DNA from: a virus
Taxonomy: Duplodnaviria > Heunggongvirae > Uroviricota > Caudoviricetes
Reading direction: 5' to 3' (one strand)
Virus record (IMG/VR): IMGVR_UViG_2541047433_000025
DNA length: 13,457 bases
Positions 1-13,457 of this stretch are shown piece by piece. The translations under genes were made by a program, and so were the position numbers. How positions within the stretch are numbered: position 1 is the first letter of the stretch; the number at the start of each line of letters is the position of its first letter. The notes beneath the pieces were generated by a model. That model was not told the DNA's origin. It saw only the letters and a list, made by a program, of their open reading frames with translations, and made no database searches.

Positions 1-1236
1 CTATGATAACCGCGCATTCAACATGGCTACCTGTTCGTCGTTCATGTCATCAATCCACATACCGTAAATTTCATACACCATCTGCGCAGTTTCATGCCCC
101 ATTTGGCTGGCTATAAATGCCGGGTTCGCTCCTGCCGTCAACAGCCAGCAGGCAAAAGTATGCCGCGTATGGTACGGATTACGGCGGCGAATACCAGCAC
201 GTTTTACTGCTGCATTCCACCTTGCCCCCAAACTGCTTACCGAGTAATAAGGTTTTTGTTTTCCGTTACACACCCTGGGCATGAAAACAAAATGCAGTTT
301 TTGCTTTTCGGTTCTGCCGTACTCCCGATGATAAAAGGTGATTTCGCTTTTGCGATGATGCCCGGTCAGTTTGTATTGCTCCTTCAGTGCTTCAAGAGCA
401 GGCTGCAGTAGTGTTACCGTCCGGATCCCCGCATTTGTTTTTGGGGGACCGAACATATCCAGTATCGTCAGGTTTCTTCTGACATTCACAACTCCCTTCT
501 CGAAATCCACATCCTCCCACGCCAGAGCAGCCAGTTCCCCGTGACGAAGCCCGGAGTATACGGCAAATTTCCACAAGTTCTGGCTCTGTCCTTTTTCACT
601 TTCCATTAATGCATTGAATTCTGTTTTAGATAACGGGTCAGGCTTTATTCTGTTTCTCTGTAATTTCTTTACTCCTTCAAATGGTTTGGTTGATATAAAT
701 CCCGACTGATACGCAAAACGTAACAACGAACAGAGCAGGGCGATATAGTTATCAACTGTGCGCACGGTTCTTCCTTTTTTGTTGGATCTTGGATTATCCA
801 GGTAAAGCGTTTCTCCATGCAGCAGTTCATTCCGGTAGTTTAAGATATCGCTATAACGAATATGCGATATCGGAGTACTCTCACAAATTATTATCCTGAG
901 TGTTTTTAATTGTGATTTCGTTTTCTTCATTGTGTTTGTTGTTAACTCTGTTTCTTTAATTTTTGTCCAGATATCACAAAGCTCCCCGAACGTTTTTATG
1001 ACCCTCGTTGTCACCATTTTTGCCCCAGTGCTGGACTGGGGAAAACGTCTTAAATACTCAAACTCACCGGAATTGATTTCATGAACTATCAACGCTCTTA
1101 AATTCCCGGCTTTTTTAATGTTACTGTTAGTAACCTCCCAGCCTTTCAATGTTTCCCGACATCGTTTTCCTCGAAACATGAACCAGATGCGAATGTATTT
1201 ACCTCGAATCTCGACACCTGTTGGTAATTTAGACAT
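1..1236 (-). CDS. intR: Tyrosine-type phage integrase, 411 aa, complete (stop at 1-3)
   Basis: Full-length minus-strand ORF from the track. C-terminal region ...YHTRHTFACWLL...GH...YEIYGMW has the R/H/Y arrangement typical of tyrosine recombinases. Sits at the prophage end next to an excisionase-like gene. Symbol from recalled K-12 Rac synteny and length. Confidence 0.9.
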   Translation of the reverse strand: MSKLPTGVEIRGKYIRIWFMFRGKRCRETLKGWEVTNSNIKKAGNLRALIVHEINSGEFEYLRRFPQSSTGAKMVTTRVIKTFGELCDIWTKIKETELTTNTMKKTKSQLKTLRIIICESTPISHIRYSDILNYRNELLHGETLYLDNPRSNKKGRTVRTVDNYIALLCSLLRFAYQSGFISTKPFEGVKKLQRNRIKPDPLSKTEFNALMESEKGQSQNLWKFAVYSGLRHGELAALAWEDVDFEKGVVNVRRNLTILDMFGPPKTNAGIRTVTLLQPALEALKEQYKLTGHHRKSEITFYHREYGRTEKQKLHFVFMPRVCNGKQKPYYSVSSLGARWNAAVKRAGIRRRNPYHTRHTFACWLLTAGANPAFIASQMGHETAQMVYEIYGMWIDDMNDEQVAMLNARLS

Positions 1237-1237
1237 A

Positions 1238-1453
1238 TCATGAGTCTTTGATAAACTGATTTATCTTTGGATAGTTATACCAGATAATCCCTCGCTTACT
1301 GTCTGGCTTCCCTAAAGGAGATACTCGTTTGAAGTGGAAGCCTTCCACCCAACAGTTCTGGCGGTATGCTTCAATTTGTCTGGCCCCCAGACCAGTGCGA
1401 AGCATCAGGCCGTATTCAACCATCCACTCTTCATTAAAGATTACTTGTGCCAT
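1238..1453 (-). CDS. ydaQ: Excisionase-like small protein (Rac ydaQ-like), 71 aa from ATG at 1453; track ORF extends to 1477
   Basis: Small ORF directly upstream of int; its stop (1238-1240) is 1 nt from the int start (xis-int arrangement). ATG at 1453 is preceded by GAGGTG. Function inferred from position and size, not from a recognised motif. Confidence 0.7.
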
Positions 1454-1552
1454 CGCATCACCTCTGGCAGGCGCCAATGTTAGACTTAAATTGACGCCCG
1501 ATGTTGATTATTAATAATCAGCTATGAAGTTTTAATTTGAATACAATGCAAT

Positions 1553-1741
1553 TCACGAGGACTGAAGTTTCTCGCAATTAAAATTTATCAGTTTTACTTT
1601 CTGCTCTCTGGAAACGCCTGCTTCTTTTTTACCTGAGAGCATTTTTTCGCATTCTGATTTCGTTAGTTTAGATTTTGAATATCTTGTCCAGTTAGTAGGA
1701 GTGCCACCTTCCTTTTCAATAGTGGCGGTAATTTTATACAT
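1553..1741 (-). CDS. ydaC: Small phage protein of unknown function, 62 aa from ATG at 1741 (alternative starts 1753 or 1813)
   Basis: Minus-strand ORF in the track (86 aa to the farthest start). The ATG at 1741 is preceded by GGAGGTG with about 5 nt spacing. Symbol assigned only by recalled Rac gene order between ydaQ and ralR. Confidence 0.5.
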   Translation of the reverse strand: MYKITATIEKEGGTPTNWTRYSKSKLTKSECEKMLSGKKEAGVSREQKVKLINFNCEKLQSS

Positions 1742-1778
1742 GAACACCTCCATTATTATTTCCAGTGGTTCGTTTATT

Positions 1779-1940
1779 TCATCGTTCGAGTGCTTCTTTT
1801 TCACTTCCACCATAACCGGTTCGGGATTCGCATCCGTTACACTTCGCTCGGTAATATCCTGAAATGGCTTTCACCGTTACTGATGGACAACCACAAAATG
1901 GACATGGTTTAACATTGTCATATCTCATAATTTTTCTCAT
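1779..1940 (-). CDS. ralR: Lar-type restriction-alleviation zinc-ribbon protein, 53 aa (not in the ORF track, below its length cutoff)
   Basis: Manual translation: MRKIMRYDNVKPCPFCGCPSVTVKAISGYYRAKCNGCESRTGYGGSEKEALER. Two Cys pairs (CPFCGC ... CNGC) form a zinc-ribbon pattern; an in-frame stop lies 4 codons upstream of the ATG. Directly downstream of recT as in the recE-recT-lar arrangement. No clear SD seen. Its 3' end overlaps the longest alternative start of the neighbouring ydaC-like ORF. Confidence 0.55.
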   Translation of the reverse strand: MRKIMRYDNVKPCPFCGCPSVTVKAISGYYRAKCNGCESRTGYGGSEKEALER

Positions 1941-1983
1941 AAAAATATTTCAAGTTGGCGGTGCATTACACCGCCAGGCTGAA

Positions 1984-2793
1984 TTATTCCTCTGAATTAT
2001 CGATTACACTGTATTCCCCGGTTAATACAGAGGAATCTGCAGGATCGATTGTCAGTGGTTCCTTTTCATCCATTGATACTGCACGCTGGATCTCAATTGA
2101 TACGGGCAGATATTTGAACAGGCGACGAATAGCCGTTTTCTTTGCCATTTCTTCCCAGTGAGTTACCCACGGCCCGTTATTACCAGCTTTACTCTGGCTG
2201 CGCACCAGCTCAATCTGTTTGCGCGTCATAACTTCAAACTGAGTACCTCCGTCTTTCAGTCTTGCGACAGCATAGACGTGGGTAACAGGGGCATCTTCGT
2301 TTTCTCCTGGGCGGTGTATTAACTTTTCATCAAGGCCAAATTCGAAATTAAACTCGTCACCTTCACGGACAACACGGGCTGACAAGCTGGCGATTTGACC
2401 TGAACGGCGAGCCAGATCAATCATGCCTCGATAGCCAATGATTAGCTGAACGTTTTTTTTACCGCTCTTTTCGTTTTTATTACCAAAAGGCAGTAAATAT
2501 GCATGACCGAGGGCGCTACCGGGCTCAAGTCCGAGCTGTGAACACTGTACGATTGCACTGACAAAACTCATAGTGTCACAGTTTCCTAACGCCGGAACTT
2601 TACGAATTTCTGTGGTGGCGATACGGATCATACGTTCAGCCGTCATATGGCGTGGAAGAGCTGCTGCCAGTTGCTCTTTCATTGATGGCTGGTTAATAAA
2701 ACTAATCACGTCGTTATTTTTAATTGCTGCTGGTGCACGGTTTCCCTGAGTTTTTTGCAGATCGGCTTTTGCGATTGGTGGTTGCTTAGTCAT
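1984..2793 (-). CDS. recT: RecT single-strand annealing protein, 269 aa
   Basis: Track ORF is 288 aa; the internal start [14 protein letters not shown]... matches the RecT N-terminus as I recall it and is preceded by AAGGAA. Start overlaps the recE stop by 8 nt. Confidence 0.93.
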
Positions 2794-5386
2794 TTGCATA
2801 TTCCTTAGCCCAGCGGGGCAGTGATAACGTCTTAATAGCTGGCCATTCATCGGTATTGAGGCAGTCAGCCAGGGTTCGCAGATTGCGGTGATATTCCAGC
2901 TGACCTGCCAGTTTTGCTTCTTCGCCCATCATGAAAATTTCAACCGGATAACGTCCGCATTCAATAGTTGTGCTGGCAACCAGAAAAACGAAAGTTGGCT
3001 GCACTCCAAACTGTGCTTCATAACCGTCACTGTAGAATGCATCCTGAACGTGATAGCGGTAGTCGTAATAAGCGGTTTTGAATCGTTGAATATCCGCCGT
3101 AGTTTTCACGTCCATGATCCAGTGAAATTCAGGGATAATTTTGTCCGGACGGCACCGACACAAAATTGCTGTTTCAGGATCTTCCCAGTAAATTGATGAT
3201 TCAGCGTGTCCGGCGCTTTCAACAAGCCATTGCCCCAGCGGCAAAGCCATAACGCTCTGATACATGAGTTCAATTTTCCGGCCTTCTTCGGCAGTGATAA
3301 CCGTTTTTCCTGTGCTTGCGCATTCCCTCAGAAACGCTTTCTCTTCTTCTTTTCCGGAGTTTGTCCGGCGGTTAAATTCAGGTGCTACGATAAAGCGGTT
3401 ACTGAATTCTTCCGGCTCAAGTACCCGGCAGTGGAAAGCGGTTCCTAAATCGAGCGTTTTTGTCTTTGTGGTGTCCACGGGGGCATTTTTACGCCACAAA
3501 TACAGTGCCGGAGTATCAGCAATGTCATCGAGCTGAGACTTACTGACACCGGGACCCGCGTGGTAATTCTCATTCGAAATTCCGTAATAAATACCTGGCT
3601 CTATGTCTTCTACGATTACGGGATCTGCGACTTCGCCAGTTTCATCACTGCAATCGCGATGCGGATCGCTGCCAGCATTCTCATTGTGCGGATGTTCAGC
3701 GCCTTCCATTTCCTCCGGATCATTTTCCTTAGCTTCAACCTGACTCTCTTCATCGAATGTTTCCTGGTATGTTGCGTCGCCCATCACCGCACCACAGTCA
3801 GGGCAGTTATCCCCGCCAGTCTGGCCGCAGGCATTGCAGGCTATTTCCGGTTCCTGTTGCACTACTGGCTCAGGTTGATTCATATCCGGGCTGGTTTTTT
3901 CCGTTTCTGGCTGGTTCTGGTACACACAATCGCGAGTCTGGATCCCCTTTACCCATTTCGGATCGTTCGGGTCGCTAATTCCGTCAACAAATTCACCACG
4001 TGATGCAGCAAGCAATTTATCGGCATCGACAGGATTTTTTGATGGAATGTTTTTCCGGGCTTCATGGAGTTCTGCCCGCAGTTCCTGATATTTCGCATCA
4101 ACAGAATTTACCTGTGACTGAGCATCCAGCGGCTGCGTGTCCTGATGATGTTCAGTTGCGTCCGGTTCCATTGTTTCAGCCTCTCCCTGTTCAACTGCCG
4201 TTGTTCCAGATGGTTGCGGTTTTTCTTCATCATCCTGTTTTCCTTCTTCTGTTACTCGCTGCGGCATCGGGGCAGAGGAGCGACCGCAGGCAATATCCAC
4301 GATTTCCGGATCAGGGTTGGCATGATCGGTTTCAGTCAGTACTTTGTTCAGATATTCAGTGACGTGCGCGGGGATGACCTCGATCCCAATTGGTGCTTCT
4401 TTTACGGACGCAACCACGATGGCGCGGGAATAATCCAGCCCGCCAGGCATGGTGATGAATTTGTCGCGGAAAACAGAAAAGGGCGGTTTATTTTCAGCGA
4501 TAATTTCCTCAATGCGTTTAGCGTGTGCCGGATGAAGGTTATAGATGTCCAGATCCATTGAACGGGCCAGTACGCCAGTGGCTACGTCGCGCGCCAGTGA
4601 CGTCAGATCGTGTACGAAACCTTCGCCGCGATCGGTGAGGTTTCCGCCGCCAGCATTAGCACCGGAAGCCGTGCGAGTGATGTGTGAAACACGATTACCC
4701 TTCATCCACTCTTTTGTCAGCAGTCCTCGATCGGTGTAGTCAGCGTTCAGGTATGCTTCGAAAAAAGCAGTTATCAGTCCCAGGTTTGAATTACCAGGAT
4801 TAGGGAAAACTTTGTCAGTGTCACGAACCAGTTTGTGGAGTTCGCGAATTTCCAGCGGGTCGAGCAGGCTGGTTTTGTGGGAAACAGCCAGGGCAGTAAC
4901 AGCCGGTAGTTCTTCAGCCCGAGCAATGTGTAATGCCTGGAGTCCGTCGCGTGAAACGTGCGTTACCGGTTTTTCGCTGCCGTGTTGAGCAAGCCAACGA
5001 ATGGGCAGTTCCTGGCCAGAAATTGGGAGTAGCATATTCTCCTCAATCTCAGTCATGTCTTCGCCGTTGACGTTGGTATTGCCTTGATAGTGAGCGTTGT
5101 CTGGTGCTGCTCCCGGTTTTAGTTCCCATGTCATGGAGTCTTTGCTGAGTTGATAGCGTTCACTCCAGGTAAAATCGATCTCACCTTCAGCGGGCAGGTC
5201 ATTAACGACAGGAAAATTCGTGGCAACAGCTTTAAAATAGCTGCTCAGTTTTTTACCTGACTTAACGATCAGGTAGTCCAGAGTGGCACAGGTCGATTCA
5301 AAATCGTTGCTTGCCCACAGGACGACGTCAGGTTCACCGGATGATTTTTTCGCTTTCCGTAACAGGAAGAGTGGTTTTGTGCTCAT
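2786..5386 (-). CDS. recE: RecE exonuclease VIII, 866 aa, full length
   Basis: 866-aa minus-strand ORF, the length of full-length RecE. Long acidic low-complexity N-terminal and middle region followed by a C-terminal nuclease region. Position upstream of recT. Confidence 0.93.
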
Positions 5387-5457
5387 TGTTTTTTAACCTC
5401 AACTCAGATTAAAATTCGTTTTGTTCAGTGAATGATCTTGCCGGATACACACTGTTC

Positions 5458-5482
5458 ATAGCCTGCGCCATACGCAGGCTAT
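5458..5482. terminator. Perfect 10-bp stem hairpin ATAGCCTGCG-CCATA-CGCAGGCTAT between racC and recE
   Basis: Stem read directly from the sequence. On the plus strand it is followed by the T-rich TTCTTTCAGATTT; on the minus strand (the coding direction) no U-run follows. Function uncertain. Confidence 0.3.
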
Positions 5483-5487
5483 TTCTT

Positions 5488-5763
5488 TCAGATTTCACCT
5501 TTTAATTTCATTGCAATTAGAGTTGCCAGAAATTCGGCTTTTTTTTCTGTGGGCAGATTCTTTCCGATATGCACCAGGCACATTTTTTTGACACCTTCAT
5601 CAAGTGTTTTTACGTTGCCTGATGGACCATCGATATCAACCACAGTGAATGGGGTTTCTTTATTTTCTGTTTTAATTACGTAGCCAATGCGCTTTCCTTC
5701 CAGATTCACCTCGTGAACAATGTCATCGGTAGTTACAACAGTGGCTTCATAATTGGTAATCAT
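5488..5763 (-). CDS. racC: RacC-like small protein, 91 aa from ATG at 5763 (track ORF extends to 5811)
   Basis: ATG at 5763 is preceded by AAGGAG. Position between recE and ydaE matches Rac synteny. Function unknown. Confidence 0.8.
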   Translation of the reverse strand: MITNYEATVVTTDDIVHEVNLEGKRIGYVIKTENKETPFTVVDIDGPSGNVKTLDEGVKKMCLVHIGKNLPTEKKAEFLATLIAMKLKGEI

Positions 5764-5837
5764 GTTTTTCTCCTTAATTAAGGTTGAGCGAATACCTGCC
5801 ATTTCTGGCATAAATTCAGTTTCGAATAGTCAATTAA

Positions 5838-6008
5838 TTAAAGTTCATGTGCCATCTGGTCTTTTTCGGCACAAGCTTCACTGCAATATTTTCTCGGTTC
5901 GTCTTTTGATAAAATCCCGTGCATGAAGTGAAGCATTCTTTCAATAGCTTTGCTTTCTTCAACGTCTTTTTTGCAAAGGTGGTAAGCACATTTTATTTTC
6001 TTAGTCAT
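5838..6008 (-). CDS. ydaE: YdaE-like small cysteine/histidine-rich protein, 56 aa (not in track)
   Basis: Manual translation: [56 protein letters not shown]. Start ATG overlaps the kilR stop by 1 nt (ATGA). An alternative start 2 codons upstream (MVM...) is possible. Confidence 0.7.
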   Translation of the reverse strand: MTKKIKCAYHLCKKDVEESKAIERMLHFMHGILSKDEPRKYCSEACAEKDQMAHEL

Positions 6009-6229
6009 CACCATGACTCCGCCTTTACAGGTAAACCATCACGACCGAGGAAGACTTTAATCATGCGGTCAGTAATGCATGTTTTTGTGGTCAGGTTACG
6101 AATATATAGTTTTCGCTTTTTAATATTGTTTGCCGAGGCAATATATGTCCGGCCTTCATGAAGAACATAATCGCCAGGAGTCACACACTGACGTGGTATT
6201 TCATCAGTTCCGAAGTGATGTGCAATCAT
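6008..6229 (-). CDS. kilR: KilR-like cell-division inhibitor, 73 aa from ATG at 6229
   Basis: Track ORF is 77 aa; the internal start [14 protein letters not shown]... gives 73 aa. Position in the leftward operon between ydaE and the immunity region matches Rac. Confidence 0.8.
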
Positions 6230-6670
6230 AATTATCTCCATTTTTACAAATGAACTTTGTTGATGCGGTGCCTGGTGCCTCCAGGTGACTGCAACCAGTT
6301 AACAATTACAGTCGGCTTTCCCACCCAAACCAATAAGGACTAACATGACTTTTAACTGTGCCACGTGCGCTTAGCCGCATTCACCGCATCACAAAATTCA
6401 CTTTAAAAAGGGCGGACATCAGCCGAACTTCAAGAAAAAAACTGATGCCGCCAGGACTACACACAGCAATGTCGTTATTTACAACCGGAGGCGCACTCCC
6501 ACCATTTAAATTTAACAGACAAGACCGACTCTTTATGGATATCGGAAATGCGCCTTCGTGTTGTGCCCGGTTTTATTTCACCACCTCCGGGCTTCGGTGG
6601 TCTCGGCTATACCCCTACAGCGAGAGCTTGTGTTAACATTTCAATACCCTTACAGTTGAGAGTTATTGAT

Positions 6671-7159
6671 ATGTTGGATGTATTTACTCCATTGTTGAAA
6701 CTTTTTGCTAACGAGCCACTCGAAAGACTTATGTATACGATTATCATTTTTGGTCTCACTCTCTGGCTGATACCGAAAGAGTTTACTGTCGCATTCAATG
6801 CTTATACTGAAATACCTTGGCTCTTTCAGATTATCGTTTTTGCCTTTTCTTTCGTGGTCGCCATTTCCTTCTCAAGATTGCGAGCACATATTCAAAAGCA
6901 TTATTCATTACTACCAGAGCAACGAGTATTGCTTCGTTTATCTGAGAAAGAAATCGCTGTATTTAAAGATTTCCTTAAAACAGGAAATCTTATTATCACT
7001 TCTCCTTGCCGTAACCCGGTTATGAAAAAATTAGAACGGAAGGGCATCATTCAACATCAGAGTGATAGCGCAAACTGTTCTTATTATCTCGTCACCGAAA
7101 AATACTCCCATTTTATGAAGTTATTCTGGAACAGCAGGAGTAGACGTTTTAATCGTTAG
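6671..7159 (+). CDS. sieB: SieB-like superinfection exclusion protein, 162 aa from ATG at 6671
   Basis: Track ORF is 203 aa from an upstream start; the internal start MLDVFTPLLKLF... gives 162 aa with hydrophobic segments (IIIFGLTLWLIP, LFQIIVFAFSFVVAISF) consistent with a membrane protein. Only plus-strand gene in a leftward block, as in Rac. Confidence 0.8.
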   Translation: MLDVFTPLLKLFANEPLERLMYTIIIFGLTLWLIPKEFTVAFNAYTEIPWLFQIIVFAFSFVVAISFSRLRAHIQKHYSLLPEQRVLLRLSEKEIAVFKDFLKTGNLIITSPCRNPVMKKLERKGIIQHQSDSANCSYYLVTEKYSHFMKLFWNSRSRRFNR

Positions 7160-7311
7160 CTTACTGTGTGCTTCTCCAACCATCGGCGCGCACCAGTTTC
7201 GGTTTTAAATGTTTTGCTTTTGGTATACGTCATGGCAGTGAACGTTCCATCCTGGTTGGGGAACACGCCGCACACCAGGGATTCGTTGTTGCCGAGGTCG
7301 ATTTTTTGCAT
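7156..7311 (-). CDS. ydaF: YdaF-like small protein, 51 aa (not in track)
   Basis: Manual translation: MQKIDLGNNESLVCGVFPNQDGTFTAMTYTKSKTFKTETGARRWLEKHTVS. Its 3' end overlaps the sieB 3' end by 4 nt (convergent). Symbol by synteny and length. Confidence 0.55.
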   Translation of the reverse strand: MQKIDLGNNESLVCGVFPNQDGTFTAMTYTKSKTFKTETGARRWLEKHTVS

Positions 7312-7321
7312 TTTGCGAATC

Positions 7322-7456
7322 TCACATCTTGTTGCTACGTATAGCGACTTCTGCCTGCCAGAGATCCCAGTCGTTGCTGCGTAAAGCCTGCACAGCCTGG
7401 TTGTAAGTGATACCGCAACAATCCATCAAATACTGAACTACTTCGTAATGCACCAT
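7322..7456 (-). CDS. ydaG: YdaG-like small protein, 44 aa (not in track)
   Basis: Manual translation: MVHYEVVQYLMDCCGITYNQAVQALRSNDWDLWQAEVAIRSNKM. Lies between racR and ydaF on the minus strand. Symbol by synteny and length. Confidence 0.55.
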   Translation of the reverse strand: MVHYEVVQYLMDCCGITYNQAVQALRSNDWDLWQAEVAIRSNKM

Positions 7457-7620
7457 CTTATCTATCCCCTTAACGCCGGGTGGCGGAACTAACTGCTGCA
7501 CTGCAAAATTTGAATCCCGCCGTCATGTTCATACGCCTCGGGCTGGCTACTTAACCCCTGACCACTGCCTGGTAACTCGAAGTATTGCCCGGCGTTCTGT
7601 GGGGCGGGGTGGGTTGGTAG

Positions 7621-7680
7621 GTATATAATGTACTTTGTGTTCATCATTGTAAAGTACTTTAAGTACATTTTATGTATAAA
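7621..7680. promoter_or_regulatory. Second operator-like cluster between racR and ydaG
   Basis: AATGTACTTT (7627-7636), perfect palindrome AAAGTACTTT (7651-7660) and AAGTACATTT (7661-7670), the same GTAC-core motif as in the racR-ydaS operator. TATATAAT at 7623-7630 (plus) and TTTACA-N17-CATTAT on the minus strand. Confidence 0.4.
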
Positions 7681-7743
7681 AAAATGAGACGGGATAAAGT
7701 GAAGCACAAACCCGGAGGGGGACGCTACCGGATTTATGCTGGT

Positions 7744-8163
7744 TTAAGAGGCTTTTTGTTTTTTCTTTCGTGCTAACTCTTCGTAAATTGCATTGTACTT
7801 CTGTTTTTTCTCCTCAAGAGTTTTTAAAAGTTCATCTGTCTCACTGTCAGGGAGCTCGTCCAGAAGGTCAATGATGATTTTTTGTCTTGGATTTAACTCC
7901 TGATAGAAACGTATCTGTCCACTTTCTTCTGTATCCTCTCCCAAAAGATAGGTTGGTGTTGTTCCAATGAGTGTTGCTAATTCCCTTAATTTCTCTCGGC
8001 GAGGAATTGTTTCACCATTAAACCATTTGCTAACCGCTTTTGGTGTTAATTTCATTCGACGGGCAATTTCTGCCTGCCTTCCATGTTGTTCATAACCAGC
8101 GTTTTCACAGGCTAGCGCAAGCCTACTGGCGAACTCTTTACGCGCTTTATCTTCATGAACCAT
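7744..8163 (-). CDS. racR: Prophage repressor, XRE-family HTH (RacR-like), 139 aa
   Basis: Helix-turn-helix segment QAEIARRMKLTPKAVSKWFNGETIP. Transcribed divergently from ydaS across a short operator region. An in-frame stop 19 codons upstream prevents any N-terminal extension in this sequence. No SD upstream of the ATG. Confidence 0.85.
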   Translation of the reverse strand: MVHEDKARKEFASRLALACENAGYEQHGRQAEIARRMKLTPKAVSKWFNGETIPRREKLRELATLIGTTPTYLLGEDTEESGQIRFYQELNPRQKIIIDLLDELPDSETDELLKTLEEKKQKYNAIYEELARKKKQKAS

Positions 8164-8242
8164 AAGTTCAATGATATTCGCTCTTGAATGTACTGTCAGT
8201 TCTGTTATAGCATGTACTCAAAGTTCACATTGTGAGGGTGAT
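8164..8242. promoter_or_regulatory. Divergent promoter/operator region between racR and ydaS
   Basis: 79-bp intergenic region with two copies of ATGTACT (8188-8194, 8212-8218) and two of AAGTTCA (8164-8170, 8219-8225). Candidate rightward promoter TTGAAT (8184-8189) / TATAGC (8206-8211). Candidate leftward promoter CTGACA (rc of 8194-8199) / TATCAT (rc of 8171-8176), which would start transcription at or next to the racR ATG. Confidence 0.55.
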
Positions 8243-8497
8243 ATGAACCAGAAAACACTTGAAGATGTAATCAAAACTGTTCGCGTTTCTGTTGTGGCCG
8301 ACGTTTGTGGTGTCAGCCAAAGAGCAATCTACAAATGGATGGATAACGGTAAATTGCCTCGCACAGAATATACCGGCGAAACAAATTACGCTGAAAAAAT
8401 CGCTCATGCATCAAACGGATTATTTTCTGCCGATGCAATTTTAACTATTGGCAGAAATAAAACTACTACGAAAAAGCTGATGGGAGTTGATTCATGA
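8243..8497 (+). CDS. ydaS: YdaS-like small protein, 84 aa from ATG at 8243 (track ORF starts at 8171)
   Basis: ATG at 8243 is preceded by GAGGGTG. The 8171 start would leave no room for a promoter after the racR start. Stop overlaps the ydaT start (ATGA). Confidence 0.7.
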   Translation: MNQKTLEDVIKTVRVSVVADVCGVSQRAIYKWMDNGKLPRTEYTGETNYAEKIAHASNGLFSADAILTIGRNKTTTKKLMGVDS

Positions 8498-8916
8498 AAA
8501 TCAAGCATGAGCACATCGAATCAGTGTTGTTAGCCCTGGCAGCCGAAAAAGGGCAGGCGTGGGTCGCTAACGCAATTACTGAAGAATATCTGCGCCAGGG
8601 GGGCGGCGAATTGCCCCTGGTACCAGGCAAGGACTGGAACAATCAGCAGAATATCTATCATCGTTGGTTGAAAGGTGAAACGAATGCGCAAAGGGAAAAA
8701 ATTCAGAAACTGATCCCTGCGGTTCTGGCAATTCTTCCTCGCGAGCTGCGTCACCGACTCTGCATCTTCGATACCCTGGAACGCCGTGCATTACTGGCGG
8801 CACAGGATGCACTGAGTACGGCAATTGATGCGCATGATGATGCAGTCCAGGCCGTTTACCGTAAAGCACATTTCAGCGGCGGCGGTTCTCCTAGCGATTC
8901 TGTCGTAGTGCATTGA
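8494..8916 (+). CDS. ydaT: YdaT-like protein, 140 aa
   Basis: Track ORF, GGGAG SD, translationally coupled to ydaS. Length and position match Rac ydaT. Confidence 0.8.
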   Translation: MKIKHEHIESVLLALAAEKGQAWVANAITEEYLRQGGGELPLVPGKDWNNQQNIYHRWLKGETNAQREKIQKLIPAVLAILPRELRHRLCIFDTLERRALLAAQDALSTAIDAHDDAVQAVYRKAHFSGGGSPSDSVVVH

Positions 8917-8929
8917 TTGAAATTAATCG

Positions 8930-8951
8930 TACCGAACTGTTTTGTTCGGTA
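8930..8951. repeat. Inverted repeat TACCGAAC-N6-GTTCGGTA between ydaT and ydaU
   Basis: Perfect 8-bp arms with a 6-nt loop. No T-run follows, so it is not a convincing intrinsic terminator; may be a protein-binding site or RNA stem. Confidence 0.4.
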
Positions 8952-8961
8952 TCAGTTAAAT

Positions 8962-8980
8962 GTAACGCTGCGAGCGTTAC
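8962..8980. repeat. 19-bp palindrome GTAACGCTGCGAGCGTTAC, copy 1 of 3, just upstream of the ydaU start
   Basis: Perfect 8-bp inverted arms around 3 nt, read directly from the sequence. Confidence 0.7.
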
Positions 8981-8993
8981 AAGGTGAAAACAA

Positions 8994-9782
8994 ATGGCTT
9001 CAAACTGGATAAAGCTCGAAGTTATTACGCCGGATAAGCCGGAAATATTCAGGCTTGCTGAGATTCTGAATATTGATCCAGATGCCGCATTAGGGAAAGT
9101 CATTCGCTTCTGGGCATGGGCGGATCAACAAATGATAGACGGTAACGCAGAGTGTAACGCTCGCGGCGTTACAAAAAGTGCAATAGATCGCATCACTTTT
9201 ATGGCTGGTTTTGCTGATGCGTTAATTCAGGTTGGATGGCTGGTCGAAACTAATGGTGTGTTGTCGCTTCCTAACTTTGAGCGCCATAACGGGAAAAGCT
9301 CTAAAAAACGGGCGGTTACAAACGAGAGAGTAACAAAAATACGAGAACTGAAACGAAAAGGTAACGCTGCCAGCGTTACAAAAACGGATCAAAAAGCGTT
9401 ACCAGAGGAAGAGAAAGAGGAAGATATAAATACTTATCTCCCCCTAAATCCCCCTCGCCAAAAACGAGCGTCTAAAAAATTCGAACCGGAGGCTATCGAG
9501 CTGCCTGACTGGTTGCCGGAAACACTCTGGCATGAGTGGGTTCAGTTCAGGCAGGCATTGCGAAAACCGATTCGAACGGAGCAGGGCGCTAACGGGGCGA
9601 TACGGGAGCTGGAAAAATTCCGCCAGCAGGGTTTTTCACCTGAGCAGGTGATTCGACACAGCATCGCCAATGAATACCAGGGCTTGTTCGCGCCGAAAGG
9701 TGTTCGGCCAGAGACGTTGCTCCGACAGATTAACACCGTCTCGTTTCCGGACAGTGCGATCCCGCCAGGCTTCAGGGGGTAA
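8994..9782 (+). CDS. ydaU: Phage replication initiation protein, lambda O-like role (YdaU-like), 262 aa
   Basis: Track ORF directly upstream of the DnaC-like gene. Contains internal palindromic repeats (see repeat features). An in-frame stop 3 codons upstream fixes the start at 8994. Confidence 0.75.
   Translation: MASNWIKLEVITPDKPEIFRLAEILNIDPDAALGKVIRFWAWADQQMIDGNAECNARGVTKSAIDRITFMAGFADALIQVGWLVETNGVLSLPNFERHNGKSSKKRAVTNERVTKIRELKRKGNAASVTKTDQKALPEEEKEEDINTYLPLNPPRQKRASKKFEPEAIELPDWLPETLWHEWVQFRQALRKPIRTEQGANGAIRELEKFRQQGFSPEQVIRHSIANEYQGLFAPKGVRPETLLRQINTVSFPDSAIPPGFRG
9154..9172. repeat. 19-bp palindrome GTAACGCTCGCGGCGTTAC, copy 2 of 3, inside ydaU
   Basis: 7-bp inverted arms GTAACGC/GCGTTAC around 5 nt; an extra half-site GTAACGC at 9142-9148. 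Confidence 0.7.
9361..9379. repeat. 19-bp palindrome GTAACGCTGCCAGCGTTAC, copy 3 of 3, inside ydaU
   Basis: 9-bp inverted arms around 1 nt; GTTAC half-sites also at 9315-9319 and 9330-9334. Confidence 0.7.
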
Positions 9783-9788
9783 CAGACC

Positions 9789-10535
9789 ATGAAAAATATT
9801 GCGACAGGCGGCGTTCTGGAACGTATCCGCAGACTGGCCCCGCCACATGTAACCGCGCCATTCAGGACGGTGGCGGAGTGGCGCGAGTGGCAACTTGCAG
9901 AAGGCCAGAAACGTTGTGAGGAGATCAACCGTCAGAATCGTCAGTTGCGGGTGGAAAAAATCCTGAATCGCTCCGGCATACAGCCGTTGCACCGCAAATG
10001 CTCGTTTGCGAATTACCAGGTGCAGAACGACGGCCAGCGATACGCGTTGAGTCAGGCGAAATCTATCGCTGACGAACTGGTTACCGGATGCACAAATTTC
10101 GCGTTCAGCGGAAAACCTGGTACCGGAAAAAACCATCTGGCGGCGGCTATCGGGAATCGCCTGCTGAAAGATGGCCAGACAGTGATTGTGGTTACCGTGG
10201 CTGATGTTATGAGCGCCCTGCACGCCAGCTATGACGACGGGCAGTCAGGCGAAAAATTTTTGCGGGAACTGTGCGAAGTTGATCTGCTGGTTCTTGATGA
10301 AATTGGTATTCAGCGCGAGACGAAAAACGAGCAGGTGGTACTGCACCAGATTGTTGATCGCCGGACAGCGTCAATGCGCAGCGTGGGGATGCTGACAAAC
10401 CTGAACTATGAGGCCATGAAAACATTGCTCGGCGAGCGGATTATGGATCGCATGACCATGAACGGCGGGCGCTGGGTGAATTTTAACTGGGAGAGCTGGC
10501 GCCCGAATGTTGGTCAGCCAGGTATTGAGAAGTAA
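9789..10535 (+). CDS. ydaV: DnaC-like AAA+ helicase loader (lambda P-like role), 248 aa
   Basis: Walker A motif [15 protein letters not shown] and Walker B-like [16 protein letters not shown]. Follows the initiator gene. Confidence 0.88.
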
Positions 10536-10557
10536 TTTTTACCGGGAGGAAATTTTA

Positions 10558-11316
10558 ATGGAGACCGTTTTTGACGCACTGAAAGCGATGGGAAAAGCCA
10601 CGTCGGTAGAACTGGCTACGCGACTTGATATCAGTCGAGAAGAAGTGCTGAACGAGCTGTGGGAACTGAAAAAGGCTGGCTTCGTTGATAAAAGCGTATA
10701 CACCTGGCGCGTGGCTGATAACAACGTTCAGCAGGAACAGCCAGCGCCAGAGCTGCCGGAAGAAACCACCATGGCAACAGTAGCGAAAATCTCAGAGTGC
10801 GATTTAACCGCGACGATTGAACAACGTGGCCCACAAACGGCGGATGAGTTGGCTACATTGTTCGGTACCACATCACGCAAAGTAGCTTCAACGCTGGCAA
10901 TGGCTATCAGCAAAGGACGCCTGATTCGCGTAAACCAGAACGGTAAATTTCGTTACTGCATACCGGGCGATAATTTACCAGCAGAGCCGAAAGCAGCATC
11001 GGTAGCGGAAACTGATGGTAAGGCCTTTCCTCAGCCCACAGGTGTTGCGTTACCAGTACAGGAGGCTGCAACACAGGAAGATATTAAAACAGAAACGGTG
11101 GCGGACATTGTGCAGTCGCTGCCATCGTTTACTGAAACGCGAGCGGATGACCTGGTTTTACCATCGCTGCATATGGCAAACCGCGAACTGCGTCGGGCGA
11201 AAAATCATGTCCAGAAGTGGGAGCGAGTCTGCGCCGCGCTGCGGGAGCTGAACAAGCACCGGGATATTGTTCGACAGATTTTCGATTCCTCCAGTCGTAT
11301 TGTGTCGGAAAAGTGA
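10558..11316 (+). CDS. ydaW: YdaW-like phage protein of unknown function, 252 aa from ATG at 10558
   Basis: Track ORF (269 aa from an upstream start); ATG at 10558 is preceded by GGGAGG. Lies immediately after ydaV as in Rac. Appears full length here. Confidence 0.6.
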
Positions 11317-11331
11317 TTGCCGGAGGCACCT

Positions 11332-11754
11332 ATGGCAAAAGTATTTACACCAGAAGAGCGGGAAAAAATTAAAGGGCAGGTTGTTGAACTTGTACGTCTG
11401 AGCGGTCGCGAGACGTTACGGGCTCTGGAGGCTAAAACCGGTGCATCAAGGTATTACATAAGCACTCTCGCCAGAGAACTGGTCGCCAGTGGTGATGTTT
11501 ACAATTCAGGCTACGGATTATTCCCGTCTGAGCAGGCGCGTAAAGACTGGCAAAACGCCCGCAAAAAACTATCAAGGGCAAAGGTGAAGAAACCGGTTGT
11601 GGTTGATCCGGATCTTATCTGGTCATTACCAGACGGAGAAATACGCCGCTACGACAGGCGTCTGAACATAATCTGTAGCGAGTGCCGGAAGAGCGAAGCT
11701 ATGCAGCGTGTACTGGCTTTCTATCAGGGTAATTTTCAGAAGGTGCTGTTGTGA
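11332..11754 (+). CDS. Hypothetical phage protein, 141 aa, possible HTH-like segment
   Basis: ATG at 11332 preceded by GGAGG at 5 nt spacing (track ORF starts at an upstream TTG, 11317). Segment GRETLRALEAKTGASRYYISTLARELV resembles a DNA-binding helix pair; C-terminal CSEC pair. No family recognised. Confidence 0.6.
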   Translation: MAKVFTPEEREKIKGQVVELVRLSGRETLRALEAKTGASRYYISTLARELVASGDVYNSGYGLFPSEQARKDWQNARKKLSRAKVKKPVVVDPDLIWSLPDGEIRRYDRRLNIICSECRKSEAMQRVLAFYQGNFQKVLL

Positions 11755-11859
11755 GCCAAATTAACAATCGGAACTTCGTGAAGAGAAAGCATAATCCAAA
11801 TCTGAATAATTAAGTTCAGCACTGTAAATAAAATTTAATCCTTAACTGGAGGTATATTT

Positions 11860-12072
11860 ATGTTAAATACACAGAAAGCCATTAATGCGGAAAAATATAA
11901 CGAGTGGGCAAGAAAATTCTCTGAGCAGATTTTTAAAATTACTGGCGATGAGAATGCGGCAAAAAATGAATTAGAACCGTGGACGCCTGAAGGAGCCGAC
12001 CCAAATTATTGCTGGAGGGAGGTTGATCCAGTTGATGCTGCAAATGAAGCTATGAGTTATCACAACGATTAA
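11860..12072 (+). CDS. Hypothetical small protein, 70 aa, in an AT-rich island
   Basis: Track ORF with SD TGGAGGT about 8 nt upstream, own AT-rich upstream region, and a GC-rich GAAA-loop hairpin 10 nt after the stop. Family unknown. Confidence 0.6.
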   Translation: MLNTQKAINAEKYNEWARKFSEQIFKITGDENAAKNELEPWTPEGADPNYCWREVDPVDAANEAMSYHND

Positions 12073-12081
12073 TGTCAGGAG

Positions 12082-12099
12082 GCCGCCCGAAAGGGCGGT
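12082..12099 (+). terminator. GC-rich hairpin GCCGCCC-GAAA-GGGCGGT 10 nt after the stop of the 70-aa gene
   Basis: 6-7 bp GC stem with a GAAA tetraloop. The downstream sequence is AT-rich but has no clean T-run, so this is a possible terminator or mRNA-stabilising stem. Confidence 0.35.
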
Positions 12100-12323
12100 A
12101 ATGAATGGTCACATTATTTAGAAAAAATATCCGCGAAAGAGTAGAACAACAGAATTTCTGTTTCTCATTCTGTTTATCGTGTTGATGATACCGATATCCC
12201 CGTTAATCCTAGTCTGGATAATCGGAAAAATAATTGAGCCAGTTATTGAATTGTATAACGACGTGGTATGGGCGTCATTCAACACACTGCACAATAAAAT
12301 TAATCCGTATAAGGAAAACTGAT

Positions 12324-12587
12324 ATGGCAACTTTGACAAAAAAAGAACGGGCATGGTTGAACGAATTACAGGAAGTTCTTGATCGCTGTCCATCACCGAA
12401 AAAAATTGGCTTTTACACCATTGGCGATAAAAGCATTTACCTGTATGACCTACGCCGCATGGATGAAATCATGGAGGCTCTTGATAATCGTTCGTCGATG
12501 GATTGGTGTGTTGCTGTTCATGATATGAATGCAGGGTTTGATGAAAAGATTTTGTTCCCCTCATCAGTTGAAAGCACTGCGGGTTAA
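12324..12587 (+). CDS. Hypothetical small protein, 87 aa
   Basis: ATG at 12324 preceded by AAGGAAA (track ORF starts upstream at 12234). Stop is 10 nt before the next gene start. Family unknown. Confidence 0.55.
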   Translation: MATLTKKERAWLNELQEVLDRCPSPKKIGFYTIGDKSIYLYDLRRMDEIMEALDNRSSMDWCVAVHDMNAGFDEKILFPSSVESTAG

Positions 12588-12597
12588 GGAGTAACAC

Positions 12598-12759
12598 ATG
12601 ACCACTATTACCAAAGAACGTATTGAATTGTTCATTAAAAATCCGGTTGAAAACGGGCTTACCCGTGGTGAACAAATGGAACTGGCACGGATTGCGCTGG
12701 CATCGCTGGAAGCAGAGCCAGTTGGTGATTTTTATGAATACAAACCGGATGACTGGTAG
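12598..12759 (+). CDS. Hypothetical small protein, 53 aa (not in track)
   Basis: Manual translation: MTTITKERIELFIKNPVENGLTRGEQMELARIALASLEAEPVGDFYEYKPDDW. AAGGAG SD 7 nt upstream of the ATG. Family unknown. Confidence 0.55.
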   Translation: MTTITKERIELFIKNPVENGLTRGEQMELARIALASLEAEPVGDFYEYKPDDW

Positions 12760-12837
12760 CAGCGTTCGGCTGGAGATAAAGCGCCAAAATGGACGCCACC
12801 CTATGCCGTTTTTCCAGCGCCCGTAGTGCCGGAAGAA

Positions 12838-13083
12838 ATGGATTTGCTTACATGCCATCTCGATGGTGTAACTGAAACATATGCTGAGGGATGGAACGCT
12901 TGCCGCGCTGCCCTGCTTCAGGGCAAAGGGGAGCCCGGGAAACAAGTTCGCGAATTGACAATGCTGGTTAAACAATTGGTTAGTCAACTGAAGAAAGCGA
13001 AACCGGGCTGCAAATTGCCGGATAAAGTGATGGACTACCTGGAGCGAAGCGGACTTATAAGCGTGGAGGATGTTTCACGATGA
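12838..13083 (+). CDS. Hypothetical small protein, 81 aa from ATG at 12838 (85 aa if the GTG at 12826 is used)
   Basis: Track ORF 12826-13083. Start is ambiguous and the SD is weak (GGAAG). Stop overlaps the start of a downstream 27-codon ORF (ATGA). Confidence 0.5.
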   Translation: MDLLTCHLDGVTETYAEGWNACRAALLQGKGEPGKQVRELTMLVKQLVSQLKKAKPGCKLPDKVMDYLERSGLISVEDVSR

Positions 13084-13163
13084 CCTGGCCTGAAGCATTC
13101 ACAACGGTAGGAATTGCGATGGCGGTGGCGCTGGTTGTGTATTCGATTTGCCGCTGGGGATAA
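13080..13163 (+). CDS. Candidate 27-aa hydrophobic micro-protein (MTWPEAFTTVGIAMAVALVVYSICRWG)
   Basis: Manual translation. ATG overlaps the upstream stop (ATGA); GGAGGA lies about 10 nt upstream. Central stretch GIAMAVALVVYSI could form one transmembrane helix. Short ORFs can arise by chance, so confidence is low. Confidence 0.3.
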   Translation: MTWPEAFTTVGIAMAVALVVYSICRWG

Positions 13164-13316
13164 AAACGGTTTGCGGGAAAAGGATAGTTAAGTAGAATTG
13201 CTGCGGGTGCTTGAGGCTATCTGCCTCGGGCATGAACACCAACGGCAGATAGAGAAAAGCCCCAGTTAACATTACGCGTCCTGCAAGACGCTTAACATTA
13301 ATCTGAGGCTCAATCC

Positions 13317-13373
13317 ATGCTGAACACATGTAGGTTAGCCTCTTACGTGCCGAAAGGCAAGGAGAAGCAGGCT
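13317..13373 (+). other. Mok-like in-frame upstream start and leader of the hok gene (19-codon N-terminal extension MLNTCRLASYVPKGKEKQA)
   Basis: ATG at 13317 is in frame with the hok ATG at 13374. The MLNTCR... extension resembles the Mok reading frames of chromosomal hok loci as I recall them. Confidence 0.5.
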
Positions 13374-13457
13374 ATGAAGCAGCAAAAGGCGATGTTAATC
13401 GCCCTGATCGTCATCTGTTTAACCGTCATAGTGACGGCACTGGTAACGAGGAAAGAC
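13374..13457 (+). CDS. hok: Hok/Gef-family type I toxin, 5' part only (first 28 codons; truncated by the window end)
   Basis: Manual translation MKQQKAMLIALIVICLTVIVTALVTRKD matches the conserved Hok/Gef N-terminal transmembrane region (closest to HokD/RelF as recalled). AAGGAG SD upstream. Confidence 0.8.
   Translation, partial: MKQQKAMLIALIVICLTVIVTALVTRKD

What the first reader, a model, noticed from the sequence alone, without database searches (positions are those of the whole stretch)
7621..8242. Same ATGTACT motif on both sides of racR: a lambda-like two-operator layout
The racR-ydaS intergenic region has two ATGTACT copies (8188-8194, 8212-8218). A second cluster about 500 bp away, beyond the racR 3' end, has three GTAC-core copies including the perfect palindrome AAAGTACTTT (7627-7636, 7651-7660, 7661-7670). 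A repressor gene flanked by two operator clusters is the lambda cI/OL/OR architecture. It would let RacR control both ydaS-ydaT (reported to be toxic when derepressed, as I recall) and the leftward ydaG-ydaF region.
Basis: partly seen in the sequence, partly recalled or inferred. Interest (0 to 1): 0.55.

Follow-up and report, generated by a model that had tools for sequence, protein, structure and literature searches.

The report
HK022-type operators flank a prophage repressor
The repeated ATGTACT words are real and belong to five 15-bp operator sites of the well-studied phage HK022 type, placed on both sides of a short repressor gene in a Rac-type E. coli prophage, so this is an ordinary lambda-like switch and the repressor is not K-12 RacR.

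Summary
ATGTACT occurs 4 times in 13.5 kb, always in the two clusters. The true unit is a 15-bp inverted repeat, TGWAC-N5-GTWCA.

There are five sites:
- OL1 7629-7643
- OL2 7653-7667
- OR2 8189-8203
- OR1 8213-8227

A weight matrix built only from the annotated phage HK022 operators ranks these five as the top five hits in the window. Their spacing (24 bp in OL; 24 and 33 bp in OR) equals HK022's. The half-sites do not vary across 7 variants of the module (0 of 50 positions), whereas 46 of 181 other non-coding positions vary.

The "racR" here is not RacR. Its N-terminal domain is 46% identical to HK022 CI, and the "ydaS" is 62% identical to HK022 Cro. Compared with K-12 Rac, exactly 7620-8487 (OL, repressor, OR, cro) has been replaced. 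K-12's own cassette carries the RacR motif at both ends.

The two-operator, lambda-like reading is therefore supported, but it is a known kind. The only unusual feature is that the 139-aa repressor lacks the S24 self-cleavage domain, which has already been noted for O157 prophage Sp10.

The parts
7620..8487 (.). Swapped immunity cassette: OL/PL, repressor gene, OR with its divergent promoters, and cro
   Evidence: blastn of the window against K-12 Rac gives 99.8% identity over 5000-7619, nothing over 7620-8487, and 92.5% over 8488-8914. The same cassette sits in a Qin/dicB-type backbone in phage Tritos.
7629..7643 (.). OL1 operator, TGTACTTTGTGTTCA; lies in the spacer of the leftward promoter and overlaps its -10 by 2 nt
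   Evidence: 0 mismatches to TGWAC-N5-GTWCA. Scores 12.3 bits with the HK022-only matrix, within the top 5. Half-sites invariant and spacer variable across 7 variants. Positional equivalent of the annotated HK022 oL site.
7653..7667 (.). OL2 operator, AGTACTTTAAGTACA; just upstream of the -35, 24 bp from OL1
   Evidence: 16.6 bits. Half-sites invariant. HK022 oL spacing is also 24 bp.
7625..7653 (-). PL-like leftward promoter, -35 TTTACA (7653-7648), 17-nt spacer, -10 CATTAT (7630-7625)
   Evidence: Consensus scan, 9 of 12 matches. Same position as the annotated HK022 pL hexamers to within 1-2 nt. Activity is inferred, not shown.
7744..8163 (-). Repressor gene, 139 aa: HK022-CI-like HTH domain (aa 1 to about 75), a flexible linker, and a C-terminal helix-turn-long-helix domain; no S24 peptidase domain
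   Evidence: 46% identity to HK022 CI over 99 aa, E 9e-32. Pfam finds only HTH_3 and other helix-turn-helix families. Alignment with long and short relatives. AlphaFold model with helices 92-103 and 106-138 and a linker at 77-88 of low confidence.
8156..8170 (.). OR3 operator, TGAACCATAAGTTCA; overlaps the repressor start codon (8161-8163) and the predicted transcription start of the repressor promoter
   Evidence: Perfect match and the best hit with the matrix, 19.7 bits. Identical in sequence to HK022 oR3 and oR1, and in the same register over the cI ATG.
8171..8199 (-). PRM-like repressor promoter, -35 CTGACA (8199-8194), 17-nt spacer, -10 TATCAT (8176-8171); predicted to give a leaderless mRNA
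   Evidence: Consensus scan, 10 of 12 matches. The -10 ends 7 nt before the ATG. HK022 has the same geometry (CTGATA...TATAGT, then 7 nt, then ATG), read. Inferred.
8189..8203 (.). OR2 operator, TGTACTGTCAGTTCT; lies in the PR spacer and overlaps the PRM-like -35
   Evidence: 14.0 bits. HK022 oR2 is TGTACTATCAGTTCC at the equivalent place. It is 33 bp from OR3 and 24 bp from OR1, as in HK022.
8185..8212 (+). PR-like rightward promoter, -35 TTGAAT (8185-8190), 16-nt spacer, TGt-TATAGC extended -10 (8207-8212)
   Evidence: Read directly from the sequence. Positionally equal to the annotated HK022 pR, TTGACT...CATAAT. It was not picked up by the consensus scan because the -10 ends in C.
8213..8227 (.). 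OR1 operator, TGTACTCAAAGTTCA; immediately downstream of the PR -10, covering the start site
   Evidence: 16.6 bits. Half-sites invariant.
8243..8497 (+). cro-like gene (84 aa), annotated HTH regulator; not ydaS
   Evidence: 62% identity to HK022 Cro over 73 aa, E 1e-34. No meaningful similarity to K-12 YdaS.
8494..8916 (+). ydaT (CII analogue); lies outside the swapped cassette
   Evidence: 94% identical to K-12 YdaT. Matches Pfam YdaT_toxin. A perfect YdaT box, TTGATTCATGAAAATCAA, lies at 8487-8504.

Best explanation
The region 7620-8487 is an HK022-type immunity cassette inside a Rac-type, Sp10-like lambdoid prophage.

The 139-aa repressor recognises 15-bp operators, TGWAC-N5-GTWCA, through an HTH domain of the HK022 CI type.

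On the left, OL1 and OL2 are 24 bp apart. They sit in the spacer of a leftward promoter and just upstream of its -35. That promoter would drive the ydaG-like gene, ydaF, kilR, ydaE, racC, recE, recT, xis and int.

On the right, OR1 and OR2 are 24 bp apart and bracket the rightward promoter of cro-ydaT. OR3 lies 33 bp further on. It covers the start of a probably leaderless repressor mRNA and allows negative autoregulation.

Occupied operators would shut both early operons, maintain lysogeny and give immunity. Cro (62% identical to HK022 Cro) presumably competes for the same sites.

Shown here: the sites, their statistics, their conservation, their identity with the HK022 operator layout, and the cassette boundaries.

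Inferred: actual binding, promoter activity, cooperativity, and any OL-OR looping.
For: - Site statistics: the pattern with up to 1 mismatch gives 6 matches against 1.36 expected, and 5 of the 6 are in the two clusters.
- Independent matrix: a matrix trained only on the 5 annotated HK022 operators gives the five sites as the top 5 of 13,443 positions (19.7 to 12.3 bits, next best 9.9). Simulated sequences average 0.22 hits at that threshold, with a maximum of 3 in 300 simulations.
- Spacing and register are identical to HK022: 24 and 33 bp in OR, 24 bp in OL, and OR3 over the ATG.
- Protein homology: the repressor N-terminal domain is 46% identical to HK022 CI, with the recognition helix TPKA(V/I)SKWFNGE conserved. 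Cro is 62% identical.
- Conservation: across 7 variants, 0 of 50 half-site columns vary, against 6 of 25 spacer columns and 40 of 156 other non-coding columns; Fisher p = 4e-6.
- Relatives: four further loci have the same layout. They are a Salmonella prophage with a short repressor, a Raoultella prophage with a repressor carrying the S24 domain, a Klebsiella phage whose cI reading frame is annotated in two pieces, and phage HK75.
- Co-variation: the cassette swap against K-12 begins exactly at OL and ends at the cro stop. K-12's cassette carries RacR's own motif in two clusters, with 6 hits all clustered against 1.48 expected.
- Promoter-like hexamers lie at the expected places.
- Literature: HK022 CI binds adjacent OL and OR operators cooperatively and loops OL to OR (PMC8053113, citing Carlson & Little 1993). 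A PL/OL pair was shown experimentally for the related prophage CP-933P (PMC8630535).
Against: - No binding or expression data exist for this protein.
- The repressor lacks the C-terminal domain that mediates dimerisation and cooperativity in HK022 CI, so cooperative or looped binding cannot simply be carried over.
- OL3 and the far-right operator OFR of HK022 have no counterpart here.
- The PR -10 (TATAGC) is weak and was not called by the scan.
- OR2 overlaps the -35 of the putative repressor promoter, so the sign of autoregulation at low occupancy is unknown.
- The 7 variants used for the footprint are related sequences, so the p-value overstates their independence.
Confidence: 0.88

Rival explanations
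1. K-12-type RacR binds a 7-10 bp ATGTACT / AAAGTACTTT word at two sites on the right and three on the left.
For: The words are present and enriched. The genes occupy the positions of racR and ydaS in Rac.
Against: - The protein is unrelated to RacR outside the HTH.
- RacR's footprinted motif is WTAGGC-N3-GCCTAW (PMC9638921), which is absent from the clusters.
- Half-sites without GTAC (GTTCA, TGAAC) are just as invariant as those with it.
- OR3, the highest-scoring site with the HK022-only matrix, has no GTAC at all.
- A 15-bp dyad fits an HTH dimer and the HK022 annotation.
Confidence: 0.03
2. The sites are mainly targets of the Cro-like protein, or of YdaT, rather than of the repressor.
For: In lambdoid phages Cro shares the CI operators. 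Cro here is 62% identical to HK022 Cro. YdaT homologues bind the immunity region in K-12 and CP-933P (PMC11879457, PMC9986795).
Against: - Shared use by Cro is part of the main model, not an alternative to it.
- The YdaT recognition sequence is TTGATT-N6-AATCAA (PMC9986795). Its only perfect copy is at 8487-8504, not in the clusters.
- The operator sequence tracks the repressor's recognition helix across relatives whose neighbouring genes differ.
Confidence: 0.05
3. The repeats are chance, or promoter-related AT-rich sequence, or a fossil of a dead switch with no present function.
For: Both clusters lie in AT-rich intergenic DNA (GC 0.42 and 0.37). The prophage is defective, with an IS91 in the tape-measure gene.
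Against: - The statistics argue against chance.
- Half-sites are invariant across variants of the module that are 87-100% identical in DNA, while the spacers and linkers between them vary.
- The repressor reading frame is intact at 139 aa in every variant, and the module is present in 1047 of 5426 complete E. coli genomes.
- Inducible phages carry the identical module.
- Sp10, the O157 Sakai prophage at the Rac attachment site, can be transferred to K-12 and lysogenises it (PMC2669165).
Confidence: 0.04

Closest known systems
Phage HK022 immunity region (cI, cro, OL, OR; GenBank X16093, and HK75 HM173637)
   Same: - 15-bp operators with the same half-sites (TGWAC / GTWCA); OR3 is identical in sequence.
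- Three OR sites spaced 24 and 33 bp, with OR3 over the cI ATG.
- Two adjacent OL sites 24 bp apart, around PL.
- Homologous repressor DNA-binding domain (46%) and Cro (62%).
- Promoter hexamers in the same places.
   Different: - The repressor is 139 aa with a short helical C-terminal domain, where HK022 CI has an S24 / LexA-like domain.
- There is no OL3 (53 bp away in HK022-type phages) and no OFR.
- There is no DNA similarity to nun or putL. The PL leader and the downstream genes are Rac-type.
- CII is replaced by YdaT.
K-12 Rac prophage RacR / YdaS / YdaT switch
   Same: - Same prophage backbone and integration site next to ttcA: 99.8% identity to the left of the cassette and about 92% to the right.
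- Same logic. RacR operators lie over the ydaS and racR promoters, including one over the racR ATG (PMC9638921). Two further copies of the RacR motif surround a leftward TTGACA-17-TATAGT promoter downstream of racR.
   Different: - Unrelated repressor and Cro proteins.
- A different operator: WTAGGC-N3-GCCTAW against TGWAC-N5-GTWCA.
CP-933P (O157:H7) PaaR2 / YdaS / YdaT switch with PL933P and OL1-3
   Same: It is a Rac-like cryptic prophage in which OR-type sites, a separate PL promoter and OL operators on the far side of the repressor operon were identified and tested with reporters. The repressor mRNA is leaderless (PMC8630535).
   Different: - A different repressor (PaaR2) and different 18-bp palindromes (half-site GTTTAGTAA).
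- A toxin-antitoxin pair lies between the repressor gene and OL. Here the repressor gene is followed directly by OL.
Short, non-cleavable prophage repressors (Gifsy GfoR/GftR type; O157 Sakai Sp4, Sp6, Sp9 and Sp10 repressors)
   Same: The repressor is about 136-139 aa, with an HTH domain plus a short C-terminal domain and no peptidase domain. This was noted for Sp10, the Sakai prophage at the Rac attachment site (PMC2669165). Gifsy repressors of this size are inactivated by antirepressors (PMC3121763).
   Different: No sequence-level link between this C-terminal domain and the Gifsy, DicA or RacR proteins was established here. The RacR comparison matched only the HTH. No LexA-controlled antirepressor was identified.

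Membership tests
HK022-type lambdoid immunity region | Repressor with an HK022-CI-like HTH DNA-binding domain and recognition helix | tested here: met
   46 of 99 residues identical, E 9e-32. TPKAVSKWFNGE is invariant across relatives.
HK022-type lambdoid immunity region | 15-bp dyad operators, TGWAC-N5-GTWCA | tested here: met
   The matrix trained only on HK022 operators returns the five sites as the top five hits. Pattern statistics agree.
HK022-type lambdoid immunity region | Tripartite OR spaced 24 and 33 bp, with OR3 over the repressor start codon; OL pair spaced 24 bp around PL | tested here: met
   Window sites start at 8213, 8189 and 8156, and at 7629 and 7653. HK022 sites start at 430, 454 and 487, and at 1262 and 1286. 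The same holds in 4 further relatives.
HK022-type lambdoid immunity region | HK022-like Cro transcribed divergently | tested here: met
   62% identity over 73 aa.
HK022-type lambdoid immunity region | Repressor C-terminal S24 / LexA-like domain (RecA-stimulated self-cleavage, cooperativity) | tested here: not met
   Pfam finds only helix-turn-helix families. The alignment shows the S24 domain only in the long relatives. The model shows two C-terminal helices.
HK022-type lambdoid immunity region | Accessory operators OL3 and OFR; putL and nun downstream of PL | tested here: not met
   No site of 10 bits or more at the expected positions. blastn against HK022 matches only OL and the stretch from the cI N-terminal region to cro. 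There is no Rfam hit in the leader.
HK022-type lambdoid immunity region | Repressor actually binds the operators and confers HK022-type immunity | not testable with these tools
   This needs EMSA or footprinting, and phage plating.
K-12 RacR regulon | Repressor orthologous to RacR (158 aa) | tested here: not met
   Only 12 of 33 residues identical, in the HTH.
K-12 RacR regulon | Operators WTAGGC-N3-GCCTAW | tested here: not met
   One weak match with 2 mismatches, inside the coding sequence, against 3.4 expected.
Lambda-like two-operator switch (repressor gene between OL/PL and OR/PR-PRM) | The same operator type on both sides of the repressor gene, each overlapping an outward early promoter | tested here: met
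   The promoters are consensus matches only.
Lambda-like two-operator switch (repressor gene between OL/PL and OR/PR-PRM) | Long-range OL-OR cooperation (looping) by repressor oligomers | not testable with these tools
   Shown for HK022 CI (PMC8053113), but through a C-terminal domain that is absent here.
Antirepressor-controlled short repressors (Gifsy type) | Short repressor without a cleavage domain | tested here: met
   139 aa and no S24 domain. The same was noted for Sp10 (PMC2669165).
Antirepressor-controlled short repressors (Gifsy type) | Cognate, LexA-controlled antirepressor | tested here: inconclusive
   A KilAC-domain antirepressor gene exists in the same prophage (L015 11067-11756). 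No LexA-box-like sequence lies upstream of it. Its target is unknown.

The most novel reading that the evidence does not exclude
The HK022-specificity DNA-binding domain has been joined to a short helix-turn-long-helix C-terminal domain in place of the RecA-sensitive S24 domain.

This short form occurs in about 19% of complete E. coli genomes and in Salmonella. It keeps the exact 24 and 33 bp operator geometry that, in HK022, serves cooperativity mediated by the S24-type domain.

If the new domain restores pairwise cooperativity or OL-OR looping and is the target of an antirepressor, these prophages would form a widespread immunity group. That group would share HK022 specificity but would not be induced directly by the SOS response. 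It would also offer a natural domain-swap experiment on how operator spacing constrains repressor evolution.
Probability: 0.3. Interest if true: 0.4.

Novelty: new member of a known kind. Interest (0 to 1): 0.25.

Why it matters
- Annotation: in about a fifth of complete E. coli genomes, including O157, O111 and APEC strains, the gene at the racR position of Rac-type or Qin-type prophages is an HK022-type repressor with predictable operators. RacR literature, including the RacR motif and the cross-talk with C proteins, should not be transferred to these strains.
- Ready targets: the work gives exact operator and promoter coordinates for anyone studying control of kilR, recET or ydaT in STEC prophages.
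- Immunity: it predicts cross-immunity with HK022-immunity phages.
- By-product: K-12 Rac itself appears to have an OL. Two copies of the RacR motif surround a near-consensus leftward promoter. This fits the reported RacR octamers and the derepression of the leftward genes when racR is silenced.

None of this changes the concept, because the architecture is the textbook lambdoid one.

Tried and rejected
- The core WGTACW alone is not enriched: 10 matches against 7.75 expected. GTAC is therefore not the unit.
- A third OL operator was sought. 7674-7688 (TGTATAAAAAAATGA) resembles the site annotated as oL3 in HK75 only in its left half. Nothing scores at the 53-bp position where the long-form relatives have OL3. 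It was dropped.
- An OFR-like site downstream of cro was sought and not found.
- A put- or nut-like RNA in the conserved PL leader (7618->7500) was sought. There is no Rfam hit at gathering thresholds, the fold energy is no better than shuffles (z = -0.17), and there is no similarity to HK022 putL.
- The intrinsic-terminator scan between the repressor stop and OL found nothing.
- The structure search with the repressor model returned only generic HTH_XRE folds, with no match at E <= 0.001. It gave no information on the C-terminal domain. The PDB sequence search found only the P22 C2 N-terminal domain, weakly.
- A LexA box upstream of the prophage's KilAC antirepressor gene was sought and not found.
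- Literature searches found no paper describing this particular cassette or a K-12 Rac OL. Coverage is limited to open-access papers, and Carlson & Little 1993 could only be cited second-hand, through PMC8053113.

Full report
**What the window is.** The window is 100% identical to a prophage next to ttcA in STEC strain E2863. The gene order is intR, xisR, ralR, recT, recE, racC-like, ydaE, kilR, sieB, ydaF, a ydaG-like gene, an HTH repressor (7744-8163, minus strand, 139 aa), an HTH regulator (8243-8497, plus strand), ydaT, then replication genes. The prophage continues for about 40 kb through lysis, head and tail genes, and an IS91 interrupts the tape-measure gene. It is a Rac-type lambdoid prophage of the kind called Sp10 in O157 Sakai (PMC2669165).

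**Checking the observation.**
- ATGTACT occurs four times on both strands of the 13,457-bp window, always inside the two clusters. The expectation is 0.89, and 2 of 200 shuffles reach 4.
- It does not occur elsewhere in the 17.2-kb locus. In the remaining 49 kb of the prophage there are five scattered copies.
- The bare core WGTACW is not enriched.

**The real unit.** Repeat analysis extended the copies to 16-22 nt, and the extensions line up as TGWAC-N5-GTWCA. With at most one mismatch this pattern has six matches against 1.36 expected, and no shuffle reaches six. Five of the six are:

| Site | Coordinates | Sequence |
|---|---|---|
| OL1 | 7629-7643 | TGTACTTTGTGTTCA |
| OL2 | 7653-7667 | AGTACTTTAAGTACA |
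| OR3 | 8156-8170 | TGAACCATAAGTTCA |
| OR2 | 8189-8203 | TGTACTGTCAGTTCT |
| OR1 | 8213-8227 | TGTACTCAAAGTTCA |

The sixth match lies inside recE and is probably chance. It follows that the left cluster holds two operators, not three. Each right-hand ATGTACT is half of an operator. A third right-hand operator, over the repressor's ATG, was missed because it contains no GTAC.

**Identity of the system.**
- The repressor shares only its HTH with K-12 RacR, 12 of 33 residues.
- A translated search of phage genomes found identical repressors in phage Tritos and in three vB_EcoS phages. It also found the N-terminal domain in HK022 CI. Direct comparison gives 46% identity over 99 residues, E 9e-32. 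The divergent gene is 62% identical to HK022 Cro and unrelated to YdaS.
- The HK022 GenBank records annotate 15-bp operators: three in OR, starting at 430, 454 and 487, with the last over the cI ATG, and two in OL, starting at 1262 and 1286. The spacings of 24, 33 and 24 bp are exactly those in the window.
- The sequences are of the same type, and oR3 is identical.
- A weight matrix built only from the five HK022 sites ranks the five window sites first to fifth (19.7, 16.6, 16.6, 14.0 and 12.3 bits; next best 9.9). First-order Markov simulations give 0.22 hits per sequence at that threshold, and never more than 3 in 300 simulations.

**Conservation and co-variation.** The module (7600-8245) is present in 1047 of 5426 complete E. 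coli genomes.
- I compared seven variants, 87-100% identical in DNA and sitting in Rac-type and Qin/dicB-type backbones. None of the 50 half-site columns varies. Six of 25 spacer columns and 40 of 156 other non-coding columns do vary; Fisher p = 4e-6, with the caveat that the sequences are related.
- Four more distant loci have the same OR triplet (24 and 33 bp) and OL pair (24 bp): a Salmonella prophage with a 138-aa short repressor, a Raoultella prophage with a 240-aa repressor carrying the S24 domain, a Klebsiella phage, and HK75. The last three also have an OL3 53 bp away.
- Against K-12 Rac, the window is 99.8% identical up to 7619 and 92.5% identical from 8488, with no similarity between. 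The replaced block is therefore exactly OL, repressor, OR and cro, which is a classical immunity cassette.
- K-12's block carries the published RacR motif (PMC9638921) in two clusters of its own. The operators change together with the repressor on both sides of the gene.

**Mechanism.**
- Consensus scans find a leftward promoter, TTTACA-17-CATTAT (7653->7625). OL1 lies in its spacer and OL2 abuts its -35. The scans also find a leftward repressor promoter, CTGACA-17-TATCAT (8199->8171), whose -10 ends 7 nt before the ATG. This implies a leaderless mRNA, as reported for lambda cI and for PaaR2 (PMC8630535).
- The rightward promoter, TTGAAT-16-TGtTATAGC (8185-8212), is my own reading. It matches the position of the annotated HK022 pR.
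- The repressor would block PL (the ydaG-like gene through int) and PR (cro, ydaT and the replication genes). At OR3 it would block its own synthesis.
- In K-12, silencing racR derepresses both arms of the prophage (bioRxiv 10.64898/2026.09.06.749655; PMC11014345). This is the behaviour expected of such a layout.
- Binding, promoter activity, cooperativity and looping are all inferred.

**The one non-standard feature.** The repressor has no S24 peptidase domain. The model shows an HTH domain, a low-confidence linker (residues 77-88), and helices 92-103 and 106-138. Structure and sequence searches gave nothing specific for this tail. The absence of a peptidase domain in the Sp10 repressor has already been noted (PMC2669165). 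Short Gifsy repressors are controlled by antirepressors (PMC3121763). A KilAC antirepressor gene lies in the same prophage, but it has no LexA box upstream. How this repressor dimerises, cooperates or is inactivated remains open.

**Verdict.** The lambda-like interpretation is right in architecture and wrong in the names of the players. This is a new member, with a domain-swapped repressor, of a thoroughly characterised operator system. Interest is low to moderate.

Noticed in passing
L002 2627-2668 (NC_000913.3 1,419,626-1,419,667): K-12 Rac has two copies of the published RacR motif, TAGGTAATGCCTA and TAGGCTATGCCTA, 25 bp apart. They lie downstream of racR, around a near-consensus leftward promoter, TTGACA-17-TATAGT. 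One copy is in the spacer and the other just upstream of the -35, which is the geometry of an OL/PL. The RacR papers I read describe only the sites in the racR-ydaS intergenic region.
   Followed up: yes
window 7505-7618 (minus strand): A leader of about 110 nt immediately downstream of the PL-like promoter is nearly invariant in K-12 Rac, phage Tritos and several E. coli prophages, even though the immunity cassette upstream and the first gene downstream both differ. Its 5' end is very C-rich. It has no Rfam hit and no unusual fold (z = -0.17). An overlapping ORF (7489-7707, minus strand) matches phrog_19140. Its function is unknown; a Rho-loading or antitermination site is only a guess.
   Followed up: partly
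window 8487-8504: A perfect YdaT box, TTGATTCATGAAAATCAA, sits exactly on the right junction of the swapped cassette, at the cro stop and ydaT start. Any YdaT-activated, PRE-like promoter reading back towards the repressor would therefore lie inside the foreign cro gene.
   Followed up: partly
L015 9059-9073 (NZ_AP018802.1 1,671,058-1,671,072): An isolated strong HK022-type site, TGAACTGTAAGTTCC (16.4 bits), lies inside the SASA-family esterase gene about 570 bp upstream of the holin gene. It may be chance, or a distant accessory operator.
   Followed up: no
L013 3053-3720; L014 3308-4750: In relatives, extra genes sit between the repressor gene and OL, in the position rexAB holds in lambda. 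The Salmonella prophage has a HigB/HigA-like pair there, and the Raoultella prophage has a 480-aa AAA/SMC-like protein. In the window the repressor gene is followed directly by OL.
   Followed up: no
window 1557-1735 (+) and 13205-13379 (+): Rfam matches to the RalA antitoxin sRNA (opposite ralR) and to a sok antitoxin RNA near the right end of the window.
   Followed up: no
L015 11067-11756: The same prophage has a KilAC-domain antirepressor gene in its lysis region. No LexA-box-like sequence lies upstream of it. Whether it acts on the short repressor is unknown.
   Followed up: partly
NZ_CM135829.1 827,052-827,697: A record labelled E. coli DH5alpha carries this immunity module at 100% identity. 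That is unexpected for a K-12 derivative, whose Rac prophage has RacR.
   Followed up: no
L005 4001-4711: In Klebsiella phage ST15-VIM1phi2.1 the HK022-like repressor N-terminal domain (4001-4300) is not annotated, and a separate ORF (4325-4711) is called CI. The gene may be split, or the annotation or sequence may be at fault.
   Followed up: no

Follow-up and report, generated by a model that had tools for sequence, protein, structure and literature searches.

The initiators of iteron plasmids (RepE of F, π of R6K, and RepA of pPS10 and pSC101) are winged-helix proteins; an inverted repeat stands before the initiator's own gene, and phased direct repeats lie beside an unwinding element. In the Bacillus phage SPP1, the initiator G38P binds repeats in its own gene (oriL), and a second set of sites is distant, the second origin being tens of kilobases away. 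[quoted passage not shown] For the Rac prophage of Escherichia coli K-12, the DNA has been reported to be replication-defective after excision (PMC11879457), suggesting that prophage copies may be inactive.

Here, we analyzed a phage DNA stretch of 13,457 nt (the window). It is of the same prophage type as K-12 Rac, with the same integration site beside ttcA (ttcA-intR) and with flanking ydaT and ydaV genes. A sequence-only reading had noticed three spaced palindromes in and just before a presumed ydaU gene and had taken them for plausible initiator-binding sites and possibly the Rac origin, oriJ, or an autoregulatory site. With a probability of about 0.7, we consider these dyads to be candidate initiator-binding sites that, together with neighboring half-sites and a polypurine tract, form a lambda-style origin inside the initiator gene. 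The features are as follows.

8962-8980, no strand assigned: dyad 1, GTAACGC-TGCGA-GCGTTAC, exact match, in the ydaT-initiator intergenic region
8994-9782, plus strand: initiator gene, 262 aa (WP_001304174, annotated as hypothetical)
9142-9148, no strand assigned: extra half-site GTAACGC in direct orientation, 12 bp 5′ of dyad 2
9154-9172, no strand assigned: dyad 2 (cluster A), GTAACGC-TCGCG-GCGTTAC, in codons of a lower-confidence loop (aa 47-60) of the N-domain
9315-9334, no strand assigned: degenerate pentamer half-sites, GTTAC (9315-9319) and GTAAC (9330-9334), the weakest of the set
9361-9379, no strand assigned: dyad 3 (cluster B, proposed origin core), GTAACGC-TGCCA-GCGTTAC, in codons of the disordered linker
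9396-9402, no strand assigned: terminal inverted half-site GCGTTAC, the last site before the polypurine tract
9404-9439, plus strand: polypurine (GAGGAA/GAAGA)n tract and ATATAAATACTTAT patch, candidate DNA-unwinding element
9440-9454, plus strand: CCCCC-TAAAT-CCCCC element, border of the exchangeable N-domain/origin cassette
9789-10535, plus strand: ydaV, DnaC/IstB-like AAA+ helicase loader (PF01695, 2e-20; PF00308, 2e-8)

Dyads and Half-Sites in the Window

An exact-match scan of the 13.5-kb window detected three perfect GTAACGC-N5-GCGTTAC 19-mers, located exactly where the palindromes had first been noticed, and no further copy was found in the window even with up to two mismatches. The expectation from shuffled sequence was 0.04 dyads, and none of the 200 shuffles reached three. 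Measured from start to start, the palindromes are spaced by 192 and 207 bp, as the sequence-only reading had stated. Its placing of the first palindrome directly before the gene start and of the other two within the gene was also correct: dyad 1 ends 14 nt 5′ of the ATG (8994) and borders directly on the Shine-Dalgarno sequence, AAGGTG at 8981-8986, and dyads 2 and 3 lie within the ORF. The heptamer GCGTTAC/GTAACGC occurs ten times in the window, with eight copies in 8962-9402 (1.18 expected), and the pentamer GTWAC was counted ten times in the same interval, compared with 0.95 expected (Poisson P = 7e-8).

The extra half-sites of that reading held up in part. The one at 9142-9148 is a full heptamer, whereas those at 9315-9319 and 9330-9334 are only pentamers, and a full GCGTTAC half-site at 9396-9402 had been overlooked. 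An insertion of 12 bp (4 codons) relative to most homologs gave rise to the half-site at 9142-9148, and this site, which reads GTAATGC in four of eight E. coli variants, is weaker than the dyads. Position 9332 switches between GTAAC and GTTAC among E. coli variants. Cluster B of the window is less regular than that of its relatives, being made up of a single dyad, one heptamer, and two bare pentamers.

The Initiator Differs from K-12 YdaU

The gene proved not to be ydaU. By BLASTP, only aa 139-262, the C-terminal 124 aa, match K-12 YdaU (79% identity), and the N-terminal domain is unrelated, with an hhalign probability of 0.2%. The DUF1376 domain (PF07120) was detected in K-12 YdaU (2.7e-26) but not in the window protein. 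Over its full length, the window protein matched phrog_2509, "replication initiation protein" (E = 3.2e-88; residues 1-262 aligned with positions 1-277 of the 277-position profile). No Pfam family, Phage_rep_O included, matched at E values up to 10, and in this respect the initiator is not a lambda O homolog. The "O-like" phrog_678 matched its C-terminal part only, and the phrog "replisome organizer" reached only E = 0.0066. The single NCBIfam match covered the last 19 aa, which resemble the DnaT C terminus, and a PADLOC search returned nothing.

The predicted layout comprises a winged-helix-like N-domain (aa ~11-100), a basic helix (103-124), a disordered linker (125-170), and a YdaU/DnaT-like C-domain (176-248). 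The AF2 model was built on a 61-sequence alignment (a single-sequence model gave an N-domain pLDDT <50) and showed a winged-helix-like core together with the basic helix, in which K104, R106, and R112 are invariant. Foldseek gave no significant structural relative in the PDB, and a profile search of the PDB found none. In the AF2 model, the peptides of dyads 2 and 3 map to a lower-pLDDT loop and to the disordered linker, respectively. The residues encoded by cluster B (9315-9402) are aa 108-137, where the basic helix ends and the linker starts; the K-12 YdaU homology begins just after them, at aa 139. Cluster A, inside the N-domain coding region, is additional to cluster B. The initiator gene is followed by one for a DnaC- or DnaB-like protein in several of the homologous phage loci.

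The proposed identity with oriJ was not borne out either. The 7.5-kb K-12 locus contains no GTAACGC/GCGTTAC heptamer, and K-12 ydaU instead carries TGTTCAA repeats at the equivalent linker position, just before a CCCCC-TAAAT-CCCCC element that it has in common with the window despite the unrelated N-domains. Similar C-run/G-run elements were observed in other family members, and recombinant alleles break just 5′ of this element. The MG1655 record contains no oriJ feature. Because the K-12 initiator N-domain and linker repeats differ, the window element is not K-12 oriJ; with a common C-terminal initiator domain and repeats at the matching linker position, it represents a positional equivalent of oriJ within a cassette of initiator and origin that has been swapped.

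Conservation of the Dyads at the DNA Level

Clustering at 90% identity gives 1,694 protein clusters for the N-domain family, which is very widespread: it was present in 688 of 5,426 complete E. coli genomes (12.7%), O157:H7 included, and also in epsilon15, TL-2011b, Xanthomonas phage CP2, and many Pseudomonas, Ralstonia, and Vibrio phages. A GTAACGC-type dyad was found at two matching gene offsets in Escherichia, Klebsiella, Xanthomonas, Pseudomonas, and Ralstonia phages with 41-65% protein identity, and 78 of 79 Pseudomonas-type viral contigs contained the dyad. Dyad 2 was located at gene offset +149 or +160 throughout the GTAAC-class phage loci, and dyad 3 at +345 to +390 across the family.

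The wobble bases of the GGT, AAC, and GTT codons in dyad 2 were invariant (10/10) at 46-62% GC, and among the conserved-residue columns (n = 55), the invariant wobbles were those of the dyad codons and of a half-site/purine block just 3′ of site B. Among E. coli variants, none of the 42 arm positions varied, compared with 4 of 15 spacer positions (p = 0.0035) and 43 of 463 positions elsewhere (p = 0.039); the arms of dyad 1 were likewise invariant in eight E. coli variants, and its spacer was variable. In TL-2011b and a Klebsiella phage, site B is read in another frame (V-T-P-T-A-L). The conservation as DNA that the sequence-only reading had named as its check was observed, with constant arms, frozen synonymous positions, and one site in a different frame among relatives. 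These comparisons show that the dyads are under selection at the DNA rather than the protein level.

Dyads 2 and 3 of the window share a reading frame and both encode xNAxxVT, as would be seen if a repeated peptide (G-N-A-x-x-V-T) were selected and the DNA symmetry were a by-product. This explanation is scarcely credible, given that dyad 1 is noncoding, that the frame of site B differs in the two phages above, and that synonymous positions are frozen even at 62% GC. Moreover, the peptides of other clades are unrelated although dyad symmetry is kept, and the encoded residues fall in the lower-pLDDT loop and disordered linker of the model.

Concerted Change and Confinement to the Initiator Gene

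In other clades, the dyads are GTCCGC-N7-GCGGAC, GTAGACG-N6-CGTCTAC, GTCAC-N9-GTGAC, and TGGCGC-N5-GCGCCA. The arms were identical at both clusters of one gene in the four best-sampled dyad classes, and the comparison shows that the dyads change in concert between clades. Residues 109 and 113 of the initiator track the dyad class. Half-site density was 18-42 per kb in the two clusters versus ≤3 per kb in the flanks, and all 120 matches to the dyad-pair pattern in viral contigs fell within an N-domain homolog at canonical offsets, showing that the sites are confined to this gene family. Neighboring half-sites in the same orientation were 11-12 bp apart in 179 of 237 pairs and 22-24 bp apart in 39. 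No consistent helical phase was found between distant dyads at separations of 192-300 bp, all of them constrained to multiples of 3; over the family range of 207-300 bp between dyads, strict helical phasing was likewise absent. A restriction/modification target was considered and dropped: the dyads occur only in the initiator gene, and methylase genes are present in some members only.

Clade-specific dyads might in principle follow any co-inherited factor. The module encodes several DNA-binding proteins, and it is from the patterns described here that we infer the initiator to be the binder; YdaT, the HTH proteins (YdaS or a repressor), the DUF1627 winged-helix protein, or a host factor could occupy the dyads instead. 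We consider this quite improbable. The footprinted site of YdaT is (A/T)TGATT-N6-AATCAA (PMC11879457, PMC9986795), and the YdaT site of the window is separate, at 8487-8504, and unrelated to GTAACGC. The neighboring genes are wholly different among dyad-sharing phages, the initiator gene being the only constant partner (120/120). Escherichia and Salmonella phages carry the GTAACGC or the GTCCGC class, and different dyad classes within one host genus argue against a host factor.

It was also weighed whether the palindromes work as hairpins in the mRNA, affecting its stability, its processing, or the control of translation, and not as sites on duplex DNA. The RNA of 8917-9010 folds as two hairpins (z = -4.2), a neighboring hairpin at 8929-8952 shows RNA-type substitutions to G·U pairs, and pairing is preserved through the arm changes between clades. 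Such hairpins, however, give no reason for an arm sequence shared at two or three places and changing in concert, and the isolated phased half-sites are unable to pair. Some dyads are imperfect with non-wobble mismatches, such as the PAN70 right arm GCGTTAG and the CBW1004C arm CCGTTAC, and Rfam gave no match. We therefore regard the RNA explanation as very improbable.

Extrusion of the dyads as hairpins or cruciforms when the DNA is single-stranded or supercoiled, acting as primosome-assembly or priming signals for the DnaT-like C-terminal domain, would fit their perfect 7-9-bp stems, the DnaT-like last 19 aa, and the PF17948 DnaT-like ssDNA-binding domain found in initiator homologs. But the concerted change follows the N-domain and not the C-domain, K-12 YdaU has the same C-domain and no such dyads, and the phased unpaired half-sites are left unexplained, so that extrusion deserves only slightly more weight than RNA hairpins.

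The Upstream Dyad

In relatives of 72-86% identity, the same dyad was found 14-25 nt before the ATG, with nonhomologous upstream flanks; the upstream dyad is a footprint kept in DNA that is otherwise nonhomologous. It is conserved in one subclade and missing in most family members, which retain both in-gene clusters. We propose that dyad 1 may be an auxiliary or autoregulatory initiator-binding site.

Many plasmid Rep initiators repress their own genes through inverted repeats, and the dyads might be transcriptional operators only, with the initiator or another repressor autoregulating or roadblocking the ydaS-ydaT-initiator-ydaV transcript and the true origin lying elsewhere. The position of dyad 1 directly 5′ of the ribosome-binding site, kept in diverged relatives, is consistent with this possibility, and the widely spaced dyads resemble looping operators. 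On the other hand, the in-gene clusters persist in the majority of the family that has no upstream dyad, and cluster B is always joined to a conserved polypurine/low-stability tract, for which an operator would have no use. Half-site arrays phased at 11-12 bp are a typical feature of origins. Between 8600 and 9800, a scan for sigma-70-like promoters found none, and nothing promoter-like was seen near any dyad, which leaves a simple operator-over-promoter model for dyad 1 unsupported. Among the rival explanations, operators alone are the least improbable, although still unlikely. In a search for intrinsic terminators, which were rejected, terminator-like matches were on the minus strand only, and a T-rich tail was present at dyad 3 only.

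The Polypurine Tract

The dyad sites lie next to the DNA of lowest stability in the region. Among the 30-mers of 8900-9800, 9408-9437 is the least stable (99.6th percentile of the window), and purine content over the whole window peaks in the 40-mer that begins at 9391; AT content is only moderate, at about 67% over 9400-9439. Across 171 dereplicated members of the family, the sequence C(A/T)(A/G)AGAAGA... comes immediately after the final inverted half-site, and the polypurine tract is kept at the DNA level in all dyad classes. Its hexamer copy number differs among E. coli strains.

Discussion

DNA-level conservation, concerted change, exclusivity to the gene family, and an unwinding-type tract support the core of the sequence-only reading, that is, initiator-binding sites and an origin inside the initiator gene; its identification with ydaU and oriJ does not stand. 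In the lambda-style origin that we favor, the dyads would bind, as duplex DNA, dimers of the N-terminal domain of the gene's own product. The origin core would consist of dyad 3 with its flanking half-sites (9315-9402) and the polypurine/AT tract (9404-9439): the initiator would assemble on the phased sites, and the neighboring low-stability tract would open. The YdaU/DnaT-like C-terminal domain would then hand over to YdaV, the DnaC-like loader, and to the DnaB helicase of the host, following lambda O/P logic. Dyads 1 and 2 would be auxiliary sites, probably strengthening or looping the nucleoprotein complex, and through dyad 1 the initiator may throttle its own expression. Initiator binding, origin firing, looping, and autoregulation are each steps that we infer. 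In the literature searched, no binding or replication experiments on any family member were found, nor was a published origin for epsilon15, TL-2011b, or the N-domain family.

Several properties are shared with lambda and Stx phages. The origin would be situated within the initiator gene, between the regions for the N-terminal DNA-binding and C-terminal domains. Sites within coding sequence had been called unusual, which does not hold for origins of this type, as lambda ori itself is in the middle of O (PMC7466680). As in lambda, there are 19-bp inverted repeats fit for dimers, two of them in the gene here plus half-sites; a strand-asymmetric low-stability tract is adjacent, with unwinding predicted here; and a helicase-loader gene is next. 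The N-domain and the sites are exchanged jointly as a specificity cassette, and extra sites add residues to the protein, here through the 12-bp insertion (PMC7466680).

Differences from lambda were also evident. Lambda-type origins have four to six contiguous iterons (~100-150 bp), whereas two to three clusters ~200 bp apart are present here. One of them falls within the codons of the N-domain, and a single subclade has a further cluster 5′ of the gene. A short array is formed by cluster B alone, which combines a full dyad with half-sites phased at 11-12 bp. A conserved polypurine tract, (GAAGA)n, is the candidate for unwinding.

The winged-helix-like N-domain of the model, the upstream dyad of one subclade, and the phased direct half-sites may resemble iteron-plasmid Rep systems, and this possible likeness suggests, by analogy, that dimers may bind the dyads and that arrays may form on the direct repeats. 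In contrast to those systems, the sites here are in coding sequence and the C-terminal domain is DnaT/YdaU-like, and there is no sequence match or significant structural match to the plasmid proteins. With SPP1, the locus shares repeats in its own initiator gene plus a second, separated set; G38P, however, belongs to an unrelated family, and the site sets here are only ~200 bp apart.

A further possibility, which we hold only tentatively and consider doubtful, is that the family represents a distinct and widespread architecture. It would combine recognition by the basic helix (residues 109/113), looping of two to three clusters ~200 bp apart, and autoregulation coupled to (GAAGA)n opening; the bridged clusters would include one in the codons of the DNA-binding domain and one over the ribosome-binding-site region. 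If this were true, natural specificity classes as close as one base per half-site (GTAAC versus GTCAC) would provide a ready-made co-evolution system.

The analysis provides a precise predicted origin map, with dyads, phased half-sites, a candidate unwinding tract, and cassette borders, for an initiator family that lacks a Pfam domain and a solved structure and for which we found no published origin. The clade-specific dyads would represent natural specificity swaps for the study of initiator-origin co-evolution. In many Rac-like prophages, what is called "ydaU" is an initiator/origin cassette different from that of K-12, which is of consequence for annotation and for studies of Rac replication or oriJ.

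The Dyads Lie in and Just Upstream of an Initiator Gene Distinct From K-12 ydaU

The window was 100% identical to a Rac-type prophage adjoining ttcA in E. coli E2863, with the gene order intR, xisR, ralR, recT, recE, kilR, sieB, repressor, ydaS-like, ydaT, initiator ORF, ydaV, and DUF1627 gene. The sequence-only reading had claimed three GTAACGC-N5-GCGTTAC palindromes (dyads 1 to 3), and this was borne out: exactly three matches were present in the window, all perfect, against 0.04 expected from shuffles.

Dyads and the initiator ORF in the window
8962-8980: dyad 1; ends 14 nt 5' of the ATG at 8994 and adjoins the Shine-Dalgarno sequence
8994-9782, + strand: initiator ORF, 262 codons, annotated as hypothetical
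9154-9172: dyad 2 (site A), within the ORF
9361-9379: dyad 3 (site B), within the ORF

Eight of the 10 GCGTTAC/GTAACGC heptamers (half-sites) of the 13.5-kb window lay within 8962-9402 (1.18 expected), and GTWAC occurred 10 times in this 441-bp span versus 0.95 expected (P = 7e-8). Among the extra half-sites previously listed, 9142-9148 was confirmed as a heptamer, whereas 9315-9319 and 9330-9334 were GTTAC/GTAAC pentamers only; a further half-site at 9396-9402 had been missed.

The ORF had been read as ydaU, but it is not K-12 ydaU: the YdaU alignment covered only aa 139-262 (79% identity). K-12 YdaU has a DUF1376 N-domain; the window protein matched no Pfam family, and no kinship between the two N-domains was detectable (hhalign probability 0.2%). 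Along its full length, the protein matched phrog_2509 "replication initiation protein" (E = 3e-88), and a DnaC/IstB-like YdaV is encoded directly 3'. This allele is carried by 688 of 5,426 complete E. coli genomes, O157:H7 among them. The last 19 residues (aa 244-262, window 9723-9779) resemble the extreme C-terminus of the E. coli primosomal protein DnaT (NF002770, E = 0.0038), and many homologs contain a PF17948 DnaT-like domain, which hints at a possible contact with the DnaB/DnaC machinery. The ORF 3' of ydaV (10507-11316) encodes a DUF1627 protein whose N-terminus gives weak winged-helix matches; its K-12 counterpart, ydaW, is truncated.

Selection on the Dyads

N-domain (aa 1-140) relatives were found in 59 phage records (29-100% identity), at least 573 viral contigs, and 1,694 protein clusters. 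Ten GTAAC-class genes from phages or viral contigs were compared (window, TL-2011b, Klebsiella ST11-OXA245phi3.2, Xanthomonas CP2, Usme, Pseudomonas PAN70, VW-6S, Ralstonia YL1, CBW1004C-Prop1, and ctnlZ23), and all had the same dyad, sometimes imperfect, at gene offset +149 and again at about +357 to +381. The first in-gene dyad of the window stands at +161 owing to a 12-bp insertion, which also adds a half-site. Among 79 further Pseudomonas-type loci, 78 keep the +150 site plus half-sites at +174, +344/356, and +381.

The check proposed earlier, whether the dyads are conserved as DNA while the surrounding codons vary, was made across the family. It upheld conservation as DNA: the dyads are kept, their wobble bases are frozen, and the frame of site B is shifted in two phages. 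Across ten genes (46-62% GC), 55 alignment columns hold a conserved residue; their wobble positions were 30-89% conserved, except in the dyad codons and those of the terminal half-site and purine tract. The dyad wobbles of GGT, AAC, and GTT were invariant (10/10; at site B, AAC and GTT 8/8), as were those of the TTA/GAA/GAG codons that span the terminal half-site and purine tract. Two phages, TL-2011b and the Klebsiella one, read site B in another frame (V-T-P-T-A-L, not G-N-A-A-S-V) with the DNA dyad retained. Among eight E. coli variants (94-100% identity), 0 of 42 arm positions varied, compared with 4 of 15 spacer positions (p = 0.0035) and 43 of 463 other positions (p = 0.039). Selection on the encoded peptide is contradicted by the frozen wobble bases, by the other frame in which two phages read site B, and by the non-coding dyad copy; judged from these alignments, selection on the dyads acts on DNA. 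In an AF2 model, the site-encoded peptides map to a lower-confidence loop (aa 47-60) and a disordered linker, and the sites thus stand where the protein tolerates them.

Clade-specific Dyad Classes

When recurring dyads were sought without a preset motif in more than 130 loci, the dyad classes proved to be clade-specific.

Dyad classes and their occurrence
GTAACGC-N5-GCGTTAC: window and most of the compared phages
GTCCGC-N7-GCGGAC: epsilon15, phiPSA1, Carin1, and about 80 contigs
GTAGACG-N6-CGTCTAC: Raharianne group
GTCAC-N9-GTGAC: Vibrio phages
TGGCGC-N5-GCGCCA: a few metagenomic contigs

In four classes (GTAACGC, GTCCGC, GTAGACG, and GTCAC), the two clusters within a gene had identical arms; one dyad only was seen in the TGGCGC contigs. 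Half-site density was 18-42 per kb in two sharp clusters versus at most 3 per kb in the flanks. A protein-blind dyad-pair scan of viral contigs returned at least 120 stretches, with 120/120 inside an N-domain homolog at canonical offsets. That separate sites share one arm sequence and change in concert is what one sequence-specific binder would predict, and the initiator is the only gene always present, since the neighbors differ between phages. The same concerted change makes it unlikely that the dyads are RNA hairpins, as do lone half-sites unable to pair, non-wobble mismatches in imperfect dyads, and an Rfam search without a match. To the extent that the specificity of YdaT is known, this protein is excluded as the binder: the box footprinted for it, (A/T)TGATT-N6-AATCAA (PMC11879457, PMC9986795), stands separately at 8487-8504. 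That sequence, TTGATTCATGAAAATCAA, forms a perfect inverted repeat, TTGATT-N6-AATCAA, whose spacer holds the ydaT start codon (8494), and it matches the "YdaT-box" (PMC11879457, PMC9986795), a known element separate from the dyads.

Initiator aa 109 and 113 (window 9318-9320 and 9330-9332), on one face of a basic helix, are the only non-site-encoded positions past residue 15 that are constant within dyad classes and different between them (T/V in GTAAC; D/K in GTCAC and GTCCGC; K/Q in GTAGAC). In epsilon15 (L007 504-1508) and a Vibrio phage (L008 342-1511), a C5-cytosine DNA methyltransferase gene lies directly upstream, overlapping the initiator start.

The Upstream Dyad

The upstream dyad was missing from most family members. 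Of the 120 pattern-scan loci, 30 had it at -32 to -44 and a further one at -93. Some of these loci belong to relatives with 72-86% protein identity in which the upstream genes and flanks have no relation to those of the window, and all those with a dyad at -32 to -44 also carry the +160 form of site A; the upstream dyad is therefore a footprint that one subclade has conserved. Its position beside the ribosome-binding site points to autoregulation or to an additional anchor of the complex, a role that we infer, as a search for promoter-like sites in its vicinity gave none. In the stretch from ydaT to dyad 1, an 8-bp hairpin, TACCGAAC-TGTTTT-GTTCGGTA (8929-8952), shows three substitutions among E. 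coli variants (8931, 8935, and 8937), all changing Watson-Crick pairs to G.U on the + strand, suggesting a possible RNA-level structure; no T-run follows it on the + strand.

Origin-like Anatomy

Cluster B had the same layout in every class: direct half-sites, dyad, inverted half-site, C(A/T)(A/G)AGAAGAGAAGA..., and an ATAT patch, often followed by C-run/G-run elements. Same-orientation half-sites were 11-12 bp apart in 179 of 237 neighbor pairs and 22-24 bp apart in 39, spacings of one or two helical turns. Of all 30-mers in 8900-9800, the least stable fell within the tract 9404-9439 (99.6th percentile of the window), and the 40-mer with the highest purine content anywhere in the window begins at 9391. 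In lambda, the iterons lie in mid-gene O beside an AT-rich tract; they are imperfect inverted repeats of 19 bp to which O binds as dimers, and unwinding needs at least two iterons plus this tract (PMC7466680). The window dyads and adjoining tract match this layout. If the dyads were operators without origin function, the invariably attached purine/low-stability tract and the phased half-site arrays would be left unexplained. The proposed origin reading of the window dyads is well supported computationally. Among E. coli strains, the (GAGGAA)n tract (9404-9425) varies by +6 or -6 bp, one hexamer, which adds or removes Glu-Glu in the linker.

An Exchangeable N-domain and Repeat Cassette

K-12 ydaU contained no GTAACGC heptamer. 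It has its own TGTTCAA(ACA) repeats, in both direct and inverted orientation, at the corresponding place in the linker (3590-3900 of the K-12-type locus L002), just 5' of CCCCCCCTAAATCCCCCCC; these are a candidate oriJ iteron set. A CCCCC-TAAAT-CCCCC element directly 3' of the K-12 linker repeats is common to both alleles, standing in the window at 9440-9454, 3' of the AT patch, and in K-12 despite the unrelated N-domain; related C-run elements, some followed by a G-run, occur in distant family members (L004, L006, L011, and L013). Because K-12 has an unrelated N-domain and other repeats at the same position, N-domain and repeats behave as one exchangeable cassette, like lambdoid O/ori. In strains M9 and STEC307, window homology ends directly after ATATAAATACTGATCT (about 9436-9440) and different sequence follows, which marks a recombination border of the N-domain/origin cassette; the annotation of both strains lists the initiator gene as a partial pseudogene.

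An active origin, oriJ, has been reported for K-12 Rac (PMC3945230), and the excised element has also been described as replication-defective (PMC11879457). Our literature search found neither a sequence-level oriJ map nor an origin description for the window's initiator family. An origin inside the initiator gene is a classical principle; what appears to be new here is the initiator family, the split two- or three-cluster layout, and the specificity classes.

Follow-up and report, generated by a model that had tools for sequence, protein, structure and literature searches.

In the window analysed here (the whole stretch of 13,457 nucleotides of Caudoviricetes DNA), the interval 11755-12323 differs in base composition from the replication genes upstream of it, and a first-pass annotation, made from the sequence, took it for an AT-rich island of the moron type, that is, a self-contained, horizontally acquired unit of promoter, gene and terminator. 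The term moron goes back to the definition of Juhala et al. (2000), quoted in PMC3029335. Is this interval such a unit, or is it part of the operon that surrounds it, and what, in either case, is the role of the GC-rich hairpin with a GAAA loop that follows its intact gene?

A variable gene array in a Rac-like prophage

The window is a 100% match to the prophage at ttcA of E. coli O157:H7 EDL933 and, judged by this comparison, is the Rac-like prophage CP-933R, a rac-like element for which ttcA is the integration site (PMC4632033). It belongs to the Rac-type lambdoid prophages (CP-933R/Sp10 type) and is well known, as a defective prophage, in E. coli O157:H7. The Rac prophage of K-12 lacks this region, since it carries a deletion after ydaW, and therefore offers no comparison. 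The two genes of the interval, orf70 and the remnant of a DUF4014 gene, lie on the same strand as the operon running from cro to the replication genes, with no break in between.

The interval covers one section of a hypervariable array of accessory genes in the early-right operon, located between two conserved anchors. The left anchor is a DUF977 (Ren-like) gene (11332-11754, plus strand), called by PGAP and matching both Pfam DUF977 (E = 6e-28) and PHROG 142, 'Ren-like exclusion protein' (E = 1.5e-45); its 3' end was found in 107 related loci, which were gathered by searching with the linker described below, so that the frequencies given for these loci here and throughout are biased. The right anchor is a sok-like RNA locus (13205-13379, plus strand; Rfam RF01794 with 113.5 bits, the gathering score being 59), and the sequence from 13158 on is present in 72-86 of the related loci. 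At gathering thresholds, RalA and sok are the only Rfam matches in the whole window, both of them outside 11755-12323, and with E values up to 10 merely three chance-level matches appear over 11700-12400.

From anchor to anchor, the array measures between 839 and 7153 nt, and the 83 related loci having both anchors show no fewer than 46 different lengths. Within this linker-selected set, orf70 is present in 17 loci, DUF4014 in 26 and orf87 in 23, and the comparison of related prophages for presence and absence, which had been proposed as a check, thus finds that the island is not uniformly present. The gene orf87 (12324-12587, plus strand; PGAP; PHROG 1714, E = 1e-50) is the next optional cassette, and its start overlaps the stop of DUF4014 (TGATATG). 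It is followed by an Ea22-like gene of PHROG 660 (12598-13083, plus strand), which is split into two fragments (12598-12759 and 12838-13083), with positions 3-60 and 130-192 of the 193-position profile matching the two ORFs separately, another case of decay in this array. In its single-gene modules of unknown function, all on the operon strand, in their variable presence among close relatives and in having its exchange points at gene boundaries, the array resembles the nin, ea and exo-xis arrays of lambdoid phages.

The AT-richness claimed for the interval is borne out by a GC content of 0.376, compared with 0.49-0.54 in the replication genes and DUF977 upstream and with 0.462 in the whole window (by part, 0.305 in the spacer 11755-11859, 0.399 in orf70 and 0.353 in the DUF4014 remnant). 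The calculation of GC and codon usage gives a mixed answer, since the contrast holds for the upstream genes but not for the downstream and immunity genes, which are similarly AT-rich. Low GC continues past 12323 (orf87, 0.42; orf53, 0.44), other stretches of the window (1501-1800, 5551-6000, 6601-7200 and 7651-7950) have GC values of 0.34-0.39, and the GC3 of orf70 (0.35) is level with that of the cI-like, cro-like, kilR and sieB genes (0.32-0.37). This part of the original proposal stands: with its variable presence and with less GC than the genes upstream, the segment is accessory DNA that has been shuffled horizontally.

An intact gene, a frameshifted gene and an antisense frame

The gene orf70 (11860-12072, plus strand; RefSeq WP_000935420.1; PHROG 4659, E = 3e-50) is intact and codes for an acidic protein of 70 residues. 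The strong Shine-Dalgarno (SD) sequence reported for it is indeed present, as GGAGG at 11848-11852, 7 nt before the ATG. To judge from a pN/pS of 0.20 over 13 alleles, orf70 is a real gene under purifying selection. It was found in 620 of 5426 complete E. coli genomes, and its 120 homologues, with identities of at least 71%, come from Escherichia/Shigella plus one E. albertii record. Every one of these homologues is annotated as "hypothetical", PHROG 4659 carries no annotation and the comparison with Pfam gave a noise match only; the AlphaFold2 model, which consists of three helices (pLDDT 69), retrieved nothing below E = 1 when searched with Foldseek against BFVD and the PDB. A mini-ORF of nine codons that runs across the hairpin (from the ATG at 12072 to the TAA at 12101) was also considered, and was rejected because linkers lacking orf70 have no ATG at that place.

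Beyond orf70 and its hairpin, the first-pass annotation had seen about 220 bp with no confident gene. It is true that no intact gene is found there, but the region is not non-coding DNA: it is a frameshifted gene (12105-12322, plus strand; 'frameshifted' in PGAP) of the DUF4014 family (PHROG 1832), a pseudogene for a small single-pass membrane protein. The hydrophobic frame noticed in this supposedly gene-free stretch exists, its ATG at 12185 being an internal Met of DUF4014, and it matches positions 19-72 of the 72 in Pfam DUF4014 (PF13198; E = 1.7e-17, 64 bits against a cutoff of 23.2), that is, the C-terminal three quarters of the protein. The frame that opens at ATG 12105 meets a stop after 26 codons, and the lesion is a deletion of 1 nt in codon 8, where a run of six A (12122-12127) stands in place of the A7 of the closest intact alleles; the gap was placed by alignment to the intact gene of phage ArgO145. 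Once repaired, the sequence matches PHROG 1832 over positions 1-72 (E = 6e-45), and the A7 alleles of five related loci (L026, L039, L053, L098 and L118) have a 72-aa ORF. On these alignments, the present copy is inactivated, its A7 run having been shortened by one A. The loci L076 and L112 carry another A6 allele, which arose from A7 independently. A literature search on the name DUF4014 found no papers.

It could be argued that this gene is no pseudogene and that its product is still made, by -1 ribosomal frameshifting or by transcriptional slippage at the run of A. After the deletion, A_AAA_AAU (12122-12128) stands in phase, such that a -1 slip brings back the DUF4014 frame, and the allele is fixed, with at least 99% identity, in about 240 complete genomes. 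However, a sequence of this kind arises whenever A7 loses 1 nt, the closest alleles simply stay in frame with A7 or AAAAGAA, six A are a short run for transcriptional slippage, the A6 allele of L076 and L112 is not in slippery phase, and the presence of another fragmented gene in the same array fits with decay. We consider continued expression highly improbable, and treat the copy as a pseudogene.

The 92-aa ORF of the minus strand, which had been reported to overlap the hydrophobic frame, does so, at 12118-12396. It has no Pfam match, and its partial match to PHROG 20982 involves solely the portion antisense to DUF4014; additionally, its pN/pS of 0.40 denotes a weaker constraint than the 0.28 of the sense frame. 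For this match pattern and this weaker constraint it was rejected as a gene, and it also crosses a mosaic boundary at 12320-12353. It is probably an antisense shadow of the sense frame.

A recurrent linker and its hairpin

The sequence on both sides of orf70 belongs to an element that is much more widespread than the gene itself. A segment upstream of it (11790-11855) recurs, by blastn, in about 93 loci, regardless of what flanks it, and forms the left half of a linker (11790-11852, plus strand; ...CTGAATAATTAA GTTCAGCACTGTAAATAAAATTTAATCCTTAACTGGAGG), ending in the GGAGG which is the SD sequence of orf70. After TCCTTAACYGGAGG, the loci go on either with an 'empty' continuation of 24 nt (about 95 copies) or with orf70 (about 29 copies), and in both cases the hairpin comes next. 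The right half (12077-12099, plus strand) is made of AGGAGG (12077-12082) and the hairpin (12082-12099). In this arrangement, the linker encloses orf70 as an optional cassette, between its two GGAGG motifs, and in the relatives L118, L053, L026, L039 and L098 an empty linker is followed by the same DUF4014 allele.

As a whole, the linker is an intercistronic element of ~100 nt, with two hairpins and two SD motifs, and its "empty" form (without orf70) is present in 2533 of the 5426 complete E. coli genomes (about 47%), at 3833 places. At least 7 gene families adjoin it upstream and at least 8 downstream, in many combinations, and conservation stops within a few nucleotides of its ends. A locus usually has one linker and at most two, and the array has further mosaic boundaries with no linker (at 12320-12353, 12620-12639 and 12722), and therefore the linker is one boundary among several, and not a universal cassette flank. 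Neither a paper describing it was found in the literature nor any text containing the exact hairpin sequence in a full-text search; a preprint on the Pas sRNA was set aside, since it concerns the late region.

The hairpin that had been described after orf70 was recovered at 12082-12099, starting 9-10 nt past the stop codon. It is 18 nt long, with a GAAA loop on a stem of 7 bp (six G-C pairs and a closing G.U), a calculated free energy of -15.5 kcal/mol (z = -3.85 against shuffles) and an ensemble frequency of 0.96. The window holds one copy and phage ArgO145 two, of which one follows orf70 and the other precedes DUF4014, 1.1 kb apart. The tail of the hairpin reads AAUGAAUGGUC in the window and is A-rich on the plus strand in all 165 copies from related loci, which have at most three T in the 8 nt past the stem and no U-tract; on the minus strand there are at most four T, and a scan for intrinsic terminators made no call at the hairpin. 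In the stem, most variants replace C by U and so preserve a U.G pair on the plus strand, and 93% of the cells are paired. RNAalifold found 0 compensatory pairs in 31 linker variants, the 19 unbiased hairpin variants contain 0 double-sided changes and a shuffle control was not significant, and therefore the case for the structure comes from thermodynamics, position and the wobble bias. A candidate compensatory change in hairpin 1 of L071 was discarded, since the alignment shows a U.U mismatch there, or else a shift in register.

What the hairpin precedes is, in most copies, a start codon. In 111 of 127 copies, the GGGCGG of the 3' arm is followed, at 6-11 nt, by the start of an ORF no shorter than 35 aa (or by a start shifted by 2 nt, where there is an alternative ATG upstream). 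The start codon then lies 5-10 nt past the last base of the stem, and these ORFs belong to at least 8 unrelated families. In the window, the linear spacing from AGGAG(G) at 12077-12082 to the AUG at 12105 is 22-23 nt, whereas with the hairpin folded it is 5 nt, and across families the folded spacing is 5, 6, 8 or 10 nt. The DUF4014 copies that carry the hairpin have only 5 nt (AAGAA, AATGA or AATAA) between stem and ATG and no SD sequence there, and a 60-aa gene beginning with MRKFKI has AGTTAA or AGTGAA in the same position; before the DUF4014 copies without the hairpin stands an ordinary SD, AAGGAG or GGGAG, at the usual distance. One class of downstream genes (MEITKE/MGITKE) has its own GGAG after the hairpin, and the hairpin-linked SD is therefore not always needed. 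RNAalifold also pairs a UCCU of the left linker with the AGGA of the hairpin-side SD, a structure in which this SD would be sequestered rather than presented.

These spacings suggest that AGGAG, lying directly 5' of a stable hairpin, would be brought by folding from 22-23 nt to 5 nt of the AUG, and that the folded linker would work as a split ("accommodated") ribosome-binding site of the kind known from genes 38 and 25 of phage T4 (Nivinskas 1999; Malys & Nivinskas 2009; reviewed in PMC3014915). In T4 gene 38, the hairpin cuts the distance from 22 nt to 5 nt (PMC3014915), and the likeness lies precisely in an SD that is linearly too distant and in a stable hairpin that shortens this distance to 5 nt. 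In contrast to the T4 case, which is one conserved junction, the linker is portable, stands before many unrelated genes and has a GNRA loop. From sequence and by this analogy, the hairpin looks like part of the split ribosome-binding site of the next gene, and not like a terminator.

The linker may have another role, as a patch of homology for the exchange of cassettes, given that many unrelated genes have this one linker between them; from the reassortment of its flanks, we infer that recombination takes place within it. A model of 'short conserved boundary sequence' exists for such exchange (Susskind & Botstein 1978 and Clark et al. 2001, cited in PMC3029335), and the linker resembles it in being a short conserved sequence at the junctions of otherwise unrelated genes, and differs from it in being a defined element, with its two hairpins and two SD motifs.

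Transcription, stability and translation at the hairpin

Taken together, we hold with moderate confidence that the interval probably consists of two operon-embedded cassettes of a hypervariable array. They would have no promoter or terminator of their own and would depend on read-through of transcripts begun at the early promoter, on the strand of the cro-like and replication genes, with each cassette relying on its own translation signals and with the hairpin acting both as a split ribosome-binding site and as a recombination boundary.

The moron hypothesis makes orf70 an autonomous gene instead, with a promoter in the spacer 11755-11859 and the hairpin as terminator, expressed from the repressed prophage. 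There is some likeness to morons, in that an extra gene, with a base composition deviating from the upstream genes (lower GC), is present or absent between otherwise conserved sequences, contiguous in relatives, and the 105-nt AT-rich spacer has weak promoter-like matches of 8/12. However, a consensus scan (of a type that can miss non-canonical promoters) found no sigma-70-like site of 9/12 or better on the plus strand of 11300-13000, a relaxed scan gave only 8/12 matches with poor -35 boxes, and there were no plus-strand promoter or terminator matches in 11755-12323, with total counts no higher than in shuffles. The spacer itself is generic linker, which trails many genes even where orf70 is missing, and the same hairpin precedes genes having no orf70 upstream; nor do the lack of a U-tract in every copy and the ATG of the next gene, only 5 nt past the hairpin, speak for termination. 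Unlike morons, orf70 sits in an early operon, with no detectable flanking promoter or terminator and with translation signals borne by the linker. With no plus-strand promoter match of 9/12 or better and a hairpin that has no terminator features, the autonomous promoter-gene-terminator unit of the first-pass annotation is given up, and the moron reading appears very unlikely.

A different question is what the RNA of the hairpin does. It might be an intercistronic element for mRNA stability or processing, acting as a barrier to exonucleases at the 3' side of the upstream message or as a protective 5' stem for the downstream one, with the nearness of SD and AUG being incidental. Such a role agrees with the high stability of the GNRA hairpin, with its constant position between genes of a long polycistronic operon and with the downstream gene class that brings its own SD, while the wobble-keeping variants point to a function of the plus-strand RNA without saying which. 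It leaves unexplained why AGGAG abuts the stem, why the spacing from stem to AUG is so tight (5-8 nt) and why DUF4014 and the 60-aa MRKFKI gene have no other SD; as the whole explanation we find it unlikely, and a stability role can coexist with that of a split ribosome-binding site. Scarcely credible, in our opinion, is a site for an RNA-binding protein, such as a boxB-like target of an N-type antiterminator. The boxB of phage lambda is a stem with a GNRA-type loop, which GCCC-GAAA-GGGC resembles, but no boxA-like sequence is seen by eye in 12040-12082, the hairpin lies over 3.5 kb further downstream than the cro-like gene, inside arrays of accessory genes, it is repeated between unrelated genes and it has no Rfam match with E up to 10.

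Returning to the split ribosome-binding site, a parallel for its combination with cassette exchange is found in the promoter-early stem-loops (PeSL) of T4-type phages, which join a strong sigma-70 promoter to a functional terminator (Arbiol et al. 2010, PMC2839356). In both, the ORFan genes of hyperplastic regions have short conserved regulatory motifs and a stem-loop at their flanks, through which modules are shuffled or, in our case, may be shuffled; unlike a PeSL, the linker shows no promoter consensus and no U-tract, and carries translation signals. We put forward only tentatively, as a possibility rather than as the expected outcome, that the linker with its SD and GNRA hairpin is a portable split ribosome-binding site, open to whichever gene comes next, and at the same time a homology patch for cassette swapping, in Rac-type and some Stx prophages. 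In that case, the linker would be to lambdoid phages what the PeSL is to T4, but acting on translation; about half of all E. coli genomes would carry it, and it would not have been described before.

For the segment itself very little changes, as it holds annotated hypothetical genes and a pseudogene, with the usual behaviour of lambdoid accessory cassettes, and its "gene-free" hydrophobic frame is resolved as a DUF4014 gene frameshifted in a homopolymer. The linker is a more useful by-product than the island. If it does combine a split ribosome-binding site with a recombination boundary, it would provide a concrete, testable case for the "linker" model of phage mosaicism and a natural portable ribosome-binding part, and it would warn annotators that a GC-rich hairpin past a small phage gene should not be taken for a terminator as a matter of course. 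In a species-level scan of genomes, roughly 30 matches in unrelated phyla look like independent GC hairpins and were discarded, and the enterobacterial matches come from E. coli, Shigella and Citrobacter braakii.

Composition and gene content of the island

Region 11600-12700 has 100% identical matches in many complete genomes of E. coli O157:H7, O111 and related strains. In the EDL933 copy, the prophage is integrated beside ttcA and carries, in order, intR, xisR, ralR, recT, recE, kilR, sieB, the repressor, a cro-like gene, ydaT, the replication genes, DUF1627 and DUF977; the rac-like prophage at ttcA is CP-933R, whose counterpart in Sakai is Sp10 (PMC4632033). A full-length RalA antitoxin sRNA (1557-1735, plus strand; RF02694, 225 bits) adjoins the ralR toxin gene, matching the K-12 Rac arrangement.

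The AT-rich island (11755-12323) has a GC content of 0.376 (spacer 11755-11859, 0.305; orf70, 0.399; DUF4014 remnant, 0.353), against 0.49-0.54 in the four upstream genes and 0.462 in the whole window, and the composition step at 11755 is therefore real. Nevertheless, low GC extends into the two following genes (0.42 and 0.44), and further accessory and immunity segments of the prophage show it too; 12323 thus marks no boundary, and by composition the island is not foreign to the prophage. The GC3 of orf70 (0.35) is that of the cI-like, cro-like, kilR and sieB genes (0.32-0.37), whereas the replication genes reach 0.49-0.62.

The 70-aa ORF, orf70, was confirmed at 11860-12072 (plus strand; RefSeq WP_000935420.1), with the strong Shine-Dalgarno (SD) sequence GGAGG 7 nt upstream of its start, and aligns along its whole length with PHROG 4659 (unknown function). 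Its 120 database relatives, from Escherichia and Shigella plus one E. albertii record, are each at least 71% identical and none is named; it is present in 620 of 5426 complete E. coli genomes. Over 13 distinct alleles, the pN/pS ratio of 0.20 (pN 0.043, pS 0.215) indicates a protein-coding gene under purifying selection. An AlphaFold2 model (three helices, pLDDT 69) yielded no structural neighbours when these were sought. It may be an early accessory or host-interaction protein.

The roughly 220 bp that had been described as holding no confident gene are in fact a DUF4014 gene (12105-12322, plus strand), annotated by PGAP as a frameshifted pseudogene: the hydrophobic 45-aa frame from the ATG at 12185, present as described, corresponds to Pfam DUF4014 positions 19-72 of 72 (E = 1.7e-17). 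Alignment with the intact gene of phage ArgO145 places one missing base in the run 12122-12127, which is A6 in the window and A7 (TTAGAAAAAAATATCC) in the closest intact alleles (related loci L026, L039, L053, L098 and L118). The repaired 72-aa protein, with a basic N-terminus, a single hydrophobic helix and a tail of ~30 residues, matches PHROG 1832 over its full length. Among the related loci listed, 41 of 47 copies are intact and six show the A7-to-A6 loss, as two independent events on different alleles (the window type and L076/L112); the A7 homopolymer is evidently a mutational hot spot. The run spans codons 7-9, and alleles in which it is interrupted (AAAAGAA) are all intact. At the deletion the window reads A_AAA_AAU, in phase, and a -1 slip would restore the frame.

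The 92-aa minus-strand ORF (12118-12396) does exist, and we read it as a shadow rather than a gene, since its PHROG 20982 match lies solely over the part antisense to DUF4014 and its frame is under weaker constraint (pN/pS 0.40) than the DUF4014 sense frame (0.28, 27 intact alleles). PHROG 20982 (unknown function) is seemingly assembled from ORFs antisense to DUF4014 genes, and is likely a set of shadow-ORF calls turned into a database family.

The hairpin behind orf70

The first-pass annotation had described the island as moron-like, an autonomous promoter-gene-terminator unit. The defining parts of a moron are its own promoter and terminator (Juhala et al. 2000, in the quotation given by PMC3029335). 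The GC hairpin with a GAAA tetraloop was confirmed at 12082-12099 (plus strand; -15.5 kcal/mol, z = -3.85), but a terminator scan did not call it, and across 165 related-contig copies the 8 nt that follow the stem hold at most 3 T (plus strand) or 4 T (minus strand), which is no U-tract. Instead, an ORF of at least 35 aa begins shortly past the hairpin in 111 of 127 copies, starting 6, 7, 9, 10 or 11 nt from the 3'-arm GGGCGG (a distance of 2 nt being an alternative upstream ATG), and AGGAG abuts the 5' side of the stem in every copy. No plus-strand promoter match of at least 9/12 was found within or before the island, a relaxed scan giving 8/12 at best with poor -35 boxes, and every gene from the cro-like gene through 13083 is on the plus strand. 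The defining parts of a moron were therefore not found, and the autonomous-unit reading is not supported. The hairpin is not a terminator; it belongs to the translation start region of the next gene.

A recurrent linker and its possible roles

A scan of viral contigs returned at least 120 loci, and in most of those listed the hairpin terminates a conserved ~100-nt intergenic sequence, CTGAATAATTAA-ATTYAGCACTGTAAATAAAATTTAATCCTTAACCGGAGGGATTTCTGCACCCTCAGAACATCA-GGAGGCCGCCCGAAAGGGCGG-TA (the linker). Among the loci listed, the linker joins at least seven upstream families (one of 118-137 aa with the C-terminus IRRATKSRTE, one of 103 aa ending in CVWLRNKAEA, Ea22-like proteins, a methyltransferase-like protein, DUF977, orf70 and others) to at least eight unrelated downstream families (a 60-aa acidic protein, DUF4014, several Ea22-like proteins, proteins of 173, 196 and 66 aa, and others), in many combinations. 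Phage ArgO145 carries the hairpin 25-mer twice, after orf70 and, 1.1 kb off, before DUF4014. In the window, orf70 is nested within the linker: the last bases of the left half (11790-11852) are TCCTTAACTGGAGG, with the GGAGG that serves orf70 as its SD, and the right half begins directly after the orf70 stop. In empty linkers, which lack orf70, 24 nt (GATTTCTGCACCCTCAGAACATCA) occupy its place; L118, L053, L026, L039 and L098 have such a linker directly 5' of the window's DUF4014 allele. A nine-codon ORF (12072-12101, MSGGRPKGR and stop), whose ATG overlaps the orf70 TAA, runs through the hairpin; it was rejected as probably meaningless because it is confined to orf70-type junctions, empty linkers having no ATG there.

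Of 5426 complete E. coli genomes, 2533 carry the empty linker, which is found at 3833 places in all and as many as six times in a single genome. The linker is rare in deposited phage genomes (21 records, including Rac, Rac-SA53, mEp460, ArgO145 and some Stx2a phages), and in one-genome-per-species data its enterobacterial matches are E. coli, Shigella and Citrobacter braakii. An E. coli-type linker (95.9% identity; matches H18 and H75), together with DUF4014-region DNA, is also found in PP818812.1, deposited as Actinobacillus pleuropneumoniae phage vB_Apl-pPE4; this host attribution is unexpected, the sequence being elsewhere limited to Escherichia, Shigella and Citrobacter. The linker and hairpin are in no Rfam family, and a full-text literature search for the hairpin sequence turned up no paper.

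Two roles can be considered for the linker. In the linear sequence, 22-23 nt separate the AGGAG(G) at 12077-12082 from the AUG at 12105, too great a distance for function; once the 18-nt hairpin folds (ensemble frequency 0.96) the remainder is 5 nt, and the SD would be brought within range of the DUF4014 AUG. These figures equal those of T4 gene 38, in which an intervening hairpin reduces 22 nt to 5; for T4 genes 38 and 25, such hairpins were shown to put SD and AUG in range (PMC3014915). DUF4014 copies behind the hairpin have AAGAA, AATGA or AATAA alone between stem and ATG, with no other SD, whereas hairpin-less copies have AAGGAG or GGGAG as an ordinary SD at the usual spacing, a sequence comparison that supports a split ribosome-binding site. 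In an unbiased, left-flank-anchored sample of 19 hairpin sequence types, 93% of pair cells are still paired; the changes are mostly C-to-U in the 5' arm, keeping U.G pairs in the plus-strand RNA, and the mirror change (3'-arm G-to-A) is rare. Compensatory double changes were absent from these 19 types and the shuffle control was not significant, so the RNA reading rests on geometry, stability and wobble bias. Against it, one downstream gene class has its own GGAG, and RNAalifold also pairs the left-linker UCCU (AATCCTTAAC) with the AGGA of the hairpin-side SD. The hairpin could also be an mRNA stability element, which could coexist with the split-site role. We give the split ribosome-binding site roughly even odds.

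The other possible role is recombinational. The linker fits the idea of short conserved boundary sequences (Susskind & Botstein 1978; Clark et al. 2001; both as cited in PMC3029335), and in function recalls the T4 PeSL cassettes, elements that lie beside ORFans and drive their shuffling (PMC2839356), but has translation signals in place of the PeSL promoter and terminator. That the linker is a recombination boundary seems to us about evenly balanced. We regard the island as ordinary and the linker as a by-product of modest interest that merits experimental test.

In empty linkers, a first hairpin, GAGGG-ATTTCTGCA-CCCTC (e.g. related locus L004, 3310-3375), buries the GGAGG that serves as the orf70 SD in the window; no covariation was found behind this pairing or the UCCU-AGGA pairing. 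Related loci, though not this prophage (L001), share a second recurrent GNRA hairpin, GGCGGGGGA-GAAA-TCCCTCGCC, at 1.3-2.5 kb downstream of the linker (e.g. L004 4817-4848, L006 ~2753-2783, L011 ~9666-9696, L026 ~8727-8757), within conserved flanks AGTAAGAGACC...ACCTCTGATGTG; its variants GGCGGGAGA-GTAA-TCTCCCGCC and GGCGAGGGA-GAAA-TCCCTCGCC are compensatory in appearance.

The variable array in related prophages

Related loci were gathered by linker search, so that proportions among them are biased; in 83 of them two anchors, the 3' end of DUF977 and the sok-like region, are both retained and similarly oriented. The distance between these anchors is 1446 nt in the window; across the 83 loci it takes at least 46 distinct values between 839 and 7153 nt. 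Within this biased set, orf70 is present in 17/83 loci, DUF4014 in 26/83, the downstream gene orf87 in 23/83 and all three in 12/83, a variable presence that bears out the proposal of horizontally shuffled accessory DNA. Homology breaks fall at gene boundaries (11755/11769, 11790-11855, 12075, 12105, 12320-12353, ~12620-12639 and 12722), with the linker at some only. The island behaves like the lambdoid accessory arrays, with their mosaic joints at gene boundaries. We consider it very probable that the gene identities, the pseudogene, the exclusion of a terminator and the variable cassette array hold.

The array is decaying in this prophage, with DUF4014 frameshifted and a PHROG 660 gene fragmented. 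The latter (a 193-aa family with an Ea22-like N-terminus) survives as orf53 (12598-12759, profile 3-60) and orf81 (12838-13083, profile 130-192), both on the plus strand, N- and C-terminal pieces of one protein that are annotated as separate hypothetical proteins. The sok-like locus lies at 13205-13379 (plus strand; Rfam RF01794, 113.5 bits). No hok-type CDS is annotated by RefSeq in the corresponding L001 14484-14916 gap (window coordinates are those of L001 minus 1401), and none of the ORFs of 25 aa or longer was seen to be Hok-like; a hydrophobic ORF of 27 aa (L001 14481-14564, MTWPEAFTTVGIAMAVALVVYSICRWG) overlaps the preceding gene's stop.

What the first reader, a model, noticed from the sequence alone, without database searches (positions are those of the whole stretch)
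12598..13163. Compact unnamed three-ORF cluster ending in a 27-aa hydrophobic peptide, directly upstream of the hok leader
Three co-oriented ORFs (53 aa, 81-85 aa and 27 aa) that I cannot assign to any family. The first has a strong SD; the last overlaps the previous stop (ATGA) and encodes MTWPEAFTTVGIAMAVALVVYSICRWG, a likely single-pass membrane micro-protein. Small membrane peptides coupled to small soluble partners occur in toxin-antitoxin, abortive-infection and exclusion modules. This is the best candidate in the window for an undescribed accessory function, but the idea is speculative.
Basis: inference. Interest (0 to 1): 0.6.

Follow-up and report, generated by a model that had tools for sequence, protein, structure and literature searches.

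The report
Split prophage gene plus conserved micro-gene
The "three-ORF cluster" is really one ordinary prophage accessory gene broken by a stop-codon mutation, followed by a genuine, mostly unannotated 27-codon gene for a tiny membrane protein of unknown function that matching DNA places in about 30% of complete E. coli genomes.

Summary
But ORF1 (12598-12759) and ORF2 (12826/12838-13083) share one reading frame and are separated only by a TAG at 12757-12759. Read through, the 161-aa product matches PHROG 660, a mosaic Eaa/Ead-Ea22-like accessory family of unknown function, end to end. Related genes with the same central and C-terminal parts carry TAT (Tyr) at that codon. So these two ORFs are one gene with an amber mutation. 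An identical allele sits in the O157:H7 prophage Sp10 and in roughly 165 complete genomes.

The 27-codon ORF (13080-13163) is a real gene:
- It is an ~85-nt portable module found behind at least four different upstream gene ends and in front of more than ten different downstream sequences.
- In 111 of 121 contexts it starts at an ATGA overlap, and it almost always has a GGAGG-type SD.
- Synonymous changes are enriched only in its own frame (odds ratios 3.7 and 5.9).
- No stop-creating variants were seen, and indels are mostly in-frame.
- It has a 19-residue hydrophobic core.

It occurs in Stx phages, other lambdoid prophages, large plasmids and Avunavirus phages. It is independent of hok/sok. 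No toxin-antitoxin, abortive-infection or defence signature was found. Its function is unknown.

The parts
12586..12591 (+). Shine-Dalgarno site (AAGGAG) of the interrupted Eaa-like gene
   Evidence: Read directly from the sequence. It lies 6 nt upstream of the ATG at 12598.
12598..13083 (+). One Eaa/Ead-like accessory gene (PHROG 660, 161 codons) inactivated by an in-frame amber codon.
   Evidence: A single-frame translation has only one internal stop. The read-through product matches PHROG 660 at positions 3-192 of 193, E 1.6e-44. Intact 162-167-aa relatives exist.
12598..12759 (+). ORF1: the N-terminal 53 codons plus the TAG. It is the only part likely to be translated efficiently.
   Evidence: Annotated as ECs_1951 / WP_000208018.1 in O157. 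The same N-terminal module occurs as a free-standing 55-aa ORF in phage 689R5.
12757..12759 (+). Amber codon, a TAT(Tyr)-to-TAG nonsense mutation at codon 54
   Evidence: Eight fetched loci have TAT here (DDWYQRS). Seven, including the window and O157 Sakai and EDL933, have TAG. P0090's apparent Gln at this position is a gene-caller recoding artefact, because its DNA has TAG.
12826..13083 (+). ORF2: the C-terminal remnant of the same gene (GTG at 12826, or ATG at 12838 as in RefSeq WP_000365100.1)
   Evidence: Same frame as ORF1. Matches the C-terminal end of PHROG 660 at positions 130-192 of 193. Annotated as an 81-aa hypothetical protein in EDL933.
13065..13070 (+). Shine-Dalgarno site (GGAGGA) of the micro-gene, embedded in the last codons of the upstream gene
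   Evidence: Read from the sequence. A GGAGG/AGGAG-type site lies 7-11 nt upstream of the ATG in 45 of 46 distinct upstream sequences, whatever the upstream gene.
13080..13163 (+). 27-codon micro-gene for a single-pass hydrophobic peptide, MTWPEAFTTVGIAMAVALVVYSICRWG. Its start overlaps the upstream stop as ATGA (13080-13083).
   Evidence: Discrete ~85-nt homology module. Frame kept in diverged phages. Synonymous excess only in this frame. ATGA overlap in 111 of 121 contexts. Kyte-Doolittle mean 2.1 over residues 6-24.
13171..13198 (+). Probable hok promoter (TTGCGG, 16-nt spacer, TAGAAT). This is a separate transcription unit and not part of the micro-gene.
   Evidence: Inferred from its position just upstream of the hok mRNA 5' region at 13205 and its near-identity to the sequence upstream of hokW in 933W. 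The consensus scan did not report it.
13205..13457 (+). hok/sok locus: leader, mok start at 13318, hok ATG at 13375. It runs off the end of the window.
   Evidence: Rfam RF01794 at 13205-13379, 113.5 bits. Near-identical to hokW/mokW/sokW of 933W.

Best explanation
The region holds two genes of a Rac-family prophage right-hand early operon. This is the Sp10/CP-933R type, here with an intact hok locus.

(1) 12598-13083 is one member of the highly mosaic Eaa/Ead-Ea22-like accessory family (PHROG 660), knocked out by a TAT-to-TAG nonsense mutation at codon 54. ORF1 is the truncated N-terminal product. ORF2 is a remnant with no good ribosome-binding site.

(2) 13080-13163 is a genuine 27-codon gene for a single-pass inner-membrane micro-protein. 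It travels as a self-contained cassette made of an SD, an ATG overlapping the upstream stop, 27 codons and a stop. The cassette rides at the 3' end of Eaa/DUF551/Ea22-like early genes.

Shown by the evidence: the frame is under purifying selection, the translation signals are conserved, and the cassette is portable and independent of hok.

Inferred:
- It is transcribed with the phage early operon, since no promoter was found upstream of it in the scanned stretch from 12200. It would therefore be made on infection or induction rather than in the quiescent lysogen.
- It is translated by termination-reinitiation coupling plus its own SD.
- It inserts as one helix, with W3 and W26 at the two membrane interfaces and R25 probably on the cytoplasmic side.
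- Its sequence stays almost constant while its gene neighbours change. So it probably acts on its own, either on a conserved host membrane component or by self-association through its conserved G11/A13/A15/A17 small-residue faces, rather than as a dedicated partner of the upstream protein.
- In this window the upstream amber mutation probably lowers its translation by removing coupling.
For: **Split gene**
- One frame with one TAG.
- End-to-end PHROG 660 match only for the fused product.
- Tyr at that codon in the intact 162-167-aa relatives that share this central segment.
- The TAG allele is identical in O157 Sakai and EDL933 and is 100% identical in about 165 complete genomes (estimated).

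**Micro-gene**
- blastn finds an ~85-nt module whose ends coincide with the ATG and the stop, in many phage contexts.
- The frame is intact at 76-81% nucleotide identity in 933W, BP-4795 and Av-05.
- Sample anchored on the 5' end: 27 of 50 possible synonymous single-base variants were observed against 32 of 133 non-synonymous or stop variants (odds ratio 3.7, p = 1.8e-4). None of 8 possible stop variants appeared. The other two frames gave odds ratios near 1.
- Sample anchored on the 3' end: 28 of 44 against 27 of 118 (odds ratio 5.9, p = 2e-6). ATG was kept in 126 of 133 sequences.
- Most length variants are in-frame.
- ATGA overlap in 111 of 121 contexts. SD present in 45 of 46 distinct upstream sequences.
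- Upstream genes have at least four unrelated C-terminal ends. Downstream is hok in 52 of 113 contexts and more than ten other sequences elsewhere.
- Hydrophobic core at residues 6-24 in all four variants tested.
- Matching DNA is present in 1,638 of 5,426 complete E. coli genomes, in 93 phage records and in 181 plasmids.
- No significant RNA structure: z = +0.95.
Against: - There is no direct evidence of expression. The peptide is absent from the held supplementary files of the two EHEC translatome papers checked. Those cultures were, as far as I know, not induced for prophages.
- Purifying selection is only moderate. About a quarter of the possible non-synonymous variants are observed, and W3, P4 and F7 vary.
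- Some copies are disrupted. POCJ13 has a TAG at codon 3, and 689R5-type copies have a 1-nt deletion at the start.
- The IMG/VR contigs sampled are not phylogenetically independent, so the p-values are approximate.
- Nothing tested here speaks to function, topology or target.
Confidence: 0.8

Rival explanations
1. The 84-nt block is conserved as DNA or RNA, not as protein. It would be a recombination "boundary" sequence between lambdoid modules, or an upstream control element of hok/sok, and the open frame would be incidental.
For: - Homology breakpoints sit exactly at its two ends, as expected of a module linker.
- It abuts the hok promoter in 46% of contexts.
- Amino-acid identity between distant copies is not much higher than nucleotide identity.
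Against: - Synonymous excess appears only in this frame, no stop-creating variants were seen, and indels are mostly in-frame.
- The SD and ATG are conserved behind unrelated upstream genes.
- 54% of contexts have no hok.
- The Rfam hok/sok model starts 42 nt downstream of the ORF's stop.
- No stable RNA fold: z = +0.95.
Confidence: 0.07
2. The peptide is a membrane-damaging toxin of the type I toxin or holin kind, used for host killing, abortive infection or exclusion, with the neighbouring products or an RNA as its antidote.
For: - Its size and hydrophobicity resemble Hok, DinQ, ShoB and Ibs-type peptides (my own knowledge).
- Alternating small residues G11/A13/A15/A17 could support self-assembly.
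- It often neighbours toxin-antitoxin loci: hok here and in 933W, another toxin-antitoxin pair in ArgO145.
Against: - No PADLOC, Pfam or NCBIfam match.
- No antisense promoter or structured leader was found.
- It carries a strong, exposed-type SD and coupling to an upstream gene, rather than the translational silencing typical of type I toxins.
- The supposed protein partners are one pseudogene here and unrelated genes elsewhere.
Confidence: 0.12
3. The TAG is not a defect. ORF1 and ORF2 would be deliberately separate products, or a read-through pair working with the peptide as a three-part unit.
For: - The TAG allele is widespread and 100% conserved in STEC genomes.
- N-terminal modules of this family do exist as free-standing ~55-aa ORFs, as in 689R5.
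- RefSeq annotates both pieces as CDSs.
Against: - All TAG copies fetched are the same haplotype in the same prophage type, so their spread reflects descent and not selection.
- Every relative that shares this central segment reads straight through with Tyr at that codon.
- I saw no convincing SD before the GTG at 12826 or the ATG at 12838.
- A second pseudogene, a frameshifted DUF4014 gene, lies about 300 nt upstream, which is consistent with local decay.
Confidence: 0.08

Closest known systems
Eaa / Ead-Ea22-like mosaic accessory proteins of lambdoid phages (lambda Ea22, P22 EaA, DUF551 proteins such as YfdS; PHROG 660)
   Same: - The interrupted gene matches PHROG 660 end to end.
- Its relatives in the protein database are named Eaa protein or DUF551 domain-containing protein.
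- The modular make-up matches the mosaicism described for Ea22 variants in PMC10834534: a shared N-terminal module, a central motif that is GWNACRAALL here, and swappable C-terminal ends.
   Different: - This copy is a pseudogene (TAG at codon 54).
- It lacks the DUF551 Pfam domain itself.
- No function is known for PHROG 660.
Small single-pass inner-membrane proteins of enterobacteria (KdpF, AcrZ, MgtS, CydX, PmrR) that bind and modulate larger membrane proteins
   Same: - The size, about 27-50 aa.
- One hydrophobic helix with aromatic residues at both ends.
- A short ORF that annotation usually misses.
   Different: - No significant sequence similarity. The best hit was KdpF at E 0.024, below its cut-off.
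- It is carried by phages and is mobile.
- No partner is known.
- The resemblance is functional analogy recalled from my own knowledge, not a tested relationship.
Type I toxin peptides (Hok, DinQ, ShoB, Ibs, TisB)
   Same: A short hydrophobic peptide. Here it lies immediately next to a hok/sok locus.
   Different: - It lies outside the hok/sok RNA model.
- No antisense RNA or long structured leader was found.
- It has an SD and is translationally coupled to an upstream gene.
- It occurs without hok in 54% of contexts.
Phage-genome small-gene families of unknown function (for example PHROG 4612)
   Same: A conserved phage-borne small ORF with a predicted transmembrane helix.
   Different: Only a weak, non-significant match to PHROG 4612 (E 0.019). 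No PHROG family clearly contains this peptide.

Membership tests
PHROG 660 (Eaa-like mosaic phage protein) | Profile match across the whole length of the protein | tested here: met
   The fused 161-aa product matches positions 3-192 of 193, E 1.6e-44. ORF1 alone matches only the N-terminal end and ORF2 only the C-terminal end.
PHROG 660 (Eaa-like mosaic phage protein) | Uninterrupted reading frame (a functional member) | tested here: not met
   TAG at 12757-12759 where intact relatives have TAT.
DUF551 (PF04448) | Pfam domain match above the gathering score | tested here: not met
   No PF04448 hit for ORF1, ORF2 or the fused product. Only mosaic relatives carry the domain.
Protein-coding small ORF | Frame-specific excess of synonymous change, and absence of stops and frameshifts, across homologues | tested here: met
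   Odds ratios 3.7 (p = 1.8e-4) and 5.9 (p = 2e-6) in frame and about 1 or lower in the other frames. None of 12 possible stop variants was seen. Indels are mostly multiples of 3. A few copies are disrupted.
Protein-coding small ORF | Conserved start codon and ribosome-binding site | tested here: met
   ATG in 126 of 133 sequences. SD in 45 of 46 distinct upstream sequences. ATGA overlap in 111 of 121 contexts.
Protein-coding small ORF | Direct evidence of translation (ribosome profiling, mass spectrometry or tagging) | tested here: inconclusive
   The peptide is not in the held supplementary files of the EHEC translatome papers or the Enterobacteriaceae microproteome preprint. No dataset from induced prophages was available.
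Single-pass membrane micro-protein | A hydrophobic stretch of about 19 or more residues above the Kyte-Doolittle membrane threshold, kept across variants | tested here: met
   The best 19-residue window scores 2.03-2.28 at residues 6-24 in all four diverged variants. No dedicated topology predictor was available.
hok/sok type I toxin-antitoxin locus | Lies within the hok mRNA / sok RNA unit | tested here: not met
   RF01794 starts at 13205, 42 nt after the micro-ORF's stop. The micro-ORF occurs without hok in 61 of 113 contexts.
Known anti-phage defence, abortive-infection or toxin-antitoxin systems (PADLOC-DB) | Match of any component to a defence-system profile | tested here: not met
   No families matched for the fused protein, the peptide or the upstream 87-aa protein at E up to 1.
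Type I toxin | A cis-encoded antisense RNA or structured leader that silences translation, and toxicity on expression | tested here: inconclusive
   No antisense promoter near the micro-ORF and no significant fold were found. Simple scans cannot exclude an antisense RNA, and toxicity cannot be tested here.

The most novel reading that the evidence does not exclude
The 27-aa peptide is a host-directed membrane effector made early in infection or induction by Stx phages, other lambdoid prophages, phage-like plasmids and rV5-like lytic phages. It would either bind a conserved enterobacterial inner-membrane protein or assemble through its GxAxAxA faces. Its effect would be on phage development, for example superinfection exclusion, the lysis-lysogeny balance or Stx-phage yield. 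That would make it a new functional family of phage micro-proteins hidden in well-studied genomes such as 933W and VT2-Sakai.
Probability: 0.3. Interest if true: 0.65.

Novelty: new member of a known kind. Interest (0 to 1): 0.4.

Why it matters
The split gene matters only for annotation. ECs_1951 and its downstream "hypothetical protein" in O157:H7 are two halves of one pseudogene.

The micro-gene is the useful result. It is a 27-codon membrane-protein gene under selection. It was missing from every curated phage record and RefSeq genome region inspected here. Matching DNA is present in about 30% of complete E. coli genomes, at up to 7 places per genome. It occurs in the medically important Stx phages 933W, VT2-Sakai and BP-4795.

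It is a cheap, well-defined target for small-protein work through tagging, deletion and expression. It also marks the 3' boundary of the mosaic Eaa/Ea22 gene arrays, which have been linked to the lysis-lysogeny decision of Stx phages.

Tried and rejected
- **Direct protein search with the 27-mer.** I replaced it with tblastn, an exact look-up and a 40-aa extended query.
- **The apparent cluster of the peptide with 121-aa DUF551 proteins.** This is a clustering and naming artefact. Those proteins do not contain the peptide.
- **The first sample of 80 IMG/VR loci.** It was chosen by peptide identity, so its synonymous-only pattern is circular. I discarded it and used nucleotide-anchored samples instead.
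- **P0090, which looked like an intact allele with Gln.** Its DNA has TAG.
- **AlphaFold2 on an intact homologue with 36 sequences.** It gave pLDDT 58 and pTM 0.27, so I ran no fold search.
- **PDB sequence search.** It found nothing.
- **Literature and supplement searches for the peptide motif.** They found nothing.
- **An SD-occluding hairpin at 13062-13079.** It is predicted, but covariation does not exceed shuffles.
- **K-12 prophage CPS-53 (yfdS, a DUF551 gene).** It has no copy of the peptide.
- **The one-genome-per-species scan.** It found the gene only in E. coli and Shigella flexneri, plus tiny contaminant-like contigs and one doubtful 48%-identical hit.

Full report
**Where the window comes from.** Bases 1-13262 are 99.9% identical to prophage Sp10 of E. 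coli O157:H7 Sakai and to its EDL933 counterpart. This is a Rac-family element next to ttcA. Its gene order is intR, xisR, ralR, recT, recE, ydaE, kilR, sieB, a repressor and cro-like pair, ydaT, replication genes, DUF1627 and DUF977. The finding therefore lies in the rightward early operon, downstream of the replication genes. At 13262 the O157 genomes switch to a DNA cytosine methyltransferase module. The window instead continues into an intact hok locus nearly identical to hokW of phage 933W.

**Checking the observation.** The three ORFs are present as described. ORF1 has AAGGAG 6 nt before its ATG. The 27-codon ORF starts at an ATGA overlap with the upstream stop. The hok leader follows, with Rfam RF01794 matching 13205-13379 at 113.5 bits.

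Translating 12598-13083 gives a single 161-codon frame with one internal stop, the TAG at 12757-12759.

**The first two ORFs are one broken gene.**
- The read-through product matches PHROG 660 over positions 3-192 of 193 (E 1.6e-44). ORF1 alone matches only the N-terminal ends of several PHROGs, and ORF2 only the C-terminal ends.
- Phage vB_EcoS-666R9 carries an intact 167-aa gene that is nearly identical from residue ~35 onward and reads DDW-Y-QRS at the critical codon.
- Among fetched loci, eight have TAT and seven have TAG. All TAG copies, including the window, Sakai and EDL933, share the N-terminal module MTTITKERIELF and are the same haplotype.
- Further intact relatives of 162-167 aa have other N-terminal modules and also have Tyr there.
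- One database protein seemed to have Gln at the position, but its DNA has TAG. The gene caller had recoded TAG as Gln.
- From the spread of hits, roughly 165 of 5,426 complete E. coli genomes carry the 100%-identical TAG allele. About 110 more carry an alternative-N-terminus form, annotated in nearly all listed rows as a single CDS.
- RefSeq annotates the pieces as two hypothetical proteins.
- The family is known under the names Eaa protein and DUF551 domain-containing protein. More than 5,000 relatives scored E <= 1e-5. Its modular shuffling matches what has been described for Ea22 variants (PMC10834534).
- No function is known. Pfam, NCBIfam, PADLOC and PDB sequence searches gave nothing.
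- An AlphaFold2 model of an intact homologue was too poor to use (pLDDT 58).
- A frameshifted DUF4014 gene about 300 nt upstream shows that this stretch of the prophage is decaying.

**The 27-codon ORF is a real gene.**

*It is a discrete module.* blastn of 13060-13210 against phages returns many hits whose ends coincide with the ATG and the stop (query 20/21 to 104/105), at 76-98% identity and in different surroundings.

*The frame survives divergence.*
- 933W: MTWPEAFANVGTVMAVVLVVYSICRWR.
- BP-4795: MNWPEAFTAVGVAIAVAFILYSLFRWG.
- Av-05 and 18-1-2 (Vequintavirinae, genus Avunavirus): MTWPEAFTTVGVVMAVAFAVYSVCRWG.
- In all of these records the interval is an unannotated gap of about 84 nt.

*Selection acts on the frame.* The first set of 80 IMG/VR loci had been chosen by peptide identity, so I did not use it. 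I drew two samples anchored only on nucleotides at one end of the ORF and analysed the other end.

| Sample | Synonymous variants seen / possible | Non-synonymous or stop seen / possible | Odds ratio | p | Stop variants seen / possible |
|---|---|---|---|---|---|
| 5'-anchored | 27 / 50 | 32 / 133 | 3.7 | 1.8e-4 | 0 / 8 |
| 3'-anchored | 28 / 44 | 27 / 118 | 5.9 | 2e-6 | 0 / 4 |

- The same test in the other two frames gave odds ratios of 1.1 and 0.9 for the 5'-anchored sample. It gave 1.2 and 0.46 for the 3'-anchored sample.
- In the 3'-anchored sample the start codon was ATG in 126 of 133 sequences.
- Most length variants are in-frame: deletions of 3, 6 and 12 nt and GCGATG-repeat expansions.
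- The recurrent frameshift is a 1-nt deletion at the ATGA junction, as in 689R5. A few database variants with frame-shifted tails also occur.
- POCJ13 has a TAG at codon 3.
- The sampled contigs are related to one another, so the p-values are approximate.

*Translation signals are kept.* The upstream stop overlaps the ATG as ATGA in 111 of 121 distinct contexts. A GGAGG/AGGAG site lies 7-11 nt upstream in 45 of 46 distinct upstream sequences, although it is encoded by unrelated protein ends (...VEDVxR...PPQEVNQ...IEREVNQ...KKGMNQ).

*The product is a membrane helix.* Residues 6-24 score 2.0-2.3 on the Kyte-Doolittle scale in four diverged variants. Across 43 peptide variants E5, A6, Y21, S22 and W26 are invariant. 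M1, G11, A13, A15, A17, L18 and C24 are nearly so.

*It is not an RNA element.* The RNA of the region has no unusual structure (z = +0.95).

**Distribution.**
- DNA matching the micro-gene is present in 1,638 of 5,426 complete E. coli genomes, at up to 7 places per genome.
- tblastn finds it in 93 phage records, including 933W, VT1/VT2-Sakai, BP-4795, Min27, ArgO145 and Avunavirus phages.
- At least 488 IMG/VR stretches encode it.
- It is on 181 plasmids. They are mostly ~80-130-kb non-mobilizable replicons of E. coli, Salmonella and E. fergusonii, plus one Klebsiella plasmid. The one inspected carries an Ead/Ea22 gene array.
- A one-genome-per-species scan found it only in E. coli and Shigella flexneri, apart from contaminant-like contigs and one doubtful distant hit.
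- The protein database holds only 25-59-aa versions from E. coli, E. albertii, Shigella and Salmonella. They are called hypothetical protein, bacteriophage protein or, wrongly, "DUF551 domain-containing protein, partial". There are no fusions to larger proteins.
- The one K-12 prophage locus examined, CPS-53 around yfdS, lacks it.
- Full-text and supplement searches for the peptide found nothing.

**Relation to its neighbours.**
- The upstream genes are all members of the mosaic Eaa/DUF551/Ea22-like world but have at least four different C-terminal ends.
- Downstream, hok's promoter and leader follow in 52 of 113 contexts. The rest show more than ten unrelated sequences, several of which look by eye like G+C-rich terminator hairpins.
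- In ArgO145 a different toxin-antitoxin pair follows. In O157 Sp10 a truncated hok leader and a methylase follow.
- The micro-gene thus typically closes an early transcription unit, after which unrelated accessory genes are found. Its link to hok is positional, not functional.

**How it probably works.**
- Shown: it is a portable coding cassette for one hydrophobic helix, under selection and with conserved initiation signals.
- Inferred, expression: no plus-strand promoter was detected from 12200 up to the ORF. It is therefore probably expressed with the phage early operon on infection or induction.
- Inferred, translation: it is probably translated by termination-reinitiation assisted by its own SD.
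- Inferred, mode of action: the peptide stays nearly constant while both flanks vary. An autonomous action on a conserved host membrane component, or self-association through the G11/A13/A15/A17 small-residue faces, is therefore more likely than a dedicated partnership with the upstream protein.
- Inferred, effect of the amber mutation: ribosomes stop about 320 nt upstream in this window, so coupling is probably lost. A weak hairpin at 13062-13079 would then cover the SD. That hairpin is not supported by covariation.
- I cannot say whether the peptide is toxic, excludes other phages or tunes a host protein.

**Comparison with what is known, and verdict.**
- The interrupted gene is an ordinary pseudogene of a known, functionally obscure family.
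- The micro-gene belongs to a known kind of thing, small phage-borne membrane proteins that annotation misses. I found no name, family or study for it.
- It fails membership of hok/sok and of any PADLOC system.
- Interest is moderate, 0.4. The gene is widespread, selected and present in clinically relevant phages, but its function is unknown and its kind is familiar.

Noticed in passing
window 13163-13262, compared with L004 3864-3963 (Sakai Sp10): O157:H7 Sp10/CP-933R keeps the hok promoter and about the first 58 nt of the hok leader, then switches to a DNA cytosine methyltransferase module. The window keeps a complete hokW-like locus. The O157 copy is therefore a truncated hok locus.
   Followed up: partly
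window ~12105-12322: The DUF4014-family gene just upstream is annotated as frameshifted in EDL933. It is a second pseudogene within about 500 nt of the amber-interrupted gene.
   Followed up: no
L259 971-1447 (Logan contig SRR27176603_314); protein P0090: The database protein shows Gln where the DNA has TAG, so a gene caller applied a TAG-to-Gln recoded genetic code to an ordinary E. coli prophage contig. Artefacts of this kind can hide nonsense alleles.
   Followed up: yes
proteins P0012, P0023, P0025, P0030, P0041, P0042 and others: NCBI names contig-edge fragments of the 27-aa peptide "DUF551 domain-containing protein, partial", although the peptide has no DUF551 domain. A 90% cluster also lumps the peptide with 121-aa DUF551 proteins that do not contain it.
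   Followed up: partly
window 13062-13079: A 7-bp hairpin (-6.9 kcal/mol in the centroid structure) would sequester the micro-gene's SD. It is paired in 93% of cells across 12 variants of this initiation region, but covariation does not exceed shuffles.
   Followed up: yes
L008 1201-1290 and L009 1201-1290 (phages 18-1-2 and Av-05, Vequintavirinae, Avunavirus): The pair of an Eaa-like gene and the micro-gene also occurs in rV5-like phages at about 79% nucleotide identity. This implies old exchange of the pair between temperate lambdoid phages and this lineage, which is generally regarded as virulent.
   Followed up: partly
L001 2779-3287 (phage vB_EcoS-689R5): The N-terminal module of ORF1 (MTTITKERIELF...) exists there as a free-standing 55-aa ORF, followed through a start/stop overlap by a 114-aa Eaa-like gene. 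The truncated 53-aa product in the window might therefore retain some activity.
   Followed up: no
peptide positions 11-17 (window 13110-13130): Alternating small residues G11, A13, A15 and A17 are each kept in 40-42 of 43 variants, while the intervening positions 12 and 14 vary more. This GxAxAxA pattern recalls tight helix-packing motifs (my own knowledge) and is untested.
   Followed up: no
L257 1501-2220 (phage ArgO145): In ArgO145 the micro-gene is followed by a different annotated toxin-antitoxin pair on the opposite strand. Together with hok here and the methylase in O157, this suggests that the site just after the micro-gene often holds unrelated accessory genes.
   Followed up: no

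What the first reader, a model, noticed from the sequence alone, without database searches (positions are those of the whole stretch)
13164..13457. hok/mok type I toxin locus in the nin-like region of a Rac-type prophage
The last 84 nt encode MKQQKAMLIALIVICLTVIVTALVTRKD, the conserved N-terminal transmembrane part of Hok/Gef toxins. An in-frame ATG 19 codons upstream (13317) gives a Mok-like extension, MLNTCRLASYVPKGKEKQA. About 200 nt of untranslated leader precede it, where a fold-back structure and an antisense Sok RNA would be expected. As I recall, K-12 Rac has no hok here and K-12 hokD sits in the Qin prophage behind relBE, so a stand-alone hok in this position would be a different cargo arrangement.
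Basis: partly seen in the sequence, partly recalled or inferred. Interest (0 to 1): 0.6.

Follow-up and report, generated by a model that had tools for sequence, protein, structure and literature searches.

The report
Known hok/sok toxin-antitoxin locus, truncated

Summary
Window 13374-13457 encodes MKQQKAMLIALIVICLTVIVTALVTRKD, and an in-frame ATG at 13317 adds 19 codons. Pfam HOK_GEF and Rfam RF01794 both pass their curated cut-offs.

From 13186 to 13457 the window differs at one base (13282) from hokW-sokW of Sakai prophage Sp5. Takada et al. 2021 showed that locus to be a working type I toxin-antitoxin pair. Their sokW and hokW probes and their sokW -10 mutagenesis site all map exactly onto the window.

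By homology I place these elements:
- hok -10 box at 13193-13198
- hok mRNA 5' end near 13205
- Sok antisense RNA at 13325 to about 13249, minus strand
- Sok promoter at 13332-13360, minus strand

The Hok C-terminus and the 3' fold-back element lie beyond the window. Identical copies elsewhere carry both.

The backbone is the Rac-type prophage Sp10, identical to Sakai over 1-13168 apart from a 3-nt gap. hok-like DNA occurs in 4,715 of 5,426 complete E. coli genomes, often at this nin-like position, so the arrangement is not new.

One oddity remains. In sequenced O157 Sp10 prophages the hok core is replaced by a methylase island. The window's exact junction was found nowhere else, so it may be a rare recombinant or an assembly join at a repeat.

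The parts
13080..13163 (+). 27-codon hydrophobic mini-ORF (MTWPEAFTTVGIAMAVALVVYSICRWG). Its ATG overlaps the stop of the upstream 81-aa ORF (ATGA). It marks the left edge of the module shared with other hok copies. Function unknown.
   Evidence: Homology with the hok copies of FORC_044 and Sakai Sp5 begins exactly at this ATG (alignment A1). No Pfam or NCBIfam match. The Takada et al. hokW-sokW clone starts here: the 3' part of primer YO-432 matches 13080-13096.
13171..13198 (+). Putative hok promoter, inferred: weak -35 TTGCGG (13171-13176), 16-nt spacer, -10 TAGAAT (13193-13198).
   Evidence: The position of TAGAAT was checked. It aligns with the TATAAT upstream of K-12 hokC. It is below the threshold of the consensus scan. 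Placed by position and homology, not shown to be active.
13205..13457 (+). First 253 nt of the hok mRNA: the 5' element that pairs with the 3' end (13205-13218), the Sok target region, and the mok and hok translation starts.
   Evidence: Rfam RF01794 matches 13205-13379 at 113.5 bits, with model positions 1-157 all matched. The region aligns collinearly with K-12 hokC and hokB and with an R1-type hok. It is identical to L002 and one base from Sp5 hokW.
13249..13325 (-). Predicted Sok antisense RNA, about 77 nt: 5' single-stranded tail, long hairpin, U-rich 3' tail. It is complementary to the mok Shine-Dalgarno (13306-13309) and the mok AUG (13317-13319).
   Evidence: The ends were placed by alignment to the sokC annotation of K-12. 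The sokW northern probe YO-592 of Takada et al. equals 13296-13325 and ends at the predicted 5' end. The fold is -32.7 kcal/mol, z = -6.0.
13332..13360 (-). Sok promoter: -35 TTGCCT (13360 to 13355), 17-nt spacer, -10 TAACCT (13337 to 13332), start near 13325.
   Evidence: Primer YO-421, used by Takada et al. to make the promoter-less sokW mutant, changes bases 13331, 13332, 13335 and 13337, so TAACCT becomes GAGCCG. It is homologous to TTGCGC-17-TATCCT in the R1-type locus. It is below the threshold of the consensus scan.
13317..13457 (+). mok reading frame: ATG at 13317, Shine-Dalgarno GAGG at 13306-13309, in frame with hok as in K-12 mokC. It runs on past the window end.
   Evidence: Translation. 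K-12 mokC and hokC share a stop codon. Sakai annotates the Sp5 copy (ECs_1245, 213 nt, 70 codons) as 'regulatory protein MokC for HokC'.
13374..13457 (+). First 28 codons of hok (transmembrane half of the toxin), with Shine-Dalgarno AGGAG at 13360-13364. Cut by the window end.
   Evidence: Window 13360-13457 is 100% identical over 98 nt to K-12 hokD. Identical copies continue to a 51-aa Hok ending LCEVRIRTGQTEVAVFVDYESEK, which scores 81.1 bits on Pfam.

Best explanation
This is the 5' two thirds of a hok/mok/sok type I toxin-antitoxin locus of the hokD/hokW type.

How it works, shown for hokW-sokW and the R1 paradigm and inferred here from sequence identity:
- A weak promoter, with its -10 at 13193-13198, makes a roughly 400-nt hok mRNA starting near 13205.
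- The 5' end of that mRNA pairs with its 3' end, which keeps it closed to ribosomes and to Sok.
- Slow 3' trimming lets the 5' end refold and opens the mok start.
- hok translation is coupled to mok translation.
- A promoter on the opposite strand inside mok (13332-13360) makes a short, unstable Sok RNA (13325 to about 13249). Sok pairs with the mok ribosome-binding site and start codon, which blocks translation and marks the duplex for RNase III.
- When Sok supply stops, the stable mRNA is translated and the 51-aa Hok peptide damages the inner membrane.

In a prophage the most likely trigger is induction. For hokW, mitomycin C removes sokW RNA and HokW appears in a RecA-dependent way, which roughly doubles phage release.

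In this window hok lies on the same strand as the early rightward operon and downstream of it. Read-through at induction could therefore add to hok mRNA. That is my inference and is untested.

Several near-identical copies sit in one O157 genome, so their Sok RNAs should cross-protect. That makes classic post-segregational killing by this one copy unlikely. This is also inference.
For: - ORF and mok extension.
- Pfam HOK_GEF scores 32.3 bits for the fragment and 81.1 bits for the full protein of an identical copy.
- Rfam RF01794 scores 113.5 bits at 13205-13379. The same model hits K-12 hokC, K-12 hokB and an R1-type hok on the hok strand.
- Alignment A1 shows 1 mismatch (13282) in 272 nt (13186-13457) against Sakai Sp5 hokW-sokW, and none against L002 over 13138-13457.
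- The primers and probes of Takada et al. 2021 map exactly: YO-592 to 13296-13325, YO-597 to 13333-13362, YO-349 to 13210-13234, YO-422 to 13305-13330, and the YO-421 mutation site to 13331-13337.
- That paper shows HokW toxicity, neutralisation by sokW from its own promoter, loss of protection in the -10 mutant, and mitomycin/RecA-dependent HokW production.
- The full-length mRNA of the identical copy folds with nt 1-14 paired to nt 377-391, z = -7.1. Trimming 30-40 nt from the 3' end refolds the 5' end into a local hairpin.
- The predicted Sok RNA folds as a tail plus hairpin, z = -6.0.
- There are 6-8 hok-like places per O157 genome in the rows listed.
Against: - The window stops at hok codon 28. 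The C-terminal half of the toxin, the stop codon and the 3' fold-back element are not seen for this copy.
- No expression data exist for this copy.
- Both promoters fall below the threshold of the consensus scan.
- Chromosomal hok loci hokA, hokB and hokC were reported not to mediate post-segregational killing (bioRxiv 10.1101/2025.08.07.668861).
- The physiological role shown for hokW is a modest two-fold effect in a different prophage and at a different position (the right end of Sp5).
Confidence: 0.93

Rival explanations
1. The hok sequence is real, but its link to this prophage is not. The window would be a draft-assembly contig that ran from the unique Sp10 DNA into a multi-copy repeat, followed another hok copy, and ended there. 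In the real genome this position would then hold the Sp10 hok remnant and the methylase island.
For: - The window is 100% identical to Sakai Sp10 over 1-13168 apart from a 3-nt gap. All four mismatches (13169, 13227, 13243, 13259) lie in the hok leader, and Sp10 diverges completely from 13263.
- From 13138 onward the window is identical to another hok copy found in the same O157 genomes.
- The junction was not found in 5,426 complete E. coli genomes, the GTDB representatives, IMG/VR, JGI metagenomes, or the four representative places checked among 34 contigs carrying the upstream 81-aa ORF.
- The window ends 195 nt after the divergence point, inside the repeat.
Against: - The exact-match switch interval is only 31 nt (13138-13168), shorter than the k-mers most assemblers use.
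- The homologous arrangement (81-aa ORF, mini-ORF, hok) is common in other E. coli at 92-96% identity.
- Sp10 keeps both a 5' and a 3' hok remnant, so an intact-hok form of this prophage must have existed.
- The 3-nt difference at 10747 shows that the source is not one of the sequenced O157 genomes.
Confidence: 0.3
2. An inactive relic: the locus is disrupted downstream of the window, or is silent, as are the K-12 hok loci with IS elements nearby and the Sp10 remnant.
For: - In the O157 Sp10 prophages examined, hok is destroyed from 13263 onward at exactly this site.
- K-12 hokC has IS186 next to it, and K-12 hokD has lost its leader.
- The C-terminal half is unseen.
Against: - Every regulatory element within the window is intact and identical to the functional hokW-sokW.
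- All 25 listed copies that are 100% identical over 13164-13457 are annotated as intact Hok/Gef proteins.
Confidence: 0.08
3. The signal comes from a different gene: the 76-codon minus-strand ORF at 13099-13329.
For: The ORF appears in the mechanical ORF list.
Against: - It lies antisense to the mini-ORF, the hok promoter and the Sok region.
- No annotation of the homologous loci calls it.
- The region is fully explained by the hok leader model.
Confidence: 0.01

Closest known systems
hokW-sokW of Sakai prophage Sp5 (Takada et al. 2021, Toxins 13:796, PMC8621323)
   Same: 271 of 272 bases are identical over 13186-13457. This covers the hok mRNA 5' end, the whole Sok gene and its promoter, the mok start, both Shine-Dalgarno sites and Hok residues 1-28. 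All published probes and the -10 mutagenesis site map exactly.
   Different: - One base differs in the apical loop of the Sok hairpin (13282, T versus G), and one in the hok promoter spacer (13185).
- The upstream mini-ORF differs at about 10 bases.
- hokW lies at the far right end of Sp5, after the tail genes and next to a ygiW-like gene. This copy lies in the nin-like region of a Rac/Sp10-type prophage.
hokD (relF) of the K-12 Qin prophage
   Same: The window is 100% identical over the 98 nt from the hok Shine-Dalgarno to the window end. Both occupy an equivalent prophage position, upstream of a DUF968 gene and a Q-like antiterminator. PGAP names many copies of this type hokD.
   Different: K-12 hokD has lost the leader, mok and sok, and relBE abuts the Shine-Dalgarno. 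The window keeps them. The last residues of HokD (TAYEPEE) differ from those of the copies identical to the window (VDYESEK).
hokC/mokC/sokC (gef) of K-12
   Same: The leader is collinear at about 75% identity. mok is in frame with hok, and the Sok position and promoter layout are the same. Rfam RF01794 scores 118 bits there.
   Different: The window's Sok hairpin carries an 18-nt insert, giving about 77 nt against 59 nt for sokC. hokC is chromosomal, not in a prophage, and lies next to IS186.
hok/mok/sok (parB) of plasmid R1
   Same: The architecture is the same: 5'-3' long-range pairing, a mok-coupled hok, a cis-antisense Sok with a promoter inside mok, and the same conserved boxes. Rfam scores 87 bits on an R1-type locus.
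   Different: The paper reports about 44% protein identity between HokW and R1 Hok. R1 hok/sok is plasmid-borne and acts in post-segregational killing. From my own knowledge of the R1 sequence, mok is out of frame with hok in R1 itself.

Membership tests
Hok/Gef toxin family (Pfam PF01848) | Roughly 50-aa peptide with an N-terminal transmembrane helix that matches the family profile | tested here: met
   The 28-aa fragment scores 32.3 bits (cut-off 22) on profile positions 1-23 of 42.
Hok/Gef toxin family (Pfam PF01848) | Conserved C-terminal periplasmic half (LCE...TEVA region) | tested here: inconclusive
   This half lies outside the window. Copies identical over 13164-13457 encode it (51 aa, 81.1 bits over profile positions 1-42).
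hok/mok/sok type I toxin-antitoxin locus | Structured hok mRNA leader matching the family covariance model | tested here: met
   RF01794 scores 113.5 bits against a gathering score of 59, with full model coverage. Although the model is named 'sok', it describes the hok-sense leader.
hok/mok/sok type I toxin-antitoxin locus | An upstream overlapping mok frame with its own ribosome-binding site | tested here: met
   ATG at 13317, GAGG at 13306-13309, in frame as in mokC. Translational coupling itself was not tested.
hok/mok/sok type I toxin-antitoxin locus | A cis-encoded antisense Sok RNA with its own promoter, complementary to the mok translation start | tested here: met
   -35 TTGCCT, 17-nt spacer and -10 TAACCT are on the minus strand at 13332-13360. 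These bases are identical to the sokW promoter that was inactivated by mutation, and the sokW probe matches 13296-13325. The predicted RNA has a tail plus hairpin fold. Expression of this particular copy was not tested.
hok/mok/sok type I toxin-antitoxin locus | Pairing of the mRNA 5' end with a fold-back element at the 3' end | tested here: inconclusive
   The 5' partner (13205-13218) is present. The 3' partner is outside the window. In the identical copy L002, nt 1-14 pair with nt 377-391, z = -7.1.
hok/mok/sok type I toxin-antitoxin locus | The toxin kills or arrests cells, and Sok neutralises it | not testable with these tools
   Shown experimentally for hokW-sokW, which differs by one base within the window's span.
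Rac-type lambdoid prophage (Sakai Sp10) | Gene order intR-xisR-ralR/RalA-recT-recE-racC-kilR-sieB-repressor-ydaT-ydaV, next to ttcA | tested here: met
   Window 1-13262 is 99.9% identical to Sp10, which sits next to ttcA. The order matches K-12 Rac. The ttcA junction itself is outside the window.

The most novel reading that the evidence does not exclude
The window may record a real Sp10/Rac-type prophage variant in which the hok locus is intact. In the sequenced O157 Sp10 prophages the core of this locus has been replaced by a three-gene island (DNA methylase, second methyltransferase, ATPase). The variant would have arisen either as the pre-replacement state or by gene conversion from another prophage's hok copy. 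That would make the hok locus a swap site for prophage cargo. It would also place a working toxin gene directly downstream of the early rightward operon, where induction read-through could drive it.
Probability: 0.45. Interest if true: 0.2.

Novelty: already known. Interest (0 to 1): 0.1.

Why it matters
It matters little beyond correct annotation. The locus should be labelled as a hokW/hokD-type hok-mok-sok type I toxin-antitoxin module that is partial at the window end.

Three practical points follow.

First, RefSeq annotation of this module is uneven. It appears as 'MokC', 'hokD' or 'Hok/Gef family protein', and Sok is not annotated in any of the prophage copies examined.

Second, the Rfam family named 'sok' actually reports the hok-sense leader. 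The strand of an Rfam hit must therefore not be read as the strand of the antitoxin.

Third, comparison with Sp10 shows a hok locus whose core was swapped for a methylase island. This is a small example of cargo turnover at toxin-antitoxin loci in O157 prophages.

Tried and rejected
- **Extending the window.** I searched for the exact junction in the GTDB genome representatives, IMG/VR and JGI metagenomes, and found nothing. I also looked up contigs encoding the upstream 81-aa ORF. All four places shown carry the Sp10 methylase arrangement. The full ORF of this particular copy was therefore not recovered.
- **Consensus promoter and terminator scans**. Neither the hok nor the Sok promoter reaches the scan threshold, and the counts are at chance level. 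The promoters were placed instead by homology and by the published mutagenesis.
- **Looking for hokW in the Sp5 nin region**. It is not there. It lies at the right end of Sp5.
- **NCBIfam.** Only sub-threshold Hok and HokA hits, so it was not used for naming.
- **The minus-strand 76-codon ORF at 13099-13329.** Considered and rejected.
- **The Fozo et al. 2008 review (PMC2593563).** Not held in the library, so the statements about the R1 5'-3' pairing and 3' trimming rest on established knowledge of the R1 system and on the two papers I could read.

Full report
**1. The observation**

Window 13374-13457 translates to MKQQKAMLIALIVICLTVIVTALVTRKD. The ATG at 13317 is in frame and adds MLNTCRLASYVPKGKEKQA. 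Neither is a chance ORF.
- The 28-residue fragment passes the curated Pfam cut-off for HOK_GEF (32.3 bits against 22, profile positions 1-23 of 42).
- Rfam RF01794 matches 13205-13379 over its whole length at 113.5 bits (gathering score 59, E = 1e-25).
- Window 13164-13457 is 100% identical to loci annotated 'Hok/Gef family protein' in many O157:H7, O121 and O103 genomes. hok-like DNA of this kind matches 4,715 of 5,426 complete E. coli genomes, with a median of two places per genome and 6-8 in the O157:H7 genomes listed.

**2. What it is**

A copy identical over the window's last 320 bases (FORC_044, locus L002) continues to a 51-aa Hok, MKQQKAMLIALIVICLTVIVTALVTRKDLCEVRIRTGQTEVAVFVDYESEK. 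That protein scores 81.1 bits on Pfam.

A literature search found that this is the hokW-sokW locus of Sakai prophage Sp5 (Takada et al. 2021, PMC8621323). I located the Sp5 copy in the Sakai genome, where it is annotated as ECs_1245, 'regulatory protein MokC for HokC', and aligned it to the window. Between 13186 and 13457 the window differs at a single base, 13282 (T here, G in Sp5). One more difference lies at 13185 (alignment A1).

The paper's oligonucleotides map exactly onto the window:
- the sokW northern probe YO-592 equals 13296-13325;
- the hokW probe YO-597 is the reverse complement of 13333-13362;
- YO-349 equals 13210-13234;
- YO-422 is the reverse complement of 13305-13330;
- YO-421, which made the 'promoter-less' sokW mutant, changes 13331, 13332, 13335 and 13337.

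**3. Anatomy**

I aligned the window to K-12 hokC/mokC/sokC and hokB/sokB, whose Sok RNAs are annotated, and to an R1-type hok/sok. This gives the following map.

| Element | Coordinates | Strand |
|---|---|---|
| hok -10 box TAGAAT, with a weak -35 | 13193-13198 | + |
| hok mRNA 5' end | near 13205 | + |
| 5' element GGGUGCUUGAGG | 13205-13216 | + |
| mok Shine-Dalgarno GAGG | 13306-13309 | + |
| mok ATG | 13317 | + |
| hok Shine-Dalgarno AGGAG | 13360-13364 | + |
| hok ATG | 13374 | + |
| Sok promoter -35 TTGCCT | 13360 to 13355 | - |
| Sok promoter -10 TAACCT, after a 17-nt spacer | 13337 to 13332 | - |
| Sok RNA, about 77 nt | 13325 to about 13249 | - |

- The Sok -10 box is precisely the hexamer mutated in the published promoter-less construct.
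- Sok folds as a single-stranded 5' tail plus a long hairpin with a U-rich tail (-32.7 kcal/mol, z = -6.0).
- It is longer than the 59-nt sokC because of an 18-nt insert at the tip of the hairpin. The one base that differs from sokW sits in that apical loop.
- mok is in frame with hok, as in K-12 mokC. Mok is therefore a 70-aa extended Hok, which matches the 213-nt ECs_1245 annotation.

The Rfam family named 'sok' models the hok-sense leader. At K-12 hokC and hokB it hits the hok strand, while sokC and sokB are annotated on the other strand. The plus-strand hit in the window is therefore evidence for the leader, not for the strand of the antitoxin.

**4. The parts outside the window**

The fold-back partner and the toxin C-terminus cannot be checked for this copy. 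In the identical copy, a 397-nt mRNA folds with nt 1-14 paired to nt 377-391 (CCUCAACGCACCCGC), at -168.4 kcal/mol and z = -7.1. When 30-40 nt are removed from the 3' end in silico, the 5' end refolds into a local hairpin. This is the kind of rearrangement known for R1 hok mRNA, as I recall it from the Gerdes laboratory's work. These are predictions on a sister copy, not measurements.

**5. How it most likely works**

Shown for hokW-sokW:
- HokW is toxic and localises to the inner membrane.
- sokW expressed from its own promoter neutralises it, and the -10 mutant does not.
- RNase III and Hfq contribute partly to neutralisation.
- Mitomycin C removes sokW RNA, and HokW is then made in a RecA-dependent manner.
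- Deleting the locus halves the release of Sp5 phage.

Inferred for this copy from near-identity: the same circuit operates.

Two further inferences are mine and untested:
- All genes from the cro-like gene to hok are on the plus strand. Early rightward read-through at induction could therefore raise hok mRNA over Sok.
- O157 genomes hold several near-identical copies. Their Sok RNAs should cross-protect, which argues against classic post-segregational killing by this one copy.

Chromosomal hokA, hokB and hokC were reported not to mediate such killing (bioRxiv 10.1101/2025.08.07.668861).

**6. Context and the novelty claim**

Window 1-13262 is 99.9% identical to prophage Sp10 of O157:H7 Sakai, which sits next to ttcA like K-12 Rac. 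It has the Rac gene order intR, xisR, ralR/RalA, recT, recE, racC, kilR, sieB, repressor, ydaT, ydaV.

- K-12 Rac lacks hok because everything between ydaW and the lysis remnants is deleted.
- K-12 hokD sits behind relBE at the equivalent place in Qin, upstream of ydfU (DUF968) and the Q-like ydfT. It is 100% identical to the window from the Shine-Dalgarno onward, but its leader has been replaced.
- Intact stand-alone hok genes between the replication module and DUF968-RusA-Q occur in RecE/YdaT-type prophages of O55:H7, strain C5 and many others. A total of 1,067 genomes cover at least 80% of 13000-13457.
- Enrichment of hok in prophages has been documented.

**7. One thing that does not fit**

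The window is 100% identical to Sakai Sp10 over 1-13168 except for a 3-nt gap at 10747. The only four mismatches (13169, 13227, 13243, 13259) lie in the hok leader. From 13263 Sp10 diverges completely into AT-rich DNA followed by a DNA methylase gene.

Sp10 retains a 3' hok remnant after a three-gene island (ECs_1953-1955). The island therefore replaced the hok core.

From 13138 onward the window is identical to a different O157 hok copy, and no complete genome matches 13080-13457 perfectly.

The window's junction was not found in:
- 5,426 complete E. coli genomes;
- the GTDB representatives;
- IMG/VR;
- JGI metagenomes;
- the four representative places shown (30 similar places collapsed) among 34 contigs carrying the upstream ORF.

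It is therefore either a rare real recombinant or an assembly join at a repeat close to a contig end. I put the artefact at about 0.3. This affects where the locus sits, not what it is.

**8. Verdict**

The finding is correct and well read, but it describes a known and experimentally characterised system in a common position. Novelty: already known. Interest: 0.1.

Noticed in passing
window 1557-1735 (+) and 1782-1928 (-): A second type I toxin-antitoxin pair lies in the same window. RalA sRNA scores 225 bits on Rfam RF02694. The ralR toxin gene carries a TGG-to-TGA change that shortens RalR to 49 aa, against 64 aa in K-12, while RalA is conserved. PGAP still names the short form ralR in O157.
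   Followed up: partly
L001 16265-16520 and L017 1127-5100 (Sakai Sp10, downstream of the window's equivalent of 13262): In O157 Sp10 the core of the hok locus (Sok target, mok, hok ORF) is replaced by a roughly 4-kb island: a DNA cytosine methyltransferase, a Methyltransf_35 protein and an HATPase_c_3 protein. A 5' hok remnant and a hokD-like 3' remnant flank the island.
   Followed up: partly
window 13138-13168 (switch interval) and 13263: The window is exactly Sp10 on the left and exactly another hok copy on the right. This junction was absent from every collection searched. It could be gene conversion or an assembly join at a repeat.
   Followed up: yes
window 13080-13163 (+): A 27-codon hydrophobic mini-ORF overlaps the stop of the 81-aa ORF (ATGA) and marks the left edge of the module that travels with hok in different prophages. 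It has no family match. The Sp5 version keeps the frame but has about six amino-acid changes.
   Followed up: partly
window 13205-13379; L004 602-754; L005 667-818: Rfam RF01794, named 'sok antitoxin', is built on the hok-sense leader. It hits the hok strand at K-12 hokC and hokB, where sokC and sokB are annotated on the opposite strand.
   Followed up: yes
window 10747: A 3-nt (CGG) deletion in the DUF1627 gene relative to Sakai Sp10, where it was mapped; the other top-listed O157 Sp10 matches also span 13,265 nt against the window's 13,262. It is the only difference in the first 13,168 bases.
   Followed up: no
L002 4346-4352 (outside the window): In full-length copies identical to the window, Hok codon 47 is UAC followed by G. 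TadA-mediated Tyr-to-Cys editing has been reported for hokB and at a C-terminal position for hokC, hokD and hokE. Whether this copy is edited was not examined.
   Followed up: no
L008 36420-36632 (Sakai Sp5): hokW lies at the far right end of Sp5 on the strand that, after excision and circularisation, would be read by leftward early transcripts passing through the attachment site. This could explain why HokW production depends on induction. This is speculation from the gene map.
   Followed up: no
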